The position numbers and the translations under genes are program-made. From positions 10,092 through 74,091 of the IMG/VR virus record IMGVR_UViG_2933206877_000003: DNA of 64,000 bases; one strand, 5' to 3'. The notes beneath the pieces were generated by a model. The model was given only the letters and a program-made list of their open reading frames with translations. It ran no database searches and had not been told where the DNA came from. This document shows positions 1 to 64,000 of this stretch, one piece after another (positions within the stretch are counted from its first letter, which is position 1; each line of letters begins with the position of its first letter). This stretch comes from a virus. Its lineage: Duplodnaviria > Caudoviricetes.

Positions 1-2
1 AC

Positions 3-704
3 GATGGCCTGCCCCCACGAGGTGGGCAGCGTGAAAGTGACCTCCGACGGCGACACGTGGCCCTGCACGCCGAGCGCCGGGCCTGCCGTGGACTCGTTGA
101 GCGTGGGAAAGCCACCGGGCCGGGTGGACTGGCTGACAAGCCGGAGCGTCGGCGACCGCTTCCCGTAGTCGCCAGACGTCAGCCTCCGCAGGCGGACGGT
201 GGCCTTGGTGACGGTGGCACCGGACAGCGATCGTGGCTTGCTGCCGTAGAACGCGAAGCCGCTGTTGCGGCCCAGGGAGCTGCCGCCGTATTTGCCTTGG
301 AATGTGTCGGCGCTGGTGGAGGAGCCGGTGTCGGTTCGCCAGCTGCCGTCTCGCCATGTCGACGTCGCTGTTGGGGTGCACACCAGGGAGCCCGTCGTGG
401 TCGTCGGCTTGGGTGGCGGCGAGCTGTCGCCGAGGGAGGTGACCGGGGGATCACCGGCCGCTGGCGGAGTCGGCGGCAGCGCTGGCGCAGCGCTATACGC
501 GGCGAGAGCCCAGTACGTCGAACCGCGGCGGGCGATCAATAGTTTGTCGCCGACACTGAACGACAGTCCGGTGACGGTTCGGACGGTTACCTGAATGCCG
601 CCGATGCTGGCAAGGCACGCCCCGCTCACGGCCGTTGTGACAGCGACGGCTTCGATGGTTCCTTGGCCGGCGAGACTGACCCGGGTGTCGGCGAAGTCCG
701 CCAT
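3..704 (-). CDS. Minor tail protein (runs off left edge)
   Basis: Manual translation from ATG 704 (MADFADTRVSLAGQG...FYGSKPRSLSGATVT...), GAGGGG RBS, position after tail genes. Confidence 0.7.
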   Translation of the reverse strand, partial: MADFADTRVSLAGQGTIEAVAVTTAVSGACLASIGGIQVTVRTVTGLSFSVGDKLLIARRGSTYWALAAYSAAPALPPTPPAAGDPPVTSLGDSSPPPKPTTTTGSLVCTPTATSTWRDGSWRTDTGSSTSADTFQGKYGGSSLGRNSGFAFYGSKPRSLSGATVTKATVRLRRLTSGDYGKRSPTLRLVSQSTRPGGFPTLNESTAGPALGVQGHVSPSEVTFTLPTSWGQAI

Positions 705-714
705 GATGCCCCCT

Positions 715-1791
715 CTACAGGACTCGGACGGTCAGGCTCATTTCGCCTGGTGAGTAGGGCAGCGACAGCGTCTCGATCACGCACGGTGCGCCGACGAGTC
801 CGGCTCCGGTGGCGGAGATGACGTCACCGGTCACCAGGCCCGGGTGAGGAACCATGCTCACCGCGAGGCGGCGGGACGAAGCGCGGCGCAGCTGGAGGAG
901 CTGGGCGGCTGCCGCGGCGCGGCACTGAGAGACGGTCGTCATCAGCGGTGACGAGAACACGTACGGCACGGGCAACGGGTTGAAAGGACCGCCGTACCGG
1001 TAGGGCGAGGCGCTGTCCAGGTCGTAGACGACGCCCTGGAGCTGGTTGCCGCTGCTGTCCTCGCCTTGGGCGATGACGACGTTGAACGCACCGTCGCGGT
1101 TTCCGCTCCCCTGCCAGCGCACCACGGTGCCGCCGACGCCGTCCGTGAGGGTCAGGACCGGGGTTCCTCCGTCGATGAGCTTCTCGACGAGGAGGATGCC
1201 GTCCTCAGTAACGTAGGCGTCGGCCGCCCAGGCCGACAGGAGTTCGGTGAGGCCACCGAGGCGGTCGCTGTCCCACTGCATCCCGACGGGCACGGACTGG
1301 TCGGTGAGGAGCCCGTCGACCTGCACGGTCAGTGCGGGCTCGACGAGGGAGCGCACGGTCGACGAGAACGTGCCGGAGGGCTGGAACGGGGAGACGAATT
1401 TCGCCTCGTCGATCAGGGTGAGCAGTCCCTGGGCCGTGACGCTGACGGTGTCGCCGTCGGATCCGACCTCGGTGATCACGAACCAACCGCGATCGACCCA
1501 CTCAAAGTCGCCGCCGACGTCGACACCGTAGGAGATGTGGAGCTGCTGCCCGAAGGCGGCGAGTGGATGGTCGGGATCGGCCTGCGGGTCCCAGTTGAAG
1601 CCCCTGTCGCGGCACGGCACGCTGAGGGAAACCCTCTCGGGGATGTTCAGCGAGCGGTCGCGGTCCTCCTGGCCGCCGGCAACGGGGATGTCGGCGGCCA
1701 GGAGTTCACCGTCGCGCCAGGACTCGGCGCGGACCTGCATGGTGTAGCTGCGCTGGACGATGGCCAGCGCAGCATCGGACATGTCGAGCAC
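715..1791 (-). CDS. Minor tail/baseplate hub-like protein
   Basis: GTG start just after upstream stop; position downstream of tape measure. Confidence 0.7.
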   Translation of the reverse strand: MLDMSDAALAIVQRSYTMQVRAESWRDGELLAADIPVAGGQEDRDRSLNIPERVSLSVPCRDRGFNWDPQADPDHPLAAFGQQLHISYGVDVGGDFEWVDRGWFVITEVGSDGDTVSVTAQGLLTLIDEAKFVSPFQPSGTFSSTVRSLVEPALTVQVDGLLTDQSVPVGMQWDSDRLGGLTELLSAWAADAYVTEDGILLVEKLIDGGTPVLTLTDGVGGTVVRWQGSGNRDGAFNVVIAQGEDSSGNQLQGVVYDLDSASPYRYGGPFNPLPVPYVFSSPLMTTVSQCRAAAAAQLLQLRRASSRRLAVSMVPHPGLVTGDVISATGAGLVGAPCVIETLSLPYSPGEMSLTVRVL

Positions 1792-1795
1792 GGCA

Positions 1796-3253
1796 TCACC
1801 CGAAGTCGTAGAGGGCGATGGCGAGCAAGCTGCTGAAGTCGGCCGCCAGGTCGGCCAACGTGCTGTAGTTGTTGGCGATGTCCTGGAGGGTGAATCCAGC
1901 CGCCTCCAGGACGTCGGGCCAGTCGTCGGCCCGGACGACATTGAGCTGGAACCACCTGAATTGGTCGTACCAGGTGGGGCTCTCGGTGTCGTCGAGCAGG
2001 GCGTAGGAGCCGTCCAAGCGCGGCAGACTCACCTGCCGCCGGATCAGCAAAACGCCCTCGGTAACGTGGTCGAGCAGATCGTTGAGGGCATCGCCGTCCT
2101 CGTCGGTCTCCGTGCGCACCGTGACGGTCGTCGAGGGCGCAGAGCGGGGCCGACCGACGACGACGATCCGGCCGCCAACGTTGAACGTCGTGGCCTCGCG
2201 GTCGCGTTTCCAATCCAGCGGCGATTCGATGTGCACCAGAGCGCCGACGCCACGGATCGCGTCCGAGACGACATCGGCGTCCACGGTCGAGGTGATGGGG
2301 TCGGAGTAGACCGTCCACTGCTGCCCGTACAGGTCAGTCAGCACGGCCGCGTAGGTCATCGAGACCCCGAACGGCTGCTCGGCGTCGACTCTCAGCAGGG
2401 AGGACTGCCCAGTCACATCGATGCCGGTCGCGGCCCTGACGGCCGTCAGGTTGGTGTCGACCTGTCGATACAGCGTCACGGTCGTGATGTCGTCGCCGGT
2501 CAGACCCGTCGCGGACACGAGGTTCCGTGGCGGAAAGGCGGTCTGTGCGATCGCGGCGACATCCGAACTGGCCTCCCGGATACGGAGCGCGCCGGCGACA
2601 CCGACGGACGCTGCCGCCAGGGTGGCGGTGATCGTGGGAGCCACCTGCGCCGTACCGGATGAAACGGAACAGGTAGCGAGCGCACTCGACAGCCCGTTGC
2701 CCGTGGTGACAGCGGCGTCGGCGCGCTCGGTCACCGTCCCGAAGGTGATTCCCGCCGCGGTGACTGCCTCGGCCGTGTAGGAGTCCGCGCTGGAGGCGAC
2801 GCCGTACCCGAGGACGACGAAATCGCCGGCCTTGAATGTCAGAGCCATACCGCCGACCACGGAGAATGCCGTGCCGGAGGTGCTGTCGTCGGCGCCGGAT
2901 GCAGCCCACCGCCAGCCGGTGCCGGCGGTGCGGGCCAGGCTGATGATGCGGGCCGCGATGACGGACCCCGCCGAGCCCGAGGGGATGACGGTGGTCGGGT
3001 TCGGCTCACCTCCGGCCAGGACGCGCGCGAACCACGTCTGCCTCCGCGGGCCGGCGGAAGCGCCGAAGGTGCCCCCGCCGCCCGAGAAACTGCTGATGAG
3101 CGACCAGCCGGACGGGGTGGTGGGAATGCTGTCACTCGGGTGCCCGGAGAGCACCTGCATGAGCGCCAAGTTGCCGGCGGAGCCCACGAGCGCAGGGGTC
3201 ACCGTGTCGGTATGGACCGCCTGCGCACCCGTGCTCCCGAAGGTGATAGTCAC
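1796..3253 (-). CDS. Minor tail (distal tail-like) protein
   Basis: 485 aa, Ser/Thr/Gly-rich N-terminal domain, overlaps tape measure stop. Confidence 0.7.
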   Translation of the reverse strand: MTITFGSTGAQAVHTDTVTPALVGSAGNLALMQVLSGHPSDSIPTTPSGWSLISSFSGGGGTFGASAGPRRQTWFARVLAGGEPNPTTVIPSGSAGSVIAARIISLARTAGTGWRWAASGADDSTSGTAFSVVGGMALTFKAGDFVVLGYGVASSADSYTAEAVTAAGITFGTVTERADAAVTTGNGLSSALATCSVSSGTAQVAPTITATLAAASVGVAGALRIREASSDVAAIAQTAFPPRNLVSATGLTGDDITTVTLYRQVDTNLTAVRAATGIDVTGQSSLLRVDAEQPFGVSMTYAAVLTDLYGQQWTVYSDPITSTVDADVVSDAIRGVGALVHIESPLDWKRDREATTFNVGGRIVVVGRPRSAPSTTVTVRTETDEDGDALNDLLDHVTEGVLLIRRQVSLPRLDGSYALLDDTESPTWYDQFRWFQLNVVRADDWPDVLEAAGFTLQDIANNYSTLADLAADFSSLLAIALYDFG

Positions 3254-6200
3254 CCCCCTGCCCTCCGTCCAACGCGCGCGCGGTACGCCTGCCGGTTCTC
3301 GGAGGTGCGGATCATCGGCTGGACGGTTCCCTTGATGACGCCGATGAGTTCACCGGAGTCGAGCACCAGCTGACCGTTCACCTCGTGCGGCCGGCTGGCC
3401 TGAGCCTCCAGCGCCGCTGCCAGCCGATCCCACAACTGGTCTTGACCTTGGTTGCTGCCACCGGCAGTCGGTACGTAGCGGCGACGGATGGACACACCGG
3501 TAGCGGTGTTGGCGAGCCGCTGGGTTGCGGCACCGACGAGGTGGCCGTGCATGTCGATGCCGTGGGCCATTCCGAGGACGATGTTCTTGCCGACCTCGTC
3601 CCGGAACACCTGCGAGGGGCTCTTGATCTTCAGGGCCCTTTTGATGGCCTTGACCAAGTCCTTGGCCACGGAAGCCATCTGCTTGCCGAGCGCCTTCTCC
3701 TGCGACTTCAGGCCGGCCAGGAATCCCTTGCCCGCGTCTTTGCCGCTGTCGTACATCATGTCGGCCATGGACCGGCCGAACGATGTGGCGAGCTTGCCGC
3801 CGCTCTTCACGAGCTTGTTCAGCTTGGCGATGTCCTGTGTCTTGACGCCCTTGCCGCCGAGGATGGTCGCGAGCTGACTGCCCGGCCCGGCGTCGGCAAG
3901 CTGTTGCAGCAAGGCCTTCGACGCACCGCGCGCCTTCAGCCTCTTCGTCAGCGAAACGAAGCCCCGGGCGGTCTTCTGCTGGCCCCCCATCTGGGAGATG
4001 AGGTCGCCGACGTTCGACGCGGACGTCCCGCTGATGGACAGAAAGTCGTTGATGCGCCCGGCCTGGTCGCTGGCGTACTGATTGGCCGCTGCGATCTTCG
4101 CCTTGACCGAGGCCCGCTTCGTGGCGAGCGCTTCGAGCTTCGACCCCTTCTTCTCGACGGATGCCGCCGTCCGGTTGTAACCGGCGTTCAGCAACTTCGT
4201 CGCCAAGGACTTGATGGCCGAGGCGATCGACGACGACGTGCCCGTCGCCAGGGACTTCTGGAGCCCGGTGGCAATCGAGTTGGAGATCGAGGTCTTCGCG
4301 GACCGCTGGGCGTTTCTCAACGCGATCTCGGCGGCCTTCAGCTCCTTCTGGGCGGCCTGGAGGCGCTTCTCCGCCGCGGCCTCGCCCTTGTGCCGCCGCT
4401 TGGCGCGGGATACCGCGTCCTTCGCGTCCTCGACCTTCTCCTTGTCGCGGCGGACCCGGTCGGCGGCGTTCATGATCGTGCCGCTCGCGTACCCGGGCAG
4501 CTTGATGCCGTGGGTCTTGGCGAACGCCATGGAGTCCTCGTGGTTGAGGACATCCTCCCCGCCCTTGAAGTTCACCAGCTCGGCGCCCTTTTCGCCGACC
4601 CAGGCGAGGCCCTTGGCGGCGCCGCGCGTGCCCTTCGCGTACCAGTGCGGCGACCGAGCCAGCCATTGCGAGTAGGCGTTGAGCGGGTTGCCGTACCGCT
4701 CGGCGATGTACGACAGGCCCCACTTGATCTGGGTGGCCGGGTTGGTCTTCCAGTCGGCACCGGCCGACGCCATCTTGCTAGCGGGGAGCGACTGGGGGAT
4801 GCCGTAGGCGCCGCTGCTGCTGTTCAGCGCGCGCTCGTTCCAGCCGCTCTCCCCGTTCCACAGGTTCTTCAAGGCGGCCCACTGCGGGCCGCTCCAGCCG
4901 CGGAGCGCGGCGAGGGTGGCGCCGATCTTCTGGTTGGCGGACGAGCCGCCTCCTCCGCCACCGAGCCCGAGCATGCCGAGGACATCTCCGCCGAGACTGC
5001 CGAGGGCCTTGAGGGCCTTCCCGGGCAGCGACGAGACGGACACCAAGCCCTTCTTGACGATCGACGCGAGGGCCTTGGGCATGCTGCCGAACACCTTGTG
5101 AGCGATCGCGGCGCCGCTGGTGCGGGACATGCCCTTGATCAGGCCGGTGACCAGGTGGCCGCCGATGCCCATGAAGACGCGGCTCGGGCTCTTGATCCCG
5201 AAGAAGTGCTTGACGCTGTAGACGACGGGGTCGACGACGACGCTCTTCAGCCAGCTACCGATGCCCCGCATCCTCTGTGAGACACCGCTCTTCAAGCCTG
5301 CGATGAGGGCGGAGCCCTTCGAGATGAGCCAGGTTCCGGCACGCGTGAAGGCGTTCCGTGCCGGGGCGGTGACGTGGGAGGTCATCCAGCCACCGATCGA
5401 TTTTCCGATCGAGTTCGCCCCGGACTTGAATCCGGACACCATCGCGCTGCCCTTGCCGGTCAGCCAGGACCCGGCGCGGGCGAAGCGGCTGGTCACCGGT
5501 GTCACAAGGTGGCTGACGATCCAGCCGCCGATGCCCTTGGCCGTGTTCAGGACGCCGTTCTTGAATCCGGCGACCAGATTGCCGCCGATCCCGGTGAATA
5601 CCTTCGACGGGGATGCAATTCCGAAGCCGCTCTTGACCCAGCGGATGACAGGGTCGACGAGGTGGCTCTTCATCCACGAGCCGATGGATTTCAGTTTCGA
5701 CCAGGCGCCGCTGATCAGCGACTGTGCCAGGTTGAGGCCGGTCTGATAGAGGGTGAATCGGCCGAACGTCTTCACGATGGCACGGATAAACCGATTGCCC
5801 ATGCCGGGCACTTTGTCGACGATCGCAGATCCCAATCTGGAGATCATCTCGCGGCCCTTGCGGACCAGTGCTCGACCCAGGTCTTCGAGACGGACCGGCA
5901 ACAGGAGCAGCTGGTCACTGAACCACTGCGCAACCTTGGGGAAGCGTGACGCGAATGCGTCACCGAACTTCGAAACGATCCTGCTCACGAAGCGGTAGAT
6001 CGCTCCGAAGAACTTGGGGGCGAGTTCCCCGATCTTTTCGCCGAAGGGGAGGATCTTCCCCCACGGGATGCGGGTGAAGATCTCGCCGAGCTTCCCCCAG
6101 GGGATCCGCCCGAAGAGCTTCCCGACTACTCCGAAGAGCTTGCCGAACGGCACGATGGCGATGGTCGCCAGAATCACGTCGAGCCAGTGCTTCTCCCAGA

Positions 6201-8016
6201 ATCTGGCGGTGAAGAGCGGCTGGAACAGGTTGTTCACGAAGCCGATGGCGAAGGGCAGCGCGATCGCGCCGAGGCTCTTGCCGACGTCGACGAAGTCGAT
6301 CTGGCCGATGGCCTTGCCGAGCTTGGCCGACAGCTCAGCACCGTGGCCGACGATCCACCCGAACGCCTTGCCCAGACCGGCTCCGAGGACGGGCCCGAAC
6401 TTGCCCCAGTTGACGTGCATGATGCCGTCGGTGAACGCGATGCGGACCTGCTCGCCGATCTGGCGGGCCAGCGACTTCGGGGCCTTCGGCACCTTCGGCA
6501 TCTTGATCAGTGGCGCGCTGAGCCCCGACCCTCCGTGCGGCAGCGGAGCGAGCGGCGCGCCGAGCCGACCGGCCTCGGGCGCGACTTGACCGGCCCCGTA
6601 GTGCGGGAGCCGCTGCATGGCCCGTCCCGTCCCCCTGGTCGAGGACGTCTGAGCCGAGCCGAGGTGCGGCGTGTCCAGCACCGTGGTGGGGAACTTGTCG
6701 ATGGGTGACTTCGGCACCGCCGGCGCCTTCACCTTGGCGCCCGTCAGGCCACCGATGAAGTCGCCGATCCCGCCCTTCCCGCCGAAACCGCCCAGGAAGC
6801 CGGAGACGACCGACTTGGCCTCGCCGATCGCTGACTTGATGCGATCCACCGGGATGATCTTCCCGACGGCGTCGGCGAAGCGGTACGTGGCGGGCATGGC
6901 GTCAGTGGCAAGGAAGTGAATGAAGCTGGTCACCGGCGGCAGCACCTTGGTGCCGACCCGGATGCCCATTACCTCCAAGTTGCTTGTGAGCAGGTGCCAT
7001 TGGGCTTCAGCGGTCTTCCGCTGCTGTTTCACCGCGTCGTCGAACTTGCCCGTGCTGCGGTTGATCTGCTCCTGCTTCTTCTCCAGCACGTCCAAGTTGT
7101 TGAGCATGAGCAGGATGCCGGAGCTGGACCGACCGCCACCGAACGCCCTGGACAACAGCTGCGACTGCTTCGACGCCGACATCCCCGACTTGTCGAGGTG
7201 CTCCTTCAACAGTCCGATTGCGCCGATCAGACCCTTCGGACCGCGCATGGCCTCCGCGAGGTCGAGGCCGGTCAACCCGATCTTCTTCAACTGCTTCTCG
7301 GCAGCCCCGGACGGGGCGCCGAGCAGCGAGAAAGACATGCGCAGGCGAGTTGCGGCGCTCGCACTGTCGATTCCCTCATCGGTCATGAGGGCCAACGCGG
7401 CGCCGACTTGTTTCATGGAAAGACCGAAAGTTTTCGCAGAGGGCAGGATGCCAGTGCCAATTGCCGCATTAAATTGGTCCATTGACATATTTCCAGCGCC
7501 GATAATTGCATTTACGGTGCTGACTGCCTCATGAAAACTCGTGGCGCCCTTAATGCCCGTACGCCAGGCGCCCGCCAGAGCATTTGTGGTTTCTTCCAAA
7601 TTGGCGTGACCGACGGCCGCCAAATCAGACGCTTCCTTGAGCGCCTTCATCGCGGACACGTTGTCCATGCCCACCGACTTGAGGTGGTACAGGGACTCGG
7701 CAAGGTGCTGCGGGCCCTGCTGCGTAGTGGTGCCCAGGTCGAGGACTTGCTTCGAGAGGAGCTTGACGTCTTTCTGGGTGGCACCCGCCTGCGTGGAGAT
7801 GCGGGTCATCTCCGCCTGGAACTCCATGGCCGACTTCGCGCCCTCGGCCAGTCCGGCGGCCAGGCCGACCGCCACCGCCTCGCCGACCACCTTGGCGGTC
7901 TTGCCGAGCTTGGCCAGGGTCGACTCGGTGCCGCCGGCTGCTCGGCCGACCTGACGGAACGTGCGCGACGCGGCATCCCTGGCGATGAGGGTGTAGATGA
8001 TGCCGGTGCTCGCCAT
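3250..8016 (-). CDS. Tape measure protein with lytic transglycosylase-like domain
   Basis: ~1590 aa Ala/Gly-rich, periodic W/F repeats, ESGWN...AYGIPQ...NPATQIKWGLSYIAERYG motif. Confidence 0.95.
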   Translation of the reverse strand: MASTGIIYTLIARDAASRTFRQVGRAAGGTESTLAKLGKTAKVVGEAVAVGLAAGLAEGAKSAMEFQAEMTRISTQAGATQKDVKLLSKQVLDLGTTTQQGPQHLAESLYHLKSVGMDNVSAMKALKEASDLAAVGHANLEETTNALAGAWRTGIKGATSFHEAVSTVNAIIGAGNMSMDQFNAAIGTGILPSAKTFGLSMKQVGAALALMTDEGIDSASAATRLRMSFSLLGAPSGAAEKQLKKIGLTGLDLAEAMRGPKGLIGAIGLLKEHLDKSGMSASKQSQLLSRAFGGGRSSSGILLMLNNLDVLEKKQEQINRSTGKFDDAVKQQRKTAEAQWHLLTSNLEVMGIRVGTKVLPPVTSFIHFLATDAMPATYRFADAVGKIIPVDRIKSAIGEAKSVVSGFLGGFGGKGGIGDFIGGLTGAKVKAPAVPKSPIDKFPTTVLDTPHLGSAQTSSTRGTGRAMQRLPHYGAGQVAPEAGRLGAPLAPLPHGGSGLSAPLIKMPKVPKAPKSLARQIGEQVRIAFTDGIMHVNWGKFGPVLGAGLGKAFGWIVGHGAELSAKLGKAIGQIDFVDVGKSLGAIALPFAIGFVNNLFQPLFTARFWEKHWLDVILATIAIVPFGKLFGVVGKLFGRIPWGKLGEIFTRIPWGKILPFGEKIGELAPKFFGAIYRFVSRIVSKFGDAFASRFPKVAQWFSDQLLLLPVRLEDLGRALVRKGREMISRLGSAIVDKVPGMGNRFIRAIVKTFGRFTLYQTGLNLAQSLISGAWSKLKSIGSWMKSHLVDPVIRWVKSGFGIASPSKVFTGIGGNLVAGFKNGVLNTAKGIGGWIVSHLVTPVTSRFARAGSWLTGKGSAMVSGFKSGANSIGKSIGGWMTSHVTAPARNAFTRAGTWLISKGSALIAGLKSGVSQRMRGIGSWLKSVVVDPVVYSVKHFFGIKSPSRVFMGIGGHLVTGLIKGMSRTSGAAIAHKVFGSMPKALASIVKKGLVSVSSLPGKALKALGSLGGDVLGMLGLGGGGGGSSANQKIGATLAALRGWSGPQWAALKNLWNGESGWNERALNSSSGAYGIPQSLPASKMASAGADWKTNPATQIKWGLSYIAERYGNPLNAYSQWLARSPHWYAKGTRGAAKGLAWVGEKGAELVNFKGGEDVLNHEDSMAFAKTHGIKLPGYASGTIMNAADRVRRDKEKVEDAKDAVSRAKRRHKGEAAAEKRLQAAQKELKAAEIALRNAQRSAKTSISNSIATGLQKSLATGTSSSIASAIKSLATKLLNAGYNRTAASVEKKGSKLEALATKRASVKAKIAAANQYASDQAGRINDFLSISGTSASNVGDLISQMGGQQKTARGFVSLTKRLKARGASKALLQQLADAGPGSQLATILGGKGVKTQDIAKLNKLVKSGGKLATSFGRSMADMMYDSGKDAGKGFLAGLKSQEKALGKQMASVAKDLVKAIKRALKIKSPSQVFRDEVGKNIVLGMAHGIDMHGHLVGAATQRLANTATGVSIRRRYVPTAGGSNQGQDQLWDRLAAALEAQASRPHEVNGQLVLDSGELIGVIKGTVQPMIRTSENRQAYRARVGRRAGG

Positions 8017-8043
8017 GACGCCTCCCCTCAACGGGTGTCGGTG

Positions 8044-8256
8044 TCATGGCCAGTTGCGCTGCGGCTTCGCCGCCGGGGAGGAGGAGCTGTCGTTCGTGGC
8101 CTTCTCGTCTTCCTCAGCTTCGAGGGAGTAGAAGATCTGCCACTCGATCAGCTCTCGGGCTGAGATTCGTCGGAGGAGTTCGGCGACGGTGTACCCGAGG
8201 GCTCGGGCGAGGACGAAGTGGAATCGTCGCCCGGACTCGGGGTCTCGGAGTTTCCC
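8044..8256 (-). CDS. Tail assembly chaperone -1 frameshift extension (gpGT-like)
   Basis: Slippery heptamer GGGAAAC at 8250-8256 (minus); -1 frame reads LARALGYTVAELLRRISARELIEW. Confidence 0.8.
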   Translation of the reverse strand, partial: GKLRDPESGRRFHFVLARALGYTVAELLRRISARELIEWQIFYSLEAEEDEKATNDSSSSPAAKPQRNWP

Positions 8257-8621
8257 TCCATCTCCTCCTGCTCGTCCTCGGACAGGCCGGACAGGGTCTG
8301 TGCCACGTCGTACAGCCGCTCCAGGACCCGGCCGGACTTCGCCCCCAGCTCGGCCGCCTCGGAGTCCTGGAAGAGGCGCTCGCCGTGGTCGTCGACGAGG
8401 CACTTCACCAGCAGCTTGGCGTGCATGCCCTGCTGGATGAGCACGGGCTCCATGCCCCGCCCGTCCATCGACCGGCGGAACTGCCTGATCGAGCCCTGGA
8501 AGTCATCCAGCTCGTCACCGGTGAGACCGCGCACGATGACGTCACCACCCCACTCGGGGACGGGCACGGTCTCGGTGGGGATGTCGTTCGCCTGCACGAT
8601 GGCATCGCGGGAAAGCGCCAC
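8148..8621 (-). CDS. Tail assembly chaperone (gpG-like)
   Basis: VPVPEWGGDVIVRGL motif; between tail protein genes and tape measure. Confidence 0.85.
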   Translation of the reverse strand: MALSRDAIVQANDIPTETVPVPEWGGDVIVRGLTGDELDDFQGSIRQFRRSMDGRGMEPVLIQQGMHAKLLVKCLVDDHGERLFQDSEAAELGAKSGRVLERLYDVAQTLSGLSEDEQEEMEGNSETPSPGDDSTSSSPEPSGTPSPNSSDESQPES

Positions 8622-8629
8622 TGCTGCTC

Positions 8630-9103
8630 CTAGCTGATCTCTCGGGTGATGTCGTCCAGGACACGGCTCACAGCCCGGCGGGCGAGTGGGCCGGCGGTCC
8701 GGACGGCGTTGTAGAAGTACGGCTGTTTCGGCTGGTCGACCCAGACCTCGCGGTTACCGAACACCGGGTGCCGCCACCGCTTCGTGCCCTCGACCATCGA
8801 CGGCAAGGACTTCATGCGGCTGGGCATTTTGCGGCCGTCGACACGAATGGCGACACCCGCCTCACGGCCGGAGGTCTTGACCTCGATGCGGGTCGCCCGA
8901 GCCAGCGCGGCTCGCAGCCCGTCGGGGCTGTAGGCCTGCTGGGAGGGGATGTTGCGGATGCTCCGCCGAACCTTCGGCACGAGCGGCTGGGCCGCCTTGC
9001 GCAGCTCCCGGCGGAACTTGGCCTTGAGCTTCTTGTCGTCCATCGCGCGCAGCTCCCGGACGATCCTCCGCAGGTCACCGCTGTCCCGGACGAAGATGCT
9101 CAC
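8630..9103 (-). CDS. Basic tail-completion/HK97 gp10-like protein
   Basis: Arg/Lys-rich 157 aa with EGTKRWRHPVFG...QPYF; position in tail module. Confidence 0.6.
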   Translation of the reverse strand: MSIFVRDSGDLRRIVRELRAMDDKKLKAKFRRELRKAAQPLVPKVRRSIRNIPSQQAYSPDGLRAALARATRIEVKTSGREAGVAIRVDGRKMPSRMKSLPSMVEGTKRWRHPVFGNREVWVDQPKQPYFYNAVRTAGPLARRAVSRVLDDITREIS

Positions 9104-9579
9104 GGGATGGTGACGTTCTCGGCCGGCACGTTGGTGATCGTGTACTGGAACGTCATGGATGCCGGGTTCTCGATGTCGCGGGACTTCGGGACCGAGCTGA
9201 CCTTGACGGGGAAGACGTCCATCTTCTGCCCGGTCACATCCCCTTCGGGGAAGATCACGATGTAACCGGCAGCGTCACGCGGCATGAGCGTGCGCGCGTC
9301 CGAAGAGTTCGAGGACGCGTACAGGGTGATGCTGGAGTCGTCCGCGGTGATCCGCCCCGGGATCTTCTTGACGAACCGGCTGCCCAGATCGGGGGTGTCC
9401 TGCTGGTCGGACGATGTGGCAAAGCCGGAGACGGCGCTGACCTCGGCGGTGAGGTCGGAGCCAGCGTTCAGCTCGGCCCGGCTCGGGGACAGGTAGTTGC
9501 TGATGCTGGCGACCCAGTAGTAGCGGGTTGTGCCCGGCGGGATGTACCGCGATGTCGGGGCGATCGGCGTGGCCACCAT
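9100..9579 (-). CDS. Major tail protein
   Basis: PSRAELNAGSDLT...TPDLGSRF..IPGR motif typical of actinophage major tail proteins. Confidence 0.85.
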   Translation of the reverse strand: MVATPIAPTSRYIPPGTTRYYWVASISNYLSPSRAELNAGSDLTAEVSAVSGFATSSDQQDTPDLGSRFVKKIPGRITADDSSITLYASSNSSDARTLMPRDAAGYIVIFPEGDVTGQKMDVFPVKVSSVPKSRDIENPASMTFQYTITNVPAENVTIP

Positions 9580-9582
9580 GGC

Positions 9583-9918
9583 TCAGCTCTCCTCTTCCTG
9601 GGGGGCCTTGGCGCGCCGCGCCGGCCGCTTCTTGGGTTCCGCCGACTCGTCGGTGCCCGACGTGTCTGCTGCGGCGGTGTCGGTGTCGGTGTCGACCGAC
9701 AGTTGCTCGGCCTCGTCCTGGGCCTGAGGCTCCTGGTCGGCCTGCTCGGCCGCGGCGGCGGCCGCGGCCGCCGCCGCGAGGGCCGCGCGCTTGTCGAGTT
9801 CGTCTTGGGGCACCAGCTGCCAACCCGCCGCGGTGTAGTGCGGCATGGCGTCCCGGCGCACCTCGATCTCCTGCTCCGCGGGCAGGGTCGGGTGGCGCAA
9901 GACGATGGTGTCGCTCAC
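9583..9918 (-). CDS. Hypothetical virion-module protein
   Basis: GTG overlapping upstream stop; LRHPTLP...AAGW motif with acidic/Ala tail. Confidence 0.6.
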   Translation of the reverse strand: MSDTIVLRHPTLPAEQEIEVRRDAMPHYTAAGWQLVPQDELDKRAALAAAAAAAAAAEQADQEPQAQDEAEQLSVDTDTDTAAADTSGTDESAEPKKRPARRAKAPQEEES

Positions 9919-10253
9919 GGGACCCTCACCACCGCGACGGTCACGGAGGCCGTGGCCGAGTAGTTGATGGTCGCGAGCCCCGTCGTCGGATCGGCGTACA
10001 GGCCGGGGATGAGCGGGATGATGCCCAGGCCGGTGGTCGCGCCGACGGAGAAGGTGCTGTCGGCGATGGCGAGGCGGCCGTCGACCTGGCCGGGCGTGGT
10101 CAGGGTCACGGTGACAGCGGACCCGCTGGCGTTCTTCACCAGGAGGAAAGTCCCGGCGCCACACGCTGCGGTGTCTCCGTTGGTGGCGGCCACGGGGGCC
10201 GAGCCGACGTCGAGCCCGACATTGGGCACGACCTGGGTTACGAGCGCGGTCAT
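9915..10253 (-). CDS. Small virion structural protein
   Basis: 112 aa beta-rich, AGGAGG RBS. Confidence 0.65.
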   Translation of the reverse strand: MTALVTQVVPNVGLDVGSAPVAATNGDTAACGAGTFLLVKNASGSAVTVTLTTPGQVDGRLAIADSTFSVGATTGLGIIPLIPGLYADPTTGLATINYSATASVTVAVVRVP

Positions 10254-10290
10254 CGCGCCTCCTGTCTGGGACGGACGGAGCAGGTGAGGG

Positions 10291-10755
10291 TCAGCGGCCG
10301 GTGAAGGCGTCGCAGGTGACGGTGAAGGTGATGGCGGCCTGGGCGCCCTGGTCGACCTGGCCCTGGGAGAGCTGGTGGGCGGAGACCATGGCGCTCATCA
10401 CGGCGCCGCCCAGCGAGCGGTCTGTGGCGATGGCTGTCGCGGCCGCGGTGAACAGCTCGTACGCCCGCTTCCGGGCGGCGGCCAGGTCGGTGCCGCCCTG
10501 GAGCACGGCGGCAACGCAGCGGATGGTCAGCTGCTCACGGTCCGGGTTGCCGCCGAGCCCTTCCCGCATCACCAGGGCTTCGGCGTCGGAGGCACCGTCC
10601 TCGCCGGTGTAGGCGACCGTCACCACCTCGGTGACACGGGCCTGGGACACGGAAGCGCCGTCGCGGATCGCGACGCCGGTGAGGCCCTCGGCCGTGGTGA
10701 AGGCGCGCACCAGGGCGTCGATGGCGGCGGGAAGTGTCGACGTCCAGCCGGGCAT
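10291..10755 (-). CDS. Tail terminator/completion protein
   Basis: DRSLGGAV motif, follows adaptor. Confidence 0.7.
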   Translation of the reverse strand: MPGWTSTLPAAIDALVRAFTTAEGLTGVAIRDGASVSQARVTEVVTVAYTGEDGASDAEALVMREGLGGNPDREQLTIRCVAAVLQGGTDLAAARKRAYELFTAAATAIATDRSLGGAVMSAMVSAHQLSQGQVDQGAQAAITFTVTCDAFTGR

Positions 10756-11300
10756 CAGGCCACACCCGGGAGCGGGGTGTCGAGCAGTTCCAGCGCACGG
10801 TTCGGGATCGCGTAGCCGCGGCTCGGGGTGTACGTCTCCGTGTCGCCGCCGAACTGCACCTGCATCATGCCGCGCTGTGTCTCCCACAGGTGCTGAATGA
10901 TGATCTTCGCGGCGAGGCGGACGTTGGCCCCGACCACGGTGAGGCCGGCCTGGTAGATCCCGACCGCCGTGCCCCTGATCGTGGCTCCGAGGAGAGTGAC
11001 ACGGCCCGACTCTGGGTCTACGTGCGCGGCGCTGGGACTGACGTCCCAGGAGTGTGAGCCGTCGAGAGAAGTCAGCGACGTAAGAGAGATGACCGGCACC
11101 GACCGGAGCAGGAACGACCGCACTGGCCGGTGGAAGTCGAGTTCGTCGACGATGGTGCGCGGCTCGACGACTTTCCCGAGCTGCTTCTCTACCGCTGCGG
11201 TGGCCGCGTCGATGAAACCGAGGAGTTCGACGTCGTCGGCGGTGTTGTCGTCGGGGATGTTCAGCTGTGCTTTGGCGGCGGCCAGGCTCACTATCGCCAC
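10755..11300 (-). CDS. Head-to-tail adaptor
   Basis: IVSLAAAKAQLNI...DDVELLGFIDAAT...HLWETQRG. Confidence 0.85.
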   Translation of the reverse strand: MAIVSLAAAKAQLNIPDDNTADDVELLGFIDAATAAVEKQLGKVVEPRTIVDELDFHRPVRSFLLRSVPVISLTSLTSLDGSHSWDVSPSAAHVDPESGRVTLLGATIRGTAVGIYQAGLTVVGANVRLAAKIIIQHLWETQRGMMQVQFGGDTETYTPSRGYAIPNRALELLDTPLPGVA

Positions 11301-11316
11301 GTGGTCACCTCCGAGG

Positions 11317-13203
11317 TCAGGCCGGCATGAGTTGCCGGATGGCGGTTGTGATCCGGCGGGCGAGGTAGGCGTGGCCGGCGTCGTTGGGGTGGACGGAGTC
11401 GGCGCCGATGTAGCCGGCCTGGTTGGCGCTGTTGATGAACGCGCCGTGGGTGGCGACGAGGTTGCCTGCGCTGTCGTAGCAACTGCCGGTGAGAGGGCTG
11501 ACGAACGGGATACCGGCGCCTGCGGCTGCCGTTCGCAGGGTCGCGTCCGTGTTCTGGAGTGACGCCGCTGGGCTGGCGGTCGGGGACCAGCAGCCGAGGA
11601 CGTACATCTGCGCGGACGGCAGTCCGGTTTTGATCGTCGCGTACAGGCTGTCGGCCGCCGTCTTGATCGCGGGCTGGCTGGCGCCGTTGTCGTTGTAGCC
11701 CGCCCAGATGATGACCCGGTCCGGGGCATTGCCGATGACGTCTGTGGCGACGCGGTCGGCGAGGATCGCGTAGGAGCCGGCGGTCACATACCCGGTGCCG
11801 CCGCGGGCCTCGTCCCAGACGTCCGACCAGCCCATCCGGCGGGCGAAGCGCTGCACCCACGTACCAGCGCCGCCGCCCACATTGTTCGAGGAGCCGTCGG
11901 ACAGAGAGTCCCCGAAGAGGACGGTGCGGCCGCCACCCGGGGCGACCGGCCACAATGCCGCGGTCGGTGGGAGGTAGATCCCTCCCAGGGGGACGGTGTA
12001 GAAGTCGAAGCGGACGGTGCGCAGGGCTGCCGAGCCGAAGTCGACCGTCATCAAATGGGTGGAGCCCGCGGTGGTGCCGCCGATCGGCTGCATCGTGTCG
12101 GTGAGCTTGCGGCCGTCGACCGATATCCGGTAGGCCCCCGCGATCTGGTAGTTGAAGCGCAGCTGGAACGCGGAGGCGTCGGTGGTGAACTCCATCGACC
12201 ACACGGCTTGGCTGCTGGTCAGGTTGCCGCGCGTCCACGGGTAGCGGCTGGTGGGGAGTACGTACGTCGAGTCGGGGGTGCCGGTGCCGATCTGGAAGTT
12301 GCCGGCGCCGAGGTAGGTCCACAGGCCGGTCACGTCGGAGCCGCTCAGGGCGACACCGGGTGGCGCCCACTTCACGTAGCCGCTGGTGGGCGTTGAGGTC
12401 TGCGCGACACTGATCGTGGGCGCGGTGCCCGTGTAGACGCTGTCCGCCACGCTGCCGTCCGGCAGGTCGCGGCGACGCCACGTCGTCAGGGGAAGGAACC
12501 GGGCGGCCGCGTACGCACGGTCGCCGTGTGGGTCCGCAGCCGCTGCGTGCGAGCTGACCTTGTTCGTCGCGTCCGCGGCTGCCGCGGACTGGGCTGATGT
12601 CGCCGCGCCGCTCGGATCCGCCTGTACGTCCGAGGCGCTGAGATTGACGATGCCCTGCTTGCCGTTGACCGAGGTGACCAGGTTGGTTGCCGGGTCGCCC
12701 GGGTCACCCTTCGGGCCCGTCGCACCGGTGGCACCGGCCGCTCCGGCGGCCCCCGGCGCCCCCGGAGCGCCTGGCGGGCCCTGAGCCCCGGTGGCACCGG
12801 CAGGTCCGGGCTCCCCCGGGTCTCCCTTGGGCCCGACGACGGGCACGAAGTTGCCCTGGAGCGGGTCGGGGACGACGACGTCGGCCAGGACGACGGTCGG
12901 CGCGCCTTTCGGGAGAGCGATGTAGCGGACCCAACCGGGCGCGTTGGTGAACATCGCCGTCACGCGATACGTCCACCCCGTCGGTGACATGCCGGTCACA
13001 TCGTTGGCGGCGAGCTCCACGGAGAACTCGCCGTCCACCAACGGCACCTCGACGGCACCGCCGAGGAGGACCTGCTGCCCGTCCACCGTCACCACGTCGG
13101 GCCCAGCGAACAGGATCCGGCCCTCAAACGGCGTCCCGTCCGGCAGGCACAGCCGCCGACCGGAGGAGACCGTCACCCCGTCTACACCAGCAGGCAGTGG
13201 CAC
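11317..13203 (-). CDS. Collagen-repeat protein with C-terminal SGNH/GDSL hydrolase
   Basis: Gly-X-Y run (GPKGDPGEPGPAG...); SGNH blocks GDSL, GGTG, GYND, DSVHP. Confidence 0.8.
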   Translation of the reverse strand: MPLPAGVDGVTVSSGRRLCLPDGTPFEGRILFAGPDVVTVDGQQVLLGGAVEVPLVDGEFSVELAANDVTGMSPTGWTYRVTAMFTNAPGWVRYIALPKGAPTVVLADVVVPDPLQGNFVPVVGPKGDPGEPGPAGATGAQGPPGAPGAPGAAGAAGATGATGPKGDPGDPATNLVTSVNGKQGIVNLSASDVQADPSGAATSAQSAAAADATNKVSSHAAAADPHGDRAYAAARFLPLTTWRRRDLPDGSVADSVYTGTAPTISVAQTSTPTSGYVKWAPPGVALSGSDVTGLWTYLGAGNFQIGTGTPDSTYVLPTSRYPWTRGNLTSSQAVWSMEFTTDASAFQLRFNYQIAGAYRISVDGRKLTDTMQPIGGTTAGSTHLMTVDFGSAALRTVRFDFYTVPLGGIYLPPTAALWPVAPGGGRTVLFGDSLSDGSSNNVGGGAGTWVQRFARRMGWSDVWDEARGGTGYVTAGSYAILADRVATDVIGNAPDRVIIWAGYNDNGASQPAIKTAADSLYATIKTGLPSAQMYVLGCWSPTASPAASLQNTDATLRTAAAGAGIPFVSPLTGSCYDSAGNLVATHGAFINSANQAGYIGADSVHPNDAGHAYLARRITTAIRQLMPA

Positions 13204-13233
13204 AGGTCACCCCCGATTCGTTGGCGCTGGGAA

Positions 13234-13590
13234 CTACTTGCTGTCGGCCGGCTTGGCCGCGGCCGACTTCGACGCGGTGGTCTTGGCCGCCGTGGCCTTC
13301 TTCGCGGGGGCCGGCTTGGTGTCCGCGTTCGCGGGCCGAGGCTGGGGCTCGACGGCGGCCTCGGGGGGCCGCGCGGCCGCGGTCGTCTGCGGCGCTGACT
13401 CCTTGGCCTTCGTCTCGGGCGCCGACTTCTTCTCCGCCTCCTCGGCCTCCTCTTGCTTGTCGACGTCGTAGCCGTACTGCTCGCGCAGCACCTGGGCGAC
13501 GTACTCGGCGTCCTTCGTTCGCTTTGCGCGGCGGTAGGACTCGTATTCGTCGATCAGCGCTGTCTTGTAGCGCTCGTCGATGACCTTCAC
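13234..13590 (-). CDS. Hypothetical protein with Ala/Lys/Pro-rich tail
   Basis: GTG overlapping upstream stop; typical codon usage. Confidence 0.65.
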   Translation of the reverse strand: MKVIDERYKTALIDEYESYRRAKRTKDAEYVAQVLREQYGYDVDKQEEAEEAEKKSAPETKAKESAPQTTAAARPPEAAVEPQPRPANADTKPAPAKKATAAKTTASKSAAAKPADSK

Positions 13591-14288
13591 AGCGGGCTCA
13601 CCTGCTCGATGTCGGGGAGTTGGGCGTAGTACTGGTCCTTCGCGGCGCGACGCATCGCGGGCCGCTGCCGGGTGCGGTGCTCCAGGCGGACGTCCCACAG
13701 CGGCAGGGCGGGGGCAGCGCGGTGCACGGTGTCGTTGCCGACCAGGACCCGGGTGCTGCCGTCCTCGGCCGGGGCGGTCACGACGTAGTGGGCCTGCTGG
13801 ATGCGGATGCCGGGCAGCGCCCGGAACGCGACCCGGATCGGGAACTGCGAGTCCTGGCCGTCATCGATGCCGCGCTCCCACATCGTCACCTCGGCAACGT
13901 CGTGATCGGTCTCCGTGAGCTGCTTCTTCGTGTCGGCGGGCACGCTAGTGAACACCTCGTCGGCGTCGACCCGGAGCAGCCAGTCGGTGCCCGGCTGCGC
14001 CATCGTCATCGCGAGCCGGAACATGTAGTCCCGTTTGCCGACTTCGCCGCCCCACCAGGGCTCGCGGGGAACATGGATGGTGCAGCCGATCCCCGCACCG
14101 GCCGCGGTCCGTGCGATCGTGTCGGCCTGCTCGGAGCCGGACGCCGGTTTCCGGGTGGCCCCGGGGAAGCGGGCGTACGGTCCGTCGACCGCGATCAGGT
14201 GGTCGCAGAGCTGGGCGAGTCCGGCGACGCACTCGGCGAGCCACGGCGCGGGCTCTTCGTACCAGGACAGCAGCCCGATGACCTTCAT
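13587..14288 (-). CDS. Glycosyltransferase (GT-A/GT2-like)
   Basis: LIAVDG and WLLRVDADE (DxD) motifs. Confidence 0.75.
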   Translation of the reverse strand: MKVIGLLSWYEEPAPWLAECVAGLAQLCDHLIAVDGPYARFPGATRKPASGSEQADTIARTAAGAGIGCTIHVPREPWWGGEVGKRDYMFRLAMTMAQPGTDWLLRVDADEVFTSVPADTKKQLTETDHDVAEVTMWERGIDDGQDSQFPIRVAFRALPGIRIQQAHYVVTAPAEDGSTRVLVGNDTVHRAAPALPLWDVRLEHRTRQRPAMRRAAKDQYYAQLPDIEQVSPL

Positions 14289-14785
14289 GCGTGGATCCCC
14301 AGCCAGGCGCCCCGCGGGTTGCGCAGGGACATGCCGGGCTGTCCGGTCTGCGCGCACGCGAATCCGATCTGTGCGTGCACGGACGCCGGGATGTGCCCGT
14401 TTCCGGCGTCGTGCACGAGGACCACGGAGCCCGGCTTCCCGTGCTCGGCCCACAGTGCGATCTCGGCGAAGCGGACGTCGACGTCGCTGTCGAGGATCAC
14501 GAAGTCGGCCTCAGCCATGTGGTCGGCGGTCGGCGTCACGAGGTCCGGGTGTGCCGGCGGCCGCCGCCATGCCGGGTCCGACTCGACGCCGAGGAACTGG
14601 CAGGAGGTGAGGTCGAGATGGTCGGTGATGCGGCCGATCCCGACACCGGTCTCCAGGACGTGCTTCGGCTGGAGCATGCGCTGGAGCAGCCCGGCGAACC
14701 GGCAGAAGTCTTGCTCGGGCGACCATTCGTCCCACGACAACCAGCCCGGCTGGGCGTGCCGCGTGTACTGCTGCTCGTCGTGCAT
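14285..14785 (-). CDS. Class I SAM-dependent methyltransferase
   Basis: VLETGVGIG motif I, FVILDS, VLVHD. Confidence 0.75.
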   Translation of the reverse strand: MHDEQQYTRHAQPGWLSWDEWSPEQDFCRFAGLLQRMLQPKHVLETGVGIGRITDHLDLTSCQFLGVESDPAWRRPPAHPDLVTPTADHMAEADFVILDSDVDVRFAEIALWAEHGKPGSVVLVHDAGNGHIPASVHAQIGFACAQTGQPGMSLRNPRGAWLGIHA

Positions 14786-14800
14786 GGGTCTCCCGGATCA

Positions 14801-14830
14801 GGGGGGGCCGGGCTGGGTGCCCGGCCCCTC
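14801..14830 (-). terminator. GC-rich hairpin after major capsid gene
   Basis: GGGGCCGGGC-TGGGT-GCCCGGCCCC inverted repeat. Confidence 0.55.
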
Positions 14831-14837
14831 AGGCGGA

Positions 14838-16226
14838 TCAGAAGGACGGGGCGATCAGGCCTGTGCCGCCGATCTCGACGACCGACTGGGGGTACCGAGC
14901 CGCGGTGAAGGCCAGGTAGCCGTAGACCTGGAGTCGGACGGTGAGGTTGCCGGAGCCGACCTCGGGCAGGACCCGGGAGCGGATGCCCGACTCGTAGAGG
15001 ATGACGTCCGACGCCCGCAGGACGTGGATGACGTCCTCCGTGGTGGAGGCGCCCAGGTTGGTCGGCATGCTCGGGTCGGTGACGACCGGCAGGCCGTGCA
15101 TCGAGCCGACGACCTGCTGCGAGCCGACCACGCCGAGCGTGGCGACCGCGTTCTGCGGGTTGCCGCTGTTCGGGACAACCAGGGGGCGGCCGGTGGAGTC
15201 GGATGCGGCGAGCAGGTACGCCCACCGGCGCGGGTGCATGACGATGACCGTCGGCGCCATGAAGCGGAGGGTGTGGACCCGCTGCACCGCGTCTGCGATC
15301 TTGCTGTAGAGCTTCGCGACGGACGGGGTGGCGTCGGTGTAGCTGACCGTGGTGATCCCGGCCGTGTTGCGGACACCGGTGACCTGGCCGGCCGAGCCCG
15401 AGCCGGAGATGACCTGGAGGTCGACCTTCGTGGCGTAGTCGGCGACCAGGTCGCGGAAGATGACCTCGTCGAAGCTCACCGGGGACTGGTCGAGCAGCTG
15501 GATCGCGACGTCCTGCTGACCGGCGATCGTGCGTACCGGCGCGTTGATGAACGTGTCGGTCGCGTCGGTCTCCTGCACCGGGCCGTTGTCCGCGGTCTGC
15601 ACCCCGGTGGCCGTGCCGGTGGCCACCTTAGGGATGTTGATGCTGTCGGTTCCGCCGGGCAGCGGCTGATTGTTGACGACGTTTGCGTACGCGCGGCCGG
15701 CGCGGGCCAGCTCGATGTACTGGTCCATGAGCCACAGCGGCGGCACGAAGTATCCGCCCTGCCCGTCGGTGCGGGTCAGGTCCCGGTACTCGGGGTCGGT
15801 GGCGACGTCCTGGGCGTGGCGCTGGAGCCGCTCGCGGGCGGTGCCGTCGTCCATGTTCAGCTGGACGCGGGCGAGGTCCTGGAGGTAGCTGCGCCCGTTG
15901 CCCTTCGCGTAGGTGCGCTCCTCGGAGACGCTGGACACGCGGGCCTTGGCGCGCTTCACCGCGGCGGCGCCGGCGGTGACGGTGGCGGAGCGCTCCGCTT
16001 CGGCGGTCAGCTCCGAGATCCGCTCGTCGAGCTGCGTGAGCTGCCCGTCGAAGTCGGCGATCTGGCCCGTAAGCTCGCGGAACTCGGAGTCCTCCTCGGG
16101 GAGGAGGTCCTCGCGAGCCTCCTCCTCGGCGAGGTCGGTGATGGCCTTGCGCTTGGCGAGGGTGTCCTCGCGCTGCTGCGCGATCTGCTCGCGGCGGGAA
16201 AGAAGCCGCCGGAATCGCTCATCCAT
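14838..16226 (-). CDS. Major capsid protein, HK97 fold with N-terminal scaffold domain
   Basis: Coiled-coil N-terminus, GGYFVPP, VMHPRRW, GLPVVTD. Confidence 0.95.
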   Translation of the reverse strand: MDERFRRLLSRREQIAQQREDTLAKRKAITDLAEEEAREDLLPEEDSEFRELTGQIADFDGQLTQLDERISELTAEAERSATVTAGAAAVKRAKARVSSVSEERTYAKGNGRSYLQDLARVQLNMDDGTARERLQRHAQDVATDPEYRDLTRTDGQGGYFVPPLWLMDQYIELARAGRAYANVVNNQPLPGGTDSINIPKVATGTATGVQTADNGPVQETDATDTFINAPVRTIAGQQDVAIQLLDQSPVSFDEVIFRDLVADYATKVDLQVISGSGSAGQVTGVRNTAGITTVSYTDATPSVAKLYSKIADAVQRVHTLRFMAPTVIVMHPRRWAYLLAASDSTGRPLVVPNSGNPQNAVATLGVVGSQQVVGSMHGLPVVTDPSMPTNLGASTTEDVIHVLRASDVILYESGIRSRVLPEVGSGNLTVRLQVYGYLAFTAARYPQSVVEIGGTGLIAPSF

Positions 16227-16365
16227 GAGCGGGTGCCCTTCTGGCGATACGGATCATGACGGCGGCCAGTGCCAGGCCGTGATGAGCCGTCGAGCGCCAG
16301 TGCCAGGCGGGCGACAGCGGACCGTGATCAGTGCCTGATCACGGGTGGAGCGGGGGTGCGCCGGG

Positions 16366-17421
16366 TCAGGACCCGGCGTCTTCGAGGTGGCGGCGCAGGT
16401 GCCGCTCGACGGCGGCCTTCTGCTCGTCGGGCATGTCGGACTGCGGGAGCAGCGACAGCGCATGCCGGACGGCCGGCAGTGATGCCGGCGATCCGAGACG
16501 GGGCTCGTGGTGCGGGAACCGGTACGACTCCGCCGAGGCCGGGTCTCCGGCCGGATCGACGTACGCGTGCACGTACCGCAGGAGGATCGGGTTGCCGTCT
16601 GCTCCTTCGATCGCCGCGCGCCGGTCGAGGGCGACGATGTCGGTGGCCGTCGCGTGCGCGGGGATCTGCTCGGCCAGCTGGACGACGACGCTGCCCTCCG
16701 CGATGGCGCGCGCCTCGGCGACGGTAAGACGGCCGCTGCTGGTCTTCTTCGGCTCGGGCCGCATCCGCCGGTGCATCGCCGCGACGGTGTCGCGGGCGCG
16801 GGTCAGGCGCTCCAGATCGATACCGTCGGATCGGATCTCGGCGAGCGCGGCCTCCGGGTCGAGCGTGGCCAACAGCTCCAGGGCCTCGCTCGCGCTGTTC
16901 AGCTGCGCGGATGTCGCCGGGTTGGCCCCCCAGTTGACCACGCTGACGTCGCCCTTGTGGAGGGAGACCTCCAGCAGCCGGCGCTCGGTGTAGTCCTCGG
17001 ACCACTCGTCGTCCTTGACGCGGAACCCGAAGCTCATCTCGTCCATGTCGCCGCGCTTCATCTTCGGCACGAGGCTCTGCACGTCGGGGTCAGACGGATC
17101 GAGCCCGGCTTCGACGTGCAGACCGGTCGTGTCCGTGGCCAGTTTCAGCGTGCCGGACTTCGTACGGGCGAGCGGCATGCCGGCGTGGTTGATGAGCAGG
17201 TGGGTGTCGGCGCGGGCAGCGAGGGTCGTGTCGAACGCCTTCCGGTCGACGACCTCGGTCCAGCCGTACGGCGGGCCGCCGTACACCTCGTAGGGGCTGT
17301 CGAAGACGGACGCGTAGCCGGTGAGGAGGAGCTGACCGCCTCCCATCTCGCGCAGCTCGAAGCGCCCGGACGCGATGCCTCGCCGCTCCGGGGAGTCCCT
17401 GAGCTGCTTGCGGTCAACCAT
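16366..17421 (-). CDS. HK97-family prohead protease with C-terminal extension
   Basis: GYASVF, LLINH, MSFGFRV, DVSVV motifs. Confidence 0.92.
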   Translation of the reverse strand: MVDRKQLRDSPERRGIASGRFELREMGGGQLLLTGYASVFDSPYEVYGGPPYGWTEVVDRKAFDTTLAARADTHLLINHAGMPLARTKSGTLKLATDTTGLHVEAGLDPSDPDVQSLVPKMKRGDMDEMSFGFRVKDDEWSEDYTERRLLEVSLHKGDVSVVNWGANPATSAQLNSASEALELLATLDPEAALAEIRSDGIDLERLTRARDTVAAMHRRMRPEPKKTSSGRLTVAEARAIAEGSVVVQLAEQIPAHATATDIVALDRRAAIEGADGNPILLRYVHAYVDPAGDPASAESYRFPHHEPRLGSPASLPAVRHALSLLPQSDMPDEQKAAVERHLRRHLEDAGS

Positions 17422-18700
17422 GGTTCCCCCTCGGGGCTTTGACGAGGCGCAGCCCGGCGTCGTGTGGCGGCCGGTCGCCGCGGATCTGCGGCACGTGGAT
17501 GGCGGAGCCGGCCTGGATCGGCAGCGGCGTGTAGTCCTGGCCCTTGCCGTCAGGCAGCGGCGCCTCGTCCTCGCGGGCCCGCAGCTCGTCGAGGTTGTTC
17601 AGGCCGATCAGGCGGGACTTCTCGTACACCGAGTGCCGGGTGAGGATGTCCACCCGGATCAGGGCGTCGGCGTTGAACTTGATGAACTGGCCGCGCGGGA
17701 GCAGCTCCGAGAGGTGGTTCTCCAGCTTCACCAGGTACGGCAGCAGGGCGTCCTGGATGAATTCGATCTGCCGCTGCTCGGGCGAGCTGTAGCTGTAGCT
17801 CCCGCCCGTCTCGCCGCCGATCTTCTCCGGCGGGATGCCGTACACCGCAGCGATCTGCGTGGCCGTGAGCCGCTGCGTCTCGCAGAACTGCGCCTCCTGG
17901 ACAGAGACGGTGATCGGCGCGTACTCCCAGTCCTTGCCGTAGACGATCGGTTCGTGGGACCGGATCGCGGAGACGAGGCGGCGCTTGATGGTGTTCGCCG
18001 TGGACTGGTCGATGGTCTGGGTGGTGTTCCTGAAGTGGCCGGGCGGCTGGCCACCGGAACGGAAGTAGTCGTCCACGAACCGCTGTGCGGCGAGGCCGGT
18101 CGACACGGTTACCGCGTAGGCGGCGAGCGGCGACAGGCCCCAGGTCCGGCCGGGCATCGTGATCCAAGGGATGTGCACGATGTCGTACGTGGGGATCTCG
18201 ATACCGCAGTACGTCCAGACCGGGTCGGTGAAGGAACCGCGCTGCCCCAGCGGCATACGGTCCTGGACGTAGACGAGCGCCGGGTTCAGCCACTCGATCC
18301 GCGTCGGGTACTCCAGCCAGTCCCGCTCCATCACGAGCCCGACCGCGTTGCCGCGGTAGACCAGCGACGTCATCGCCCGGCCCAGCCAGTCGTCGATCGT
18401 GCCCTGCGCGGACGGCTTCCGGAACAAGGTGCTGAGCGGGAGCTTCGTGGTGGCGTCGCCGACCCGCCGGTACTGCTGGATCGGCAGCGACGACACACCG
18501 GACGACAGCGCCCGGCCGGCGGCGAACACCGGGGTGAGTGCGAGCGCTCCCCGTTCAGAGAGGGCGGCTGGGGACGCGATGTCGCTAGTCGGCCAGGACA
18601 CGTTGTCCGGGCCGAGGCTGCGCTGCTCGCCCCCGCCCCGCGCCGGCGAACTGGTGCCGCGCGTCCAGCCCCAGCGGCGGAAGGAGAGGGGGTTGCGCAC
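17414..18700 (-). CDS. Portal protein (HK97 type)
   Basis: SSLPI, RGNA, GLSPL, IAAVYGIPPEKIG, ELRARED. Confidence 0.95.
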   Translation of the reverse strand: MRNPLSFRRWGWTRGTSSPARGGGEQRSLGPDNVSWPTSDIASPAALSERGALALTPVFAAGRALSSGVSSLPIQQYRRVGDATTKLPLSTLFRKPSAQGTIDDWLGRAMTSLVYRGNAVGLVMERDWLEYPTRIEWLNPALVYVQDRMPLGQRGSFTDPVWTYCGIEIPTYDIVHIPWITMPGRTWGLSPLAAYAVTVSTGLAAQRFVDDYFRSGGQPPGHFRNTTQTIDQSTANTIKRRLVSAIRSHEPIVYGKDWEYAPITVSVQEAQFCETQRLTATQIAAVYGIPPEKIGGETGGSYSYSSPEQRQIEFIQDALLPYLVKLENHLSELLPRGQFIKFNADALIRVDILTRHSVYEKSRLIGLNNLDELRAREDEAPLPDGKGQDYTPLPIQAGSAIHVPQIRGDRPPHDAGLRLVKAPRGNHG

Positions 18701-18746
18701 GATGGCCCCCTTCCGGGATCTGTCGAGGGCCGTCGGGCGGCTGCGG

Positions 18747-20273
18747 TCAGAAGATCGAGGCGAGCGGGTCGTATTCGCGGGCCGTGAGCAGGTGGGAGCG
18801 GGAGACGTAGCTCCAGCGGGCGACGCTCATGGCGACGAGCGGGGTGATGTCCACGTCGCTCTTGACCGGGGTCCAGGCGATGGTGTCTCCGGAGGCCTTG
18901 GTCTTGGCGCCGGCCACGGCGACGTCGAGGTGCCGGTTCGGGATGACCCGGAACGTCTGCTCGCGGACCCCGTCGAGGACCTGTCCGGCCGCGGCCGCCA
19001 TTTCCAGAGCGCCGGTCACCGCCAGGTCGCCGGGGTCCGGCTCCTCTGGGTCGTCGGGGAGCTGGAAGTCGGCCTTGTCGAGCGCGGTCTTCAAGAACGC
19101 GTGGGTGCCGCGGCCCATGGCGATGGCGATCGGCTCCAGCGTCTCGCGCAGCTCGATCAGCCGAGGCAGCAGCCACCTCGTGCCGGGCCGATAGTCGGCG
19201 ACCTGGACGTGGCCGAGGCCGTCCGCACGGTTGCCGTAGACGACGATCGCGGCCGAGTCGCGCAGCGGGCTGATGTCGACGCCGAGCGCGAGGCCGGTCT
19301 CCCGGTCACGGACGCTGCCCTCGTCGAGCATCCGCGCCCACTTCGCCGGGTCGATGACCGTCGAGCCCTCGGCGCGCTTGGGCCAGATTCCGAGGATCTC
19401 GCGAGCGAAACCGGCGTCACCCATACCGCGCCGGTCACGTGCCGTGGCCTCTTCGGTGACTCGGTATCCCCATGCAGGGTTGGTGGCCGCCCACAGCTCC
19501 GGATCATCGAGGTCGACGTCCGCGAGGTGCTCCAAGTCGCCGCCGAGACCCCAGTCCCGGTAGCCGAGCGAGGCGTCCCCTCCAGCTTCGGCTCGCTCGC
19601 GCAAGTGGTACATCACGTCGCCGGTGTCGCCGGAGAGCGGCGGCGTCGAGGTGTAGATGATCTGCGGGTTCTGGACGGCCCGCATGGTCGGCATGAGGGC
19701 TTCGTTCTGCTCCCACGAGTAGGCGAACGCCTCGTCGATGATGTTCGTGGTGCCGGTGAAACCGCGGCCGCTGCCCTTGCTGCGGGCGATGAACTTCAAC
19801 TCGGCGTTCGTGTCGAGGCGCTCGAAGCCTTCCTCGCCATTCGTGTTCGAGATCTTGATGCGGATGCCGTCGACCTCGAGCAGGTTCTCATTGGCGCCGA
19901 CCTGCTTGCCGAGCCGCTTGAGCAGCTGCTTCATACGCCGGAACGCGCGGATCGCGGTCTTGTATTCGTGGGCCGACCACATGATCAATTGCTCGCCAAG
20001 TAGCAAGAACCCGGCGAGCGCCCTGATCTCCAAGATGGCGCCCTTGCCGTTCTGGCGCGGCACCCACTCGGCGAACTCGAAACACGCCCACCTCCCGTCC
20101 GGGCGGACGGACATCATCAGGTCGAGGCTGTCCGCCTGCCACGGGTCCGCGGCCAGGCCGGCCCGGCGCGCCAGCTCGCAGGCCTCGGGCCCGAGCGTGT
20201 ACGCGGCCGGCGGGGCGAGTTCAACCCTGGGCCTTGCGCGCGATGCGGGCGGTGAGGTCGGAGACACCCGCAC
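18747..20273 (-). CDS. Terminase large subunit
   Basis: PRQNGK Walker A, IIDEA Walker B, GVDISP nuclease, DITPLVA. Confidence 0.95.
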   Translation of the reverse strand: MRVSPTSPPASRARPRVELAPPAAYTLGPEACELARRAGLAADPWQADSLDLMMSVRPDGRWACFEFAEWVPRQNGKGAILEIRALAGFLLLGEQLIMWSAHEYKTAIRAFRRMKQLLKRLGKQVGANENLLEVDGIRIKISNTNGEEGFERLDTNAELKFIARSKGSGRGFTGTTNIIDEAFAYSWEQNEALMPTMRAVQNPQIIYTSTPPLSGDTGDVMYHLRERAEAGGDASLGYRDWGLGGDLEHLADVDLDDPELWAATNPAWGYRVTEEATARDRRGMGDAGFAREILGIWPKRAEGSTVIDPAKWARMLDEGSVRDRETGLALGVDISPLRDSAAIVVYGNRADGLGHVQVADYRPGTRWLLPRLIELRETLEPIAIAMGRGTHAFLKTALDKADFQLPDDPEEPDPGDLAVTGALEMAAAAGQVLDGVREQTFRVIPNRHLDVAVAGAKTKASGDTIAWTPVKSDVDITPLVAMSVARWSYVSRSHLLTAREYDPLASIF

Positions 20274-20595
20274 CTCCCGCCGGATCGACGCTGGTCGGCG
20301 AAGAGCCGTACTGGCCCTGCCGGATCTCCGCCAGAAGCGCCTTGAGTGCTGCCGACTGCTGCCGGGATTCCCCCAACAAGGCCGGAATTTCCGCTAGTTG
20401 CGCCGGATCGTCCTTGACATTGCCCGTGACGGCGCGCAGTATGGAGTCGAGCCATTCGAGCCGGTCGGCGATCCGACAAGCCTCCTCCAGCAGCACCAGA
20501 TGCGCCGGAGTCAGAGACCAGATCGCCAGGGAGTCCCGCCACATCCGGCGGCCCCGCTCAGCGAGACCAGCAGGCTCCTCCACCATGATCACCAC
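20221..20595 (-). CDS. Terminase small subunit
   Basis: GRRMW...LEEACRIADRLE motif; directly upstream of terL. Confidence 0.8.
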   Translation of the reverse strand: MVIMVEEPAGLAERGRRMWRDSLAIWSLTPAHLVLLEEACRIADRLEWLDSILRAVTGNVKDDPAQLAEIPALLGESRQQSAALKALLAEIRQGQYGSSPTSVDPAGGAGVSDLTARIARKAQG

Positions 20596-20723
20596 TCCCT
20601 CCAGGGGCCGCTTTGGGCTGCCCCAAAAATCGCGGGGGGAGAGGGAGGGTCAGGTGGGGGCGGGGTCAGCCAGGCTCTGATAAAAAATCCCGATCTTCCC
20701 CCGGAGTCGGGGATTTCCGCAGG

Positions 20724-21050
20724 TCAGAGGCTTGTCGCGTCGACGGTGAAGCTGGGGCGCGGCCGCTGCGCGGCGCGCAGCTGGTTGTTCCTCGCGGTGT
20801 TGCAGCGCCGATGGGCGAGGCGGCAGTTCGTCCGGTCCAGGGGGTCTCCCCCGAGCCAGAGTGGGTGGACGTGGTCGACGGTGCGCGCCCAGGGGTGGGT
20901 GGTGCCGGGTAGGGACTGGTCGACCCATCGGTGGCAGATCCAGCAGTGGGTCTCCTCCGCGAAGACCCGTGTCTGCACCCTCCGCCAGGGCCGGCCGCTT
21001 CGTGCCTGTCGAGTGCGGCGCTCGATCTCCTGCTCGGTGAGCTGTGCCAT
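20724..21050 (-). CDS. HNH endonuclease (packaging-associated)
   Basis: CWIC...VDHVHP...HRRCN; adjacent to terS. Confidence 0.9.
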   Translation of the reverse strand: MAQLTEQEIERRTRQARSGRPWRRVQTRVFAEETHCWICHRWVDQSLPGTTHPWARTVDHVHPLWLGGDPLDRTNCRLAHRRCNTARNNQLRAAQRPRPSFTVDATSL

Positions 21051-21057
21051 GCGGTGG

Positions 21058-21186
21058 TCAGCGGGCAGTGAGGCGGTCGGGGTGCAGTGGGTCCGGGTAG
21101 AGGGCGAGCACACCGTCGGGCAGGCGTACCCAGATGTAGGACTTCCCGAAGAGGACGGTCAGTCGGACGAGCCTGATCTGTTCCAT
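21058..21186 (-). CDS. Small hypothetical protein
   Basis: MEQIRLVRL... with GGGAGG RBS. Confidence 0.4.
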   Translation of the reverse strand: MEQIRLVRLTVLFGKSYIWVRLPDGVLALYPDPLHPDRLTAR

Positions 21187-21301
21187 GCGTCCCTCCCTGG
21201 ATACGACGAAGCCCGGCGCGTAGGCCGGGCTGGAGTGGTGGGAGGGCGGAGAGTCCACGTCTCGGCGGGAGACCTGCGGGACAGCGATGCCAACGTCTCA
21301 C

Positions 21302-21330
21302 AGAATGAGCGCCCGCCGATCTTCTGTCAA
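21302..21330 (-). promoter_or_regulatory. Putative promoter of packaging/structural operon
   Basis: TTGACA-17nt-CATTCT on minus strand. Confidence 0.6.
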
Positions 21331-21341
21331 GCCTTGGCAGG

Positions 21342-21593
21342 TCAGGCCTCTTGACAGGCGGCACGCTGCGGGAGTTGGCGCAGGGCATCGTTGATGTCGG
21401 CGAGGTCCCACAGAGCGAGGGCCTGGCCCCGGCTGGGGTTCGGCCGGGACCCGGCCGGGGCGATGCCGCGACGGCGCGCCCAGCCGCGGAACTGCTTAGG
21501 GTCCATGCCCAGGGAGTACGCGGCTTGGGTGGTGGTGACGAGGGCGCGGCCGTCCCGGCCGACTCGTGAGGTGCTCACGCCCGCCAGTGTCAC
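21342..21593 (-). CDS. Small HTH DNA-binding protein
   Basis: LVTTTQAAYSLGMDPKQFRGWARR. Confidence 0.65.
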   Translation of the reverse strand: MTLAGVSTSRVGRDGRALVTTTQAAYSLGMDPKQFRGWARRRGIAPAGSRPNPSRGQALALWDLADINDALRQLPQRAACQEA

Positions 21594-22606
21594 ACCTCGT
21601 CGAACACGGATACCTCGTCTGCCTCCGGCGCTCCGCCTGCCGGGCCGGGCCAGGTCCGCTCCCCGAACGGTTCCTGTGGGTTCCAGTTCTTCTGGAAGTT
21701 GCGTTCCTGGAGTTCGCGGATCTCGTCGGCACGCGAGGCGCGCAGACCAGACTCGATGACGAAGTGCCGCGCCCAGTCGTAGTCATCCGCGGTCAGCTCC
21801 CGCACCGAATGCAGGTTCACAAAGCGCTGGCTGCCGTCGCCGTAGCCGTACAGCGGCGGGGTCATGATCCGGAAGCGGGCCACGCTGGGGTAGTCGATGC
21901 CGAGCGAGATCACGCGCAGTGCGTCCTGAGCCGCGGTGGCGAAGTTGCTGAGCTTCTTGAGCCGACCGTTGGTCTGGCTACTCGCGCCGTCCACGCGGGG
22001 CTGGTCGCCCTGGTAGACCTTCGAGCCGAACTTGAAGGGCGACGGTCCCATGGTGGGCCGGTCGCCCGCAGAGTAGTGGTCCAGCAGGGCGTCGAAGGCG
22101 AGCACCAGGCCAGCCATCGCCATGGGATAGTCGGCGATGTCGGCGTGCGTCTGAGCCTCACGCAGCAGTCGGACCGTCTCGGGCTGGGTCAGCAGGTCGA
22201 CCATGTCGATGGAGTCGAAGTCGACCCCGAAGACCTTCGGCGTGACCGTTGTGAAGAAGTCCTCCACGGTCCGGTGGGCCTGCTCGATCTGGTGCTCAGA
22301 GGGGAACGTGCCGTTGTGCTTGAGCGCCACGCGAGCGTCGTTGAGACGCTTCATGGAGTCCTTCTTCGGCAGCTCGAACTCCGGCTTGATCAGAGCCCAA
22401 TACTGGATGAACTCGGGCGCCTTGTTCACGTCGATGCCCAGGTGCTGGACGACGGTTCCGAGGTAGTTCTCAACGGCGTCGTGGAAGGACGTGATGGCGC
22501 GCGAGCGCAGCGGCGCAGGCTGGCGGCTCTGCTCGATGCCCTCGCGGTAGAGGAAGCGGACATACGCGAGGCGCTGTACGACGTCCGGATTCAGGGTGGG
22601 TGCCAC
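21590..22606 (-). CDS. Hypothetical protein with HEPN-like N-terminal domain
   Basis: Helical domain with FHDAVE and RVALKH (Rx4H) motif. Confidence 0.55.
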   Translation of the reverse strand: MAPTLNPDVVQRLAYVRFLYREGIEQSRQPAPLRSRAITSFHDAVENYLGTVVQHLGIDVNKAPEFIQYWALIKPEFELPKKDSMKRLNDARVALKHNGTFPSEHQIEQAHRTVEDFFTTVTPKVFGVDFDSIDMVDLLTQPETVRLLREAQTHADIADYPMAMAGLVLAFDALLDHYSAGDRPTMGPSPFKFGSKVYQGDQPRVDGASSQTNGRLKKLSNFATAAQDALRVISLGIDYPSVARFRIMTPPLYGYGDGSQRFVNLHSVRELTADDYDWARHFVIESGLRASRADEIRELQERNFQKNWNPQEPFGERTWPGPAGGAPEADEVSVFDEV

Positions 22607-22935
22607 GTGAACTCCCGATAATTGTGCTGGTGTTGTGATTGTGGGGGTTCGCCCGAGACCGGCGCACCCAGATATCCGGCAGCCCGGTCGGTCCGTACGG
22701 CGCCGCGGCCTCTCGTACGCAGAGGCGGCGTCAGACACGGTTACCGGCGTTTCTGGCCAGGGCGCGCTGTGGTGAGTGCCAGGACACGCCGCCGTTCCGG
22801 AGTTGAACCGGTGCTGGCCAGCTGTGGACGACGGCCCTCGTCTGCCGACGGCGCTCCCGACTGTGTGCGCGGGCCCCGAGGGCCTTCTCCCGGAGGATCG
22901 GCGTGCGCGCCCTGCCGTGTTTTCAGCGTAACTGG

Positions 22936-23112
22936 TCAGCGCGGGCTCTGCGGCACGATGATCCGCGCGTAGGCGTCGGCCAGATCCTTCAGTGCCCCGG
23001 CCTGGTTGCTGGGATTGAGCTTCACCGATTCCTCGGCAGCCTGCGCGATGCGCTTCATCAGTGCCACCCGGGCGTCTTCGACCGCGTCTTCGAACTCGTT
23101 GGTGTTCGACAT
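22936..23112 (-). CDS. Small hypothetical protein
   Basis: GGAGA RBS, helical 58 aa. Confidence 0.55.
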   Translation of the reverse strand: MSNTNEFEDAVEDARVALMKRIAQAAEESVKLNPSNQAGALKDLADAYARIIVPQSPR

Positions 23113-23200
23113 GGTTCTCCGTTGCTGGTAAGTGATGGACATCGTCCGGTCGGGGCCCTGGCTTCGCCGATACGAGCGGCAGAGCCAGGGCCCGGCTGCG

Positions 23201-23353
23201 CTACAGCGCGGCGCTGATGGCGTAGCCGATCAGGCCGACCGCCACTACGGGCAGACCGAGCGCGGCGCCCTGCTGCTTGGCGACCTTGCCCAGGTATGCC
23301 TGGGCGGCCAGAGCGGCGAGCATGGCAACGACCGTCTTCTGCTTCTTCGACAT
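23201..23353 (-). CDS. Small membrane peptide
   Basis: AAGGAGGTG RBS; two hydrophobic segments. Confidence 0.6.
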   Translation of the reverse strand: MSKKQKTVVAMLAALAAQAYLGKVAKQQGAALGLPVVAVGLIGYAISAAL

Positions 23354-23499
23354 GTTCTTCACCTCCTTCCATTGAGAGTTGGGAGGAAGGATCGCACGCG
23401 GCACTGACAATGACCCTGCGATTGGGAGGCGTTGTCCGGCCGCAGGGCCCTGACCTGGCTGCTTGCTAAATCACGCTGGCCGGGTGCACCTTGCACGGC

Positions 23500-23706
23500 A
23501 TGCGCTACTACGTGATGAGCGGCCCGCACCAGGGCGACACGGGCGAGATGACGGACGGGGTGGGTGAGATCCGGCTCCCCCATCCCACGACCGGCGGTGT
23601 CCACTGCCGGTACCAGGTGAACACCTCGGACGCACTGATCGAGCAGGCGGGGTTCGAGCCCGGCGTGCAGCTGCACTACGCCGGCGACGTCCCGCGTCTG
23701 GAGTAA
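23500..23706 (+). CDS. Small hypothetical protein
   Basis: High GC3 ORF on + strand. Confidence 0.5.
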   Translation: MRYYVMSGPHQGDTGEMTDGVGEIRLPHPTTGGVHCRYQVNTSDALIEQAGFEPGVQLHYAGDVPRLE

Positions 23707-23747
23707 CCCGGCGTGCGCCGCGCGGACCCCCGGCTCAGGCTGGTCGC

Positions 23748-23963
23748 ATGGCCGGTGCCCGCGTCATCGTCTACCCGCCGTCCGAGACGGGCGCCCGCAG
23801 GGTGACTGTCGACGGCGTCCTGCTGGGTACCGCCTTCAGCCTGCACGACATGGCCGTCCTCCTGGAGCGCGCCGGCCTGGAGGGGTGGGACGAACTCGAC
23901 GTCGCCGCGCACGCCGGGCTGATCGAATGGCGTGGGGGCGGCCCGGACACGTGGGAGACCTGA
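23748..23963 (+). CDS. Small Streptomyces-type hypothetical protein
   Basis: VYPPS..GARRV.VDG..LG...IEWRGGGPDTW pattern. Confidence 0.7.
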   Translation: MAGARVIVYPPSETGARRVTVDGVLLGTAFSLHDMAVLLERAGLEGWDELDVAAHAGLIEWRGGGPDTWET

Positions 23964-23990
23964 GCGGGCGCAGCGTCGTCGGCCGTCGGT

Positions 23991-24734
23991 TCAGCCGGGC
24001 CAGACCGTGTAGACGGCGCGGACCGCCTTCGCCACGGCGGGGATGCCGGTCCACTTCTCCCGGTAGCTCGCACCTGCGGGCAGGGTGTCCGGCGCGTTGT
24101 CGGACGCACCAGTGCCACCTCCCACGATGCTGCCCTTCGCGTCGTACAGGACGACCTGTTGTGTCACTCCGCCCGAGACCGCTGCGCGCGTGCCGTTGGT
24201 GGCCTTCACCGCCAGGTCGTAGGCGTACGGCGCGCCGGTGTACTGGTCGCCGCTGCTGTCGCGGGTCAGCGTCTGGTCGCTGGTGGCCAGCGCGCCCAGC
24301 TCGCTGATGCCGGCCTGCCCGGCGGTCTTGTTCAGTGTGACCTGGACCTTGGCGGGGACGCCGGTGAGTGCTGCGGAGAGTCCACCGCCGAGGTCCCCGA
24401 AGTAGTCGAAGGTGGCGCCGGCCGGGACCCTTGGCAGGCTGGTCTCGGCGGAGCCGACGATGGTGCCCGACTTGTCGAGGGCTTGGGCGTCGATGACGAC
24501 CGCGGCCGCCGACTTGCTGTCATTCCTGACACGGGCCACGTACCAGACTTCGGGATCGCTGCCGTTCTTCGCCGTGTGATTCCAGGCGAGCCGTACGGAA
24601 GCGGTGCTGGCCGGCGCAGCGGGCTTCCTCGGGATACGCGCGTCCACGGCCGGCCGACCCTCGCTGCTGCCGCATGCGGTGAGCCCGACGGCCGCCAGGA
24701 CAGCGGCGATGGGCAGGCTGACGGCACGTTTCAT
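23991..24734 (-). CDS. Lipoprotein with two FxLYD-like domains
   Basis: Lipobox LTAC; ALDKSGTIVG and VLYDAKGSIVG repeats. Confidence 0.75.
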   Translation of the reverse strand: MKRAVSLPIAAVLAAVGLTACGSSEGRPAVDARIPRKPAAPASTASVRLAWNHTAKNGSDPEVWYVARVRNDSKSAAAVVIDAQALDKSGTIVGSAETSLPRVPAGATFDYFGDLGGGLSAALTGVPAKVQVTLNKTAGQAGISELGALATSDQTLTRDSSGDQYTGAPYAYDLAVKATNGTRAAVSGGVTQQVVLYDAKGSIVGGGTGASDNAPDTLPAGASYREKWTGIPAVAKAVRAVYTVWPG

Positions 24735-24990
24735 GGTCCCCCCAGAGTGTGCGTGCTGGGCGGGATGCTCCCACCAGCTCTACGGGGGGTCAACTGGATC
24801 TAGAAGAGGGGCCGTTCTCCTCGGGGGCAGGTAGCGGCAGCGGCTACGACGCGGGCTCACTGCCCTCAGTCCCCGGTCGTGCGCCTCACGCGCCCAGAGG
24901 CGCTCTGGGCGCGGCGCAGAGCGGGCAGGCCGGCGTGGAGCAGCGCGGCTTCCGAGCACGGGGCTCCAGGTCGCACGGTGACGGGGTTGG

Positions 24991-25254
24991 TCACTCCTCG
25001 ATCGGCCGGCCGCCGACGGCCTGCCCGTCGCGTACGAGCAGGACCAGCGGCCGGGGGACGTCGCTCTCCTCAAGGCCGCCCTCGGGCACGGACGCCCCGC
25101 CGGTGAAGGGGTCCCGGGTGCTCCCTTCGCTGGCGTAGTCCCACACCCACTTGGGGTGGTTCGAGCGGACGCGGAGGTTGCCGGCCGCGTCGAGTACAAC
25201 GTCGCCGGGCTTCCAGGTCCCGTCGAGGCTGGTGATCTTGTGCACGGGTTCCAT
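24991..25254 (-). CDS. Hypothetical protein
   Basis: GGAAGGA RBS; WKPGDVVLDAAG...LVLLVRDG. Confidence 0.6.
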   Translation of the reverse strand: MEPVHKITSLDGTWKPGDVVLDAAGNLRVRSNHPKWVWDYASEGSTRDPFTGGASVPEGGLEESDVPRPLVLLVRDGQAVGGRPIEE

Positions 25255-25291
25255 GGCCGTATCCTTCCTCACTGCACTGACAACGGGGCCG

Positions 25292-25705
25292 TCAGGTGCG
25301 GTCTGTTGTTTCGTCGCTCTTGCGGTAGGCGCGGCGCCCGACGAGTGCCTTGGTGATGGTGGCGCCGTACCAGCGGTGCGCGCGGCTGGATTCGTCGTCC
25401 GGGGCGGGCCAGCGGCCCTTCGAGCGGTCGGCACGGATGGTGGCGGCGGTGATGCCGGTGAGGTTCTCGATCTCGCGCGCGCTGTACAGGCGGCGGGGCT
25501 CCAGCTCGGCGGCCGGGCGGTCGACGTGCGCGGCGACGAACCGGTCCACGGCGGCCGGGTCGAACAGGAGGAATTTGCCGCGCTTCCGGGACAGCGGCTT
25601 GGGCCACTCCGGGTGCCGGGCCCACTGGTTGCGGACGGTCGTCTCGGCCCGGCCATGGCGGGCGGCGATCTCGGCGTACGTCTCGCCGGGCGGGGTGTCT
25701 ACCAT
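25292..25705 (-). CDS. DNA-binding protein with two HTH-like repeats
   Basis: TYAEIAARHGRAETTVR and YSAREIENLTGITAATIR. Confidence 0.7.
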   Translation of the reverse strand: MVDTPPGETYAEIAARHGRAETTVRNQWARHPEWPKPLSRKRGKFLLFDPAAVDRFVAAHVDRPAAELEPRRLYSAREIENLTGITAATIRADRSKGRWPAPDDESSRAHRWYGATITKALVGRRAYRKSDETTDRT

Positions 25706-25811
25706 TGTCGTGTCCGTCCTTCGTGGATGGTTGGTGACCGGCAGGGGTATTGCGCCGGGCGCTGTGCGCCCGTGGGCTTCGGCCCGGCCCCTGCCGGTTG
25801 ACTCTGCTTGC

Positions 25812-25845
25812 GCCAGGGCCCCCGGCTGGCTGCCGGGGGCCCTGG
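25812..25845 (-). terminator. Intrinsic terminator hairpin
   Basis: CCAGGGCCCCCGGC...GCCGGGGGCCCTGG immediately after stop. Confidence 0.75.
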
Positions 25846-25849
25846 TGTG

Positions 25850-26233
25850 TCACTCGTCCGGGTCGTCGCCCAGGAGCGCGTCTTCCACGGCGTGGAGACC
25901 GTCGTGGGCGGTCACGATGTTGAGCCGGATCTCCAGGGCCACGATCCGCTCGGGCTTCTCCATGTACCTGGTGAAGAGGTGGGAGGCGGAGAGCCAGTGG
26001 AGGCCCGCTCCCCAGATCCCGGACTGGATGAGTTCGTGGACCGGTTCGTCGGTGACGACTTCCACGAGTCGGGTGACTGCCTCGTTCATCTCCTCCCCGT
26101 TGAGCGTGTCCCCGGTGAAGTCGGGGAGCTGGACGGGGACCGGGAGGAGCTGGCACACCCGGCGGAGCAGGAGGTAGACGGCGACGATCGTGTTACCCAG
26201 CATCTGGGTCTCCCGCTCGAACTCGTCAGACAT
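25850..26233 (-). CDS. Hypothetical acidic helical protein (moron)
   Basis: GAGAGGA RBS; own promoter and terminator. Confidence 0.75.
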   Translation of the reverse strand: MSDEFERETQMLGNTIVAVYLLLRRVCQLLPVPVQLPDFTGDTLNGEEMNEAVTRLVEVVTDEPVHELIQSGIWGAGLHWLSASHLFTRYMEKPERIVALEIRLNIVTAHDGLHAVEDALLGDDPDE

Positions 26234-26309
26234 GTTGTCCGTCCTCTCTTGAATTGTGGTGGTTGGTGAAGGAGTTCGGAGATTGCGGCCCCTCGTTCCT
26301 TCTGTCTCT

Positions 26310-26339
26310 ATTATGGACCCTTCACGCACTGATTTGCAA
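26310..26339 (-). promoter_or_regulatory. Housekeeping-sigma-type promoter
   Basis: TTGCAA-18nt-CATAAT in an AT-rich gap. Confidence 0.65.
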
Positions 26340-26402
26340 CACATCCAACCGAGAAACTGGCCCCAACCTCCGTACAGATCAGGGCCGTTGTGTTCAGCGT
26401 GG

Positions 26403-26621
26403 TCAGGCGCGCTGCCAGCCGGACAGCCGGCCCTCGTCGCCGACCTCGGCGGTGAGCCTCTGCCCGGCCAGGTCACTGACCGGGATGTCGGTGGCGGCCG
26501 CGATCTCGGCCGCCGGGTACCGCTCCGGCTCGCCGCGGTCTTCCGGCGGAACATCGGCGACGATTTCGGCCTGGTCGCCGAACAGCAGCAGGACTCGGAC
26601 GGTGACACGCTCAGTCGTCAT
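26403..26621 (-). CDS. Hypothetical protein
   Basis: ATGA overlap, RBS. Confidence 0.6.
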   Translation of the reverse strand: MTTERVTVRVLLLFGDQAEIVADVPPEDRGEPERYPAAEIAAATDIPVSDLAGQRLTAEVGDEGRLSGWQRA

Positions 26622-26926
26622 GGGGTCATCCTCTCGTGATGTCCGATAGGCGGCGCGATGACGCAGCGACTGGGCTGACCGCTCAGCCAGCCCGTGCCGG
26701 GCATTGCGCACATGATCTCGGCCGGGTGCCGGTCGACATAGTTGTAGACGCCGGTCAGCCCGTCCATGTGCTCGTTGCAGACCAGGGAGAAGTGGCCAGA
26801 CGGGGCCAGGAGCCAGGCGACGTGCCAGGTGGCGGTGTCGGGGCAGGCCGGGTCCATTGGCCAGGTACGGGCGTGACAACGGAGTTCGCCGTCGTACGGA
26901 CGCGGATCGCGGGGTGGGGTCCTCAT
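26618..26926 (-). CDS. Cys/His-containing hypothetical protein
   Basis: Coupled ORF. Confidence 0.55.
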   Translation of the reverse strand: MRTPPRDPRPYDGELRCHARTWPMDPACPDTATWHVAWLLAPSGHFSLVCNEHMDGLTGVYNYVDRHPAEIMCAMPGTGWLSGQPSRCVIAPPIGHHERMTP

Positions 26927-26933
26927 TCGAACC

Positions 26934-27902
26934 TCACTGCCGGCCGTCGGCCGCAGGCTGCTCCTCGAAGGTGCACAGGTTGTGCCCGGCAGGCTTCTGG
27001 CACTGGAGACCGTATCCGTCGGCCTCGGAGCGCGGGCACTGTTCCGGCGGCCGGTTCGGGTTCATGAAGCACGTGTCGGGGTCGACGCCATCACAGTTGC
27101 TGCACGCGTGCTCGTCTTGCTGCGCTGCGGTGGTGGGCATGAGGAGCGGCCACGGCCCCGGTCCTCGTCCGGTCAGCCGCTGCTCGGGGTGGACCGCCGT
27201 GAAGTGGGCGCGCGCTCCGGAAGGGGTGTGGAGGGTGAGGGGGTAGGGGCAGAGGGGGCAGATCGCCGGGCCGCCCCTAAGGTCAAGAGCGGCCTCGCGC
27301 TCCTCGTCCTGCTGCGCCTCGCCAGCTAGACGACGCAGCAGCGTGGCGTCGGCGTGCATGACGCTGCCGCCGTCCGGCCAGAGCTGATCGGCGGAGCGGG
27401 TGAGGTGGTCGGCCACTCGCAGCAGGAGTGCCGGGTCCACGGCCAGCGGCTCGGCAGTCTGCTGGGCGGGCGCGGGCAGCACGGCGGCGCTGTAGGTGGC
27501 GGGCGGCTCGGTCACGATCTGCACCGGGGTCCCGGCGGCCGTCATCCGGTCGATGTCTGCCTCAGTGAGATCCGTGTCGTCGGGCTCGGGCACGTCTTCC
27601 GGGGTGTGCGCGGAACAGTGATGCTTGCAGCCATAGCAGGGGCAGCGGCACGGGTTCGGGCTGGTTTCGTAGCCGGGGCAGGAAGCGATCGCGTCGTCCC
27701 GGTCGGTGGCGGGCGCCGGGCCGGCAGGAGAGACGGGCGCCACCTCGCTGATGATCTCGGCGACGGTGCGACACACCCGCTCGTGCTGTTCCATGAACGT
27801 CGGCGTGCGCGGGCCGGGAATAGCGACCGCGTCCCACAGGGCGTCGGCGTGCTGCACGGACAGGCCGTGCGTCGGGCTGCCGCTGAGGCTCTCGTTGGTC
27901 AT
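26934..27902 (-). CDS. Mosaic Cys-rich hypothetical protein
   Basis: Several CxxC/Zn-finger-like modules. Confidence 0.65.
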   Translation of the reverse strand: MTNESLSGSPTHGLSVQHADALWDAVAIPGPRTPTFMEQHERVCRTVAEIISEVAPVSPAGPAPATDRDDAIASCPGYETSPNPCRCPCYGCKHHCSAHTPEDVPEPDDTDLTEADIDRMTAAGTPVQIVTEPPATYSAAVLPAPAQQTAEPLAVDPALLLRVADHLTRSADQLWPDGGSVMHADATLLRRLAGEAQQDEEREAALDLRGGPAICPLCPYPLTLHTPSGARAHFTAVHPEQRLTGRGPGPWPLLMPTTAAQQDEHACSNCDGVDPDTCFMNPNRPPEQCPRSEADGYGLQCQKPAGHNLCTFEEQPAADGRQ

Positions 27903-27907
27903 GGTGA

Positions 27908-28690
27908 TCAGCCCCTCGTGAGGGCTGGCATCGGCGGGATGACAGCAGCGAGCCAGGAGTCCGGCCCTGTGGTGAAGTGTGGCGCGCCGGTCGTCTCCCA
28001 CCAGGAGCGCACCGCCGTGGTGCGAACGAGCTGCTCCGTGCGCCTGTCGACGTATTCGACGGGTCGCTCACCGGTGCGACGCACGGTGACGCGACCACGT
28101 TTGCAGCCGTCCGGGTAGTCGTTCCAGTTCACCTTGGCCTCGGACCAGAGCAGCTCCTGCATGCCGTTGGTGTCCACGCCGAACAGCCGCCGGTGGGAGA
28201 AGCTCGCCTGGGCGGCCATGGCGATGGAGTTGCGGACCGCGTCGCGCTGCCGCCACACGAAGTAGTTCGCCACCTCGACGGGGTCGGACAGCGTGAACAC
28301 GCGGGCGTCGAACAGGGCTGGGCGGTGCGCGGGCCGGCGACCGTTGAAGGCCGCGGTCGCGGCAGAGGCGGCGATGCTGATCACCTTGGCGACCACTCCC
28401 CCGAACCACGGCTCCGTCTGCTCGGTGGCGAAGTCGCAGGCGAGGATGCTGATCTCGTCGGACTGGGTGTAGGCGAACACGGCGCCGGAGATCTCCTTGC
28501 AGAGCGCCTCTGCGGTCGCGTCCATGTCCTCCATGAACTGGAGGTCGAACGGCTTGACGGCGCCTCGCAGGTAGGTGTGGAACGCTCGGCCGTCGACCCG
28601 GATGACGGTGTACGTGCGGCGCGGCAAGACGGCCTGGTAGGCGGCCTCGTGCCGCTTCATGCGGTCGCCGAGGGCGGTGCGGTCGGTCAT
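27908..28690 (-). CDS. tRNA(His) guanylyltransferase Thg1-like protein (3'-5' polymerase)
   Basis: RVDGRAFH, YTQSDEISI, FDARVF, YFVWRQRDAVRNS. Confidence 0.92.
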   Translation of the reverse strand: MTDRTALGDRMKRHEAAYQAVLPRRTYTVIRVDGRAFHTYLRGAVKPFDLQFMEDMDATAEALCKEISGAVFAYTQSDEISILACDFATEQTEPWFGGVVAKVISIAASAATAAFNGRRPAHRPALFDARVFTLSDPVEVANYFVWRQRDAVRNSIAMAAQASFSHRRLFGVDTNGMQELLWSEAKVNWNDYPDGCKRGRVTVRRTGERPVEYVDRRTEQLVRTTAVRSWWETTGAPHFTTGPDSWLAAVIPPMPALTRG

Positions 28691-29004
28691 CGTTGTCCCT
28701 TTGACGGCGGGTTGACGAGCTGGAGTGTGGCTGCGCCCGCACGGACCATCCGGAGCGCCAGGGAGCGCAGGGCGCCGAGCGGGTGGCGTGCGAACCCGGC
28801 ACAGATAGCGGGCGCCGGAGTGTCGAGGGTGGCGTGGCAGACGACGTGTCCTTCGGCGGCGATGGCGGCCTGGGTCATCTCCTGGACGCGGCCGGCCGCC
28901 AGGTGCGCCAGGTTGCCGGGCCGGTAGATGCAGGTGTCGCACAGGGTGGCGCACTGGCGCACGGTGCCGGTGTCCGGATCGGCGACGGGCGCGTCCCGGC
29001 TCAC
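28687..29004 (-). CDS. Cys-rich hypothetical protein
   Basis: CxxxCxxC...CH...CAG. Confidence 0.6.
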   Translation of the reverse strand: MSRDAPVADPDTGTVRQCATLCDTCIYRPGNLAHLAAGRVQEMTQAAIAAEGHVVCHATLDTPAPAICAGFARHPLGALRSLALRMVRAGAATLQLVNPPSKGQR

Positions 29005-29450
29005 CGGTCGCCGTCCCAGCCGGGCACGACGGTGACGGGGATGCCCTCCTCTTCCCAGAGCCGGATCACGTTGGGGTTGTCATCCCAGGCGGCGACCGGC
29101 CGGTACAGCTGGCGGATGCGGGCGAGGATGCCGCGCTTGACGACGTAGTCGGGCCTGAAGTCGCCCGGGCCGCGCATCCACATCGCCTCCGACGGCACCT
29201 GGTGCAAGGCGAGCCACCATGCGGTGACGTGCCGCCACTTCGCTGCTCGGCCGGTCACGATCAGGACCGCGCGGCCGGCGGCGTGCTCCCGGCGTGCGGC
29301 GGCGACGACGTGGTCGTGGGGCGGGCAGTCGATGGAGGCGGCGTGGAAGGTGTCGAAGCGGCCCGGACCGTCCAACAGGTGACGGATGCCGCGGACGTCG
29401 CACAGGGTGCCGTCCATGTCGAAGATGACGGCCTCGGGCAGCTCAGGCAC
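29001..29450 (-). CDS. HAD phosphatase, T4 PNK phosphatase-domain-like
   Basis: IFDMDGTL, VTGR, MR..DFRPDYVVK, WDDNP. Confidence 0.85.
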   Translation of the reverse strand: MPELPEAVIFDMDGTLCDVRGIRHLLDGPGRFDTFHAASIDCPPHDHVVAAARREHAAGRAVLIVTGRAAKWRHVTAWWLALHQVPSEAMWMRGPGDFRPDYVVKRGILARIRQLYRPVAAWDDNPNVIRLWEEEGIPVTVVPGWDGDR

Positions 29451-30339
29451 GCTTCGCCGCCTCGGTGTACAAGTGGGCGCGCACCCGGCGCAGCCACGCC
29501 TCGGCGGCTGCTTCGTCGGGCTGGTCCGGCAGGACGGACCGGTTCTCGTTGAAGGCGGCCTCGTACTCGGCGAGCAGCGGGCGCGCGGCACTGGAGTCGG
29601 CGGCCACCTGCTCCCCGAAGTCGTGGTACTCCTGCGGGTCCGTGACGCGGATCGTGAGGTGCCCGGTGGTGTACAGCTCCAGGCCCTGGTGGCACAGACG
29701 CTTCAAGTGCCGGGCGTGCTTCGCCGTCCGCTTGCGAGTGTCCGCGGAGAACGAGCCGTCGCCGCGGTTCTCCAGGCGCCGGAACTGCTGGGTGGCGTAG
29801 CCGAGGTAGGCGTCCCGGACCCGCGTCGCGGAGAGGAACGACCGGCGGATGTCGATCAGCTCGTTCCCCAGGGGCGTACGCACCTCGTACAGTTCGGGCG
29901 GCAGCCACACCAGCTCCATCACGGTCGGGTTGCCTCCGAGGGCGAGCCGGCACCACTTCGCGGCTTCATGCAGGGTGCGGTCCGGGCCCGTGGTGACGTG
30001 GGACTCGGTGGGCCGGTGAAGGCCGTGCAGCTGCTCGGTGGGTACCGCATAGATGCCGAGCCGGTCGACGTCGGAGCCGGGCCGGGCGAGGCCGTACGCG
30101 GTCGAACCGACGATGCCGGACAGCAGGACCCCCGGAACGGCGAGCCTTGAGGGCACCGGCCGCGCCAGCTTCTCCGTCGCTGCGTCCGACTGATCGGGCG
30201 AAGGGTCGACCACGTTGTGCAGCTCGGCAAGGCGGGCGTCCCACCATCGGGCCAGCGACGTCCCGAAGGGAGGCGGCCCGGCCTTCACCCACTGTTCGTA
30301 CAGGGCGGCGGCGCGGTCGGGCGGCTGGCTGGCGGTCAC
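29443..30339 (-). CDS. Nucleotidyltransferase (RlaP/YcgL-like, Pol-beta superfamily)
   Basis: GSTAYGLARPGSDVDRLGIY, GNPTVMEL, KHARHLKRL. Confidence 0.88.
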   Translation of the reverse strand: MTASQPPDRAAALYEQWVKAGPPPFGTSLARWWDARLAELHNVVDPSPDQSDAATEKLARPVPSRLAVPGVLLSGIVGSTAYGLARPGSDVDRLGIYAVPTEQLHGLHRPTESHVTTGPDRTLHEAAKWCRLALGGNPTVMELVWLPPELYEVRTPLGNELIDIRRSFLSATRVRDAYLGYATQQFRRLENRGDGSFSADTRKRTAKHARHLKRLCHQGLELYTTGHLTIRVTDPQEYHDFGEQVAADSSAARPLLAEYEAAFNENRSVLPDQPDEAAAEAWLRRVRAHLYTEAAKRA

Positions 30340-30557
30340 AGTCGGCCTCCGTTCTGGTGCTGGGTGATGTGGGCGTTGGCGGCCGCCATGCAGGCCTGCC
30401 AGCCCGCGCGGTCGAGGGTGGCCGAGCGGCCGATGAGCAGCGGCACTCCCCCGCTGCCGCAGGGCCGGCAGGCGGCGGTCCAGGCGCGGCCGGCCGGTGC
30501 GGTGCTGAACCCGACGGGCGGGAAGTCGGCGGCGCTGACACGCAGGGGGGCGTTCAC
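30336..30557 (-). CDS. Hypothetical protein
   Basis: Overlap-coupled ORF. Confidence 0.5.
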   Translation of the reverse strand: MNAPLRVSAADFPPVGFSTAPAGRAWTAACRPCGSGGVPLLIGRSATLDRAGWQACMAAANAHITQHQNGGRL

Positions 30558-30793
30558 CGCTTCGGCTCCTGGCCTGCGGTCTTCCGCGGCTGCCCGAACT
30601 GGGTGGTCAGCTGGGCGGTGATGTCGGCCTCGGTGCGTCCGCCCATGAGCAGGATCTTCATGGGCTTCAGGCCGAGTTCGGCGAGCTGCACCACGATCGG
30701 CTCGTCGGCCATGAGGCGGGCCATGTTCTCGCCGGACAGCCCGAGGACCACGACGGCCTGTCCACTGGGCTCGCGCAGGATCGCTTTGATCAT
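30554..30793 (-). CDS. Hypothetical protein
   Basis: Overlap-coupled ORF. Confidence 0.65.
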   Translation of the reverse strand: MIKAILREPSGQAVVVLGLSGENMARLMADEPIVVQLAELGLKPMKILLMGGRTEADITAQLTTQFGQPRKTAGQEPKR

Positions 30794-31494
30794 TCGCCGA
30801 TCACCTCCGCGTCGTCGGCGAGCTGGAGGCCGGCGCGCTCACAGAACTCGGTGAGGTCCATGTCGCCGCCGTACTGCTCGCCGGTGTCGAAGATGGCGAT
30901 GCGCCCCTCGGGCGGCTGCGTCCACTGCTCGCTGTCCTCGGTGTCGTACGCGTCGACGGTGCCGATGCCGGACCGGTAGCGCAGGTAGAGGTACTGGCCT
31001 TCGACGGTCCAGGCGTTCCACTGCGAAGGGACGGCTGTGCAGGTACGCACGGCCCGGGCCAGGATCAGCGGAGCGTCGGGCCGCAGCGGCAGCAGCGTGC
31101 ACGCGTGCTCGATCCCCCCGGCGCACCGTACGCCGCGGCGGGTCGCGACGTGGAGGTGCTTGCCGGCCTTCACGGCCTGGTCGACGATCGCCGCGGTGAT
31201 GGCGGCCTTACCGGTGCGGCGCGGGTGCTCGACGAGGACCTGGCGTCCGGAGCCGAGCCTGAAGACGCGGCCGAAGTCCATCAGGGCGGCAACCGCAGGG
31301 TTCCGGGCCCACGTCTCGGCGCAGTCCCGGCAGGACACCAGGCCGAGGCCGCGCGTGCACACCGGCTGTCCGCCCTCGATGGCGTGGCGGTTGACCGGAT
31401 GGGCGCAGGCAGGGCACGGCGTCGGCTCGGGTGCCCGCCCACGCCGCTCTTGGGCCAAGGCGCGTTCGCGGTTCGGGTACGGGCGGTAGTTCAC
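30790..31494 (-). CDS. Hypothetical protein
   Basis: Overlap-coupled; CTAVPSQW...YLYLRYRSG domain. Confidence 0.65.
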   Translation of the reverse strand: MNYRPYPNRERALAQERRGRAPEPTPCPACAHPVNRHAIEGGQPVCTRGLGLVSCRDCAETWARNPAVAALMDFGRVFRLGSGRQVLVEHPRRTGKAAITAAIVDQAVKAGKHLHVATRRGVRCAGGIEHACTLLPLRPDAPLILARAVRTCTAVPSQWNAWTVEGQYLYLRYRSGIGTVDAYDTEDSEQWTQPPEGRIAIFDTGEQYGGDMDLTEFCERAGLQLADDAEVIGE

Positions 31495-31829
31495 GACTCG
31501 CCTCCGACGGGCCCGTACTTGCGCTGCCAGTCGTCGTCCTTCTGGCCCAGCCCGTACTCATGCAGGGTGCGGTCGCACACGACGGCGGTGAAGGCCTTGT
31601 CCAGTTGCTCGATCGTGTGCGCCATCGTCCGGGCGATGTTGCTCGGGTCGCTGGACCATTCGGTGTGCTGCGCCAGGTAGTCCAGGCCCTTGAGGCGTCG
31701 TTGGTGGTGGTAGAGGAACGCGTCGCACTGCCGGGCCAAGACTCCGACCAGGGTGGCGAAGTGCGCCGCCGGATCGTCTTCGACGTAGGTGCGGCCGGAC
31801 GCAGGGTGGGTGAAGCTGTTGTCAGGCAC
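31491..31829 (-). CDS. Hypothetical protein
   Basis: GGGAGG RBS. Confidence 0.6.
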   Translation of the reverse strand: MPDNSFTHPASGRTYVEDDPAAHFATLVGVLARQCDAFLYHHQRRLKGLDYLAQHTEWSSDPSNIARTMAHTIEQLDKAFTAVVCDRTLHEYGLGQKDDDWQRKYGPVGGES

Positions 31830-32259
31830 CCGGTGCCTCCCAGATGACGGTGATGGGCGCGCCATGTCCCTGGGCGACTTTCACGACACCCGGATTGATC
31901 CACATGACGGTCTTCATGGGCAGGTCGAGCGCCTTCAGCTTGAAGCCGGCCTTCTCGGCGGCATCGGCCAGGACGTCGTCGGGACCGTAGTCGACCCCGA
32001 TCGAGCGCATGTAGGAGCCGAAGTCCGGTGCCTCTGAGCGCCAGCTGTACTGCGCGATGTGCTGCTCGATCTCCTCGGCCAAGGCTTCACGGAAGGCCTC
32101 GATGTCGGCCTGGCTGCGCTGCCGGCGGACGAGAGCCGAGACCGAGTTGGCCGGAGTGCTCGACTCGGCGGCGCCGCGGCCCAGGTCGTGGCCCGGCGGC
32201 TCGGCGAGCGTCTTCGCCCACCAGTTGGCGGCGGCGACGGCTTCGGGACGTGGGCTCAC
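31822..32259 (-). CDS. Hypothetical protein
   Basis: AANWWA...VDYGPD..LADAA...LPMKTVM. Confidence 0.7.
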   Translation of the reverse strand: MSPRPEAVAAANWWAKTLAEPPGHDLGRGAAESSTPANSVSALVRRQRSQADIEAFREALAEEIEQHIAQYSWRSEAPDFGSYMRSIGVDYGPDDVLADAAEKAGFKLKALDLPMKTVMWINPGVVKVAQGHGAPITVIWEAPGA

Positions 32260-32876
32260 GCGGTGCGTCCTTTCGTGGGTACGGGCTTGATCGCGTTCAG
32301 GAAGCGGATGGTGGCGTCTACGACGTTGCCCGTGAGTCGGTCCCTCTGCGGGTCACCGAATGCGAGGTACTGCATGACCGGTTCCGCGGCCTCCGGCATC
32401 GACTCGTCGATGCGGGCGCTGCTGGCCATGTACCGTCCGCCGTCGGCGTCCACCGCAGTCATGCATCGCTGCTCGACGCGGCCGGGGATCTCCTGGAAGC
32501 GGGGCACCGATCCTCCGACTGCCTTGCGGCGCAGGGCTTCCTGAACGGCCGGCTCCGTGGACCCTCCGCTGATCGCGTAGGCCTCGTACCGAAAGGCGGC
32601 GCCGATCAGCCGTCCGACGCCTGGCCTGACGAGCGGGTGTGATCCGTCCGGATGGCGGGGCAGCTGGAGCGCGACAGCGGCCAGCGCGGCAACTGTGGTC
32701 GGTGGATGCCCGGGGGTCGCCCAGACCAGCTCCGGGACCGGCAGCTGAGCGAGGCTCGCGCCGCTGGTGGTCTCATGGATGGTGAACAGCGCCGGTTGCT
32801 CGTCCCACTCGCTTCGCGTACGCAGATGGTCGACAAGCTCGGTCTGCACCGCGTTGACTGTTGCCTGACTGATCAC
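32256..32876 (-). CDS. Hypothetical protein
   Basis: Overlap-coupled ORF. Confidence 0.6.
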   Translation of the reverse strand: MISQATVNAVQTELVDHLRTRSEWDEQPALFTIHETTSGASLAQLPVPELVWATPGHPPTTVAALAAVALQLPRHPDGSHPLVRPGVGRLIGAAFRYEAYAISGGSTEPAVQEALRRKAVGGSVPRFQEIPGRVEQRCMTAVDADGGRYMASSARIDESMPEAAEPVMQYLAFGDPQRDRLTGNVVDATIRFLNAIKPVPTKGRTA

Positions 32877-33397
32877 GACGTCCTTCCTCCCCTGTTGCGC
32901 TGGTCCTCGAAGTGATCAGCGAGCGAGCGGATCGCGGCGCGCGCCACGGCGACGTTCTGCTTCGGGTCGTCCGCCGCACCGCGGACGCCGCGAAGGACGG
33001 TGAGGGCCTGGCGAAGCGGCTCGTCGAGGACGAGTACGAGCGTGTCGCGGTCGCCGTCGCCAGGCGCCGGCGGTGTCTCGTCCGAACCGTCGCTCGTCTC
33101 GCCGGTGTCGCGCGCCGTCTCCTCGGCCGCCTCGGCTTCCTCGCGCTCGGCGGCCGCGATGTCGCGTCGCACCGTGTCCTTGGAGACGCCGAGCCTGTCA
33201 CCGATCTCCCGCAGCGACAGACTCTCGCGCGACAGTCTCAGCGCCTCGATGCGCCGTCGCGCGACGTCGAGCGGCTCGGACGGCGGCGGCTTCGGCGGCT
33301 CAGCGAGGCCCGGCCGTAGCGGTATCACCGGTGTCTCATGCGACGTCTCAGCGCCGTCTCGCGACTGGCGCGCGACGCTGCCTTGGGTGGTGTTCAC
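32873..33397 (-). CDS. HTH DNA-binding protein
   Basis: LSLREIGDRLGVSKDTVRRDI. Confidence 0.8.
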   Translation of the reverse strand: MNTTQGSVARQSRDGAETSHETPVIPLRPGLAEPPKPPPSEPLDVARRRIEALRLSRESLSLREIGDRLGVSKDTVRRDIAAAEREEAEAAEETARDTGETSDGSDETPPAPGDGDRDTLVLVLDEPLRQALTVLRGVRGAADDPKQNVAVARAAIRSLADHFEDQRNRGGRTS

Positions 33398-33648
33398 CGC
33401 TCCCCCTCGCTGCCGCGTCCGGTGTACGACGTCTCGGCGCCGTCGCGCGACGGCGTCTCACTCGTGGCCGGCCGGGCCGGCGCCGTCTTGTCGGTGGGAC
33501 AGAAGTCGCCGGCGGTGTCGCATCCCCAGCCGTGCCGCATGCGGGCCATCCGGCGGGCATGCGCGGCGTTCCGGGTCCGCTCCACAGTGACCTTGGCGCG
33601 GCAGCCCCGCCGGTCGCAGAACAGGGTGTGCGCGTAGCCGATCGCCAT
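33394..33648 (-). CDS. Small Zn-finger-like protein
   Basis: CDRRGC...GW...DFCP. Confidence 0.55.
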   Translation of the reverse strand: MAIGYAHTLFCDRRGCRAKVTVERTRNAAHARRMARMRHGWGCDTAGDFCPTDKTAPARPATSETPSRDGAETSYTGRGSEGER

Positions 33649-34505
33649 CACGTGCCTGCCTCTCCGGCCGCGATCCGTTGCGCGAGCGGCCACGCCTCGG
33701 CGAGCGGGAACCGGGTGTCTGTGCGCTCGGGCTCCCGAAGGTCCTGGCGCTCGTGGACGAAGCCGTGCACGCGGTGCCAGCGGCGGCCCTCACGGTCGCA
33801 GATGGCCCACCGGTCGCCGCTGGCAGTGCTACGGCGCAGCTGGAGAGGCAGCGCCGAGCCGGTGCACGGGATCTCGAAGACGGTCACGTGCGCCAGCAGT
33901 CCGGAGAAGTCGGGAGTGGGCTCGCCCGTGTGCGACTGGGGACCGCCGCTGGTGCCCTTCTCCCGTTCCGCGTCATCGGCCATGGCCTGGACGATGTCCC
34001 GGCAGTGGCGCCATGCGTCGGCGTACGAACCAGCGTTCAGCGTGCCCTTGAGGTGGTCGGGGAGCTGCATCGCGGCGAGCCGCTCGTCGACCTGGTGCAG
34101 CGTCGTGGTGCGGGCCGCATCGCGTTCCACCTGGGCGCCGAGGATGGCGACGAGCGCGTCCTGCAGCGCGGTCTGTCCCTGGCGAGCGCGCGCGGCGTAC
34201 CGGTCGGCGGCGCCGGCGAGCGAGAGGGCGCGGGTGCGGCACAGCTTCCACGCCGTGAGGTAGCGCTCGGCGCGGGCCTCGGCGTCGAGCAGGCGGCGCA
34301 GGACGGCGGCCGCGCGCTCGCCCATGTACGCGGCGAGGTTGAGGCAGTACCAGTCCTCGCTCTGGGTGGTGTGGTCGTGCTCGCGACGGCCCTGGACGGA
34401 CTTGCCGAACGATATGAGCAGACTCGCCCGGGCAGGCTGCGTGTCGCCGAGCTGGGCAGCGAGCGTGGCCCGCTGCTCGGCCGATAGTTCGTCCCGGGCG
34501 CTCAT
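33648..34505 (-). CDS. Hypothetical protein
   Basis: Coupled 285 aa ORF. Confidence 0.65.
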   Translation of the reverse strand: MSARDELSAEQRATLAAQLGDTQPARASLLISFGKSVQGRREHDHTTQSEDWYCLNLAAYMGERAAAVLRRLLDAEARAERYLTAWKLCRTRALSLAGAADRYAARARQGQTALQDALVAILGAQVERDAARTTTLHQVDERLAAMQLPDHLKGTLNAGSYADAWRHCRDIVQAMADDAEREKGTSGGPQSHTGEPTPDFSGLLAHVTVFEIPCTGSALPLQLRRSTASGDRWAICDREGRRWHRVHGFVHERQDLREPERTDTRFPLAEAWPLAQRIAAGEAGT

Positions 34506-34873
34506 CGGTGCTCACCGCGCTCGGCGTGGTCGAGGAGGAGCTGGGCGGCCTGCTTGGCGGACATCAGCCCGTTGCGGTCCCTGAGGGCCCGCTGGATCAG
34601 GGCCGCCTCGGCGGTGAGCCCGTGCTCCTCCAGCAGCCTGACGGTGTGCTTGGCGTGCATCCCGCGTTTCTGGACAGCCGCGCGCTGGATGAGACTGACG
34701 GCGGGACTGCGGTCGACTCGGGCCTGAATCCAGGCGGCAGTGCGTGACCGGTGGAAGTCGGTGCGCTCGCGGGTGCCGCCGTGGCTCATGCACGGCTGGC
34801 CGACGGCCGCGCCGCAGCCCTCCGGCGCGGGCGGGCAGGACACGGTGCGGGGTGTGTGCTCCGGCGTCGTCAT
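34502..34873 (-). CDS. Zn-finger protein
   Basis: VSCP....C.A..GQPC....FHRSR. Confidence 0.6.
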   Translation of the reverse strand: MTTPEHTPRTVSCPPAPEGCGAAVGQPCMSHGGTRERTDFHRSRTAAWIQARVDRSPAVSLIQRAAVQKRGMHAKHTVRLLEEHGLTAEAALIQRALRDRNGLMSAKQAAQLLLDHAERGEHR

Positions 34874-35136
34874 GTGTCGTCGCCTCCCTTGCGGCGCGGC
34901 TTGTAGACGCCGGCCACCTCCTGCCAGGCCTTGTAGTCGTCGAGGGGCATGCCGCCTTCGTCGTGCGAGTTGTCGTTGAGGGCGGTGGCGGCGGCGGTGG
35001 CCAGCAGGGCGTGGCCGATGGCCTCGGTGGCCAGTGCCTGTCCGGTGACCGGGTCTGCGCCGTCGCCGTAGGTGTAGTGGTGGGCGCGCGCGAGCAGCTG
35101 CTCGGCCTCCCGGTAGTGCTCGGGTCCATGGGCCAT
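34870..35136 (-). CDS. Hypothetical protein
   Basis: GPEHYREAEQLL...HALLA pattern. Confidence 0.7.
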   Translation of the reverse strand: MAHGPEHYREAEQLLARAHHYTYGDGADPVTGQALATEAIGHALLATAAATALNDNSHDEGGMPLDDYKAWQEVAGVYKPRRKGGDDT

Positions 35137-35711
35137 CAGCCCTCGGCTCCCTTCACGGTGTCAGAGCCGAGCTGGGCGGCCCAGTCGGCGAGGATGGTGA
35201 AGTCGTGGTCGGTGAGGCCCTTGCACGGGTCGACCCAGTGCAACAAGGCGGGGCCCGGGTGGTGCTCGGCGACGTAGGCCCGGTCGATGTCGCCGTGCTG
35301 GTCGTCGACCCAGGCGAACGGCCGGCCGGCCGCGTACTCGACGATGCGGTGCGTCTTGACGTACGTCCCGTCCGCGCGGTGGGCGAACTGGCTGCCGAAC
35401 TCGATGACCGGAAAGTTCTGCGCACGCGGGAGACCGATGCGCCAGCCGATCCACTCGTTGGCGTCGTGCTCCCACGTGGTGGCCCAGACCAGCTCGAACG
35501 GCAGGCTTAGGAGTGCCGCGCCGTGGGCCGGGTTGAGCCACACGCGCAGGGGCTTCACCAGGTGCTCGGGTACGCCGTGGTGCTGGGCAACCCAGGTGTC
35601 CGGCTTCATCCGGTGCGTCCGGTAGCCGGCGGGACGCCGGTGGGGCGGTGCACCGAACGGGTTCAGCGGCCCGTCCACGTCCAGCAGGAGCAGTGGCGCC
35701 GCGCTCGTCAC
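35136..35711 (-). CDS. HAD-family protein (Swiss Army Knife RNA-repair-type HAD)
   Basis: LLLDVDGPLNP, VWATTW, FAWVDD. Confidence 0.8.
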   Translation of the reverse strand: MTSAAPLLLLDVDGPLNPFGAPPHRRPAGYRTHRMKPDTWVAQHHGVPEHLVKPLRVWLNPAHGAALLSLPFELVWATTWEHDANEWIGWRIGLPRAQNFPVIEFGSQFAHRADGTYVKTHRIVEYAAGRPFAWVDDQHGDIDRAYVAEHHPGPALLHWVDPCKGLTDHDFTILADWAAQLGSDTVKGAEG

Positions 35712-36253
35712 TGTCCGGTGTCCTCTCGCGGCGTGCACCGGGGCGCGCCCGGGCACGGGCCGAAGCCGTCGTGCTGCGAGCACTGGAACTGCGACGGGTA
35801 GGGGCCGCCGCCCTCGGCCGGGTCGATGTGCGCGGATGCGAATGCCCAGGCCTGGTCCCGCTCCTTCGTGCGGTACTCGGTCATCAGGTCCTCGGCCGCC
35901 TCATGCGCGGCCGCGCCACCGATGGCCTGCTGGTAGAGCAGCACCCTGTCCTCGGCAAGGATCCGGCGCAGGTGCTGGTCAACCTCGGCCGGTGTGGCGT
36001 CGAAGCGTCCCGGGAGGGCGACAGGCTCGGTGGGCGGCCGGGCGGTGGCGGCCCGTGCGATCCAGGACGCGATTACGGCGACCGTGGACCACTCCCAGTG
36101 GGACAGCCAGTCGATGATGACGCCGTCGTACTCCCCCAGGTCGACGCCGGCGGCGGCGAGCGTGTCCCGGAGGAGTGTCGCCTGCTCCTCCCCGTACCGG
36201 AAGCCGGCGGGCGGCTTCTCGACGGGGCCGGCCGGTATCTCTGTGGTGGTCAT
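35708..36253 (-). CDS. Hypothetical protein
   Basis: GVDLGEYD..II.WL..WE pattern. Confidence 0.65.
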   Translation of the reverse strand: MTTTEIPAGPVEKPPAGFRYGEEQATLLRDTLAAAGVDLGEYDGVIIDWLSHWEWSTVAVIASWIARAATARPPTEPVALPGRFDATPAEVDQHLRRILAEDRVLLYQQAIGGAAAHEAAEDLMTEYRTKERDQAWAFASAHIDPAEGGGPYPSQFQCSQHDGFGPCPGAPRCTPREDTGQ

Positions 36254-36465
36254 GATGGTCCTTCCATGTCTCGCGGGTGGGGTGCGCCGTCGCTCTTGCC
36301 GGGCCAGTCGTGCGCCTTCGGGGCGCCGCACCAGCCCTGTTCGCCGCTGCCGAGCGTCGGGAGGGTCTCGGGCTGGCTTCGGTCGGCGGCGGCGCGGCGG
36401 CGCCACTTCGCGGCCGAAGAGTTCTCGGCGGCGCGAAGAGCGCGGATGCGCTTCGGGTTGGCCAT
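36250..36465 (-). CDS. Small basic hypothetical protein
   Basis: Fills gap, ATGA overlap. Confidence 0.5.
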   Translation of the reverse strand: MANPKRIRALRAAENSSAAKWRRRAAADRSQPETLPTLGSGEQGWCGAPKAHDWPGKSDGAPHPRDMEGPS

Positions 36466-36466
36466 G

Positions 36467-36844
36467 TCAGTCGTCGAAGCCGGGCAGCCCGCGCGTGTTG
36501 AGGCCCAGCGGGCTTGCGGCGGCGTGCGCATGGTCCAGAGCGGCGCCGAGCAGCTTTGCGGCGGCCTCGGCATTGGCCAGGGCGGTGCGCAGGTGCTCGA
36601 CCGCATGGCCCGGGGTGCCGCCCCCGTCGACGGTGACGCGGCCCTCTCCGTGCGTGCGCTGCACGGGCCGCATGGACTGCTCGATAGCCTGCGGCAGCAT
36701 CCGCACCAGGTAAGCGAGGGATCCAATCGCGTCGTACGCGTGCGGCGGGTACTGCCAGCCGTCGCCGGTGTTGATGGTGTCGTGGTTGAAGGCACGAACC
36801 AGGTCACCGGCCTTGGACATGGTGTGTCCCGGCGTAGTGCTCAT
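36467..36844 (-). CDS. Hypothetical protein
   Basis: VRAFNH.T pattern, AGGAGA RBS. Confidence 0.65.
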   Translation of the reverse strand: MSTTPGHTMSKAGDLVRAFNHDTINTGDGWQYPPHAYDAIGSLAYLVRMLPQAIEQSMRPVQRTHGEGRVTVDGGGTPGHAVEHLRTALANAEAAAKLLGAALDHAHAAASPLGLNTRGLPGFDD

Positions 36845-37473
36845 GAGGGTGTCTCTCCTGGAATCTCGAGTAGGGATTCGACGGCGCGTACGGCTTCGAG
36901 GTCGAGGACCTGGCGCAGGAGCGCCGCCTGTTCGTCGGTGAGGCGGGGCCGGGCTGCGGCGCGCACGGGGCGCTTCATCAGCACGGGCACGTCGAGGCGG
37001 ATGCCGAGCACGGCGCCGTCGGGGCCGTAGGCGATCTCGTAGCCGGACGGGGTGATGTACCAGGCTTCGTACGCCTCGGCGGGCTTTCCGGCGCGCGATG
37101 CCTGCACGGCGACCAGGGCGGCCACGGCGGCGGGCAGCGTCGTCCGGTACCGGTCCATCGAGCCGTTCAGCATCGGGCAGACGGCGACGGCGTAGTCCAG
37201 GCACTCGGGGTGCATGCCGGGCTCGTCGACGTAGCCGACGCCGGCGTCCGCCGGGCGCACGACCAGCCCGATGCGGCGGCCGAGCGGCTGGCGGCAGAAC
37301 TGGCAGGCCCGGTGCGTGATGCACTGGATTCGGCGGATCGGGAAGTTGATCCCGAAGGACGGGCGGCCGTCGAACCAACCAGTGATCCACGGGACGGCCA
37401 GGCCGCCGCGGCGCGGCAGGGCTGCGGCACGCGCGGGCGGTCGGACCGCTCGTGAGCGGCGGGGCTTCGGCAT
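36841..37473 (-). CDS. Cys/His-containing hypothetical protein
   Basis: GLAVPWI..CQFC...MHPEC.....CP. Confidence 0.7.
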   Translation of the reverse strand: MPKPRRSRAVRPPARAAALPRRGGLAVPWITGWFDGRPSFGINFPIRRIQCITHRACQFCRQPLGRRIGLVVRPADAGVGYVDEPGMHPECLDYAVAVCPMLNGSMDRYRTTLPAAVAALVAVQASRAGKPAEAYEAWYITPSGYEIAYGPDGAVLGIRLDVPVLMKRPVRAAARPRLTDEQAALLRQVLDLEAVRAVESLLEIPGETPS

Positions 37474-37568
37474 GGTGGGATCTCCAGGTGGGGCCCCGGC
37501 GGCGGGAAGCGCGCGCCAGCGCGCCGAAGCGCGGGTCGCGTGTCCGGCCGCCCGGGCGGTCTAGCCGG

Positions 37569-37997
37569 TCAGCTCTCGGCGATCTCACGGAGGCGGTGCA
37601 GCGCCGTGGAGGCGTCGGCGTAGAAGAACGTCTCGCCGGGCTTGAGACCGAGGACCTCTGCCCCAACCTGGGCGATCAGGCGGCGCTCCTCGCCCTTCTG
37701 CGCGAACGTGCGCACGGTGACCGTCTCATCGGTGCCATCGGGCTGTCGCACCAGGACTTGCGTCCTGCTGTCGTCGTCGAGGGCGACGATGGTCCAGCCC
37801 GCCGCGCGGGCAGCCCATCCGGCGGCGCACAGCGTCGTCCCACATTCGGGCTCGGCGTCCGGAGGCAGCTGTCCAGCGTCGGGGAAGTAGACCCAGTCCT
37901 CCATGTCGAAGGCGTGGGGCTGTGCTTCGATCGCGTCGAGGACTGCCGACGCGACGGCGGCGGGCGTGGCGGGGTACTTCGTGACCGTGTCGGTCAT
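37569..37997 (-). CDS. Hypothetical protein
   Basis: CGTTLCAAGWA motif, GGAG RBS. Confidence 0.7.
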   Translation of the reverse strand: MTDTVTKYPATPAAVASAVLDAIEAQPHAFDMEDWVYFPDAGQLPPDAEPECGTTLCAAGWAARAAGWTIVALDDDSRTQVLVRQPDGTDETVTVRTFAQKGEERRLIAQVGAEVLGLKPGETFFYADASTALHRLREIAES

Positions 37998-38029
37998 GGC
38001 AACTCCATTACCGTGGAGAGGCGTTGGAG

Positions 38030-38102
38030 TGGTGCTGGCGGGACTCGAACCCGCGACCCAGGACTTATAAGATCCGCGCTCTGCCAACTGAGCTACAGCA
38101 CC
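38030..38102 (-). tRNA. tRNA with UAU anticodon (nominal Ile, reads AUA); CCA not encoded
   Basis: Cloverleaf GGTGCTG-TA-GCTC-AGTTGGCA-GAGC-G-CGGAT-CTTATAA-GTCCT-GGGTC-GCGGG-TTCGAGT-CCCGC-CAGCACC-A. Confidence 0.88.
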
Positions 38103-38199
38103 GTGTTATTGAGTTGTGGGGTGGGCCGCGCCTCGCAGAGCGGGGCGGGAGCGCGGGGCGCGGCCCTGGCGGCGGTAGATCGCTACGGCCGCCGGTCTG

Positions 38200-39405
38200 T
38201 CAGGCCCGGGTGAGCAGCATCAGCCGCTTGTGGGCCTTGTTCTTCATGTCGTCGTCGGCGCCTTCGAGGGCGGCGGTGGCGCGGGCCATCTCCTCGGTCA
38301 TGGTCTTGCCGGGGCGGCGTGGGGCGACGTGGTCGAGGTAGCCGGTGATGGCCCGCTCGGCGGCGTAGGCGGTGCGGCCGACGCGCTCGGTCTCGGTGCG
38401 GAAGACGTCGTCGAGGGCGCCGAGCCGTGCGGCGTGGTTGTTCTTGGTCCTGTCGGTGGCGTCGTCGTCGAGGGGCCACAGATCGGCGATGACCTTGCGG
38501 AAGTCGGTGACGGCCATGTCCGTCCGGGCGAGCGCGGTCTCCTCGGCGGCGTACTTCTCGAAGTAGTCGAGGGACAGACCGAGGGTGCGGCGGGCTTCCT
38601 TGATCTGGTCGACGGCGCCTGCGGTGTGGCGGACGGCCCAGCGGGTGTGTGCGTCGCGTACGGCGAACCGCTCGGTGTTGGCGCAGACGGGGCGCCACGG
38701 GGTGACGACGCACTGGAAGGTGCCCTGCCCGGTGTGGTCGTTCATGACGGCCACGTACGGGACGATCGTGTCGTTGATGCCGTCCGCCTCGATCGCGACC
38801 GTTTCGGGGAGCCGGATGGAGATGAACACCCGGCGACCGCCCTTGATGACTCCGGCGGACTCCCAGACCACGTCGTAGCGTCCGACCAGTTCCTGAAGGA
38901 ACTCGAAGCCCTGCCGGTTCTGGATCGGCTCGTATCGGCGGCCGACGACGCCGAGCGCGGCGCCGCTGTCCTCCCGGACCGTGTGGAAGTGGTCGGAGTG
39001 CTCGCGGAGTTCGCCGCCCCACTGGTACAGGGCGGGGACGGTGGTGACGGTGAAGTCGAGACCGCCCGCGCGGAGCACCGTGTCGATGTCGGTGATGCCG
39101 CCGGGGATGATCTGACCGAGGCCGTGCCAGGCCGGGGACGACGCGTACAGGGCGATCGTGCCGTCCGCCCGGGAGTCGAGGCCGTGGTTCGCGAGGATCG
39201 CGTCGATGGCGCCCTGTGCGTTCCGGGAGACGGTGAACCGCTCGCCCCGGTCCCAGCCGGTGAGTACCTCGTACTGCTCGCCACCGACGAGGCGGATCTC
39301 GCCCCGGTCGATGCGGGCCTGGAACGCCTGCTCGCGGCTTCGCGCGGCGTCGATCTGGTGGGTCTTCTCGTCGGCGAACGCGGTGTTGACGTCGGTGATG
39401 GTCAC
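38200..39405 (-). CDS. DUF932-family protein
   Basis: PAWHGLG, LGVVG.RY.PIQN, ESAG...GGRRVF, RPVCANT, RHT. Confidence 0.88.
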   Translation of the reverse strand: MTITDVNTAFADEKTHQIDAARSREQAFQARIDRGEIRLVGGEQYEVLTGWDRGERFTVSRNAQGAIDAILANHGLDSRADGTIALYASSPAWHGLGQIIPGGITDIDTVLRAGGLDFTVTTVPALYQWGGELREHSDHFHTVREDSGAALGVVGRRYEPIQNRQGFEFLQELVGRYDVVWESAGVIKGGRRVFISIRLPETVAIEADGINDTIVPYVAVMNDHTGQGTFQCVVTPWRPVCANTERFAVRDAHTRWAVRHTAGAVDQIKEARRTLGLSLDYFEKYAAEETALARTDMAVTDFRKVIADLWPLDDDATDRTKNNHAARLGALDDVFRTETERVGRTAYAAERAITGYLDHVAPRRPGKTMTEEMARATAALEGADDDMKNKAHKRLMLLTRA

Positions 39406-39436
39406 GGTGACCCCTTCGGATGGTGGGTGTCTGTCG

Positions 39437-39511
39437 TGGTGGGCCCGGTCGGAGTTGAACCGACGACCGGCGGTTTTAAGGCGCCTGCTCTGACCGCTGA
39501 GCTACGGGTCC
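39437..39511 (-). tRNA. tRNA with UAA anticodon (bldA-type anticodon) on a short-variable-loop body; CCA encoded
   Basis: GGACCCG-TA-GCTC-AGCGGTCA-GAGC-A-GGCGC-CTTAAAA-CCGCC-GGTC-GTCGG-TTCAACT-CCGAC-CGGGCCC-A-CCA. Confidence 0.85.
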
Positions 39512-39560
39512 GGGTGGCGGCCGGGCCGGGGGGGGATGAGCCCGGCCGCCGGTCTGTTGC

Positions 39561-39806
39561 TCAGCCGCAGGCGGCGGAGCGGGTGAGGGATTCGCGGCGG
39601 ACGTGGTGCGGGCCGGGCCGTTCGCCCCAGGGGTCGCCGAGCGCGAAGCGGGCGTCCGGCAGGCCGAGGACGTCCATCGCGCGGCAGATCTGGCAGGGGC
39701 ACGGGATGGCGAGCCAGAGACCGTGCAGGGACCGGATGGACCCGTGGTAGATGACCAGGTCTCCCGGCTCGATCAGATCGAGTGACCGGATCAGCGTGTC
39801 CGACAT
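39561..39806 (-). CDS. Hypothetical protein
   Basis: GDLVIYHGS...CPCQIC...HVRRES. Confidence 0.65.
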   Translation of the reverse strand: MSDTLIRSLDLIEPGDLVIYHGSIRSLHGLWLAIPCPCQICRAMDVLGLPDARFALGDPWGERPGPHHVRRESLTRSAACG

Positions 39807-39831
39807 GACTCCCCCTCGGGCGATCGGTGGG

Positions 39832-40191
39832 CTACGGGTGGTTGCGGACGGGTCCGTTGCCGGGCGTCCACCGCATGGCGTCGCCGCTGACGAACGTGGC
39901 CCGGTGGGGACGCACTGTCGGTGCGGCGGGGATGTGGCGGTGTCCGGCGGTGCGGCCGTATCGGTCCCACGCGGCCCTGAGAACGTGGGTCTCTTCCGGC
40001 CGGTAGGCCATGACCTTGCGGAATCGGCCGTTGATCCACCGGAAGGCTCGGCCGGGTTCACGCCGGTAGCTCTGCCGGTAGATCTCGGCGGCGACTCGGC
40101 CGAGCGGAGAGCCATAGCGCCAGTCGGCCGGGAGACCCCGCTGAACGAGGTATTCGGCGACCGTGATTCGGCGGCTGACCAGCACAGACAT
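39832..40191 (-). CDS. Basic hypothetical protein
   Basis: GGGAGG RBS; first gene after promoter. Confidence 0.65.
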   Translation of the reverse strand: MSVLVSRRITVAEYLVQRGLPADWRYGSPLGRVAAEIYRQSYRREPGRAFRWINGRFRKVMAYRPEETHVLRAAWDRYGRTAGHRHIPAAPTVRPHRATFVSGDAMRWTPGNGPVRNHP

Positions 40192-40233
40192 GGCTTCCCT
40201 CCCCGGTTCGGAGTCCCTTGCTTCTCTTCCAGG

Positions 40234-40271
40234 ATAGGCCGAGAATGCGGCCTATGGAAGGGGTAAGTCAA
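40234..40271 (-). promoter_or_regulatory. Promoter with palindromic operator over the -10 box
   Basis: TTGACT-18nt-CATTCT; ATAGGCCG-N6-CGGCCTAT brackets the -10. Confidence 0.6.
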
Positions 40272-40305
40272 AGAAAGTACGAGACATTCCGAGAGGGTCT
40301 TTGAC

Positions 40306-40629
40306 ATGACGACACTGCACGACAGGCCGGGTATCTGGCCTACGGAACATGCGATGATCAACGCCATGGCCCGCAGCAACTACGAACCGCCCGACGATGC
40401 GGCCGAACTTTTCGCCCGGATCAAGAGGGCTCACGACACCCTCCGGGAACTGCGCGGCCCGCTCCAGGAGATGGCCGTCCGCGAGATGCGGGAGGGCGGG
40501 GCCACCGTCGGCGACCTCGCCCGTCTCACCGGCTACGACCCGGAGAAGTACCGGCTCATGGCCAGGGCCGCCGGCGTCGAGCGCCGGCGGCCGCCGACCC
40601 GGGGCCAGGTCAGCGACTCAAGCGACTGA
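40306..40629 (+). CDS. Small HTH regulator
   Basis: ATVGDLARLTGYDPEKYRLMAR; divergent from tRNA cassette. Confidence 0.7.
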   Translation: MTTLHDRPGIWPTEHAMINAMARSNYEPPDDAAELFARIKRAHDTLRELRGPLQEMAVREMREGGATVGDLARLTGYDPEKYRLMARAAGVERRRPPTRGQVSDSSD

Positions 40630-40640
40630 CCCTCCCAACA

Positions 40641-41207
40641 TCAGCCGACATGGTTCGCCGTCAGCAGGTACAGCCGGGTTCCCTCGTAGCGGGCCGGCTG
40701 CCCAGTCTCGCCGTCCTCACAGGCATCGTTGATGCACCAGGCGCGCGGCCGGTCATCGTCCGCGCGGCCATACACGGTCCGCTGCCCACACGTCAGGCAG
40801 AGGGCGTGCCGGAAGTGCACGCTGGGCCCGCGCAGGCCCAGCACGGTGAGCACCGTGCCGTGCCACCGGCTGACCAACTGCCGTACCTCCGGCTCACGAC
40901 CAGCATTCTCGGCGCCCGGCGGAATCGCGGGCAGAGCCCGGTACCAGGGCTGCGTGTGCGGCGAACCGCGCAGCTCGGCGTCCAGCTGCACAGCCTCGCT
41001 CTTAATGCGCTGCGACCACGAGACGGCCTCCAGTGACGTCGGCGGTCGGGATCCCGGTGGCGCGTGGCCACCGACGGCTGGCTGCCGGGTACGGAGGCCG
41101 AGCGTGTCCAGCCGATGGAGGAGCCCGGGGCCGTCGTCGCCGGGGTGCTGCTCGTCGCCGGTGTACCGGCTGATGAGGTCGGCGACCAAGCCGTCAAGCG
41201 TCTGCAT
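40641..41207 (-). CDS. Hypothetical protein with C-terminal Zn ribbon
   Basis: PGSRPP motif, CLTC...CINDAC. Confidence 0.65.
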   Translation of the reverse strand: MQTLDGLVADLISRYTGDEQHPGDDGPGLLHRLDTLGLRTRQPAVGGHAPPGSRPPTSLEAVSWSQRIKSEAVQLDAELRGSPHTQPWYRALPAIPPGAENAGREPEVRQLVSRWHGTVLTVLGLRGPSVHFRHALCLTCGQRTVYGRADDDRPRAWCINDACEDGETGQPARYEGTRLYLLTANHVG

Positions 41208-41967
41208 GAGCCGCCCTCGTCTTCCGTGCCCAACGTGATTTGCCGCGCTCGGACTCGCAGGCGCGGCAAACGCGTTCGCCGCGCCTGCCTGGCTTCGGGT
41301 TCGGTCGGCGGTAGGTGTTCTCCGGGGTCATCTCGTGCGGCCCCTTACCGCCCTGGCAGTGCGTCGCCAACGGCTTGGTGCGCGAGCCGACCCGGCGGTC
41401 CGTACCCTTCACCGGTGGTGCGGTCTCCGGCGCGTACCAGTGAGCGCGGAACCTGCGACGGGCGGAGGTCATGCGCTGCGTCAGCGTCGAGTACTTGATG
41501 CCGAGCGCGTCCGCGGCGGCCTGGTAGTCGCCGTGCACAGCGAGCGCGACGACGGCCTCCCGCTCGGTTTCCGTGAGCACGCCCAGGATCTGCGGTACGG
41601 CAACGCGTTCGGCGATGCCCTCCTCCGGGCGTGCGGGCGGCAGGGTCCAGTACTGCCGGAACCGCTGCGACGAGGCGACCTCGTTGGTGCCGTCCTTGTC
41701 GCGTTGCCCGAACAGGTGCCGCATCTCGCGGACCTCGGCGTAGATCGCGCGCCAGCCGACGGTGAACAGATCGTGCCACTCGGGCGGCTCGGCCGCGGAG
41801 CAGAGGGCCTCGGCGATGGCGGACCAGGCGACGTCGTAGCGGGTGGTGGCGTCGGAGGCCATCGACCGGTCGTAGGAGCAGCTGGAGGCTGCCAGTTTGT
41901 GGAGGTCGCGCAGCGAGTAGCCGTGCGCCACTGGAAGTTCTGCCGCCAGGTTGTTCAGGCTGTTCAC
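41194..41967 (-). CDS. Sigma region-4-like HTH regulator with C-terminal Zn finger
   Basis: LTETEREAV...YQAAADALGI...RMTSARRRF; C..HEMTPENTY..CRAC. Confidence 0.7.
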   Translation of the reverse strand: MNSLNNLAAELPVAHGYSLRDLHKLAASSCSYDRSMASDATTRYDVAWSAIAEALCSAAEPPEWHDLFTVGWRAIYAEVREMRHLFGQRDKDGTNEVASSQRFRQYWTLPPARPEEGIAERVAVPQILGVLTETEREAVVALAVHGDYQAAADALGIKYSTLTQRMTSARRRFRAHWYAPETAPPVKGTDRRVGSRTKPLATHCQGGKGPHEMTPENTYRRPNPKPGRRGERVCRACESERGKSRWARKTRAAHADA

Positions 41968-42473
41968 CGTGTTCCCTCTCTCATCAGCGTGAACAGGTCC
42001 TCGATCTCGACGATGTCGAGCCGATCCCACGTGGCGAGGGCGTCGCGCAGCTTGACGTCCAGCTGGGCGGCGAGGGCGGCCTGCGTCCAGTGAAGGGCCA
42101 TGTCGCGCGCCTCGTCGGGCGACAGCGCGCCCTTCATGGAGCCCCGGCCGATGTGCACATACGGCTTGCCGGTCTTGGCGCCGGCGACCGCGGCGATCCG
42201 GAGAGCGCACCGGCCCTCGGGCATCGGCCGGCGCCCGCGGACCATGCCGAGCACGCCACCGAGAGTGTCGTCGTCGGCATTGAAGTCCTGCCGGAACGTC
42301 TCGATGAGGGCGATGTCGGTCTCGGCTGCGCTCGCGGCGGCCATCAGCTCGCGAGCCGTGTTCAGCACGACGAAGACGGGGATGACCCCGCCGGTGCTCC
42401 CCCACCGCATCAGGCAGGCCGGCTGGCCGTCATCGTCCAGGGTCGACTGGATCGTGCATATCCCGTCAGGCAT
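41964..42473 (-). CDS. Hypothetical protein
   Basis: Coupled ORF. Confidence 0.6.
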   Translation of the reverse strand: MPDGICTIQSTLDDDGQPACLMRWGSTGGVIPVFVVLNTARELMAAASAAETDIALIETFRQDFNADDDTLGGVLGMVRGRRPMPEGRCALRIAAVAGAKTGKPYVHIGRGSMKGALSPDEARDMALHWTQAALAAQLDVKLRDALATWDRLDIVEIEDLFTLMREGTR

Positions 42474-42933
42474 CGGTGCCCTCCCCTGCGCTCCAGCGGA
42501 TGTTGCGGATGCCGTGGGCCAGCACTTCCATGCCGAAGCGGTCTCGCGGCAGCTCCACCCGGGCGCGCGGGTAGATGCGGTACCGCTCCAGGTCGAAGGT
42601 GCAGACGGCCTCCGTGCCGCGGCCGTCCGGGTCCGGCTCATAGCGGACCGGCCAACGGGCCACGAGCCGCCGGGCGTACCAGCGGCGGGCGTGACGTGCC
42701 TTCCACATCTGCCAGGTGGACGCCGGCACCTCGTACGGCACGCGAGTGCGCTGGGTAAGGCGCTGAGGCGGCAGGTCGTCGGCGAGGATCCTGGTCCGCA
42801 ACTGGAAGAGGAACTGCCGGAAGAGGACCTCTCGCTGTACTGAGACGTCGAGGTCCAGGAGCAGCTCCTCGGCGACCGCGAACTGCATTGCGTACTGCTT
42901 GAAGGCGAGCGTGACCCGCTCTTCGTTGAGCAC
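42466..42933 (-). CDS. Hypothetical protein
   Basis: PASTWQMWK motif. Confidence 0.6.
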   Translation of the reverse strand: MLNEERVTLAFKQYAMQFAVAEELLLDLDVSVQREVLFRQFLFQLRTRILADDLPPQRLTQRTRVPYEVPASTWQMWKARHARRWYARRLVARWPVRYEPDPDGRGTEAVCTFDLERYRIYPRARVELPRDRFGMEVLAHGIRNIRWSAGEGTDA

Positions 42934-43103
42934 TACTCGCCTCCCTCGGAACGGGAGGCGGTAATCAGCGCCTTGAGGAGTTCCAGGGCCTGCTTCTCGG
43001 TGAAGCCGGCCTCGATCCATGCGAGGAATACTTCGTGATGCAGGGCAGCCTGAGCCGCGAGTTCGGTGACCGGCGAGTCGCAAGGCTCGAAGTCGTCGGG
43101 CAC
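42933..43103 (-). CDS. Small hypothetical protein (not in ORF track)
   Basis: Manual translation ...HEVFLAWIEAGFTEKQALELL. Confidence 0.65.
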   Translation of the reverse strand: MPDDFEPCDSPVTELAAQAALHHEVFLAWIEAGFTEKQALELLKALITASRSEGGE

Positions 43104-43104
43104 G

Positions 43105-43491
43105 TCAGGCCTTCCCGTGGTTCAGGATCCGCTCGGCCGTCGACCAGGTGCCGCATGGCCAGGTGATGATCGAGCCTTGGACGGAGCAGGCCGAGCACAG
43201 CGCGCCGGGTTTCGTGGGGTCGGCGTGGGGCTGGGGGCGGTGGCTGTCGCGGAGCGCGGCCAGATCGGTGCGCACGCGCGTGATCTCGGCGCAGGCCTGG
43301 CTGCCGGCCATCAGCCCCTGACGCACGCTCTCCATGACAGCCTTGGCCTCGGCCGGGCTGGGGGTTGTGCCGGGTTCCCGGATCATCATTCGGACCATCC
43401 CGAGGACCGCGTCGGCGAGGGCCGTGTTGACCTTGTCCAGGTCGAAGGGCTGCGGGCTCGTACTCGGAGGAGTGAAGGGCAGGTCAGGCAT
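43105..43491 (-). CDS. Hypothetical protein
   Basis: H.P...CSAC...WPC motif. Confidence 0.6.
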   Translation of the reverse strand: MPDLPFTPPSTSPQPFDLDKVNTALADAVLGMVRMMIREPGTTPSPAEAKAVMESVRQGLMAGSQACAEITRVRTDLAALRDSHRPQPHADPTKPGALCSACSVQGSIITWPCGTWSTAERILNHGKA

Positions 43492-43744
43492 CGGTGGCCT
43501 CCGTGTCGGTCGGAGCAGCGCTCGTGCGTGCGTCGGCCTCGGCGCGTCGGGCGTCGAAGGTGACGATGACGTGCTCGTCGTCGGCGGACACGTAGACATC
43601 ACCCGTCCACATGCCGCCTGCGGCGAGCTGGCTGCGCTGCTGGTTGGCGACGGCCATGGCCTTGTCGACCTCGGTGTGGTGGGCCGGCCCCTTCATCTGC
43701 CACACATGCCGGTCGATCGTGATGACGTGGTGCTCGGCGCCCAT
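43484..43744 (-). CDS. Hypothetical protein
   Basis: Coupled ORF. Confidence 0.55.
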   Translation of the reverse strand: MGAEHHVITIDRHVWQMKGPAHHTEVDKAMAVANQQRSQLAAGGMWTGDVYVSADDEHVIVTFDARRAEADARTSAAPTDTEATDA

Positions 43745-44124
43745 CAGGACTCCTCAACGGTGTAGTTGGTGGTCACGTGGACCAGGCGGAACTCGAATTC
43801 GGGGTGACGCTGCCTACGTCTGGTCAGGTCGTCGGCGGCCCGCTGCCGGTCGGAGGTGGGTCGCACGGGCAGCCAGACGTCGGCGTGGCGGTACTCGACT
43901 CGCCATGCCTCGCGCGCCGGATGTGCCTCGACGGGTACCGCCGGCCACTCCACGGTCGCGCCGTGGTAGCCCTCCAGCAGGTGTTCCAGCGACGTGGCGA
44001 CCGTGGCGAAGCCGTACTCGGGGTCATCGAGGACGAACACGCGGCCGGAGGGGAACTCTGCGCCGTCGAGGTACTGACTGTCGGACAGGTGAAGGCGGAA
44101 GCCGCGGGTGAAGACGGGTTGCAT
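43744..44124 (-). CDS. Hypothetical protein
   Basis: Coupled ORF. Confidence 0.6.
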   Translation of the reverse strand: MQPVFTRGFRLHLSDSQYLDGAEFPSGRVFVLDDPEYGFATVATSLEHLLEGYHGATVEWPAVPVEAHPAREAWRVEYRHADVWLPVRPTSDRQRAADDLTRRRQRHPEFEFRLVHVTTNYTVEES

Positions 44125-44495
44125 CAGCTTTCTCCGCTCGCACGCATCAGGCGCTCGTAGATGGAGGCGCCGCTGAGCCGGTCCTCGATGTGGCCGGACC
44201 GGCCGCGTCCGGGGTCGGTGAGGCCACTGATGGCGCGGGCCACGGCGAGAGCGGGGCACGGCAGGTTGAACAGGTTCCGCCGGCTGTCGCAGTAGCCGCA
44301 CTCGCTGTCGGGCAGGTGGATGACGGCTGCGTCCTCCAACCATCGGATCAACGGCTCACGAGCGCCCAGCAGGACCCGGATCATCTCCAGCAGTTCGCGA
44401 CTGTTGCAGTCGACGAGGAAGCCATCGCAGTTCCGATCGTCGCGGAGCCGGGCCGCGGCCGCGCGCAACTCCTCGGCTGGGTTGGTAGTGGTCAC
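44124..44495 (-). CDS. Hypothetical protein
   Basis: PAEELRAAAARLR...ALAVARAI. Confidence 0.6.
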   Translation of the reverse strand: MTTTNPAEELRAAAARLRDDRNCDGFLVDCNSRELLEMIRVLLGAREPLIRWLEDAAVIHLPDSECGYCDSRRNLFNLPCPALAVARAISGLTDPGRGRSGHIEDRLSGASIYERLMRASGES

Positions 44496-44809
44496 TGGTC
44501 ACCTTCCTGAGTGCTGAGCCACTGCGGTTCGGGGGCGATGCGGAGCAGCGCCGTGCGATCCTCTGAGGCCGCGAACTCGGGGGCTTCGGGATCGACGTAC
44601 CGGTGGCCCTGGTCGTTGCGGAGGTAGGCGGTGTAGCGAATGACCGGCCCGAATGCGGTGGGCTCGATGACCATCTCGGAGTCCACCGGCACGTCGATCG
44701 GGTCGATGCCGTGCAGACGGAGCCAGCGCTGTACGGACCGGAGCCCGTCGGGCTGGCCGATCACCCTGTCCAACAGCTCGTGGCAGTCGATAACAAGACG
44801 CTCCATCAC
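44492..44809 (-). CDS. Hypothetical protein
   Basis: WLRLHGIDP.DVP motif. Confidence 0.6.
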   Translation of the reverse strand: MMERLVIDCHELLDRVIGQPDGLRSVQRWLRLHGIDPIDVPVDSEMVIEPTAFGPVIRYTAYLRNDQGHRYVDPEAPEFAASEDRTALLRIAPEPQWLSTQEGDQ

Positions 44810-45072
44810 GGCAGTGACACCTCCAGCCGCCGGCGCCCGCTGCGGTCCTGCTGCGTGGGCACGACATGGAAGCCGCCGCTGCGTAGCTCGGCCTCGATCC
44901 CCTTCAGCTGGTCGGCCTCTCCCGGGCCGTCCCAGAAGACGGTGACCATGCGCCGTCCGGCCTGGGCGACACGTACGCCCGGGTCCCAGTCACCGCCCTC
45001 GAACTCGCTGAACTCGTGGCCCTGCGCGCGGAGGTAGTCCTCGACCATCGCGGCCCTGATGCGCCGTGCCAC
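44806..45072 (-). CDS. Hypothetical protein
   Basis: Coupled ORF. Confidence 0.55.
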   Translation of the reverse strand: MARRIRAAMVEDYLRAQGHEFSEFEGGDWDPGVRVAQAGRRMVTVFWDGPGEADQLKGIEAELRSGGFHVVPTQQDRSGRRRLEVSLP

Positions 45073-45073
45073 G

Positions 45074-46213
45074 TCACACCTGCCGCTCGTGCAAGAGGCG
45101 GCACGCGGACGCGGCATCGTGCAGGACCTCGTCGAGGCTTACGCCGCTGGCGAGCGCGGTCAGGACGCGGGCGTGCTGATTCTCGACATGGGCGGCCAGT
45201 TCGCTGCGAGGGAACTGCGGAGCACCAGAGCAGTAGGGGCAAGCCTGCGTGTCGTTGGCGCCCAACGAGCCTTGCTCGGGCGGCTCGATGCGGTACCTGA
45301 GGCAGCCGCACTTCAGACAATGGCGGAACAGGGCATCGCTATGTTCAGGGTCGATGTGCCCGCACGCGCAGGGCGTGTACTCCGGTCCCTCGGGGGGCGG
45401 CAACTGGTCGTCGATGACGGGGTACACGGCCACGGTGTCGGACCAGTGGAAGCCGTGCTCGTCGATGTGGTCGCCGCGGTGCTGCGCAGCTCGGATGCAC
45501 TGGCGCTTGTCGTTGCTGAAGCGGGTGTATAGCGCCGAGCACTCGGCGGCCGCCACGTCGTCCACCCCTGACAGATCTCTGGCCTGCGCGTTCGCCTCCG
45601 AGTGGACGACTTCTGCGTCTGCGGCTGCGGAGTCGTCCAGTTCGTCGCGCAGCTCGGCGCCGGCGGCCCGCACGAGGAACATCGACGCGCCATGCGCGGC
45701 CTGCCAGCGGTCTGCCAGCTGGTAGGCCCGCCCGGCCGCCCGGCGCGCGCGATCCCGCTCTCGCTGAAGCTGTCCAACAACCAGCATCACAGCGTCGACG
45801 GCCTCCTGGGGGACGTCGACCAGGCAAAGGTGCTCGTCTCGAGCGAAGTTGATCGCCCGCTCGATCCGCCGGCGGAGGACCTCTCGTTCGGCGCCGGGGC
45901 CCGCCATCCAGCCGGGCACGTCGAAGGCCTCGACGATGTCGGCGGCCAGCTGCTGGCGAGCAGCGGTTACCTCGTCGGCCCACAGGATGCGGGTGGCGCC
46001 GCCGTGGCCGTGGATCTTTTCGAAGGGTGCCGAGCCCTTGTTGTGCCAGACGTCGGTCTTCGGCTCGTGCATCGGCGGCTGGTCGAGCCAGTGGGTGACG
46101 ACCCAGCCGTCGGAGAACTGCACGCCCTCGGCGATGACACCCTCACCGGAGATGCCGGACACGTCCTCGTCGCGCTGGGCGACGAAGGTCCGCGGGAAGC
46201 TCGGTTCGCTCAT
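45074..46213 (-). CDS. Mosaic hypothetical protein
   Basis: RDEDVSGISGEG.IAEGVQFSDG...IHGHGGAT domain plus Cys modules. Confidence 0.7.
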   Translation of the reverse strand: MSEPSFPRTFVAQRDEDVSGISGEGVIAEGVQFSDGWVVTHWLDQPPMHEPKTDVWHNKGSAPFEKIHGHGGATRILWADEVTAARQQLAADIVEAFDVPGWMAGPGAEREVLRRRIERAINFARDEHLCLVDVPQEAVDAVMLVVGQLQRERDRARRAAGRAYQLADRWQAAHGASMFLVRAAGAELRDELDDSAAADAEVVHSEANAQARDLSGVDDVAAAECSALYTRFSNDKRQCIRAAQHRGDHIDEHGFHWSDTVAVYPVIDDQLPPPEGPEYTPCACGHIDPEHSDALFRHCLKCGCLRYRIEPPEQGSLGANDTQACPYCSGAPQFPRSELAAHVENQHARVLTALASGVSLDEVLHDAASACRLLHERQV

Positions 46214-46470
46214 CGGTTGTACTCCCCTGCTTCGGCACGGTCGATCAGGAGCTGGATGTAGGTGCGGGCCTTGCAGAGGTCCTCGATGCCGTTCTTCTTC
46301 CGCCAGCGGAGCAGGTATTTCAGGGCGTTGCCCTCGTAGAAGTCCAGGCTGAAGGCGTTGATCACGTCGAAGGGCTGCATTCCGGTGCCGCGGTAGTGGT
46401 CCGGTGTCCAGTCCTTGGGCCCTGGCGCCAGCGGCGTGCTGGCGGCTTTCACGGTCTTCTCATCGGCCAT
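46210..46470 (-). CDS. DUF3310-family protein
   Basis: PDHY...GNALKYLLR..KKNGIEDL.KA..Y. Confidence 0.85.
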   Translation of the reverse strand: MADEKTVKAASTPLAPGPKDWTPDHYRGTGMQPFDVINAFSLDFYEGNALKYLLRWRKKNGIEDLCKARTYIQLLIDRAEAGEYNR

Positions 46471-47975
46471 CAGGCGATTCCTTCCGGCTGGAGCGAGCTC
46501 GTGCGCTGGCGCGGGATGGGCACGGTGAGGGTCGTCTCCGTCTCGGGGTCGAGCAGCTTCGCGACGGGGATCTGCACGGTGTCGTCGTCCAGCAGGCCGG
46601 CGGGTGGGCTCACGGCAGCCGGCTCCATGAGGGCGACCTCGGCGCCGTTCTGGCGGGTGCCCCAGCCTGTGCGGGCGCAGGTGGCCATGCCGTACCAGCG
46701 CATGGCGCGCAGGACGGTCCAGCCGGCGACCACCGCGAGAGGCATGAGCAGCCAGGTGACGAGCCGGCCGCCGAAGGCCTCGTCGTCCCGGGCAATGGAC
46801 AGATACCGCAGACCCTGCGCCCAGCCGATCAGGAACGGCACGACCAGGAAGCTGGCGGGCGGGGTGTGACCGTACGCGGCGGGCTCGACGACCAAGAGCC
46901 ACCCGAGGACGGCGGTGGACAGGGCGACCTGGAACCAGCGCAGCAGGTGGGCCCAGTACGCCCAGCTGGTCAGCGGCAGGTACCGGAACCGCCACACGGA
47001 GCGGATGGTGGAGCCGCGCATCCAGCGCAGGTACATGCGTAGGAAGTGGGATGGCCGCTCCGGAAGGGCGGTGAAGACGATCGCGGTCGGCTGTTGCACC
47101 GTGCGGCCGCCGAGCAGCGCGTACAGGGTGAGTAGGGAGTCGTCGGAGAACATGACCGGGCGGCCCATGAAGCGCTCGTTCAGGTAGCCGTCGAGGTTCT
47201 CCCGGATGATGGCGGCCCGGTAGGCGGCCAGCGGTCCGGAGTTCACGAGGACGGCGCCCATCGCGGACAGTGCGGAGCGATCGGTGAGCTGCCCAGTCGT
47301 GAACCACAGGTCGGTGATGCGGGTCAGGAGGTTCGCACGGTGGTTGGTGGCGAGGACGACCCCGGCGACGGACTGGACCCGGGCCTGCGCGAAGGGGAGC
47401 AGCAGCTCCTCCAGAGCGTTCGGGGCGAGGCTGGAGTCGGAGTCGACGGTGACGTACACGTCCGCTTGCGGGCTCGCTGTGACGGCGGCGGCCTGAGCGT
47501 GGCGCTTGCCCTGGTTGTCGGTTCGCTGCCACGTGGTGACGATGTCCGCCGCGGCCGCCGCCTTCGTCCACCAGGAGCGGACGGCGCTGTAGTCGCCGCT
47601 GGACGAGCCGTCATCGACGACGTGCACGGAGTCGGGGCGGCGGGTCTGGGCGAGGATGCTCTCCAGGCCGAGCCGCAGGTAGCCGGGGTCCTCGTTGTAG
47701 ACGGGCAGCAGGATGGCGACATGCAGGGCGCCGAGCTGCCGGCGGGACCGCGGAGTGGTACGCCGGGGACGCTCCCAGTGGTACATCACGGTCTGCGTGA
47801 TGAGCAGCAGGAACGTGACGCCCCAGACGGCGGCGAGCCGCGAACTGGTGGGGCCGCCGTACTGGGCGGCGGCTATGCCGTGCTGGGCGGCCCACCCTGC
47901 GGCGCCGGTCAGGCATATCGCGCCGGTGAGCAGGACGCCGGAGCGGTGCCGGTGCGCGGTCAGGGGTCTGGTCAC
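46470..47975 (-). CDS. Membrane GT2 glycosyltransferase, hyaluronan synthase/NodC-like
   Basis: PVYNE, VDDGS, GKRHAQ, TVDSD, SGPLAAYR, SDDSLLT, YLRWMR; N- and C-terminal TM helices. Confidence 0.88.
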   Translation of the reverse strand: MTRPLTAHRHRSGVLLTGAICLTGAAGWAAQHGIAAAQYGGPTSSRLAAVWGVTFLLLITQTVMYHWERPRRTTPRSRRQLGALHVAILLPVYNEDPGYLRLGLESILAQTRRPDSVHVVDDGSSSGDYSAVRSWWTKAAAAADIVTTWQRTDNQGKRHAQAAAVTASPQADVYVTVDSDSSLAPNALEELLLPFAQARVQSVAGVVLATNHRANLLTRITDLWFTTGQLTDRSALSAMGAVLVNSGPLAAYRAAIIRENLDGYLNERFMGRPVMFSDDSLLTLYALLGGRTVQQPTAIVFTALPERPSHFLRMYLRWMRGSTIRSVWRFRYLPLTSWAYWAHLLRWFQVALSTAVLGWLLVVEPAAYGHTPPASFLVVPFLIGWAQGLRYLSIARDDEAFGGRLVTWLLMPLAVVAGWTVLRAMRWYGMATCARTGWGTRQNGAEVALMEPAAVSPPAGLLDDDTVQIPVAKLLDPETETTLTVPIPRQRTSSLQPEGIA

Positions 47976-48142
47976 TGCTCTCCCGCCCCTCGGCCGTGGC
48001 GGAAGCCGAGGCGGATGCAGATGGCGCCGACGGTGACGACGGCCAGGGCGGCGGCGAGCAGCCACCAGCCGGTGACGGCGACTCCGCCGACGACGAGGAC
48101 TCCGGCGGTGCCGGTGCGGGCGAGCTGTGCGTTGTCGGACAC
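47972..48142 (-). CDS. 56-aa LAXTG sortase-signal-like membrane mini-protein
   Basis: MSDNAQ-LARTG-hydrophobic stretch-RLGFRHGR; stop overlaps GT start. Confidence 0.7.
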   Translation of the reverse strand: MSDNAQLARTGTAGVLVVGGVAVTGWWLLAAALAVVTVGAICIRLGFRHGRGAGEQ

Positions 48143-48152
48143 GGGTTCTCTT

Positions 48153-48380
48153 TCAGGGCTGCTGGTGGTCGGGGTCGTGCGTGCCGAGCGCGCCGATGGC
48201 GCGGCAGGTGCTGAGGTCGTCTGATCTGGCACGGCGCCGGGTGCGGCGCGAGCGGGCCCGGGCGGCCAGGTCGTCGCTCGCGGCGAGCATGCCGAGGGCG
48301 CAGACCACGACCAGGGCCAGGCCGAAGGAGCCGATGGCGCCCCCGACGGCGGCCACGATGAGGACCTGGAGCGGCGTCAT
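48153..48380 (-). CDS. Small membrane protein
   Basis: N-terminal TM, basic tail. Confidence 0.55.
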   Translation of the reverse strand: MTPLQVLIVAAVGGAIGSFGLALVVVCALGMLAASDDLAARARSRRTRRRARSDDLSTCRAIGALGTHDPDHQQP

Positions 48381-48619
48381 CGCTGCCTCCGCTGCCGGGT
48401 GGCGGCGTAGATCGAGTAGGTGGCGCCTCCGGCGCACATGGCGCCGCTGACGAGGAAGGAGAGCGCCCACAGCCGCAGGTCGCGGTAGGCGGCGTCGAGG
48501 CCGCCGAGCAGGCACGCGAGGGCAAGCAGCGTGCAGAACCAGTGGTCGGCCAGGCCGAAGCAGAGGCCTGCGACGGCGGCCAGGGCGATGCCGATCGCGA
48601 TCAGGCTCAGGGTGGACAT
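48377..48619 (-). CDS. Small multi-TM protein
   Basis: Three hydrophobic segments. Confidence 0.6.
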   Translation of the reverse strand: MSTLSLIAIGIALAAVAGLCFGLADHWFCTLLALACLLGGLDAAYRDLRLWALSFLVSGAMCAGGATYSIYAATRQRRQR

Positions 48620-48828
48620 GGGGTGCCTCGGGTGGGGTTGTAGTTGTCGATGGGCGGGAGGGTGTCGATGTCGCGGATGCGGCCTCGGAGGATGACCGCT
48701 CGGCCTTCGGCGATGTCGTCGGCTGTGCGGAGGTCGTCTTCGTCTGGCTCGTCTTCCGCGCAGGGGCAGTAGCCGTGGGCGTCGCAACCGCCGTGCGGGC
48801 AGATGAAGCGGGCGGGTTGCTCGGTCAC
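48607..48828 (-). CDS. Hypothetical protein
   Basis: Coupled ORF. Confidence 0.5.
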   Translation of the reverse strand: MTEQPARFICPHGGCDAHGYCPCAEDEPDEDDLRTADDIAEGRAVILRGRIRDIDTLPPIDNYNPTRGTPCPP

Positions 48829-49532
48829 GACGCTCTGGCCGCTGCGTTGGGGATGAGGCCGAGGCGCTCACACACGCGCTGGACGGATGGCACGCTGACG
48901 GCCATGGCGCGAGCGATGGCGATATCGCTCAGCCCGGACGCCCACAGGCTGTAGACCCGCCGCTCGTGTGGCGTTTCACCGCGGGACTTCGGGCGGGGCT
49001 TGCTGCTCGCCTGTGTGCTCCGGGTCGGTGCAACCACGCGGGGTGCGGCGGCCTTCTTCTTCGGCGCGATGACCTTTCTCTTCGTGCTGGACCGCCTGTT
49101 GGCGGCGCCTGTGGCCTGGCTGAGGCGCTCGCGGCGTACTTCGGCGCTCCAGCATGTGGAGTCGACGCGCTCCCCGAACCACAGGTGCCGGAGCAGGGCG
49201 GTGTATGTACCGCAGTCCGGGGCCGGCCCGGTGAAGACGAGGGCAGGCTTGTCGCTGTGGCCGGGGGCGCTGGCGTCGAGACGCCAGCGTTCGTGCGCGG
49301 TGAGTCCGGCGACGACTCCGTCGCGGCGGACCTCGGCCTGGCCGTTCTCCAGGTTCTTCACGTTGGCCAGGCAGGCGGTGCGCACGGGGCAGCGCACGGC
49401 GCAGATGAGGCGCGCGTTGTGCTCGTGCTCCTGGTTGGAGAATGTGTCCGGGTCCTCGGTGCGGCAGGCCATGTGTGCCATCCAGTCGAGGCGGTGGCCC
49501 CCGGTGTCGGGTACTGATCCGGTGTAGGCCAT
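48825..49532 (-). CDS. WhiB-family regulator with C-terminal HTH
   Basis: W...AC...C..RCPV...C...GVVAGLT..ER; GLSDIAIARAMAVS. Confidence 0.85.
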   Translation of the reverse strand: MAYTGSVPDTGGHRLDWMAHMACRTEDPDTFSNQEHEHNARLICAVRCPVRTACLANVKNLENGQAEVRRDGVVAGLTAHERWRLDASAPGHSDKPALVFTGPAPDCGTYTALLRHLWFGERVDSTCWSAEVRRERLSQATGAANRRSSTKRKVIAPKKKAAAPRVVAPTRSTQASSKPRPKSRGETPHERRVYSLWASGLSDIAIARAMAVSVPSVQRVCERLGLIPNAAARAS

Positions 49533-49535
49533 GGC

Positions 49536-49901
49536 TCACTCCGCGGTCTTCCGGCTGCCCTTGGCGGCTTTGCGGATGGTGACCTTGCGGTCGCGGCGGC
49601 GGACGGCGTCGGCGAGGTGGTCGGAGACCCGCAGTCGGACGACCTGGTGGGCGGCTGAGGTGAACGTCTCCCCGGTCTGGGGGTTGCGGCGCGTGGCCCG
49701 CTTGACGCGGTGCGAGATGAACGTGACGAAGTTGGTGATCGCCACGTCGTGACCGGTCGCGTTGGCACGGGCGATGACGTCGAAGGTGGTCATGATCGTG
49801 TCGCGGACGGCGCTCGGAGTGGTGCCGAGGTCCGCGGCGACCGCCTCGATCAGCTTGGTGGTGTTCAGCCGCTCGGTGATACGGGTGGGCTGGTTCGGCA
49901 T
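49536..49901 (-). CDS. HU/IHF-family DNA-binding protein
   Basis: LIEAVA...ITNFVTF...RRNPQTGE. Confidence 0.88.
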   Translation of the reverse strand: MPNQPTRITERLNTTKLIEAVAADLGTTPSAVRDTIMTTFDVIARANATGHDVAITNFVTFISHRVKRATRRNPQTGETFTSAAHQVVRLRVSDHLADAVRRRDRKVTIRKAAKGSRKTAE

Positions 49902-49952
49902 ACGAAGCTCCAGGAGTTGGAGCGCGGGGCAGCGACGCCGCCCCGCGCGGTG

Positions 49953-50522
49953 TCAGTGCTTGGGGGCGTCGAGCTGGGGGACGCTGGCGTAGAGCTTGAT
50001 CGGCTGGCTGCTCACCAGGAATGGCTGGTCGGTCTCGACGAGCGTCCCGTTCGTGGTGAAGAAGAACACCCCGCCCTCGCCGCCCTCGTCGGGGCCGTAG
50101 GAGCCGTCGTCGCCGATGGCGTTGTTGGTGCAGGTGATGTTGTCGCCGCCGTAGCCGCAGTGGACGTTGACCTGGGTGGAGGTCATCTGCGAGCTGGTCG
50201 AGGAGACCTTGCCGCGGATGACGTAGTAGCCGATGACCTTGTCGGTCATCCCCGCGAACACATAGACGTAGTTGGTGTTGCCCTTGGAGTTGTACTGGGT
50301 GAGGCGCCGGGCCAGGTTCTTGCGCTCCAGCGGGTCGGAGGGCATCCCGTTCGCGTACGGGTACGGCACGGCCTGGTTGAACTTCTGGGCGGTGCCGGCG
50401 GCGAGGTCGTTCTGCTTGGCCTGCTGCTTGCTGGCGTTGTTGTCGCTGGTGCAGCCGGCGAGCGCGAGCAGGGCGGCTGCCAGAGCGACGGCGGCCGCGC
50501 GGCGACGGTAGGTGGTGGGCAT
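49953..50522 (-). CDS. Lipoprotein
   Basis: Lipobox LAGC; DDGSYG...FFFT. Confidence 0.8.
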   Translation of the reverse strand: MPTTYRRRAAAVALAAALLALAGCTSDNNASKQQAKQNDLAAGTAQKFNQAVPYPYANGMPSDPLERKNLARRLTQYNSKGNTNYVYVFAGMTDKVIGYYVIRGKVSSTSSQMTSTQVNVHCGYGGDNITCTNNAIGDDGSYGPDEGGEGGVFFFTTNGTLVETDQPFLVSSQPIKLYASVPQLDAPKH

Positions 50523-50525
50523 GGG

Positions 50526-50969
50526 TCAGCTCCCGCAGTAGGAGTCGGAGTCGATGCGTGCAGGCAGGCCCTCGGGCACCCAGGGCGCGCCGAGGGTCGA
50601 GGCGGCGTCGGCGTTGTACTGGGCGACGTCCTGGAGGCAGTTGTTCTGGGCGCCCAGGTAGTTGGCCTGGTCCTGGCCGGTGGCGCTTTCGGCGTCGGCC
50701 TGGTGCTTGAGGGTGGCGACGATGCCCTGGTCGGCCTGGATCTGCTGGAACTCGGCGTTGAACGTGGCGGACCAGTGCTCGCGGTTCTTCGCGCCGTTCT
50801 GGTCACGGCGGACGTCGCCGGCGCCCTTGGCGCCGGAGGTGAAGACGCCGAAGGCCCACAGGAGCGAAGCCACGATCAGGGCGACGGTGAGGGTGGCGAT
50901 CACGAGGACGGTGCCGGCGCCGAGTCCGGTGGCGGCGTCGCCGACGTCGCGGCGTGTGATGCGGGGCAA
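50526..50969 (-). CDS. Membrane-anchored protein
   Basis: N-terminal TM, coiled coil, C...YNA motif. Confidence 0.7.
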   Translation of the reverse strand: MPRITRRDVGDAATGLGAGTVLVIATLTVALIVASLLWAFGVFTSGAKGAGDVRRDQNGAKNREHWSATFNAEFQQIQADQGIVATLKHQADAESATGQDQANYLGAQNNCLQDVAQYNADAASTLGAPWVPEGLPARIDSDSYCGS

Positions 50970-51042
50970 GGCTTCTCCTTACGTGAGGGTCAACCGCAGA
51001 TGCAGTGGACGCGCCTGCATCGGTGGCAGACGGGGACGCCGT

Positions 51043-51798
51043 TCATGGCAGGAGCCGCTTGTGCCGGGCTGCGGTCAGCCACGTACCGAAGTCGCGGGTG
51101 ATGCCGTCGTAGAGCGCGCTGTCGGGCAGTCCGGACGGGTTGGCCCCGGCGTGGAAGTACGAGGCGTTGTCGACGAGGCGGCCGCCCATCTGCTTGAGCT
51201 GTCGAAGGAAGCCGACCTCGGACCGGCCGAACCCGACGAACGACCAGAAGATCGGCAGCTTCGACGCCTGGGCGAGCTGGAGTCGGGCGGCGTCCTTGTC
51301 CTGGGGGTCGCCGTCGGTTTGGAAGATGACCAGGGCCGGGTCCGTGGCGCCGCTGTGCATGTAGTGCTCGATGACCATGGTCATCGCGATTGCGTACTGG
51401 GTACCGCCCATCGTGGCTTCGCCGCCGTGCAGCCGGTGTTGGTAGTCCACGACGCCCTGGTAGCGATCAAGGCTGATGTCCACCAGCGGGTAGGGGCGGC
51501 TGTCGAAGAACACCATGGGCACGGTGCCGTCGTCGTCGAGGTTCGCGGACAGACCCAGGGCCTGGTCGGCGAGGTTCTGTACGGCGCTGCTGCTGAAGTA
51601 GTCCTTCATCGAGTACGAGCGGTCGATGACCAGATACACGGCGGCCCGCTGTCCAGCGGGCACGCCCGCCTTGGCCAGCGAGACGCCGGCGGTCTTCACG
51701 AGCGAGACGAGTCCGGCCGGGACACCGACCGTGGCCGGCGCCTGGGCGACCGCGGGCTCTGCCGGGGTGGTCGAGGACTTCTTGAAGCGATCGAACAC
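51043..51798 (-). CDS. vWA (TerF-like) domain protein
   Basis: MIDAS DRSYSM, DDDG, FQTDGDP, PIFWSFVGFG, LVDNA. Confidence 0.85.
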   Translation of the reverse strand: MFDRFKKSSTTPAEPAVAQAPATVGVPAGLVSLVKTAGVSLAKAGVPAGQRAAVYLVIDRSYSMKDYFSSSAVQNLADQALGLSANLDDDGTVPMVFFDSRPYPLVDISLDRYQGVVDYQHRLHGGEATMGGTQYAIAMTMVIEHYMHSGATDPALVIFQTDGDPQDKDAARLQLAQASKLPIFWSFVGFGRSEVGFLRQLKQMGGRLVDNASYFHAGANPSGLPDSALYDGITRDFGTWLTAARHKRLLP

Positions 51799-51875
51799 GG
51801 GTACTTCTCCTTGCGGTGGTGGTACCGCCCGCCGTCGGGGCCGGTGACATCCGCGGCGGCGGGCGGTGGCTCGGG

Positions 51876-52316
51876 TCAGGCGCTCGCGCGCCAGGCGGTG
51901 GCGGTCTGGTCGGCGAACTCCTGCACGCCGTCGGGTAGCGCGCTTGCGTCGTCGGCCGGGGACGGCCCCAGATGCAGCGACCGCATCGCGTGAGCGTTGT
52001 CGAGAGCGGCGCGGAGTTCGGTGATCTGCCGCCTCAGACCCGCGGTCTCCTGGAGGTGCCGACCCTCGGCCTGCTCCAGCAGGGCGGACAGCTCACCGCG
52101 GTCCACCTCCAGGCCGGCGATGTACTGCCCGGCACCGGCCAGCTGGTGGCGGGCCTGGCGAAGTTCGTCCCGCAGCTGGCGACTGGTGATCCTGCGGGCG
52201 CCGCTGCCTTCGAAGGCCTTTCGCGCGGCCTCGATCGGGCCGTAGCCGTAGCGGACGGCCACGACCACGGCACCGGCGCCGAGACCGCTGACACCGAGGA
52301 ACAGGTAGGCGATCAC
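51876..52316 (-). CDS. Membrane-anchored coiled-coil protein
   Basis: N-terminal TM plus heptads. Confidence 0.6.
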   Translation of the reverse strand: MIAYLFLGVSGLGAGAVVVAVRYGYGPIEAARKAFEGSGARRITSRQLRDELRQARHQLAGAGQYIAGLEVDRGELSALLEQAEGRHLQETAGLRRQITELRAALDNAHAMRSLHLGPSPADDASALPDGVQEFADQTATAWRASA

Positions 52317-52558
52317 GCTGCCCCCTCGACGGGTGCCTGCGGAAGGCTGCCGAAGGGCTGCTCCGGGTCGAAACGCGCTGGGCCGGTGCGCTCGCGCAGT
52401 TCTCGGTCGGCTGCCTCGTTCGCGGCCTGGAGGTCGGCCAGGCGCCGCTCCAAGCTGCGGTTGCGGGCTTCCGAGGTGGCAAGTTGGACGCGGAGCCGGT
52501 TGGCCTGCGCGTCGCTGAGGCGGTGCCGCCAGCGGCGGATGAGGCTCGGGGCGGTCAC
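52313..52558 (-). CDS. Hypothetical coiled-coil protein
   Basis: RLADLQAANE. Confidence 0.55.
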   Translation of the reverse strand: MTAPSLIRRWRHRLSDAQANRLRVQLATSEARNRSLERRLADLQAANEAADRELRERTGPARFDPEQPFGSLPQAPVEGAA

Positions 52559-52845
52559 TCGGCACCGTCCTGAATCTCGCTCACGTGCACCAGGTGTCCG
52601 AACCCTCGGTCGCACCTGCCGTAGATGACCTGGTTGTCGGTGGGCAGACTGCCTTCCGCCGATCGCATCGCGTAGGCGAGCGATGCCGGGTGACCTTGGT
52701 AGGTCATCCACGACTGGCCGAAGACCCGGTCGTGCCAGTCCTCCAGCCGGATCTGAAGCTGCTCGGTGCCCGAGTAGGTGAAGAGCGGGGCGGCGGGCTG
52801 AACCGTGACGGTCTGCCCGGCCAGCGGGTGGGGTGCGTCGTGCAT
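52555..52845 (-). CDS. Hypothetical protein
   Basis: EDWHDRV.G.SW...GHLVHVSEI. Confidence 0.65.
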   Translation of the reverse strand: MHDAPHPLAGQTVTVQPAAPLFTYSGTEQLQIRLEDWHDRVFGQSWMTYQGHPASLAYAMRSAEGSLPTDNQVIYGRCDRGFGHLVHVSEIQDGAE

Positions 52846-52847
52846 GG

Positions 52848-54029
52848 TCAGTGGCCTCTGCTGGTGGTCGAGTCGATGCGGCGGGAGAAGGCGTCGAGGT
52901 CCTCGGTCAGGCCCGAGGTGAGCGACTCGCGGACGTCGTCGCGTGGGAATGCGTCGTGGGTACGGCCGTCGAGCTGCCGTCCGGCAGCGCTCTTGCCGAC
53001 GCGGACGGCGATGGTGTCGGCGTCGAGCATCACGGTGCGGCGGGTACGGTCGCCGGGCCGCATGAGCCGAGTGGAGCCACCGCGGAAGTCCGTACCGCGC
53101 TCGCGGATCGTCGCGGAGTGGCGGCCGCCGAGGGGGCTGTCGTACGCCCGGCCTCCCGCGTACTCCGGATCGTCCACGACCGGGGCACTGAGGTACTCGC
53201 CCCACTGCTTGAAGAAGAACGGCACGCCCGCCTGCTGGCATTCGTCGCGCAGATCACGCGCCGACTGCGGGTGCATGGGCCTGGCCCGGGGCCCGGATTC
53301 GCCGCCCACGATGACCCAGTCGATCCGCGTGCAGCGGTCGTCGTGGTGATGGTGAGGCGATCGAGGGCAGCCCGCAGTGCCGACGCCGTGGTGCGCGCCG
53401 TGGCATCCGCGCTGGCCCGCCGCCGCAACCAAGTTGACCGGGCTTAGCAGCGGCTCGCAGCTGAGGAATCGAATAGCGGCCGGAGTCTCCAGCAGGGCCG
53501 GGATCCGAATGTCTGCCCACCGCTGGTTCTCAACGGACACCCCGAGCCAGATGTTGGCCGGCGGCCCCGCGGCGCGCGCCCGAGCGTCTCGGGCTGCGGG
53601 GCTGTTGCGCATAGCCTCGGTCGGGCACTGGTCGAACTTGGCCGCGTACTCCTGCTTGGCCCTCTGCCGGGCCTGCATGAAGGACCGCATCCGGGCGTGC
53701 CGCTTGGTGAGGACGAGGAAGGTGTGGCGACGGTTCAACCCGGCTTCCATCACGTCGAAGATCCGGGTGATGAACTGGTCCGGCACGCTGTCGTGGAAGA
53801 GGTCGGACATCGAGTTCACGAAGACCCGGCCGGGCTTCTTCCATCGGTACGGCTGGTCAAGGCGGTCATCGTGCAGGGTCACCTTGAAGCCGTCGGGGAA
53901 GGCCTTCGACCCGGCGAACCGGTGCGCGATGTTCTCGGCATAGCAGTTGTCGCAGCCAGGGCTGACCTTGGTGCAGCCGGTGACCGGGTTCCACACCCGG
54001 TCGGCCCACTCGATCTTCGTTGTGCTCAC
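52848..54029 (-). CDS. DUF5131 / phage Gp37-Gp68 family protein
   Basis: WNPVTGCTKVSPGCDNCYA, FVNSMSDLFH, WVIVGGESG, FFFKQWG. Confidence 0.92.
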   Translation of the reverse strand: MSTTKIEWADRVWNPVTGCTKVSPGCDNCYAENIAHRFAGSKAFPDGFKVTLHDDRLDQPYRWKKPGRVFVNSMSDLFHDSVPDQFITRIFDVMEAGLNRRHTFLVLTKRHARMRSFMQARQRAKQEYAAKFDQCPTEAMRNSPAARDARARAAGPPANIWLGVSVENQRWADIRIPALLETPAAIRFLSCEPLLSPVNLVAAAGQRGCHGAHHGVGTAGCPRSPHHHHDDRCTRIDWVIVGGESGPRARPMHPQSARDLRDECQQAGVPFFFKQWGEYLSAPVVDDPEYAGGRAYDSPLGGRHSATIRERGTDFRGGSTRLMRPGDRTRRTVMLDADTIAVRVGKSAAGRQLDGRTHDAFPRDDVRESLTSGLTEDLDAFSRRIDSTTSRGH

Positions 54030-54286
54030 GCCAGCCCTCCCTTCGGGTGGTCGACGTAGCGGACGTAGAGGTCGGCGCCGTCCTGCGTGACCTCGGTGCG
54101 CGCCCTGAAGGAACCGGCGGGACGGTAGGCGGGGATCCGCTCGCCAGTGCGCACCTGAAGCGATGCGGAGACAGCGCTGGCCCGGGTGCTGTACAGGCCG
54201 GCAAGGACCCACTGGCCCGGCATCTGTCGGGCCAGGCGGGCCGCCTGCTGGTGGTCGGTGAGAGCCCTCACGGTGTGGCCGCTCAC
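54026..54286 (-). CDS. Hypothetical protein
   Basis: PGQW...Y...AYRPAGSF.AR....YVRYV. Confidence 0.65.
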   Translation of the reverse strand: MSGHTVRALTDHQQAARLARQMPGQWVLAGLYSTRASAVSASLQVRTGERIPAYRPAGSFRARTEVTQDGADLYVRYVDHPKGGLA

Positions 54287-54615
54287 CGCTCGCCGCCGTT
54301 CAGGGCGGCGGGCATCGGCGTCACGTGCTCGCGCAGTACACCGCTGGTCACGTGGTAGTCCTGGGCCCTGCTCCAGTCCGCGAGTGGGAAGGCCTCGCGG
54401 ATCAGGGAGGCGACCTGGCGGGCATGGCCGGGCAGTGGCACTTCGCGCCGGCCTGCCGTGAGTGCCATGGCGCACCACACGGTGCCGTCGCCGTAGCGGG
54501 CTGGCGTGATGCGGATCTCTGCCACCGAGCTGCGAGTGATCTCGTTCAGCGCCGAGACGAGCCTCCTGCGGGTCCGCTGGCCGGCCGTCAGATGGTGGGG
54601 CCGAGGCGCGCTCAT
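54283..54615 (-). CDS. Hypothetical protein
   Basis: FP.ADWSRAQDY.V.SG.L. Confidence 0.6.
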   Translation of the reverse strand: MSAPRPHHLTAGQRTRRRLVSALNEITRSSVAEIRITPARYGDGTVWCAMALTAGRREVPLPGHARQVASLIREAFPLADWSRAQDYHVTSGVLREHVTPMPAALNGGER

Positions 54616-55028
54616 CGCTCGCCGTCCGCGTGGAAGCAGCTGCTGACGTCGCCGAGCAGCCGGTTGTACTGGGCGGAGGTGCGCGGACCCCACCGGTACT
54701 CGGGGCCGTGGACGTCGCGGAACCAGCTGTCGCAGGCGGCGAGCAGCAGGATCTCGCGGTCGGCGTCGCGGGCGGCCTGGCCGCCGTCGGCCGGGGTGAC
54801 CGCGTTGGGGTGCTCGGCGGCCAGCCGCACGAAGGCGGCCTCCAGGGTCGGCGCTTCCAGGGCGTAACGGTCGGGGTCGTCCAAGGGCAGTGTGTCGTGC
54901 AGCTGCGCGAAGAAGACGGCCTGGACGCGGCGGAAGTGCCGCAGAGCGAAGGCGTCCCAGCGTTCACGGAAGCTGGCGCGCGGGCGGTTCGGGGTGATGC
55001 GACGGCCGATGTGCATCGTTGCGGTCAT
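54612..55028 (-). CDS. Hypothetical protein
   Basis: GAGGAG RBS. Confidence 0.6.
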   Translation of the reverse strand: MTATMHIGRRITPNRPRASFRERWDAFALRHFRRVQAVFFAQLHDTLPLDDPDRYALEAPTLEAAFVRLAAEHPNAVTPADGGQAARDADREILLLAACDSWFRDVHGPEYRWGPRTSAQYNRLLGDVSSCFHADGER

Positions 55029-55045
55029 CGCCGTCTCCTCTCGGG

Positions 55046-55357
55046 TCAAGTGGTGCTGTTGATGTCGGTGTTGTGCAGGGCCGCGCGGGCGGCGGCGGCC
55101 CCTCGGTGGGCGGTGTCGGGTCCGGGCGGTCGCCGCCGGTGGCGCCAGGCGTCCGGTCGCGCGGCGAGAAGGTCGGGGGGCTCGGCGTCGGGGTCGGCGA
55201 TCAACTGGGTGACCGTGACCAGGACGCGCCCCCAAGCCATGCCTGCCGTGCGGGCCTGGGCGAGGACGTCGCGGAGCTGGTCGACGGACCAGTCCGGGCG
55301 GCAGGTGGCGGCCAGGGCGAGCAGCTGCATGGTGGCCGGGCGTGGGAGGTCGTTCAT
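55046..55357 (-). CDS. Hypothetical protein
   Basis: LA...RPDW motif, coupled to rep gene. Confidence 0.6.
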   Translation of the reverse strand: MNDLPRPATMQLLALAATCRPDWSVDQLRDVLAQARTAGMAWGRVLVTVTQLIADPDAEPPDLLAARPDAWRHRRRPPGPDTAHRGAAAARAALHNTDINSTT

Positions 55358-56526
55358 GTCGGCCTCCGGGGTGGCGCGGTGGCCGTACTCAGCGGGTGCG
55401 CGGGTATCTCCGTGCAGGCCTTGCACGGGGCTCCGGTCCACCGCATGACGCCGTCGTCGCAGTCGGCGAGGCCGCAGCTCGACGCGCGCCGCGCGGGAGG
55501 CTTGAGAGCGGCACCAAGCAGCCACCGTCCCGCGTCACGGATGTCCTCGGTGGACGCATACCGGAACTCCAGGCGAGCCCGCAGTACTTCACCGTCCGCG
55601 CCCTGATTGAGCTGGCGGCCGATGTCCCGCGCAGCCTGCCGGACCACGTATGGCGACAGCCCGGCCAGCAGCGGCTTCACAGGTTCGAGGACTCGCCAGA
55701 TCCGCGGAGCGAGACTCAGCTGCGGTCCCGCGTACGCGCGGCGGAACGTCGGCGGGAGCGCGGGGTTTTCCACAGGCTCTCGCGCTACTACCTGCTCTCG
55801 CCTACGGCGGATGTCCACGGCGGCAGTCGGCGGATCATCGGGTGAGTCAGTCAGGTGGTCTTCCTCATACGCGAGGGATCCCCCGCCAAGATCCCCACCC
55901 GATCCCTCATCAAGATCCGCACTCAGCGGGCCCTGGAGTGGTTCGTCGTGCACGGTGTAGACGTGACGGCCGCGATATCCGGCCCGCCGGTCGACGCTGA
56001 TCCAGCCCAGGTCCTCGAGGACTCGCAGGATGCGGCGCACCGAGCGCGAGTCCAGAGGCTCGCCAGCCTGCTTGCCGGACCGGTGCCGGAGCACGCGGCC
56101 GAGGTCGGTCAGGCTCATGTGGTGTCCGGTCGCCGTGGCGTAGGCGAGAGCGGCGTACGCACGCAGTTGGCGGGGGCTGAGCGCCTCGGCGGCCCGGGTT
56201 GGCACCCAGGCGCCGTGCTCGGCCCGGGAAGGGACCCGGATGCGGCGTACGGCGGTATGTCCGCGCCCGCCGCGGTGGGTGCGTCGGTAGCTGGTGACCT
56301 CGGCGATGTCGTCGTCCGGGGCCGGCCGCATCAGTTCGGTCAGGGCCCGTTCGACGGTGGACCGGGACAGGCCGAGTAGCCCGGCCAGGTAGGCGACCCC
56401 GGCCTCGCAGCCGGTCTCGCGCCGGGAAAGGGCGGCGACCTTCACGTACACGGGCAGCGCGGCATCGGCGTAGTAGCCGACGAGGATGCGCAGCGGTACA
56501 CGGACTCGCTGAGGCATGGGGGTCAC
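55354..56526 (-). CDS. Replication initiator-like protein with two winged-HTH domains
   Basis: LAGLLGLSRSTVERALTEL and SVRRILRVLEDLGWI; internal iteron-like repeats; C-terminal Zn motif. Confidence 0.7.
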   Translation of the reverse strand: MTPMPQRVRVPLRILVGYYADAALPVYVKVAALSRRETGCEAGVAYLAGLLGLSRSTVERALTELMRPAPDDDIAEVTSYRRTHRGGRGHTAVRRIRVPSRAEHGAWVPTRAAEALSPRQLRAYAALAYATATGHHMSLTDLGRVLRHRSGKQAGEPLDSRSVRRILRVLEDLGWISVDRRAGYRGRHVYTVHDEPLQGPLSADLDEGSGGDLGGGSLAYEEDHLTDSPDDPPTAAVDIRRRREQVVAREPVENPALPPTFRRAYAGPQLSLAPRIWRVLEPVKPLLAGLSPYVVRQAARDIGRQLNQGADGEVLRARLEFRYASTEDIRDAGRWLLGAALKPPARRASSCGLADCDDGVMRWTGAPCKACTEIPAHPLSTATAPPRRPT

Positions 56527-56583
56527 CTCCCTTCGGGATCAGGCGGGGTCGGTCATGGACGCCTCATGGGCGCGTCATGTGGG

Positions 56584-56760
56584 TCAGTGGTGCTCGCGGC
56601 GCCCTTGGGGTGGCTCGGCGACCAGGTAGGCGCAGCCAAGCCAGGTAAGGACGACCGCTGCGCCTGCGGTGATGGCAGCGAGCTGGAGGTCCAAGCTCAT
56701 GCCGTAGGTGATGACCCCGGACAGGGCGCCGAGCAGCAGGCCGGCGGCGACGATGGACAT
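56584..56760 (-). CDS. Small two-TM membrane protein
   Basis: Manual translation MSIVAAGLLLGALSG... Confidence 0.55.
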   Translation of the reverse strand: MSIVAAGLLLGALSGVITYGMSLDLQLAAITAGAAVVLTWLGCAYLVAEPPQGRREHH

Positions 56761-57272
56761 CAGTCCTCGCTGTCGTGGTCGCGGGCGGTGTCGAGGACCG
56801 CGGTGAGTCCGTCGGAGAGGGCCTGCATCTCGTGCCGCATCTCGGTCACGGTGAGGTCCGGGCCGCGCATCAGCCGCTGCGCGTACTCCCGCCAGTGCGC
56901 GAGGCCCGCGCGGAGCCGGGCGGTCTCGATGAAGGCGAGCATGCCGCCGGTCAGCCGCAGTGTGGAATCGGCGAGTTCGAGCTGTCCGCCGTCGTCGAAC
57001 GTGCCGTGTGCGGTCCGCTGGAGGTGCAGGAAGCGGAGCGCATCGCGGACGGCGTCCTCCTGCTCTCTGTTGGGCAGCTCCAGGTGCACGATGCGCACCT
57101 TCACCGACGGCTCCTTCTCCGTGCCCGGCGCGGGTTCCGTCCGCTCGATGTGCGCGAACTCGCCGACGAACAGCCGCCGCGCACCGGGCTGGTCGTACAC
57201 GGGCCGCACGTGCGACTCCAGCGCCTCCTGTGCGGACGCCGAAACCTTGGCGTCGAACTTCAACTGGGTCAC
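56760..57272 (-). CDS. Hypothetical protein
   Basis: AAGGAG RBS; coupled. Confidence 0.65.
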   Translation of the reverse strand: MTQLKFDAKVSASAQEALESHVRPVYDQPGARRLFVGEFAHIERTEPAPGTEKEPSVKVRIVHLELPNREQEDAVRDALRFLHLQRTAHGTFDDGGQLELADSTLRLTGGMLAFIETARLRAGLAHWREYAQRLMRGPDLTVTEMRHEMQALSDGLTAVLDTARDHDSED

Positions 57273-57754
57273 GACGTCGTCTCCTTGGGCTGGGTCAGGC
57301 GCCACACGCGGATGACGGCGCCGGGGTGCGAGAGGGTGTCGGCACCGGTGAGCACGTACCGCTTGGCAGCGACCGTGTCGGTCACGACGGAGTCGTCGAG
57401 GAGTACGCCCGCGTCTTTCAAGGCGTCTTGGGTCGAGCGGAGCAGCTTGTCCGTGTCCGGCTTGCCGGTCGGATGCTGCGGAGCGGACGGCTTGACCACG
57501 CCCGCGTTCCGGCCGGTGCCGAAGTGGCTCTTCGACCGGGGCAGCGTGAAGACGACCTCCAGCCGGACGGCCTCACGGAGCGGCTGCCACGCCTCGTCGT
57601 AGGCGAGTGCGTCCAGCGCGGCCGACTTCACGGCCTCGCGCCACGGCTTCACCTTGGCTGACGACTCGTACAGCGCACCGGCGGCATTGCGGTTCTTCGA
57701 GCCCTGCGGGCCCGGGGTGCCGTGCACGGTGATGGAGAAGGCGGGAGCGGTCAC
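57269..57754 (-). CDS. rusA: RusA-family Holliday junction resolvase
   Basis: GTPGPQGSK, KPWR, KPDTDKLLRSTQDAL, DDSVV. Confidence 0.9.
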   Translation of the reverse strand: MTAPAFSITVHGTPGPQGSKNRNAAGALYESSAKVKPWREAVKSAALDALAYDEAWQPLREAVRLEVVFTLPRSKSHFGTGRNAGVVKPSAPQHPTGKPDTDKLLRSTQDALKDAGVLLDDSVVTDTVAAKRYVLTGADTLSHPGAVIRVWRLTQPKETTS

Positions 57755-58110
57755 GGCTGCTCACCGCCGCTCGCGCGCTGGTCCAGCTCGTCGGCGGCCA
57801 TCTGGAAGATTCCGGCCAGCTGAGTGCCGTCCAGGTTGTGCAGCTCCGCCAAGACCCCGCCGGCTCCCCCGGCAGCCAGCAGCACGGTGGCGATGTCGGC
57901 CAGGGGAAGGTCGACGACCGCGGGGATCTCCCGGGCGAGGTGCTCGGCCGCGTGGCCCGCGAACTGGACGCCAGGGTCGTTGGCGTGGCGCCGCCGGTTC
58001 TCGCGGACGGCGTCAAGGATGCCCTGCCGCGTGTAGGTCTCGGCGGTGAAGGCACGCCTGCCTCTCCGTGCCAGTTCGCGGATGACGGCCTCCCGCTCCG
58101 CGCTGCTCAC
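57751..58110 (-). CDS. Hypothetical protein
   Basis: Coupled ORF. Confidence 0.6.
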   Translation of the reverse strand: MSSAEREAVIRELARRGRRAFTAETYTRQGILDAVRENRRRHANDPGVQFAGHAAEHLAREIPAVVDLPLADIATVLLAAGGAGGVLAELHNLDGTQLAGIFQMAADELDQRASGGEQP

Positions 58111-59021
58111 TGCTCTTCACCGCCCTCGGCGTCACGTGCGCCAGAGCCGGGCTGGGCAGCGGCCGGCCAGGATGCGGCGGCCGCCGGGTGCTCGCCATCG
58201 CCGGGCTGGTCGTCGCGGGAGATGACGGTGCCCCGGATGACGGGCGGCACAGTGTGCGCGTCGTCGAGGTCGTCGTCGTGCTGGATCAGCTCGGCCAGCT
58301 CGGTCGACGTGGGCACGACCTTGCGGAGCCGGAGCACCGCACTCTTGGCCCACATGGCGTCGAAGTCGGTGTGCCAGGCCGAGTCCCTTTTGCCGTTGCT
58401 CTCGGCCTTCTTGTACGCCTTGGAGAACTTGTTGCGGATGCCCTCGGCCTGTGACCGGTTCAGGATGATCACCTGGGAGCGGCGGCCGTCGATCCACGCG
58501 AAGGCGTAGGCCAGGATGACCTTCCCTCGCTCCTCGTCGGTGAGGTCCACGCGCGGCTTGTGGTAGAAGTCGCGCGGGCTCGGCTCGGTCGGGGTGTAGT
58601 CCCAGGCGTCGTTCTCCCGAACCCAGCCGAAGTGCACCGAGTCGACGCGCGGGTGTCGGTACATCAGCTCGATGTAGCCCTCGTACATCGGCTGGAAGGT
58701 GGCCACGCCGCTGTAGGGGACGATGGCGGCCTGGCGGCCGTCGGGCTCCAGCCCGAACCGTGCGCAGGCGAGCAGCGCGGTATGGATGGACGCCGGGGTG
58801 CAGTTCTTCAGGTCCTCCATGCGGGCCTGCGCGACGGCCATGAAGTGCGCTCGGTCCACGTGCCGGGGCAAGGCGTCCGTGAAGTAGGTCTCGCGGCGTA
58901 GCAACCACTGTCGGGCGCTGTCGTTCACGGCGAGGTCGGTAACCGGCTGGTGGTCCGGCTGAGGCTCGTCCGCACCGGCGGCGGCCTTCACGCGGTCCTT
59001 CAGGCTGTCGGGCATGGTCAT
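58107..59021 (-). CDS. recT: RecT-family ssDNA annealing protein
   Basis: CTPASI...GLEP...IVPY...YEGYIEL...W.TDFDAMWAKS. Confidence 0.92.
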   Translation of the reverse strand: MTMPDSLKDRVKAAAGADEPQPDHQPVTDLAVNDSARQWLLRRETYFTDALPRHVDRAHFMAVAQARMEDLKNCTPASIHTALLACARFGLEPDGRQAAIVPYSGVATFQPMYEGYIELMYRHPRVDSVHFGWVRENDAWDYTPTEPSPRDFYHKPRVDLTDEERGKVILAYAFAWIDGRRSQVIILNRSQAEGIRNKFSKAYKKAESNGKRDSAWHTDFDAMWAKSAVLRLRKVVPTSTELAELIQHDDDLDDAHTVPPVIRGTVISRDDQPGDGEHPAAAASWPAAAQPGSGARDAEGGEEQ

Positions 59022-60262
59022 CCTTCCGAGGGCACGCGGAGCACGCGGGCCCGGTACTTGCGGTAGGTCTCGGGGTGCTCCTGGGCGAGCCGCTCGGTGT
59101 CGACGGCTGGGACCAGGTGGGTGTACTGGGCGGCGAGGTCCGGCTCGGCGTCGCGTAAGCGAGCGGCAGCGAACTGGCCGTTGCGGCGCCAGGTGTAGGC
59201 CGGGCGGCCGCCGATGGTGGCGACCTCGGCCTCCCCGGCGTTGGCCCGCAGTTGGTTTTCGGCCTCGGTGAGCTGGTCCCCGAGGTAGGCGATCTCTTCC
59301 TTCAGTTCGCGACGGCGCTGCTTCAGGAGCATCGTCTCGACCGGATCGACCTCGACGGTGGCTTCCTCGCGGGTGTCCCACAGCCGGGCGAGCAGCTCGG
59401 CCGTGGCCTGCGAGCCGTCCGGCTTCGGCGGGACGCCGGCGAGTACGTGGTTGTGCCAGAACCGGTCGACGGCGTCGGCGAGCAGGGCGCTCAGTTCCTC
59501 GTCGCGCTCCAGGCGGAACCACGTCAGGTCGTCATCGATGAGACCGGCGACGTACGCGCACCGGTAGCCCGTGACGGTCAGGTACCAGTGGGCCTGGATC
59601 GCGGGCCGATCCGGTGCCTGCTCGCCGTGCCAGCCCTCGATGCGGGCGGAGCGCCAGGTACGGGACTTGCACTCCAGTACGCCCAGCTCGTCACGGGCCT
59701 GGTCGTCGGGCGCGACGGTGAGCCGGTCGGGGTTGGCGATCCAGTGCGGGTGGTCGACATGCTGGAGGGTGCCCGGCGAGTCGATGACCGTAAGACCGGA
59801 GTCCTCGGCGAAGAACTCGGCGACGAGGCCCTCCAGCCGGTGGCCGCGCCGGGCGGCTCTCTCCAGCCGCGCATTGTGGCGCTCTGAGGCCTGGCCGGTC
59901 TTCTCCAGCCAGACATGCAGCGGTCCGCGGTAGGCGTCCATGCCGAGGATGGCGGCCACGTCCGAGCCGCCGGCACCACCGGCCCGCGCTTCACGCCAGG
60001 CTTCCTCGGAGGCTCCAGCGGCGAGCAGTAGCCGCGCGGTCGGGGCGACCGGGTCGGAGACGCGGATGGTCGTCTCTGACCCGGTCGCGGTCCCGGACGG
60101 CGCAGGCAGGGTCTCGGGGGCCGGGGTCAGTCGTCGTGACGGCCCCTCTCCTGCCTTCGTTCCCGTTGCGGCCGCGAGCAGCTCCGCTGCGGGTGGCGTT
60201 GACGCCGTCCGGGAGGTGTGGGACTCGCCCGGAGCAGGCGGGGTCTCAGGTACCGAGTTCAC
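59018..60262 (-). CDS. YqaJ/lambda-exonuclease-family recombination nuclease (repeat-derived N-terminus; start uncertain)
   Basis: GGSDVAAILG, GHRLE, ANPD, LECK, QAHWY. Confidence 0.9.
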   Translation of the reverse strand: MNSVPETPPAPGESHTSRTASTPPAAELLAAATGTKAGEGPSRRLTPAPETLPAPSGTATGSETTIRVSDPVAPTARLLLAAGASEEAWREARAGGAGGSDVAAILGMDAYRGPLHVWLEKTGQASERHNARLERAARRGHRLEGLVAEFFAEDSGLTVIDSPGTLQHVDHPHWIANPDRLTVAPDDQARDELGVLECKSRTWRSARIEGWHGEQAPDRPAIQAHWYLTVTGYRCAYVAGLIDDDLTWFRLERDEELSALLADAVDRFWHNHVLAGVPPKPDGSQATAELLARLWDTREEATVEVDPVETMLLKQRRRELKEEIAYLGDQLTEAENQLRANAGEAEVATIGGRPAYTWRRNGQFAAARLRDAEPDLAAQYTHLVPAVDTERLAQEHPETYRKYRARVLRVPSEG

Positions 60263-60592
60263 TGTGCGGTTCCTCTCCTGCCTTGGATCCCGCTGCGGCC
60301 GTGCTCTGTCCGGCGGCGGGTGACGTTGACTCCGGGCGAGTGGTCTGGGGCCCGTACGGCGCAGGCGGGGTCTCTGGGGCCTCGAAATCGGAAGGCCCCT
60401 CAGCCGCCTTCGCTCCCGCTGCCGTATCTCCCAGACCGGCAGCAGGTGACGTTGACGCCGTACGGGTGGCGGGGGACCCGCCCGGCGCAGGCAGGGTCAC
60501 GGGCGCGGAACGGTGCGCCTCTCCTGCCTTGACCTCCACGGCGGCCGCCCTCCTCAAGGCGGCGGCGGCAGACGGCGTTGACGCCGGACGGG
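60099..60592. repeat. Four degenerate ~126-132 bp tandem repeats with internal hairpins
   Basis: GCAGGCRGGGTC at 60102/60234/60361/60487; GTTGAC at 60198/60325/60451/60577. Confidence 0.85.
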
Positions 60593-60602
60593 TGGTCTTC
60601 AC
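60246..60602 (-). CDS. Low-complexity repeat-derived ORF (may be non-coding)
   Basis: GTG overlaps upstream stop; made of repeat units. Confidence 0.35.
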   Translation of the reverse strand: MKTTRPASTPSAAAALRRAAAVEVKAGEAHRSAPVTLPAPGGSPATRTASTSPAAGLGDTAAGAKAAEGPSDFEAPETPPAPYGPQTTRPESTSPAAGQSTAAAGSKAGEEPHSELGT

Positions 60603-61069
60603 GGCAGCCTCACCGACCGGATGGTGAGGCGGGGGCTGGGCGCGGTGCGGACGTGCTCTGCGACCTCGCGAGTCTGCTCGGCCCAGGATGGGGAGAAGTC
60701 GCGTGGGGTCTGACCGTTGATGGCCTTGAGAACAGCACCATGCACGGTGTCGAGGAAGTCGGTGGGGCGAGGCATGGAGCAGATCTCGGGCAACCCTCGC
60801 GCCGTGCACGTGGGGTCCCATCCGGTGAGGACGATCGGTCCGGCGTACGGCTGGAGACGGGCGCCGAGTGTGATCAGGACGCAGGAGCCGACGACGTTGC
60901 GTGGGTACTGGTCCGGGAAGCGGAGGCCGTCGTCGCTGACCCAGCCGGTGACGGCCAGGCGGGGCAGGTGAACGCGGGCCTTGCCCTCGGTGCCGACGAG
61001 CGCGTCCCAGTCGGGCTGGTCGTCGTGGTCGGTGAGTTCGCCGTCCGACGTGATGAGCGCGTACCGCAT
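60599..61069 (-). CDS. Hypothetical protein
   Basis: GWVSDDGL....RN...QPYAGPIVLTG. Confidence 0.7.
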   Translation of the reverse strand: MRYALITSDGELTDHDDQPDWDALVGTEGKARVHLPRLAVTGWVSDDGLRFPDQYPRNVVGSCVLITLGARLQPYAGPIVLTGWDPTCTARGLPEICSMPRPTDFLDTVHGAVLKAINGQTPRDFSPSWAEQTREVAEHVRTAPSPRLTIRSVRLP

Positions 61070-61440
61070 CAGCGGCCCCCAATCCGGGCCTTGTTGCTGG
61101 GCCGGTTCGCCGCGCGCGGCGCACTGCGGCGGATCTTGTCCGCTCGCACCCAGACGCCCCAGGTAAGACCGGAGTCGTTGTCCCAGTGGACGAAGACCAT
61201 CGGCTGGTCGTGTGCCTTACCGGCCAGGCAGACGGCGCTCGGCTCGCCGGTGAACAGCCCGGGGACGTGCTGGGGCTGATCGACGGCGACGGTGCCCTGG
61301 CGGCCGCAGGCGTGTACGACGCGGGAGCCGACGGGGTGCTGCTCGGCGAGCTCGCGCAGCCGGGCTCGTACGGCGTTGCCCTCCGGTCCCTTTCCGTCGG
61401 GCATCACGGTGCCCCGCCAGTCGAGCGTCAGGGCGCTCAT
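61069..61440 (-). CDS. Hypothetical protein
   Basis: GGAGG RBS. Confidence 0.6.
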   Translation of the reverse strand: MSALTLDWRGTVMPDGKGPEGNAVRARLRELAEQHPVGSRVVHACGRQGTVAVDQPQHVPGLFTGEPSAVCLAGKAHDQPMVFVHWDNDSGLTWGVWVRADKIRRSAPRAANRPSNKARIGGR

Positions 61441-62096
61441 GACGCCTCCAGTTCCAGGGTGGTGGGGGTACCGACGTAGCGGGCGCGGACGCCGTGGGTG
61501 CCGTCGCGGGTGAATGCCTCGGACTCCCAGCGGCCGACCGGGCGGAAGGCCTTGAAGGAGCCCGTCCGGAGGCGGTAGGCGCTCTGCCGGGCTGTCGGGC
61601 CGCTGTCGTAGAAGGCGACTACGCCCCACTCGCCGGGCGTCTCGCGCAGTGCGGCCGCGCGCTCCCGGTAGGTGTTGCGGGCCACGACCCGTGACATGCG
61701 ACGTGGCTGTGCCGGGAGGGTGAGAGCGCCGGTCGGGAACCAGCCGTTCAGGAGGCAGATGGCGATTGCCGTCGCGGTCGAACGGACGCCGAGTCGTCGC
61801 ATGGCCCCTTGCCGGTGCTTCCTCACGGATTTGGGGTCGATGCCGAGCTGCGGGCCGATCCGCTCACAGGTCTCGCCGTTGGTAGTCCTGATGAGGACCT
61901 CCAGCTGCCGACGGGTGAGAGGGCACTCCACGTCGGGGTCCCACTCGGCCAGCACCTGCGGCGACTTGAGCCGGTCGATTTCATCCAGCAGCTGCCGGAC
62001 AACGACCGCGGACGGGTGGCTGGGGTTGCGCTCCACGCTGGTCCGAACGCGGGCGAGGGCGAGTGGACTGAGCGGTTTAGCGGTCACGGCGGTCAC
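61437..62096 (-). CDS. LuxR-type HTH regulator
   Basis: LTRRQLEVL...GET..RIG.QLGI..KSV..H...RRLGV. Confidence 0.85.
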   Translation of the reverse strand: MTAVTAKPLSPLALARVRTSVERNPSHPSAVVVRQLLDEIDRLKSPQVLAEWDPDVECPLTRRQLEVLIRTTNGETCERIGPQLGIDPKSVRKHRQGAMRRLGVRSTATAIAICLLNGWFPTGALTLPAQPRRMSRVVARNTYRERAAALRETPGEWGVVAFYDSGPTARQSAYRLRTGSFKAFRPVGRWESEAFTRDGTHGVRARYVGTPTTLELEAS

Positions 62097-62382
62097 CGCC
62101 CCGTACGCGCTCCAGGTCACGCAGGCGGGCCAGGAGGGAGCGGATCTCGTCCCGCTGTCGGGCGACCTCACCGACGTACCGGGGCAGGGCTTCGCGGGCG
62201 TGGCCCACGAACTGGACGACGGGCAGCTGGTATTCGTCGGACGCCGTCTCCAGGAAGCTGATCGGCCCGACAGCTTCGGGCACGCCGTAGTCGTTGGGGA
62301 TCAGCTCCCAGGGGCCGGCGGGGACGGCCGCGATGTGCTGCTGGGTCAGCTTGAGGTAGTCGTCGGTGAGCGGCTCAGGCAT
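62077..62382 (-). CDS. Hypothetical protein
   Basis: PAGPW...FVGHARE.LP. Confidence 0.6.
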   Translation of the reverse strand: MPEPLTDDYLKLTQQHIAAVPAGPWELIPNDYGVPEAVGPISFLETASDEYQLPVVQFVGHAREALPRYVGEVARQRDEIRSLLARLRDLERVRGGDRRDR

Positions 62383-62659
62383 GGCTGCCGTCCTCGCGCA
62401 CCTTCTGGCGGATGAGTTCCGTCTCCCAGGCGATGCCCAGACTGGCCTTGCCGTCGAGGACGTCGGTCAGGGTGCCGACTACGAGCAGCGCACGCGAGTC
62501 GAGCATCGTGGGCCGCCGGTGACCGGGCGGAACGTCGAGAGCGTCGCGGACGGCCTTCAGCAGGTCGCGGAGATCGTTGCGCTCGATACGTGTGCGGTCG
62601 GCCTCGGCATACGCCAGGGAGTCCGGGGTCAGGGTGGATTGTGGGATGCTGGGACGCAT
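62375..62659 (-). CDS. Hypothetical protein
   Basis: GAGG RBS. Confidence 0.6.
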   Translation of the reverse strand: MRPSIPQSTLTPDSLAYAEADRTRIERNDLRDLLKAVRDALDVPPGHRRPTMLDSRALLVVGTLTDVLDGKASLGIAWETELIRQKVREDGSHA

Positions 62660-62844
62660 CGGGTCCACCTCGTTCCTCTCAAGGTGATGGGTGGTGGGCC
62701 GAGGGCTCGCCGGGTGCACGGCGGGCCCTCAGCACGTTCAGGGCCGCGGGGTTCGGCAGCGGCGGCACTCGAACCGGAAGACCGGATTGCGGTGGCCGCA
62801 TGTGCCGCAGAGCCAGCGGCAGATGATGTCGATGGGGGCGCGCA

Positions 62845-63030
62845 TCAGGCCGCCGCTCTTACTGCCGATGTCGGGGCCGCCGGGTGGCTGAGCAGGATCA
62901 CGAGCCGTGCGATCTCGGTGTCGGTCAGACCGCACTCGGGGCACACACCGGGGTCGGTGTCGTGGTCGCACTTCTCGTCCCAGCCGGCCTGAAAGGCTTC
63001 TTCGGCCGTGCGGCAGATGCGCGCGGACAT
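62845..63030 (-). CDS. Small hypothetical protein
   Basis: Coupled to Cro-like gene. Confidence 0.55.
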   Translation of the reverse strand: MSARICRTAEEAFQAGWDEKCDHDTDPGVCPECGLTDTEIARLVILLSHPAAPTSAVRAAA

Positions 63031-63278
63031 CAGGCGGGCCTCTGCGGCTGGGTCTTGGCGTGGAACTCGGCGTCGTCTTCGGGCAGCAGGTCTGCGATTT
63101 CGCATCCCAGGGCCTCGGCGACCTTGGCGAGAGTTTCGGGGCTGAAGTTCGCCCTGCCGAGCGACACCGCACTCACGAGCTGCTTGGTGACGCCGACCTT
63201 GCGGGCCAGGGCGTTCTGACTCAGTCCCGCTTCCACCCTGCGTCGCGTGAGTCGCCGGGGGTCTATCGGGGTTCTCAT
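63030..63278 (-). CDS. Cro-like XRE HTH regulator
   Basis: GLSQNALARKVGVTKQLVS...LAKVAEALGC. Confidence 0.88.
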   Translation of the reverse strand: MRTPIDPRRLTRRRVEAGLSQNALARKVGVTKQLVSAVSLGRANFSPETLAKVAEALGCEIADLLPEDDAEFHAKTQPQRPA

Positions 63279-63285
63279 GTTCGAG

Positions 63286-63314
63286 ACTGTATGTGACTGA
63301 CTCTGACAGTACAA
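63286..63314 (-). promoter_or_regulatory. Early lytic promoter, probably leaderless cro transcript
   Basis: TTGTAC-17nt-TACAGT, 7 nt before ATG, no RBS. Confidence 0.55.
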
Positions 63315-63484
63315 GCCTTTACTGGTCGGTAACTCGCACATTCTTTGACATTCAGATTCGGCCTCGCACTGGGATCGTCCGAATGTGGGGGTTGTGTGCG
63401 GAGCCCTGTACAGCAGGATTGCCCTGTCCGGTACAGTCCAAGAAAGTCCAACACCGCATATAGAGCAGGCAGGGGCAGACGGGC

Positions 63485-64000
63485 ATGGGAGCACCGGCGA
63501 CACCCCCACCGCCGGCGGAGGCGACGCTCATCCGCCTCGCGCGCGAGGCCTCTGGGCTGAGCCCCGAGACGGCGGCGGCACGCATGGAGGTCAAGTTCTC
63601 GGGCAGCCGATGGCGCCAGATCGAGAGGGGCTACCGGCGCGACTCTGACAGTCAGGTGACCGCGCCGCACGCCACCCTGGCTCACATGGCGTGGGTCGTG
63701 GGCATCGATTCCACCCGCCTTGCCGAGACGGGCCGGACCCAAGCCGCGGACATCCTGCGGGAGCTGGAGCGATCCAAGGCTCCTGCCCCCAGCCCGGCGC
63801 CAGAGGCCGGCCCCCTGGCGCAGTTGGAGGAGTGGCAGCAGAAAGTCATCCTGAACGCGCTCGACGAGCGGCCGCGGTCCGCCCAGGAGAAGGCGCTGCT
63901 CCTGCGGACCTTGGCGGCCCAGATCGAGGCGGAGGCCGCGCGGCAAGGGGCCACTGACGCCCCGCTCGCCCGGGAAACGCCAGGTCGTAGCACCTCGTAG
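63485..64000 (+). CDS. XRE-family immunity repressor
   Basis: IRLAREASGLS...WRQIERG; divergent from Cro. Confidence 0.8.
   Translation: MGAPATPPPPAEATLIRLAREASGLSPETAAARMEVKFSGSRWRQIERGYRRDSDSQVTAPHATLAHMAWVVGIDSTRLAETGRTQAADILRELERSKAPAPSPAPEAGPLAQLEEWQQKVILNALDERPRSAQEKALLLRTLAAQIEAEAARQGATDAPLARETPGRSTS

Follow-up and report, generated by a model that had tools for sequence, protein, structure and literature searches.

This locus is that of a Streptomyces prophage with two tRNA genes of its own, for UUA and AUA, codons that it hardly uses itself. Phage tRNA genes are known in T4, T5, mycobacteriophages and large Streptomyces phages, and these tRNAs usually match codons used more by the phage than by its host. 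Here, unlike in the usual phage sets, there are only two, and they serve the two codons that the phage uses least.

Organization of the cassette

The source record is an IMG/VR provirus, of which a stretch of 64,000 nt (the window) was analysed. By gene context, the prophage is of the temperate Streptomyces siphovirus type, with terminase, portal, capsid and tape-measure genes at 3–20 kb of the window. The cassette lies in the early, non-structural region, on the same strand as RecT, a RecE/YqaJ-like nuclease, WhiB and RNA-repair genes. It comprises the following elements.

40306–40629, plus strand: regulator candidate, 107 aa, predicted helix-turn-helix (GC3 0.87)
40234–40255, no strand assigned: operator candidate dyad, unique in the window
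40242–40271, minus strand: leftward promoter candidate TTGACT-18-CATTCT, read from the sequence, predicted start at about 40235
39832–40191, minus strand: ORF119, 119 aa, first gene of the leftward unit (GC3 0.83), GGGAGGG ribosome-binding site
39561–39806, minus strand: ORF81, 81 aa, small Cys-containing protein (GC3 0.92)
39516–39550, minus strand: GC hairpin past the ORF81 stop and ahead of tRNA(UAA) (fold z −3.6)
39437–39511, minus strand: tRNA(UAA), 75 nt (ARAGORN, Rfam)
38200–39405, minus strand: DUF932/TIGR03299 protein, 401 aa (Pfam PF06067, TIGR03299)
38123–38200, minus strand: two tandem GC hairpins past the DUF932 stop (fold z −4.2)
38029–38102, minus strand: tRNA(UAU), 74 nt (ARAGORN, Rfam)
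37569–37997, minus strand: ORF142 (phrog_889), starting 31 nt past tRNA(UAU)

An earlier note on this DNA had described the tRNA genes, the DUF932 gene, two small ORFs, hairpins, the TTGACT-18-CATTCT promoter, a dyad and the divergent 107-aa gene, and every one of them was found in place. The cassette as an observation was confirmed, while its interpretation as a switchable module was borne out in part. The third-position GC of ORF119 and ORF81 is of the coding type; ORF119 had no family match in Pfam, PHROG, NCBIfam or PADLOC, and ORF81 likewise had no family match. The DUF932 protein is a clear member of the TIGR03299 'phage/plasmid-like protein' family (TIGR03299, E 1.3e-101, 339.9 bits, cut-off 110.7; PF06067, E 1.4e-59, 202 bits, cut-off 23), for which neither a function nor a solved fold is known. 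Its model (pLDDT 81) gave no convincing fold match in the PDB (best Foldseek E 0.028, best VIA Z 5.2) and matched uncharacterised viral DUF932 models only.

Regulator, operator and promoter

AlphaFold (AF2) modelled the 107-aa protein as one long helix followed by a helix-turn-helix (pLDDT 94–96 over residues 31–90), with helices at residues 30–63, 68–75 and 79–89, the helix-turn-helix at residues 68–89 and an Arg-rich tail. The protein had no family match in Pfam, PHROG, NCBIfam or PADLOC, its 31 Streptomyces homologs are all unnamed proteins, and its fold matches to the small helix-turn-helix dimers Fis and ArdK were weak and not significant (E at least 0.5; best Foldseek E 0.5, for Fis).

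The perfect dyad ATAGGCCG-N6-CGGCCTAT at 40234–40255 occurred once in the window and in 0 of 100 shuffles. By direct reading, TTGACT at 40271–40266(−) and CATTCT at 40247–40242(−) are separated by an 18-nt spacer, and the −10 hexamer CATTCT fills the N6 between the two dyad arms exactly. A generic sigma-70 scan, requiring at least 9/12 matches to TTGACA/TATAAT at a spacing of 16–18 nt, returned no promoter in 36500–41500; the candidate has 8/12 matches, and it is the comparison with relatives that points to a leftward promoter here. L006 carries TTGACA-18-CATTGT at the same position, and in L006 (TAGGACG/CGTCCTA) and L001 both arms of the dyad have changed but still form it. By eye, we also recognized TTGACx-17/18-(C/T)AnnnT in L108, L110, L111 and L114, and TAGGCC/TTGGCC half-sites beside all seven further regulator homologs. 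Regulator, dyad and TTGACx co-occur across relatives; the proposed promoter with a dyad over its −10 element is conserved together with the divergent, small DNA-binding-type protein.

This arrangement resembles the divergent repressor–operator modules of temperate phages, in which a small helix-turn-helix protein is likewise transcribed away from a dyad-covered promoter (−10 and spacer) and the operator half-sites vary together with the protein. The 107-aa protein likely represses the divergent leftward promoter. Of 15 close DUF932 loci, two have the regulator and one more has a version at 42% identity; in each of seven other proviruses, the genes opposite it are unrelated and there is no tRNA nearer than 3 kb. 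Judged from these comparisons, it is a generic phage repressor–operator module and not specific to the cassette. The view that the cassette has its own regulator therefore stands as to the co-conservation of promoter, dyad and protein, but not as to the cassette, beside which the protein occurs in only 2–3 of 15 close relatives. Nor is separate regulation assured, as only 11 nt separate the stop of the 107-aa gene from the convergent gene upstream, and this gap holds no terminator.

Hairpins and transcript continuity

The hairpin before tRNA(UAA) (arms 39516–39526/39540–39550) folds at −29.5 kcal/mol (z −3.6), and the hairpin before tRNA(UAU) (arms 38123–38136/38153–38166) has a z of −4.2; none of 200 shuffles folded as well in either case, in agreement with the earlier description of a GC hairpin ahead of each tRNA. 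The 14-mer ACAGACCGGCGGCC, which begins the hairpin before tRNA(UAA) (39544–39557), is found again at 38187–38200, where it starts the tandem hairpins (38168–38193 and 38123–38166), which are followed by the leader CCACAACTCAATAACAC. A terminator scan detected no T run after either hairpin, unlike an intrinsic terminator. Because of this, and because ORF142 starts 31 nt past tRNA(UAU), the hairpins cannot be complete terminators, and ORF142 would be co-transcribed through tRNA(UAU).

Of 12 aligned relatives, 11 keep the tandem hairpins, for the most part in sequence; both-sided changes occur in 3 of 21 hairpin pairs. The hairpin before tRNA(UAA) was missing in L001 and L011, which have the same tRNA.

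Conservation in related loci

The tRNA pair recurs in related Streptomyces prophages and in high-GC metagenome contigs. The order tRNA(UAA)–one ORF–tRNA(UAU) was observed in the window and in L001, L011 (a degenerate copy), L078, L079, L080, L115, L122 and L125. Three loci have DUF932 between the tRNAs, the two others inspected have an acidic protein of 73 aa there, and the two tRNAs are 316–370 nt apart where DUF932 is absent. tRNA(UAU) lies at most 1.3 kb from DUF932 in 14 of 21 related loci, directly after the DUF932 hairpins in 10, and occurs without DUF932 in the flank in six further loci. The closest relative, G003, has both tRNAs, and 70 of 112 proteins are shared with it. Among the 15 close DUF932 loci, ORF119 has a homolog in six and ORF81 in seven, the latter every time just upstream of a tRNA or DUF932; ORF142 homologs come after a tRNA in L001, L006, L030 and L035. 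Neither of the two distant phages checked showed a tRNA linked to DUF932, and by this comparison the linkage is confined to the present Streptomyces prophage lineage.

Of the tRNA–DUF932–tRNA synteny that the earlier note proposed to look for, the tRNA pair recurs; the cassette is not a fixed unit, and DUF932 can be replaced by the 73-aa ORF. As far as these comparisons tell, what relatives conserve is the two tRNAs and not the cassette as a whole; selection would likewise act on the pair rather than on DUF932 or the regulator.

Codon usage of the phage

With genes taken from a GC3-based ORF caller, this provirus contains 3 TTA and 9 ATA among 21,191 codons, and G003, in which both tRNAs are present, contains 0 TTA and 8 ATA among 19,130; in both complete proviruses, every other sense codon is commoner than these two. 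In a Streptomyces canus sample of 55,379 codons, which is not from the host of this prophage, TTA ranked as the rarest of all codons and ATA came sixth, in keeping with the earlier description of the two as among the rarest. Relative to this sample, ATA was depleted against other rare codons in each provirus (odds ratio 0.3, p 0.002). Phage codon demand does not explain the tRNA pair.

The earlier proposal of a possible translational-control system is not supported by these counts, which leave almost no TTA or ATA in the prophage to control. Its specific form, a repressor-gated switch by which phage genes with TTA or ATA are translated only after transcription of the cassette, would draw on the promoter, operator and regulator candidates directly upstream, on one TTA in the YqaJ-like recombination nuclease and on the proposal, in passages of PMC10732093, of UUA as a host-state sensor in a Streptomyces phage. 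Homologs of the nuclease have Phe at this site in 116 of 120 cases and Leu in 4, however, which suggests that the TTA arose recently and is no control codon kept among relatives. The ATA codons are scattered without pattern over tail, glycosyltransferase and unknown genes, G003 has no TTA at all, and most of those relatives that keep the tRNAs lack the regulator. We consider such a switch hardly credible.

The AUA-reading tRNA

tRNA(UAU), which reads AUA, was called by ARAGORN and matched Rfam RF00005 with 68.4 bits over 38030–38102. It does not encode CCA. Its loop CUUAUAA provides A35, U36, A37 and A38, which together with A73 are determinants of isoleucine identity. The body determinants of E. 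coli-type tRNA-Ile are C4-G69, U12-A23 and C29-G41, and the rules of Streptomyces IleRS may differ; here U12-A23 is present, and 4:69 and 29:41 are both G-C. At the five assessable ATA codons, relatives have I, V, L or M, which fits normal Ile decoding. In A35, U36, A37, A38, A73 and U12-A23 the prophage tRNA fits isoleucine identity, and it reads AUA, as do tRNA-Ile2, whose CAU anticodon is modified to lysidine, and the rare bacterial tRNA-Ile(UAU). Unlike tRNA-Ile2, it needs no lysidine, because its UAU anticodon is genomic, and its body is nearest to the host tRNA-Lys(UUU) (82% over positions 8–63).

Across relatives the anticodons are kept while the rest of each tRNA diverges. The anticodon loop CTTATA of tRNA(UAU) was invariant over 12 relatives, with C33 in L013 as the sole exception, while both-sided changes affected six of the seven acceptor-stem pairs. 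These changes bear on the possibility that the tRNAs are decaying hitch-hikers beside sequence-conserved hairpins that serve as recombination junctions between phage modules. The sequence of the hairpins is indeed better conserved than that of the tRNA stems, with few compensating changes, L002 has hairpins after DUF932 without a tRNA and a second hairpin–tRNA unit upstream, and degenerate tRNA copies occur in L007, L011, L082 and L013 (38.6 bits). We nevertheless regard this explanation as very unlikely: the anticodon loop of tRNA(UAU) stays invariant while compensated changes accumulate in the stems, the pair is found again with either of two unrelated genes in between, and of 11 tRNA matches in L001–L015 that reach the curated cut-off of Rfam RF00005 (29 bits), nine score 56–66 bits.

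Alanine-type marks of the UUA-reading tRNA

tRNA(UAA) was called by ARAGORN and matched Rfam RF00005 with 57.9 bits over 39440–39511. It shares with bldA the UAA anticodon and the UUA codon. The bldA-type host gene in L044 encodes a class II tRNA of 87 nt that has the long variable arm, whereas the prophage tRNA is of type I, with 75 nt, a 4-nt variable region and no long arm, and differs from bldA in its GGGCCCG-type acceptor stem and non-Watson–Crick 3:70 pair. Assignment as a bldA-type class II tRNA-Leu was rejected on its length, variable region and alanine-type acceptor marks. The nearest host tRNAs are tRNA-Val(UAC) (81%) and tRNA-Arg(UCU) (77–79%). The window copy has A73, an encoded CCA and the mispairs A3·C70 and C31·C39; with two mispairs it could be decaying, and the anticodon arms of the L011 and L082 copies are degenerate.

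The bacterial alanine identity set, as given in passages of PMC9976931, consists of A73, G2-C71, G3·U70, G4-C69 and G20. The window tRNA has A73 and G2-C71, carries A3·C70 instead of G3·U70 and C4-G69 instead of G4-C69, and, by manual reading, its D loop AGCGGTCA lacks a G at position 20. Among 17 members of the family, 13 have G3·U70 with A73; the 3:70 pair is A·C in the window, G-C in two and A-U in one (L117, an uncertain manual reading). A73 is present in all nine genome-derived members. Judged by these marks, the UUA-reading prophage tRNA looks built for alanine loading instead of leucine.

These marks raise the possibility of recoding, in which AlaRS would charge the type-I tRNA(UAA) through G3·U70 (A3·C70 here) and Ala would enter at UUA, mainly in bldA-dependent TTA genes of the host or in competing elements. 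The prophages would then carry a family of short AlaRS-charged UUA readers, in which one scaffold bears UAU and reads AUA, and would rewrite the host's rarest, developmentally gated codon. Several observations argue for it. G3·U70 with A73 appeared in six of eight high-GC metagenome hits, although the search pattern left positions 1–4 and the 3' strand unconstrained; the G·U was held while neighbouring pairs changed with compensation (2:71 to U-A in L126, 4:69 to U-A or U·G in L116 and L127); and L081 bears a UAU anticodon on the same scaffold, as expected for anticodon-blind charging. G003 carries tRNA(UAA) and zero TTA codons. According to the same passages of PMC9976931, 3-70 mispairs can still function in E. 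coli, and parts of PMC11415595 describe a precedent, the encoded mistranslating tRNAProX of Streptomyces.

Other observations weigh against recoding. The window copy lacks G3·U70, and its C4-G69 and missing G20 also deviate from the E. coli identity set. The discriminator A73 is also expected for bacterial tRNA-Leu, and E. coli LeuRS, according to PMC9976931, requires A73 and D/T-loop tertiary contacts and not the long arm, so tRNA(UAA) may be charged with leucine. The nuclease holds the one TTA codon that could be assessed, and its site suits Leu better than Ala. Finally, the acceptor stems are highly conserved, and shared ancestry accounts for part of the G·U count. On balance, we judge alanine recoding to be unlikely, if a serious contender.

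RNA-repair genes and a possible counter-defence role

The tRNAs might also replace host tRNAs lost to anticodon nucleases, alongside RNA-repair enzymes of the prophage, which are encoded in the window as follows.

27908–28690: Thg1-like protein
29001–29450: PNKP-type phosphatase
29443–30339: RlaP
31822–32259: BTG
35136–35756: SAK-type HAD, score below the Pfam cut-off

A Ro-like protein and a YrlA-like RNA are also present in the record. RlaP repairs damaged tRNA ends, according to part of bioRxiv 10.64898/2025.12.29.696909, and phage tRNAs with RNA repair have been proposed, in passages of PMC7824862, as an answer to tRNA-cleaving immunity. G003, however, has both tRNAs and none of the six RNA-repair/Ro genes, a phage with 0–3 TTA and 8–9 ATA would hardly be hurt by the loss of its AUA and UUA readers, and none of the eight cassette and neighbouring proteins tested matched a PADLOC model. 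Counter-defence therefore appears improbable.

Proposed function of the tRNA pair

The reading that we put forward, and to which we give an even chance, is a repressor-gated polycistronic unit that supplies the phage's own AUA and UUA readers. For its transcription, repression, processing, charging and benefit to the phage we infer the following course. The small, dimeric 107-aa protein probably represses the leftward promoter by binding the dyad over the −10 hexamer. The leftward transcript would run through ORF119, ORF81, tRNA(UAA), DUF932, tRNA(UAU), ORF142 and the genes beyond, and host RNase P, together with the enzymes of 3'-end processing, would excise both tRNAs from this RNA. The mRNA pieces upstream of each tRNA would then end in a GC hairpin that protects their 3' ends; the hairpins may also have an attenuating effect on transcription.

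The host has one specialised tRNA for each of the two codons: bldA, which is limited by developmental stage, and tRNA-Ile2, which depends on lysidine. The phage would supply readers of its own. Six model Streptomyces genomes, as reported in passages of PMC4932002, have just one tRNA that reads UUA and rely on lysidine for AUA. The benefit would more likely come from action on host or competitor messages with these codons, or from independence from host physiology, than from relief of the phage's own codon demand.

Significance

Like the known phage tRNA genes of T4, T5 and mycobacteriophages, the pair lies among non-structural genes, and those tRNAs are likewise cut from longer transcripts; unlike them, one prophage tRNA has acceptor marks at odds with its anticodon. 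An actinomycete tRNA combining identity elements and anticodon of different amino acids is likewise found in tRNAProX/ProRSx of Streptomyces and Kitasatospora (passages of PMC11415595); the prophage case differs in its carrier, its alanine marks and UAA anticodon and in that no dedicated synthetase was seen in the window. The prophage tRNA pair is a new form of phage tRNA carriage. Phage tRNAs as a rule meet the codon needs of the phage, and tRNAs for phage-avoided codons provide a clean counter-example.

The UUA codon with bldA as its only tRNA is the textbook case of a translational switch in Streptomyces, where it governs development and antibiotic production. A second, mobile tRNA for UUA, whether it inserts Leu or Ala, would alter the interpretation of bldA-dependent phenotypes in lysogens and would offer a new way to wake gene clusters that are silent. 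If the alanine reading is true, the tRNA would be the first phage-borne sense-codon recoder, as far as the literature searched shows, and would open or corrupt the bldA regulon, or the TTA genes of rivals, while the phage's own genes are nearly TTA-free.

Organization of the cassette and its setting in the prophage

The window (G+C 69.8%) covers bases 10092-74091 of the 74,091-base IMG/VR provirus record, and nearly all of its genes lie on the minus strand. The genes are laid out as follows:

3-20 kb: large terminase, portal, major capsid, tail fibre, tape measure
21-63 kb: RecT, RecE/YqaJ-like nuclease, WhiB, glycosyltransferase, many small genes

All close relatives were found in Streptomyces genomes. 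By this gene layout, the cassette falls within the early-type, non-structural part of a temperate siphovirus-like prophage of Streptomyces. Every element listed in the earlier note was found where it had been placed. Two tRNA genes were detected concordantly by ARAGORN and Rfam:

38029-38102, minus strand: tRNA(UAU)
39437-39511, minus strand: tRNA(UAA)

The assignment of the cassette protein to DUF932 was unambiguous, and third-position GC was of the coding type in ORF119, ORF81, ORF142 and the divergent 107-aa plus-strand ORF. A third ARAGORN call, a 94-nt ‘tRNA-Ala(cgc)’ at 44363-44456 on the plus strand, lies inside an ORF at 44124-44495 (minus strand), is not supported by Rfam and is probably a false positive; a similar call was made by ARAGORN in the related locus L011. 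Compared with the DNA of isolated phages, the region matched only in short tRNA-like or DUF932 pieces, at 72-81% identity.

For the DUF932 protein, a PDB sequence search gave no match, Foldseek against PDB had no match with an E value of 0.001 or lower, VIA wide reached Z 5.2 at best, and BFVD returned only uncharacterized DUF932/DUF945 proteins. Downstream of the cassette, a 210-aa protein (36841-37473, minus strand) had no family match, and Protein Atlas placed it in clusters with automatic names only and no Pfam family. Its homologs occur at 85-87% identity in the related loci L001 and L010, and at 42-50% identity, 0.7-0.9 kb downstream of phage-type tRNAs, in L032, L077 and L081. This protein may be a co-travelling gene.

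Conservation of the tRNA pair in related loci

The surroundings of DUF932 were compared among 21 distinct related loci (51-86% identity). tRNA(UAU) was located within 1.3 kb of DUF932 in 14 of the 21: directly after hairpins in ten (L001, L006, L007, L008, L009, L010, L011, L013, L015 and L025, the L007 copy being degenerate and under the Rfam cut-off), 0.9 kb downstream in L022, and upstream in L002, L024 and L037. The distance was 6.5 kb in L023, and no nearby tRNA(UAU) was seen in L003, L005, L012, L014 (truncated gene) or L021; the sequence of L004 stops 26 nt past the DUF932 gene, which places it outside this judgement. tRNA(UAU) was also found with no DUF932 in the flank in L029, L032, L033, L034, L035 and L039. 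A family-wide coupling of DUF932 to tRNA was rejected on the basis of two records checked out of 521 matching ones, Streptomyces phage Forrest and Nocardia phage NTR1, both of which have no adjoining tRNA.

The earlier note had proposed a synteny search for tRNA-DUF932-tRNA as a check. Linkage of the two tRNAs was indeed observed in relatives, but the arrangement with tRNA(UAA) upstream of DUF932 was present only in the window, L001 and L011, and an IMG/VR pattern scan for tRNA(UAA) matched only the contig of L001. The order tRNA(UAA), one ORF, tRNA(UAU) was detected again in L078, L079, L080, L115, L122 and L125, with gaps of 316-370 nt. The gap was inspected in two of these loci without DUF932, L079 (1577-1892) and L122 (reverse strand, 13296-13665), and in both it contained a strongly acidic ORF of 73 aa that has a GGAGGA site of its own, each tRNA being preceded by the same hairpin-leader design. 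The same pair order around two different ORFs, together with the occurrence of DUF932 without tRNA in two distant phages, makes the tRNA pair the recurring unit and DUF932 one of two alternative fillings.

Hairpins preceding the tRNA genes

Both hairpins of the window fold far better than shuffled sequence and open with the 14-mer ACAGACCGGCGGCC, of which these are the only exact copies in the window. In relatives, the DUF932 stop codon is followed by two tandem GC stem-loops with C-rich loops, the leader ACAACTCAACA and then the tRNA, while the hairpin before tRNA(UAA) is peculiar to the window and missing from L001 and L011. [quoted passage not shown] No T run follows the hairpins, and ORF142, with its own ribosome-binding site, starts 31 nt past tRNA(UAU); transcription must therefore run through the hairpins. 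They could serve as 3′-end protectors of the upstream mRNA once the tRNA has been cut out, and perhaps also as attenuators.

Candidate promoter region and predicted divergent regulator

The dyad at 40234-40255 is present as a single copy in the window and was found in none of 100 shuffles. The promoter-like sequence TTGACT-18-CATTCT is present, and its ‒10 hexamer coincides exactly with the dyad spacer; a generic promoter scan did not call this site. The 31 homologs of the divergent 107-aa protein, the candidate regulator, are all from Streptomyces and all unnamed. In its AlphaFold model, built from the homolog alignment, a long helix predicted with confidence leads into a helix-turn-helix and then a basic tail, and its fold matches were small HTH dimers (Fis, ArdK), below significance.

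In the related loci L001 and L006, a regulator homolog likewise stands back-to-back with the promoter region, in which TACTTTCTTTGAC and GCAAGGG are kept, flanking the dyad. The dyad arms are altered on both sides, from TAGGCCG/CGGCCTA in the window to TAGGACG/CGTCCTA in L006. Regulator homologs of 43-62% identity were also identified in seven further IMG/VR proviruses, all with the identical layout and with a TTGACx box amid TAGGCC/TTGGCC half-sites; in L108, L110, L111 and L114, a (C/T)AnnnT hexamer lies 17-18 nt downstream of TTGACx (these motifs were read by eye from the sequence). The predicted repressor-operator-promoter module is well supported, because layout, dyad and promoter motifs recur beside regulator homologs.

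Among 15 close DUF932 loci, two have the regulator and a further one has a version of 42% identity. In this latter locus, L010, the site of the window's promoter region (3150-3340) holds four copies of GGTGTAGCTAC(A/G) upstream of the ORF119 homolog, and the regulator is only 42% identical to the 107-aa protein of the window; operator specificity seems to differ here although the site is the same. In the seven further proviruses, the genes opposite the module have no relation to those of the window, and no tRNA was detected within 3 kb of it. The repressor module is not dedicated to the tRNA cassette. Thus, of the regulated module for joint delivery of the two tRNAs put forward in the earlier note, the co-delivered pair and the repressor-type module upstream of it hold in this prophage, but the module is mosaic and DUF932 is incidental.

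Codon use

One GC3-based ORF caller was applied to all three sequence sets.

Counts of TTA and ATA codons
This provirus: 21,191 codons; TTA 3; ATA 9
G003, the closest complete relative, with both tRNAs: 19,130 codons; TTA 0; ATA 8
200-kb Streptomyces canus sample, not the host of this prophage: 55,379 codons; TTA 2; ATA 29

In both proviruses, TTA and ATA rank as the two least-used sense codons. Other rare A/T-ending codons were enriched 1.1- to 9-fold in the proviruses and ATA was not; relative to the other rare codons, the odds ratio for ATA was 0.3 (p 0.002) in each provirus. Readers are thus carried for precisely the least-used codons, which argues against codon compensation and also against a switch acting on the phage's own genes. 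The translational-control system once proposed for these tRNAs would have almost nothing of the phage's own to switch (TTA 3 and ATA 9 of 21,191 codons). Relatives could be aligned at five of the ATA codons, and there they have I, V, L or M. The sole TTA of the provirus within the window is codon 268 of a 313-aa call for the YqaJ/RecE-like nuclease (59018-59959, minus strand). At this position, the one assessable TTA, 116 of 120 homologs have Phe and four have Leu, and the codon seems to have arisen recently rather than to serve in control.

Identity of tRNA(UAA)

The host gene of the bldA type is 87 nt long with a long variable arm, whereas the prophage tRNA(UAA) is 75 nt long and lacks this arm of bacterial tRNA-Leu. 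The window copy has A73, an encoded CCA and the mispairs A3·C70 and C31·C39, and its nearest host tRNAs are tRNA-Val(UAC) and tRNA-Arg(UCU). It is probably no bldA-like leucine tRNA. According to the review PMC9976931, the long arm is not needed by E. coli LeuRS; tRNA(UAA) may therefore still be charged with leucine. In L044 (1501-2177, minus strand), from a genome of the sampled genus, 515 nt separate an 87-nt bldA-type tRNA-Leu(UAA) from a tRNA(CAU), which may be tRNA-Ile2. This tRNA(CAU) and the prophage tRNA(UAU) share 80% identity over positions 8-74.

The 3:70 pair was G·U in 13 of 17 family members; the others were A·C in one (the window copy), G-C in two (L011, with a degenerate anticodon arm, and L121, with G73) and A-U in one (L117, reading uncertain). 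The metagenome search pattern began at position 5 and thus imposed no selection for the 3:70 pair; 5 of the 13 matches, on low-GC contigs and running into non-tRNA sequence, were set aside. On these contigs (L118, L119, L120, L123 and L124), the 5′ half of a UAA-anticodon tRNA gives way to unrelated sequence right after CTTAAAA, and ARAGORN called no tRNA; they may represent an intron-split tRNA of another lineage. The ARAGORN call ‘tRNA-Phe(aaa)’ for L034/L080 was rejected as a mis-set loop, the sequence reading CTTAAAA.

G·U at 3:70 persists where the pairs 2:71 and 4:69 have undergone compensated changes (L126, L116 and L127), and L081 carries the anticodon UAU on the tRNA(UAA) scaffold. 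The tRNA(UAU) family shows the opposite behaviour, with an acceptor stem free to vary and a fixed anticodon loop. This contrast would be expected if a tRNA recognized through its acceptor stem (AlaRS) stood beside one recognized through its anticodon (IleRS). The bacterial alanine identity set, as described in PMC9976931, includes G3·U70, A73 and G2-C71, and 3-70 mispairs can still function. In the boldest reading, to which we give a low but appreciable probability, tRNA(UAA) would insert alanine at UUA.

In the high-GC metagenome contig L116 (571-1122, minus strand), three tRNAs stand in a row: a 73-nt tRNA(UAA) with G3·U70, a 75-nt ‘tRNA-Leu(UAG)’ with a short arm, and a tRNA-Thr. The combination of a short arm with a leucine anticodon may occur more widely among phages of this kind. 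In the literature searched, which left out most subscription journals and supplements, we found no prior description of the prophage tRNA(UAA)/tRNA(UAU) pair and none of phage tRNAs combining G3·U70 with a non-Ala anticodon.

RNA-repair genes and the role of the tRNA pair

A cluster of RNA-repair type lies downstream of the cassette (26934-35756, minus strand):

27908-28690, minus strand: Thg1-like enzyme
29001-29450, minus strand: PNKP-type HAD phosphatase
29443-30339, minus strand: RlaP nucleotidyltransferase
31822-32259, minus strand: BTG-domain protein
35136-35756, minus strand: SAK-type HAD, weak, below cut-off

Upstream of the window, positions 3276-5430 of the provirus record (G000:C1, locus L026) encode a 557-aa ‘RNA-binding protein’ (phrog_850), Ro/TROVE-like by our reading, preceded by two matches, one YrlA-like at 5328-5390 (41 bits against a cut-off of 69) and one tRNA-like at 5210-5355 (146 nt, 46.5 bits). 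The RNA-repair genes and the Ro-like protein with its YrlA-like RNA suggested a counter-defence theme for the tRNAs, an idea raised for phage tRNAs with RNA repair in PMC7824862. However, G003 has both tRNAs and 70 of 112 proteins in common with this provirus, but none of these RNA-repair or Ro-type genes. A general linkage of RNA-repair genes to the tRNA pair was rejected, since these genes are absent from this closest relative.

We infer the functional steps of these readings throughout. In the best reading, to which we give an even chance of being correct, the phage would supply both tRNAs, processed from an early polycistron, to read AUA and UUA. The benefit to the phage would then come from action on host or competitor messages, or from independence from the state of the host.

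What the first reader, a model, noticed from the sequence alone, without database searches (positions are those of the whole stretch)
39437..39511. Phage tRNA with the bldA anticodon (UAA) on a non-leucine-type body
Seen: full cloverleaf with encoded CCA, anticodon loop CUUAAAA, only a 4-nt variable loop (GGUC), an A3-C70 mismatch and a C-C mismatch closing the anticodon stem. Established: in Streptomyces the rare UUA codon is read only by the developmentally important bldA tRNA-Leu, and bacterial tRNA-Leu has a long variable arm. Inference: this tRNA may bypass bldA control, insert a non-Leu residue at UUA codons (rewiring host TTA-containing regulators), or act as a decoy for anticodon nucleases.
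Basis: partly seen in the sequence, partly recalled or inferred. Interest (0 to 1): 0.88.

Follow-up and report, generated by a model that had tools for sequence, protein, structure and literature searches.

The report
Mobile-element tRNA reading the bldA codon
A Streptomyces prophage carries a real, conserved, short-armed tRNA that reads the rare developmental codon UUA, and most of its relatives bear the mark that makes a tRNA accept alanine instead of leucine.

Summary
Window 39437-39511 (- strand) is a tRNA (ARAGORN; Rfam 57.9 bits) with loop CUUAAAA (anticodon UAA), a 4-nt variable loop, A3.C70 and C31.C39 mismatches, A73 and an encoded CCA.

The genome is a 74-kb siphovirus-type prophage. 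All 29 chromosomal relatives of the neighbouring DUF932 gene lie in Streptomyces.

I found ten more distinct relatives of this tRNA, on prophages, a linear conjugative plasmid and metagenome contigs. Most sit near a DUF932 gene and a tRNA-Ile(UAU). Of the 11 sequences, 10 keep the CUUAAAA loop, five stem pairs show compensatory changes, and 9 carry G3.U70 with A73. In a Streptomyces host that pair occurs only in the three tRNA-Ala.

The elements carrying the tRNA have almost no TTA codons, and all five host genomes tested keep bldA.

Best reading (about 0.45): a selected, bldA-independent UUA reader that acts mainly on host messages. Most of the family is predicted to carry alanine. The window's A3.C70 copy has an open identity. 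Its phage's one solid TTA codon sits at a Phe/Leu site.

Nothing about charging or expression was shown. I rate it a new variant of a known kind.

The parts
39437..39511 (-). Class-I tRNA, anticodon UAA (reads UUA, probably also UUG). A3.C70, C31.C39, 4-nt variable loop, A73, encoded CCA.
   Evidence: ARAGORN; Rfam tRNA 57.9 bits; cloverleaf is the MFE fold; member of an 11-sequence family with 5 compensatory pairs
38200..39405 (-). DUF932 / phrog_1221 gene (401 aa) lying between the two tRNAs. Genes of this family recur near the UAA tRNA on otherwise unrelated elements.
   Evidence: Pfam PF06067 1.4e-59; phrog_1221 6.4e-72; linkage seen
38029..38102 (-). tRNA-Ile with anticodon UAU (reads AUA), the usual partner of the UAA tRNA
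   Evidence: ARAGORN; Rfam 68.4 bits; partner tRNA found 300-450 nt or one gene away
39516..39550 (.). 11-bp perfect inverted repeat (39516-39526 with 39540-39550) just 5' of the tRNA on the - strand. Possibly the terminator of the upstream gene or a processing hairpin.
   Evidence: Read directly from the sequence; not tested further
59156..59158 (-). The only solid in-frame TTA codon of the phage: codon 369 of a RecE/YqaJ-like exonuclease gene (59018-60262, - strand)
   Evidence: Pfam YqaJ 3e-23 and phrog_434 1.6e-80; the column is Phe in 116 and Leu in 3 of the 119 other homologs; TTC in 23 and TTG in 1 of 24 DNA loci

Best explanation
The feature is a working tRNA gene carried by a temperate Streptomyces siphovirus. 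It belongs to a small family of class-I tRNAs that travel on Streptomyces prophages and plasmids, usually near a DUF932 gene and a tRNA-Ile(UAU). Its conserved CUUAAAA loop makes it a reader of UUA (by wobble probably UUG too), the codon that the host otherwise reads only with the class-II bldA tRNA. The loop also contains A36-A37-A38; that this suits i6A-type modification at A37 is recalled, not tested. The carrying elements have almost no TTA codons and their hosts keep bldA. So the tRNA is not a codon supplement for the element's own genes. It adds a second, bldA-independent reader that would act mostly on host TTA messages (inferred). Nine of the 11 family members have G1-C72, G2-C71, G3.U70 and A73, the acceptor-stem set that alanyl-tRNA synthetase recognises without touching the anticodon. 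Those members are therefore predicted to put alanine at UUA (inferred from established identity rules; not shown). The window's copy has A3.C70 at that pair, so its amino acid is open. My split for this copy: alanine through a non-Watson-Crick 3:70 pair about 0.3, leucine about 0.25, phenylalanine about 0.1, poorly charged or uncharged about 0.35.
For: It is a real tRNA. Family of 11 distinct sequences: 95.2% of stem cells paired, 5 pairs with changes on both sides, and 0 of 500 shuffles reach either value. One of those compensatory changes is C50-G64 to U-A in the window's own T stem. The CUUAAAA loop is kept in 10 of 11. A pattern that ignores the anticodon and base 70 found the same 4 loci in 401 Streptomyces genomes as the pattern that demands the anticodon; all 4 have UAA and U70. 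The 3:70 pair is G.U in 9, G-C in 1 and A.C in 1 of 11. The divergent member L285 changed 2:71, 30:40 and 51:63 by double substitutions yet kept G3.U70, A73 and the loop. In host genome G004 only the 3 tRNA-Ala among 60 distinct tRNAs have G3.U70, and tRNA-Ala(CGC) has an acceptor stem differing from the family's at one pair only. [quoted passage not shown] TTA counts are low: 1 solid and 1 possible in G000, 0 on the coding strand of the complete relative G001 apart from one doubtful end ORF, and 1 in 13,547 annotated codons of the plasmid arm. A canonical bldA gene is present in 5 of 5 carrier hosts. The window copy scores 57.9 bits, within the family range of 47.5-61.9.
Against: No expression, processing or charging data exist, and no RNA run holds this DNA. 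The window's own copy lacks G3.U70 and has two stem mismatches. The minor bacterial Ala elements G4-C69 and G20 are not met, although host tRNA-Ala(CGC) also has C4-G69 and the host Ala tRNAs have U20. G3.U70 is not unique to Ala among phage tRNAs: 14 of 569 non-Ala tRNAs in a biased IMG/VR sample have it, though only 2 of those have A73. Eight of the nine G.U members (all but L285) share an identical acceptor stem, so part of the conservation may be shared descent. The phage's one solid TTA codon lies where homologs have Phe or Leu, never Ala. That fits Leu or Phe better than Ala for this copy. E. coli LeuRS does not need the long variable arm, so leucine charging cannot be excluded on architecture alone.
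Confidence: 0.45

Rival explanations
1. It is a leucine-accepting tRNA of unusual short-armed build: a phage copy of the bldA function that lets TTA codons, such as the one in the phage's exonuclease gene, be read at any growth stage.
For: Anticodon UAA and A73. In E. coli, A73 and core tertiary contacts define Leu identity, not the long arm or the anticodon, and variants lacking the arm stay active (PMC9976931 passages). The phage's TTA codon sits in a column where Leu occurs in 3 of the 119 other homologs and as TTG in 1 of 24 DNA loci.
Against: The A15-U48 and A20a elements named for E. coli are absent; the window copy has G15 and C20a. Nine of 11 relatives carry the alanine determinant, which AlaRS would use whatever else is present. 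There is no similarity to the host bldA tRNA beyond generic tRNA features. TTA is not enriched in the elements.
Confidence: 0.2
2. The window's copy is a decaying or inactive member. After losing G3.U70 it picked up mismatches and no longer works in translation.
For: There are two stem mismatches, A3.C70 and C31.C39. Relative L038 has G3-C70 and a 6-nt loop and looks degenerate. Thirteen of the 16 related loci that keep the tRNA-Ile(UAU) lack the UAA tRNA. Fold energy is no better than shuffles.
Against: Its Rfam score equals that of the G.U members. The loop is intact and CCA is encoded. Its T stem carries a compensatory double change, which implies continued selection for the fold. The 31:39 pair is also mispaired in L062.
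Confidence: 0.15
3. It inserts phenylalanine at UUA. It would be a tRNA-Phe(GAA)-like molecule with G34 changed to U, making TTA a synonym of TTC for the phage.
For: The only matches to a family member at E <= 1e-6 in the phage collection are tRNA-Phe(GAA) of Streptomyces phages JustBecause and Kela. In the plasmid collection they are another family member and a tRNA-Phe(GAA). These tRNA-Phe share the loop apart from base 34, and the JustBecause/Kela copy shares the family's T arm (the plasmid tRNA-Phe differs by one T-loop base). A35, A36 and A73 are three of the four conserved Phe elements. The phage's TTA codon sits where 116 of 119 homologs have Phe.
Against: G34 is missing. The acceptor stem is unlike the tRNA-Phe examples. 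Whole-length similarity is as high or higher to phage tRNAs labelled Met(CAU), 0.79-0.84, so the parent isotype is unresolved. Leu is tolerated at that column.
Confidence: 0.07
4. It does not act in decoding. It would be a decoy or spare for host tRNA-cleaving defences, or some other RNA role.
For: There is no direct evidence. The idea rests on the lack of TTA codons in the elements and on position among early or establishment genes (DUF932, ParB, SSB).
Against: The anticodon loop, the T and D arms and the acceptor end are all kept as in decoding tRNAs. The partner tRNA-Ile(UAU) has no host counterpart to stand in for: none is among the 60 host tRNAs.
Confidence: 0.05

Closest known systems
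bldA tRNA-Leu(UAA) of Streptomyces
   Same: Same anticodon and codon (UUA), same A36-A37-A38 context, same host genus. A copy of bldA is present in all 5 carrier hosts tested.
   Different: bldA is an 84-nt class-II tRNA with a long variable arm and C3-G70. This one is 75 nt and class I, sits on a mobile element, and its family carries G3.U70.
Natural Leu-codon-to-alanine tRNAs of yeasts (CUG in a nuclear code change; CUU/CUA in Ashbya mitochondria)
   Same: A tRNA with alanine identity joined to a leucine anticodon. I saw only titles and abstract starts in the listing (PMC4937558, PMC3874161).
   Different: Those are chromosomal or organellar, with the whole genome adapted to the new meaning. 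Here the tRNA is on prophages and plasmids of a bacterium that keeps its normal Leu reader. The result would be ambiguity at a rare regulatory codon, not a fixed code change.
tRNAProX of Streptomyces and Kitasatospora (Pro identity with Ala, Asn or Thr anticodons)
   Same: Naturally encoded bacterial tRNAs whose body and anticodon disagree, in the same genus (PMC11415595 passages).
   Different: Those have proline identity and other codons. A linked dedicated synthetase is recalled, not seen here. No synthetase gene was noticed beside the present tRNAs, and the Pro features are absent (G1-C72 here).
G3:U70 transplantation experiments
   Same: Placing G3.U70 in tRNA-Phe, tRNA-Tyr or others makes them alanine acceptors or double acceptors (PMC9976931 passages). 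The family looks like a natural version of this.
   Different: Those are engineered. The window copy has A.C, a pair not named in the passages I read; C-C, C-U and G-A mispairs were named as active in vivo.
Ordinary phage tRNAs that supply rare codons
   Same: Phage-borne, co-oriented with phage genes, and paired with a second tRNA for another rare A-ending codon (AUA).
   Different: The codon is not enriched in the carrying elements. Typical phage tRNA-Leu(UAA) genes are class II, 83-89 nt: 11 of 15 in an IMG/VR sample.

Membership tests
tRNA (Rfam RF00005) | Cloverleaf sequence and structure profile above the gathering score (29 bits) | tested here: met
   57.9 bits over model positions 1-71; ARAGORN call
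Bacterial tRNA-Leu (class II) | Long variable arm | tested here: not met
   4-nt variable loop. The host Leu tRNAs with anticodons cag, gag, taa and tag are 84-86 nt.
Bacterial tRNA-Leu (class II) | A73 discriminator | tested here: met
   A73 in all 11 family members
Bacterial tRNA-Leu (class II) | A15-U48 Levitt pair and A20a in the D loop (E. coli set, PMC9976931 passages) | tested here: not met
   D loop AGCGGUCA gives G15 and C20a; variable loop GGUC ends in C48. Whether Streptomyces LeuRS needs these is unknown.
AlaRS substrates (bacterial alanine identity) | G3.U70 wobble pair | tested here: not met
   The window copy has A3.C70. Nine of 11 family members have G3.U70.
AlaRS substrates (bacterial alanine identity) | A73 and G2-C71 | tested here: met
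   L285 has U2-A71.
AlaRS substrates (bacterial alanine identity) | Minor elements G4-C69 and G20 | tested here: not met
   C4-G69 and U20 here. Host tRNA-Ala(CGC) also has C4-G69, and the host Ala tRNAs have U20.
AlaRS substrates (bacterial alanine identity) | Actual charging with alanine | not testable with these tools
   Needs aminoacylation assays or mass spectrometry
tRNA-Phe | G34, A35, A36, A73 (PMC9976931 passages) | tested here: not met
   U34 replaces G34; A35, A36 and A73 are present
Phage tRNAs that supply the phage's own rare codons | The cognate codon is used by the phage more than by the host | tested here: not met
   1 solid plus 1 possible TTA in 17,846 called codons of G000. 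None on the coding strand of G001 except one doubtful end ORF. One in 13,547 codons of the plasmid arm. The host baseline was not measured here.
tRNAProX mistranslating tRNAs | Canonical tRNA-Pro elements joined to a foreign anticodon | tested here: not met
   G1-C72 and no G35/G36. The host Pro tRNAs start C1 with G72.

The most novel reading that the evidence does not exclude
Streptomyces prophages and conjugative plasmids carry a dedicated tRNA that reads the developmental codon UUA as alanine. That would be a natural, horizontally mobile sense-codon rewriting device. It would free host TTA-gated regulators from bldA control at little proteome cost, because the codon is so rare. The window's A3.C70 copy would be either a variant that keeps alanine identity through a non-Watson-Crick pair, or a lineage that switched identity.
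Probability: 0.35. Interest if true: 0.9.

Novelty: new variant of a known kind. Interest (0 to 1): 0.75.

Why it matters
UUA and bldA form the textbook case of a codon used as a developmental switch: antibiotic production and sporulation regulators carry TTA codons. A mobile element that brings its own UUA reader could override that switch in any lysogen or plasmid host. It would also be a bacterial parallel to the yeast Leu-to-Ala code changes. Two practical points follow. Standard annotation labels these genes tRNA-Leu from the anticodon alone. And strains carrying them may express TTA-containing gene clusters differently. My paper searches found no description of such a tRNA. They cover only the held library, and supplements were not read.

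Tried and rejected
Close DNA relatives among isolated phages: none (megablast of window 37000-41000).

Major head protein: the nearest isolated phages are Mycobacterium phages at 61-64% identity. This first made me doubt the Streptomyces host; one search settled it.

IMG/VR pattern scans: these gave mostly unrelated tRNAs sharing the D or anticodon arm. Only the L001/L011 contig is a family member.

Parent isotype: whole-length comparison with 60 host tRNAs gave 0.72-0.80, with no clear winner. Comparison with 677 host plus phage tRNAs gave Met(CAU)-labelled and Phe tRNAs at 0.78-0.84. I dropped the claim that the family descends from tRNA-Phe.

First idea, that A3.C70 and G3.U70 reflect a conserved wobble geometry: weakened by L038 (G-C), then revived only at family level. 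For the window copy it stays open.

Promoter and terminator scan of 37800-40500: 0 promoter-like sites and 2 terminator-like sites on the wrong strand. Not informative.

RNA evidence: no RNA holder listed. Read laying was not used, because the one holder is a DNA run that may be the source of this DNA.

Codons of the three Leu-bearing exonuclease homologs (P0049, P0065, P0105): not obtained. Searches found only relatives at 42-55% identity.

Correction: an earlier count said tRNA-Ile(tat) lies beside DUF932 in 19 of 32 loci. Recounting one search gives 15 of 32, plus one ambiguous call (L035).

Gene calls are my own GC3-based calls, not a gene finder. TTA counts depend on them and on the strand filter.

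Full report
THE OBSERVATION

ARAGORN finds three tRNA-like genes in the window. One lies at 39437-39511 on the - strand with anticodon taa. Rfam's tRNA model scores it 57.9 bits, E 1e-10, over the full model.
- acceptor stem GGACCCG/CGGGCCC with A3.C70 unpaired;
- anticodon stem with C31.C39 unpaired;
- loop CUUAAAA;
- a 4-nt variable loop;
- A73 and an encoded CCA.

The minimum-free-energy fold is the cloverleaf, but its energy is not better than shuffles (z -1.0). So the covariance score and the homologs carry the case.

A second tRNA, Ile(UAU), lies at 38029-38102 (68.4 bits). The third ARAGORN call, 'Ala(cgc)' of 94 nt at 44363-44456, has no Rfam match, and I take it as false.

CONTEXT

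The window is bases 10092-74091 of a 74,091-bp virus record. Of my 80 GC3-based gene calls, 71 lie on the - strand, as do both tRNAs. Tape measure, large terminase and major head protein are recognisable.

On the - strand the order is: tRNA(UAA), a 401-aa DUF932/phrog_1221 gene, then tRNA-Ile(UAU).

Isolated phages give no close DNA match. The head protein is nearest to Mycobacterium phages at 61-64% identity.

The host is settled by the DUF932 gene. All 29 chromosomal loci that encode relatives (52-86% identity) are Streptomyces, and two IMG/VR proviruses are relatives as well. One of them, G001, is a complete 68.6-kb provirus syntenic with this genome. The exonuclease of this phage is on record on a 907-kb contig, so the phage is integrated.

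A FAMILY OF SUCH tRNAs

Among the window, the two proviruses and the 29 chromosomal loci, tRNA-Ile(UAU) stands beside DUF932 in 15 of 32, plus one ambiguous call. A UAA-type tRNA stands there in 3 of 32: the window, L001 and a degenerate L038.

A pattern for this D arm plus the CUUAAA loop found 4 loci in 401 Streptomyces genomes. A pattern that leaves the anticodon and base 70 free found exactly the same 4. In that sample, then, scaffold, anticodon and U70 go together.

Further members came from two other sources:
- a 264-kb linear conjugative plasmid, NZ_CP108729.1;
- three high-GC metagenome contigs, plus a more divergent one, L285, at 62% GC.

These carriers are not one phage type. The four chromosomal loci share only 0-2 genes with this phage. 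They do hold phrog_1221 or phrog_1362 and ParB-like genes. The plasmid has DUF932 upstream of the tRNA and a tRNA-Ile(UAU) 370 nt downstream. L285 has a phrog_1221 gene 4.5 kb away.

An alignment of the 11 distinct sequences gives these counts:
- 95.2% of stem cells are paired.
- Five pairs show changes on both sides; 0 of 500 shuffles reach either value.
- One such change is in the window's own T stem (C50-G64 to U-A).
- The loop CUUAAAA is kept in 10 of 11.
- The 27:43 pair is mispaired in 8 of 11.

The variable region is 6-7 nt and hypervariable in every member except the window copy.

Rfam scores run from 47.5 to 61.9 bits, with the window at 57.9. This is a maintained gene family.

THE 3:70 PAIR

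Where the window has A3.C70, nine of the 11 have G3.U70, one has G-C (L038, which also has a shortened loop) and one has A.C (the window). All 11 have A73 and G1-C72; ten have G2-C71.

L285 changed 2:71, 30:40 and 51:63 by double substitutions but kept G3.U70.

In one Streptomyces host genome (74 Rfam tRNA matches, 60 distinct ARAGORN sequences), G3.U70 occurs only in the three tRNA-Ala. [quoted passage not shown]

Review passages state three relevant things:
- G3:U70 is sufficient for AlaRS recognition and charging (PMC11415595).
- The bacterial Ala set is A73, G2-C71, G3.U70, G4-C69 and G20 (PMC9976931).
- Some tRNA-Ala mutants with mispairs at 3-70 (C-C, C-U, G-A) remained active in vivo (same passages).

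AlaRS does not read the anticodon. Hence the G.U members are predicted to be charged with alanine while reading a leucine codon.

Cautions apply:
- G4-C69 and G20 are not met, though the host's own Ala tRNAs also lack one or both.
- In a biased sample of 569 non-Ala phage tRNAs, 14 have G3.U70 and 2 of those have A73. The mark is rare but not unique.
- Eight of the nine G.U members (all but L285) share an identical acceptor stem, so they are not independent.
- No parent isotype can be named from overall similarity.

WHAT IT IS FOR

The usual reason for a phage tRNA, feeding the phage's own rare codons, does not fit. This genome has one solid in-frame TTA (exonuclease codon 369) and one possible TTA outside the window, among 17,846 called codons. 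The complete relative G001 has none on its coding strand apart from a doubtful end ORF. The 50-kb plasmid arm has 1 in 13,547 annotated codons. A paper on UUA in Streptomyces notes that phage genomes of this genus usually lack the codon altogether (PMC10732093 passages).

All five carrier hosts tested keep a canonical bldA-type gene at 90-100% identity, so the mobile tRNA adds to bldA and does not replace it.

The reading that remains is a second, bldA-independent UUA reader that acts on host messages. This is an inference. I have no data on expression and no usable promoter signal.

THE WINDOW'S OWN COPY

This copy is the outlier, with A3.C70, C31.C39 and a 4-nt variable loop. Its score and its compensatory T-stem change argue against simple decay.

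Its phage's one solid TTA codon lies in a column that is Phe in 116 and Leu in 3 of the 119 other homologs. In 24 DNA loci the codon there is TTC 23 times and TTG once; the 24 loci represent 22 distinct places, because two were fetched twice.

A hydrophobic residue is therefore expected there. That sits better with Leu or Phe than with Ala.

I therefore keep the amino acid of this copy open. My split is Ala about 0.3, Leu 0.25, Phe 0.1, poorly charged or uncharged 0.35.

COMPARISON WITH WHAT IS KNOWN

It works like bldA at the codon level but is not a member of the class-II tRNA-Leu family.

At family level it works like the yeast Leu-to-Ala tRNAs (listing only) and like the classic G3:U70 transplants.

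In the same genus, body-anticodon mismatched tRNAs are known for proline identity, the tRNAProX, but their features are absent here.

My searches of the held library turned up no description of a phage- or plasmid-borne UAA tRNA with G3.U70. Supplements were closed, and subscription journals are mostly missing.

VERDICT

The thing is a conserved mobile-element UUA reader of non-leucine build. The alanine reading is well grounded for most of the family, but it is untested, and it is doubtful for this copy.

I rate it a new variant of a known kind, with interest 0.75.

Noticed in passing
window 38029-38102 (-): tRNA-Ile with anticodon UAU (Rfam 68.4 bits). The same kind stands beside DUF932 in 15 of 32 related loci (plus one ambiguous call) and next to most UAA tRNAs. 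No UAU tRNA is among the 60 host tRNAs of G004. AUA is normally read by a modified CAU tRNA (recalled).
   Followed up: partly
window 44363-44456 (+): ARAGORN 'tRNA-Ala(cgc)' of 94 nt with two acceptor mismatches. It has no Rfam match and lies inside a - strand gene, so it is most likely a false call.
   Followed up: partly
window 59156-59158 (-), in gene 59018-60262: A TTA codon in a RecE/YqaJ-like exonuclease at a position that is Phe in 116 and Leu in 3 of 119 homologs. The closest homologs (79-81% identical) all have Phe, so the change is recent.
   Followed up: yes
window 39516-39526 with 39540-39550: An 11-bp perfect GC-rich inverted repeat directly upstream (on the - strand) of the tRNA. 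A similar GC-rich stretch stands upstream of the tRNA in L002.
   Followed up: no
L059:4432-4482: A tRNA remnant made only of an acceptor stem and a T arm (minihelix-like), downstream of that prophage's tRNA-Ile(UAU).
   Followed up: no
L038:2385-2458: A family member with G3-C70 and a loop one base shorter (CUUAAA). If read as the 7-nt loop ACUUAAA, the anticodon would be UUA, which pairs with the stop codon UAA.
   Followed up: no
L117:41-116 (-) and other tRNA loci of genome G004: The host genome holds other odd tRNAs: a 76-nt class-I 'Leu(caa)', and a Cys(gca)/Pro(cgg) pair that share the acceptor CGACGTG and an aberrant T loop.
   Followed up: no
L277:13498-13571 and L285:2902-2977: Two further class-I UAA tRNAs from metagenome contigs of 62-66% GC. 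L285 has G3.U70 and A73 and lies 4.5 kb from a phrog_1221 gene. L277 has G3-C70 and G73.
   Followed up: partly
window 11317-13203 (-) and 46470-48065 (-): A tail-fibre-like protein with collagen repeats and a C-terminal GDSL lipase/esterase domain, and a family-2 glycosyltransferase (weak GtrB-like PHROG match) among the early genes.
   Followed up: no

What the first reader, a model, noticed from the sequence alone, without database searches (positions are those of the whole stretch)
46470..48142. Stand-alone LAXTG sortase-signal peptide coupled to a hyaluronan-synthase/NodC-like glycosyltransferase
Seen: a 56-aa ORF consisting of 6 residues + LARTG + hydrophobic helix + basic tail, with no signal peptide or passenger domain; its TGA overlaps the GTG of a multi-TM processive-type GT2 whose QxxRW motif is replaced by MYLRW. 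Established: LAXTG is the class E sortase motif of Streptomyces (e.g. long chaplins). Inference: a two-gene surface-remodelling system in which the peptide is a wall-anchored acceptor/primer or accessory subunit for a polysaccharide that masks receptors, or a sortase decoy.
Basis: partly seen in the sequence, partly recalled or inferred. Interest (0 to 1): 0.8.

Follow-up and report, generated by a model that had tools for sequence, protein, structure and literature searches.

The report
Sortase-signal miniprotein paired with glycan synthase
A Streptomyces prophage carries a conserved two-gene unit in which a 56-residue membrane peptide that looks like a bare cell-wall sorting signal sits in front of a hyaluronan/chitin-synthase-like enzyme; the pairing is real and widespread in actinomycetes, but what it does is untested.

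Summary
On the minus strand, a 56-aa ORF (47972-48142: 6 residues, LARTG, hydrophobic stretch, basic tail) overlaps by GTGA a 501-aa membrane GT2 (46470-47975).

The GT2 is homologous to Chlorella-virus hyaluronan synthase (profile E 2e-36; Z 29.8) and partly to NodC. It keeps DSD, SDD, RW and WGTR, reads MYLRW instead of QxxRW, and ends right after WGTR, about 100 residues short of the Cv-HAS construct.

The pair recurs in phage Kromp (gp78/gp79), 16 of 16 IMG/VR loci and 17 of 18 full-length genome loci. LAxTG was present in all 120 closest peptides. Among 76 small representatives the columns read L / A or P / anything / T / G, the sortase pentapeptide pattern. LPxTG and LAxTG variants also precede GT2 homologues of 30-49% identity in non-phage chromosomal settings; four such peptides lack the motif.

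Against a classical sortase substrate: no signal peptide, 32 rather than 23-26 residues from motif to tail, and no [A/S]D after TG.

Best reading: an N-out single-span partner of the synthase carrying a probable class E sortase site. Neither binding nor cleavage is shown. I found no paper on it; NCBIfam only names a sibling family.

The parts
47972..48142 (-). Gene of the 56-aa miniprotein (GTG start, TGA stop): N-tail, LARTG, beta-hairpin, TM helix, basic tail
   Evidence: ORF and translation. Similarity to Kromp gp78 starts at this start codon. Homologues of 54-57 aa are found in 16 of 16 viral loci, and 252 proteins match at E<=0.01.
48146..48154 (-). Purine-rich Shine-Dalgarno-like tract (GAAAGAGAA) 3 nt upstream of the GTG start; it overlaps the stop codon of the upstream gene
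   Evidence: Read from the sequence. Comparable GGAG/AGGA/GGGAGG tracts lie upstream in the related loci.
48110..48124 (-). LARTG pentapeptide (residues 7-11), a candidate class E sortase site
   Evidence: 120 of 120 close homologues carry LAxTG. Columns in 76 representatives: L 56/61, A47/P10, x entropy 3.37 bits, T 59/65, G 63/66. LAXTG is the SrtE signal in PMC5148588.
48071..48100 (-). Predicted beta-hairpin (residues 15-24, turn at the conserved GG) between the motif and the TM helix
   Evidence: AF2 model of the peptide with a 58-row alignment: strands 15-18 and 21-24, mean pLDDT 77.7. G19 is present in 65 of 75 representatives.
48002..48064 (-). Predicted single transmembrane helix (residues 27-47)
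   Evidence: AF2 helix 27-47, with block pLDDT 85-95.
47975..48013 (-). Basic C-terminal tail (R44...Q56), predicted cytoplasmic
   Evidence: R44 is present in 74 of 76 and R48 in 70 of 74 representatives. Mean net charge is +3.5 for the tail against -0.08 for the N-tail, and the tail is the more positive in 69 of 76.
47972..47975 (-). GTGA: the peptide stop overlaps the GT2 start
   Evidence: An RTGA overlap is seen in 16 of 16 viral loci. The same applies to Kromp gp78/gp79.
46470..47975 (-). Gene of the 501-aa membrane GT2 of the hyaluronan synthase / chitin synthase / NodC superfamily
   Evidence: Pfam GT2 families. NodC partial match of 130 bits. Cv-HAS at E 2e-36 with the profile. AF2 pLDDT 80.8. 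Foldseek top 13 are HAS. VIA Z 29.8, rmsd 2.8 A, 371 residues aligned.
47436..47444 (-). DSD (residues 178-180), the DxD metal/donor motif
   Evidence: Invariant in all 35 GT sequences. Aligned to DSD of Cv-HAS.
47139..47147 (-). SDD (residues 277-279), aligned to GDD of HAS (position of the catalytic base)
   Evidence: D278 and D279 are invariant in 35 of 35. Alignment.
47022..47036 (-). MYLRW (residues 314-318), in place of Q(Q/R)xRW
   Evidence: R317 and W318 are invariant. M is found in all 28 phage-clade sequences and Q in all 7 distant cellular relatives. Aligned to QQTRW of Cv-HAS.
46653..46664 (-). WGTR (residues 438-441), aligned to WGTR of Cv-HAS
   Evidence: Nearly invariant. Aligned to AWGTRGG at 458-464 of the 570-residue Cv-HAS chain.
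46473..46625 (-). Non-hydrophobic C-terminal tail (residues 451-501), predicted disordered, holding the clade-conserved KLLDPETETTL stretch. There is no counterpart of the roughly 100 residues that follow WGTR in Cv-HAS.
   Evidence: pLDDT is below 50 for 451-501. Alignment columns 601-676. The HAS match ends at chain residue 466 of 570.

Best explanation
This is a conserved two-gene membrane module that Streptomyces temperate phages share with actinomycete chromosomes.

(1) The enzyme. The 501-aa protein is a membrane-integrated GT2 of the hyaluronan-synthase / chitin-synthase / NodC superfamily. It most likely uses UDP-GlcNAc to make a beta-linked GlcNAc-containing oligo- or polysaccharide at the cytoplasmic face and passes it outward. 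The homology is shown; the product is inferred.

(2) The miniprotein. The 56-aa protein inserts without a signal peptide, like a phage Pf3-coat-type protein. Its acidic or neutral N-tail faces out, one TM helix crosses the membrane, and its basic tail stays inside. This topology is inferred from charges and the AF2 model. It works as a stoichiometric partner of the synthase. That is inferred from co-conservation over 28-83% GT identity and from start/stop overlap. It possibly supplies membrane helix mass that the enzyme lacks, because the enzyme stops right after the WGTR loop.

(3) The sortase site. The exposed N-tail carries L-A-x-T-G, which I read as a genuine sortase site. Host class E sortase would cut between T and G. 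The TM stub would stay with the synthase, and the 8-10-residue N-peptide would be passed to the wall precursor or another nucleophile. This is inferred from the conservation pattern only.

(4) Role in the phage. The pair lies in the long early operon, so the glycan would be made during lytic growth or after induction and remodel the hyphal surface. The purpose is unknown.

My odds: functional partnership 0.75; GlcNAc-type glycan synthase 0.7; motif really used by a sortase 0.5; all together about 0.4.
For: **Pair conservation**
- Kromp gp78/gp79 has the same pair with a 4-nt overlap.
- 16 of 16 IMG/VR loci have it.
- 17 of 18 full-length loci from genome contigs have it.
- More distant GT homologues also have an upstream homologous miniprotein: L041 (49% id, LPFTG), L053 (45%, LALTG), L050 and L051 (41%, LAVTG and LAATG), L057 (34%, LARTG), L058 (33%, LPTTG) and L098 (30%, LARTG).

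**Motif**
- 120 of 120 close homologues carry LAxTG.
- 59 of 78 representatives carry L[AP]xTG, 13 of them LPxTG.
- Column entropies are 0.53 / 1.13 (A47, P10) / 3.37 / 0.56 / 0.34 bits. With R44, R48, G19 and G39 these four conserved motif columns (L, A/P, T, G) are the most conserved apart from the start Met, and they lie in a tail that AF2 leaves as coil.
- LAXTG is the class E signal, cleaved at T-G (PMC5148588 passages).
- Three lysogen genomes hold 7-11 sortase genes each. The provirus holds none.

**Topology**
- The C-tail averages +3.5 against -0.08 for the N-tail. There is one helix, residues 27-47.

**Enzyme**
-.
- The HAS match ends at WGTR, and the remaining 51 residues are predicted disordered.

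**Position in the phage**
- The pair lies inside a minus-strand block of early genes that includes RecE-like, RusA, sigma-like, WhiB and HU genes. In Kromp it lies 19 kb downstream of the repressor in the right arm.
Against: - No direct evidence of binding or cleavage.
- There is no signal peptide.
- The motif lies 32 residues from the first Arg of the tail. In 13 actinobacterial sorting signals read here the distance is 23-26, and all 13 have [A/S]D after TG, which the miniprotein lacks. Those 13 were found with one NCBIfam model and may be a biased sample.
- Sorting-signal models hit only below threshold. TIGR01167 hit 8 of 47 members (best E 0.0085), and PF00746 hit 12 of 47 (best E 0.068).
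- Four distant paired miniproteins lack the motif (L049, L059, L060, L066), although their genomes have sortases.
- One full-length GT locus (L035) has no peptide within 13 kb.
- Start/stop overlaps are common in this operon; the GT also overlaps the next gene. The overlap alone therefore says little.
- dN/dS of the peptide gene is a weak 0.72.
- Q-to-M in QxxRW and the missing C-terminal part leave activity and processivity open.
Confidence: 0.4

Rival explanations
1. Plain accessory subunit. The miniprotein is only a small membrane subunit that stabilises or activates the synthase, as IcaD does for IcaA. The LAxTG stretch is then a contact or capping element that resembles a sortase motif, and no sortase is involved.
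For: - The pairing persists where the motif is absent (L049, L059, L060, L066).
- There is no signal peptide, the spacing is atypical and there is no AD after TG.
- Sorting-signal models stay below threshold.
- The synthase ends after WGTR, about 100 residues short of the Cv-HAS construct.
- Precedent: IcaA activity is low without the 101-aa two-TM IcaD (PMC7674160 passages).
Against: - A packing element would not be expected to keep L, T and G nearly fixed, allow only A or P at position 2, and let position 3 vary freely.
- AF2 leaves this stretch as low-confidence coil outside the helix.
- No sequence similarity to IcaD or PgaD was seen among the families listed.
Confidence: 0.3
2. Peptide-handled glycan. 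The N-terminal peptide becomes covalently joined to the glycan, as a primer or a pilot at its leading end. Sortase then staples the glycopeptide to peptidoglycan, so the module is a sortase-dependent polysaccharide anchor.
For: - It fits the strict pairing of a bare sorting signal with a synthase, in cellular contexts too.
- The short N-tail is conserved, with a Ser/Asp or Asp/Tyr start.
- A review of the viral HAS/CHS asks whether a pilot protein attached to the leading end guides the chain through the wall (PMC5408694 passage).
Against: - No enzyme for such a linkage is evident.
- Solved HAS structures are annotated with a GlcNAc primer, not a peptide (entry titles).
- The active site is cytoplasmic, whereas the N-tail is predicted outside.
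- Motif-less relatives exist.
Confidence: 0.1
3. Sortase decoy. The miniprotein acts on its own as a competitive substrate that occupies host class E sortase or lipid II. It thereby blocks anchoring of chaplins and other surface proteins during infection. The neighbouring GT is functionally separate.
For: - The peptide is a minimal sorting signal without a passenger.
- Class E sortases are needed for chaplin display and development (PMC5148588 passage).
- The phage carries other development-related genes, WhiB and a sigma-like gene.
Against: - The peptide is almost never seen without the GT in the loci examined, and the pair also occurs in non-phage chromosomal settings where a decoy makes little sense.
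Confidence: 0.08
4. Not a gene. The 56-aa ORF is a chance frame in GC-rich DNA upstream of the GT.
For: - High-GC DNA gives many spurious ORFs.
- dN/dS is 0.72.
- No expression data (one search lists no RNA holder).
Against: - Length, start position, motif and tail are conserved across 252 proteins and down to about 30% GT identity.
- Similarity to Kromp starts at the start codon, and it is annotated as gp78 in Kromp.
Confidence: 0.02

Closest known systems
Class I hyaluronan synthase of Chlorella virus (PDB 7sp7 and related) and Xenopus HAS1
   Same: - Homologous over two membrane helices' worth of N-terminus, the GT-A domain, the interface helix, the following TM helices and the WGTR loop: profile E 2e-36; Z 29.8, rmsd 2.8 A over 371 residues.
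- DSD, (G/S)DD, RW and WGTR are aligned.
- It is also virus-encoded and expressed early, producing surface fibres (PMC5408694 passages).
   Different: - Only 17-20% identity.
- M replaces the first Q of QxxRW in the phage clade.
- The protein ends after WGTR, with a disordered tail instead of the roughly 100 further residues of Cv-HAS. From recall, not from a call, those residues hold the last two TM helices.
- The product is unknown.
- HAS has no known miniprotein partner (recalled).
NodC chitooligosaccharide synthase (NCBIfam TIGR04242)
   Same: Best family-level sequence match for the catalytic domain: E 1e-37, residues 84-326 against model positions 48-287.
   Different: - 130 bits against a cut-off of 550, and only 240 of 395 model positions are matched, so it is not a NodC equivalog.
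- No nod genes are nearby.
IcaA/IcaD (and PgaC/PgaD) poly-N-acetylglucosamine synthases
   Same: A membrane GT2 that depends on a small co-encoded membrane protein (PMC7674160 passages). The PgaC_IcaA model hits the GT at E 3.5e-12.
   Different: - 46 bits against a cut-off of 422.
- IcaD has 101 aa and two TM segments and lies after icaA. Here the partner has one helix, lies before the GT and carries LAxTG.
- No sequence similarity was seen.
Cell-wall sorting signals of class E sortase substrates (such as the long chaplins ChpA-C)
   Same: LAxTG, then a hydrophobic segment, then a basic tail (PMC5148588 passages; examples read).
   Different: - No signal peptide and no passenger domain.
- 32 rather than 23-26 residues from motif to tail, with a predicted beta-hairpin inserted.
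- No [A/S]D after TG.
NCBIfam NF058583, 'LAXTG motif-containing small protein' (LAXTG_small_WW)
   Same: A curated family of about 54-aa proteins with LAXTG and a WW-type membrane segment. 25 of 47 diverse relatives and 6 of 14 close relatives of the window peptide hit it.
   Different: - The 10 members scanned singly score 11-15 bits or do not hit, against a cut-off of 65; the best E among 47 is 3.3e-05. The window peptide does not hit at E<=10.
- No genome of 401 reached the cut-off.
- Five other small LAxTG proteins found with it had no GT2 within about 4 kb.
- I found no paper on it.
Pf3 coat protein (recalled, not tested)
   Same: A phage-encoded protein of about 44 aa that inserts N-out/C-in without a signal peptide. 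It serves as a model for how the miniprotein's N-tail could reach the outside.
   Different: It is a structural virion protein of a filamentous phage, with no sortase motif. The comparison rests on memory only.

Membership tests
HAS / chitin synthase / NodC superfamily of membrane GT2 | Homology of the GT-A domain plus the following membrane helices to solved members | tested here: met
   Cv-HAS E 2.1e-36 over profile positions 41-449. Foldseek top 13 are all HAS. VIA Z 29.8, rmsd 2.8 A, 371 aligned.
HAS / chitin synthase / NodC superfamily of membrane GT2 | DxD and (G/S)DD catalytic motifs | tested here: met
   DSD 178-180 and D278-D279 are invariant in 35 of 35 and aligned to HAS.
HAS / chitin synthase / NodC superfamily of membrane GT2 | Canonical Q(Q/R)xRW | tested here: not met
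   The window has MYLRW. M is found in 28 of 28 phage-clade sequences and Q in 7 of 7 distant relatives, while R and W are invariant. I therefore file it in the superfamily by homology only, not as a proven processive synthase.
HAS / chitin synthase / NodC superfamily of membrane GT2 | WGTR-type loop after the TM helices | tested here: met
   W438-R441 are nearly invariant and aligned to AWGTRGG of Cv-HAS.
Class I hyaluronan synthase proper | Full C-terminal membrane part after WGTR | tested here: not met
   The match ends at chain residue 466 of 570. Window residues 451-501 are non-hydrophobic with pLDDT below 50.
NodC (TIGR04242 equivalog) | Score above the curated cut-off | tested here: not met
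   130.1 bits against 550.
Sortase substrate (cell-wall sorting signal) | L[AP]xTG pentapeptide | tested here: met
   LARTG at residues 7-11. 120 of 120 close homologues and 59 of 78 representatives carry the pentapeptide.
Sortase substrate (cell-wall sorting signal) | Hydrophobic segment and basic tail after the motif | tested here: met
   Helix 27-47. Tail net charge +3.5 on average.
Sortase substrate (cell-wall sorting signal) | N-terminal secretion signal peptide and passenger domain | tested here: not met
   Only 4-6 residues precede the motif in 117 of 120 homologues. No hit of the profile was the C-terminus of a large protein, apart from one decayed fusion.
Sortase substrate (cell-wall sorting signal) | Usual actinobacterial layout: TG followed by [A/S]D, 23-26 residues to the basic cluster | tested here: not met
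   All 13 of 13 reference signals have this layout. The miniprotein has TG-TAG and 32 residues to R44. The reference set came from one model's hits.
Sortase substrate (cell-wall sorting signal) | Match to the curated anchor models TIGR01167 / PF00746 | tested here: inconclusive
   Only sub-threshold hits: 8 of 47 members (best E 0.0085) and 12 of 47 (best E 0.068).
Sortase substrate (cell-wall sorting signal) | Cleavage between T and G and transfer by a sortase | not testable with these tools
   Needs biochemistry or genetics. Sortase genes are present in the lysogen genomes but absent from the provirus.
NF058583 LAXTG_small_WW | Score of 65 bits or more | tested here: not met
   No hit for the window peptide at E<=10. 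Relatives scanned singly score 11-15 bits.
IcaD/PgaD-type accessory subunit | Sequence homology to IcaD or PgaD | tested here: inconclusive
   No such family is among those listed for the peptide or its relatives. Only the top 25 families per scan were shown.

The most novel reading that the evidence does not exclude
The module is a sortase-dependent way of fixing a polysaccharide to the wall. The synthase's GlcNAc-type chain becomes joined to the miniprotein's 8-10-residue N-tail, as a primer or a pilot at the leading end. Class E sortase then transfers the glycopeptide to peptidoglycan. Phages borrow this to coat infected hyphae.
Probability: 0.1. Interest if true: 0.95.

Novelty: new variant of a known kind. 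Interest (0 to 1): 0.65.

Why it matters
- **Sortase biology.** Sortases are known to anchor secreted proteins that have a signal peptide and a passenger domain. A conserved family of proteins that are nothing but a sorting signal, always beside a glycan synthase, would extend what sortases act on. At the least it would define a new kind of small synthase subunit.
- **Phage biology.** It would be a bacterial-virus counterpart of the chlorovirus hyaluronan and chitin synthases, whose purpose is still open.
- **Testability.** A cultured phage (Kromp) and a laboratory host (S. lividans) carry the pair, so the hypothesis can be tested directly.

Tried and rejected
- **Complex prediction.** Binding therefore remains untested.
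- **Expression.** No RNA holder was listed; the single DNA holder may be the source sample.
- **Sortase presence versus motif.** All 10 genomes with distant pairs, motif-less ones included, have sortase matches, so this test discriminates nothing.
- **dN/dS of the peptide gene.** The median is 0.72 over 66 pairs. I consider this uninformative at GC3 around 0.9.
- **Natural peptide-GT fusion P0138.** It is a deletion plus frameshift, so it gives no topology evidence.
- **Distant peptide in phages.** tblastn of the LPMTG peptide P0145 against 50,697 phage records found no match.
- **ESM Atlas.** It returned only unnamed small-protein clusters, plus one low-score cluster (0.77) where 14% of members carry Gram_pos_anchor, which is a lead only.
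- **Promoters and terminators.** No promoter-like site lies in 45800-50200. The only two terminator-like sites are on the plus strand near 50103-50121, about 2 kb away and on the other strand from the pair, so nothing marks the pair as an independent moron.
- **Phage genes near distant pairs.** tblastn of 45 window proteins against eight 12-20-kb regions matched only the GT.
- **Holin reading.** Only 3 of 47 members gave weak holin-family hits, and Kromp has its own annotated holin.
- **Literature.** Searches found no paper on a stand-alone sorting-signal protein paired with a glycosyltransferase. Supplements were not seen.
Full report
**1. What is there**

All genes of the finding are on the minus strand.
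- A 56-aa ORF (47972-48142) starts at GTG. It reads V/M-SDNAQ, LARTG, about 32 mostly hydrophobic residues, then IRLGFRHGRGAGEQ.
- Its stop overlaps, as GTGA, the start of a 501-aa protein (46470-47975).
- A longer 86-aa reading is possible. However, DNA similarity to Streptomyces phage Kromp begins exactly at the 56-aa start, and a purine-rich tract precedes that start.
- LAxTG occurs 8 times in the 127,996 six-frame residues of the window. By eye, only this one is followed by a hydrophobic stretch, a basic tail and a stop.

**2. Where it lies**

- The window is part of a 74-kb IMG/VR provirus record.
- GC3-based gene calling shows nearly all genes on the minus strand. Structural genes lie at about 1.8-21 kb and early genes at 23-62 kb.
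- Near the pair are WhiB, an HU-like protein and DUF3310. Further upstream are RusA, a RecE-like exonuclease and a sigma-like protein.
- Kromp is a temperate phage with a tyrosine integrase and an immunity repressor. It carries the same pair as gp78 (56 aa, 'hypothetical protein') and gp79 ('glycosyltransferase'), 19 kb downstream of the repressor in the long right-arm operon.
- No promoter-like site lies in 45800-50200. The only two terminator-like sites lie on the other strand near 50103-50121.
- The GT also overlaps the next gene, so overlap by itself is not special here.
- Among 50,697 phage records only Kromp has a close GT homologue.

**3. The enzyme**

- Sequence: Pfam gives GT2 families. 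NCBIfam gives a partial NodC match of 130 bits against a cut-off of 550, and weaker PgaC/IcaA.
- Homology to HAS: a profile of 35 homologues matches Chlorella-virus hyaluronan synthase at E 2e-36 over profile positions 41-449 and chain residues 40-466 of 570.
- Structure: the AF2 model has pLDDT 80.8 and pTM 0.80. The 13 best Foldseek hits are hyaluronan synthases. VIA-align gives Z 29.8, rmsd 2.8 A and 371 aligned residues.
- Invariant motifs in 35 of 35 sequences: NED, DDGS, DSD, D278-D279 and R317-W318. WGTR is nearly invariant.
- First deviation: the first residue of QxxRW is M in all 28 phage-clade sequences and Q in all 7 distant relatives.
- Second deviation: the protein ends just after WGTR with a 51-residue tail of pLDDT below 50, whereas the Cv-HAS construct continues for about 100 residues.
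- Conclusion: it belongs to the HAS / chitin synthase / NodC superfamily by homology, but it is neither a HAS nor a NodC proper. A GlcNAc-containing product is inferred from the family, not shown.

**4. The miniprotein family**

- A profile of 14 peptides finds 252 proteins at E<=0.01. The 120 listed have 54-79 aa and come mostly from Streptomyces. All 120 carry LAxTG (x = R 79, K 13, Q 12, H 11, S 5), with 4 or 6 residues before it in 117.
- An exhaustive profile search of 1.84 billion representatives gives 78 hits. 76 of them have at most 100 aa, 59 carry L[AP]xTG, and 13 of those carry LPxTG. None is the C-terminus of a large surface protein. The single long hit (P0138) is a decayed deletion-plus-frameshift fusion.
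- In the 76 small representatives the five motif columns read L 56/61; A 47, P 10; entropy 3.37 bits; T 59/65; G 63/66. With R44, R48, G19 and G39 the four conserved motif columns (L, A/P, T, G) are the most conserved apart from the start Met. This is the signature of the sortase pentapeptide, including the A/P alternative.
- The LPxTG forms come from Actinomadura and from Micromonospora/Solwaraspora.
- AF2 predicts residues 1-14 as coil, a beta-hairpin at 15-24 and one helix at 27-47.
- The C-tail is more positive than the N-tail in 69 of 76, on average +3.5 against -0.08. This predicts N-out/C-in, the orientation a sorting signal has after secretion.

**5. Co-occurrence**

- The peptide precedes the GT in 16 of 16 IMG/VR loci with GT identity 62-83%, always with an RTGA overlap.
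- It precedes the GT in 17 of 18 full-length loci from genome contigs. L035 has none within 13 kb, and L037 is a GT fragment.
- In samples of actinomycete genomes, more distant GT homologues also have an upstream homologous miniprotein:
  - With the motif: L041 (49% id, LPFTG), L053 (45%), L050 and L051 (41%), L057 (34%), L058 (33%, LPTTG) and L098 (30%).
  - Without it: L049 (56%), L059 and L060 (33-34%) and L066 (28%).
  - For 13 of the 14 other GT hits examined (28-38% identity; the 14th is L066, counted above) no such ORF was seen; for L071-L077 the peptide profile alone found none.
- Flanks of four distant pairs hold GH26, MMPL, a sigma factor, BTAD/AAA regulators, a GT4 and an integrase-family gene. 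None of 45 window proteins other than the GT matches there.
- The pair is therefore a cellular module that phages also carry.

**6. For and against a true sortase site**

For:
- The conservation pattern described above.
- LAXTG is the class E sortase signal in Streptomyces, cut at T-G (PMC5148588, passages read).
- Three lysogen genomes hold 7-11 sortase genes each. The provirus holds none.

Against:
- There is no signal peptide or passenger domain.
- Thirteen actinobacterial sorting signals read here all have TG followed by [A/S]D and 23-26 residues to the basic cluster. The miniprotein has TG-TAG and 32 residues to R44. That reference set came from one model's hits; a 14th row that passed my filter, L087, is not a sorting signal by eye.
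- Anchor models hit only below threshold.
- Motif-less paired relatives exist in genomes that have sortases.

**7. What is already known**

- NCBIfam release 20 holds NF058583, 'LAXTG motif-containing small protein' (54 positions, cut-off 65 bits).
- 25 of 47 diverse and 6 of 14 close relatives hit it, the ones scanned singly at only 11-15 bits. The window peptide does not hit.
- No genome of 401 reached the cut-off. Its sub-threshold hits are mostly C-termini of large LAxTG proteins, plus other small LAxTG proteins that had no GT within about 4 kb and no sortase on the same stretch.
- Small LAXTG proteins have thus been noticed by curators. I found no paper on them or on a pairing with a synthase. 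Supplements were not available.

**8. Mechanism**

- I commit to a two-part membrane machine: a HAS/NodC-type synthase plus an N-out single-span miniprotein partner. The exposed tail of the partner is a class E sortase site.
- Shown: homology, motif conservation and co-conservation.
- Inferred: topology, physical association, cleavage and product.
- The fact that the synthase stops after WGTR suggests the miniprotein helix may complete its membrane domain, much as IcaD boosts IcaA (PMC7674160, passages). This is inference only.
- Chlorovirus HAS and chitin synthase, expressed early, cover infected cells with fibres of unknown purpose (PMC5408694, passages). They are the nearest viral analogy.
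- Rivals: a plain accessory subunit (0.3), a peptide-handled glycan anchored by sortase (0.1), a sortase decoy (0.08) and a spurious ORF (0.02).

**9. Limits**

- No RNA data were listed.
- The host genome of this provirus was not available.
- The comparisons with Pf3 coat and with the last two TM helices of HAS rest on recall.

Noticed in passing
window 46473-46625 (GT residues 451-501): The disordered cytoplasmic tail of the GT holds a stretch (KLLDPETETTLTVPIPRQRT) that is conserved across most phage-clade homologues and absent from the distant cellular ones. It could be a docking or regulatory peptide.
   Followed up: no
window 49953-50522 and 50526-50969 (minus strand): A 189-aa protein with a lipoprotein-type signal (…LALAGC…) and a 147-aa protein with an N-terminal TM segment lie just upstream of the HU and WhiB genes. 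Their GC3 is unusually high at 0.95-0.97. The first has only a weak PHROG match of unknown function. Together with two small membrane ORFs at 48153-48871, this stretch is rich in envelope proteins.
   Followed up: partly
window 48825-49532 (minus strand): The WhiB-family protein is long (235 aa). The WhiB domain covers only residues 17-85, and the C-terminal end looks like a helix-turn-helix.
   Followed up: no
L099-L103 (G486, G498, G584, G570, G502): A second kind of signal-less small LAxTG protein (58-74 aa). It has a Gly/Ala/Thr-rich N-tail of about 20 residues, then LAxTG, a TM segment of ordinary length and a basic tail. No GT2 lies within about 4 kb, and no sortase gene lies on the same stretch.
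   Followed up: partly
L105 11047-12060: In one chromosomal copy of the pair (GT 56% identical, peptide without LAxTG), a GH26-like glycoside hydrolase gene follows the synthase directly. This recalls synthase-hydrolase pairs of other exopolysaccharide operons.
   Followed up: no
L029 versus L015: A contig labelled as a Kofleriaceae MAG (90,308 bases) carries the same peptide and the same GT N-terminus as an IMG/VR viral contig of 90,318 bases whose relatives are all Streptomyces. It is probably a mis-binned phage contig.
   Followed up: no
protein P0138: A 367-aa database protein begins with the miniprotein (residues 1-41), continues in the GT from about residue 45, and then goes out of frame. 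It is a decayed copy of the pair.
   Followed up: yes
window 57269-57754, 59018-60262, 61437-62171 (minus strand): RusA-like resolvase, RecE-like exonuclease and a sigma-factor-like protein lie in the early region. No integrase was identified among the ten proteins scanned.
   Followed up: partly
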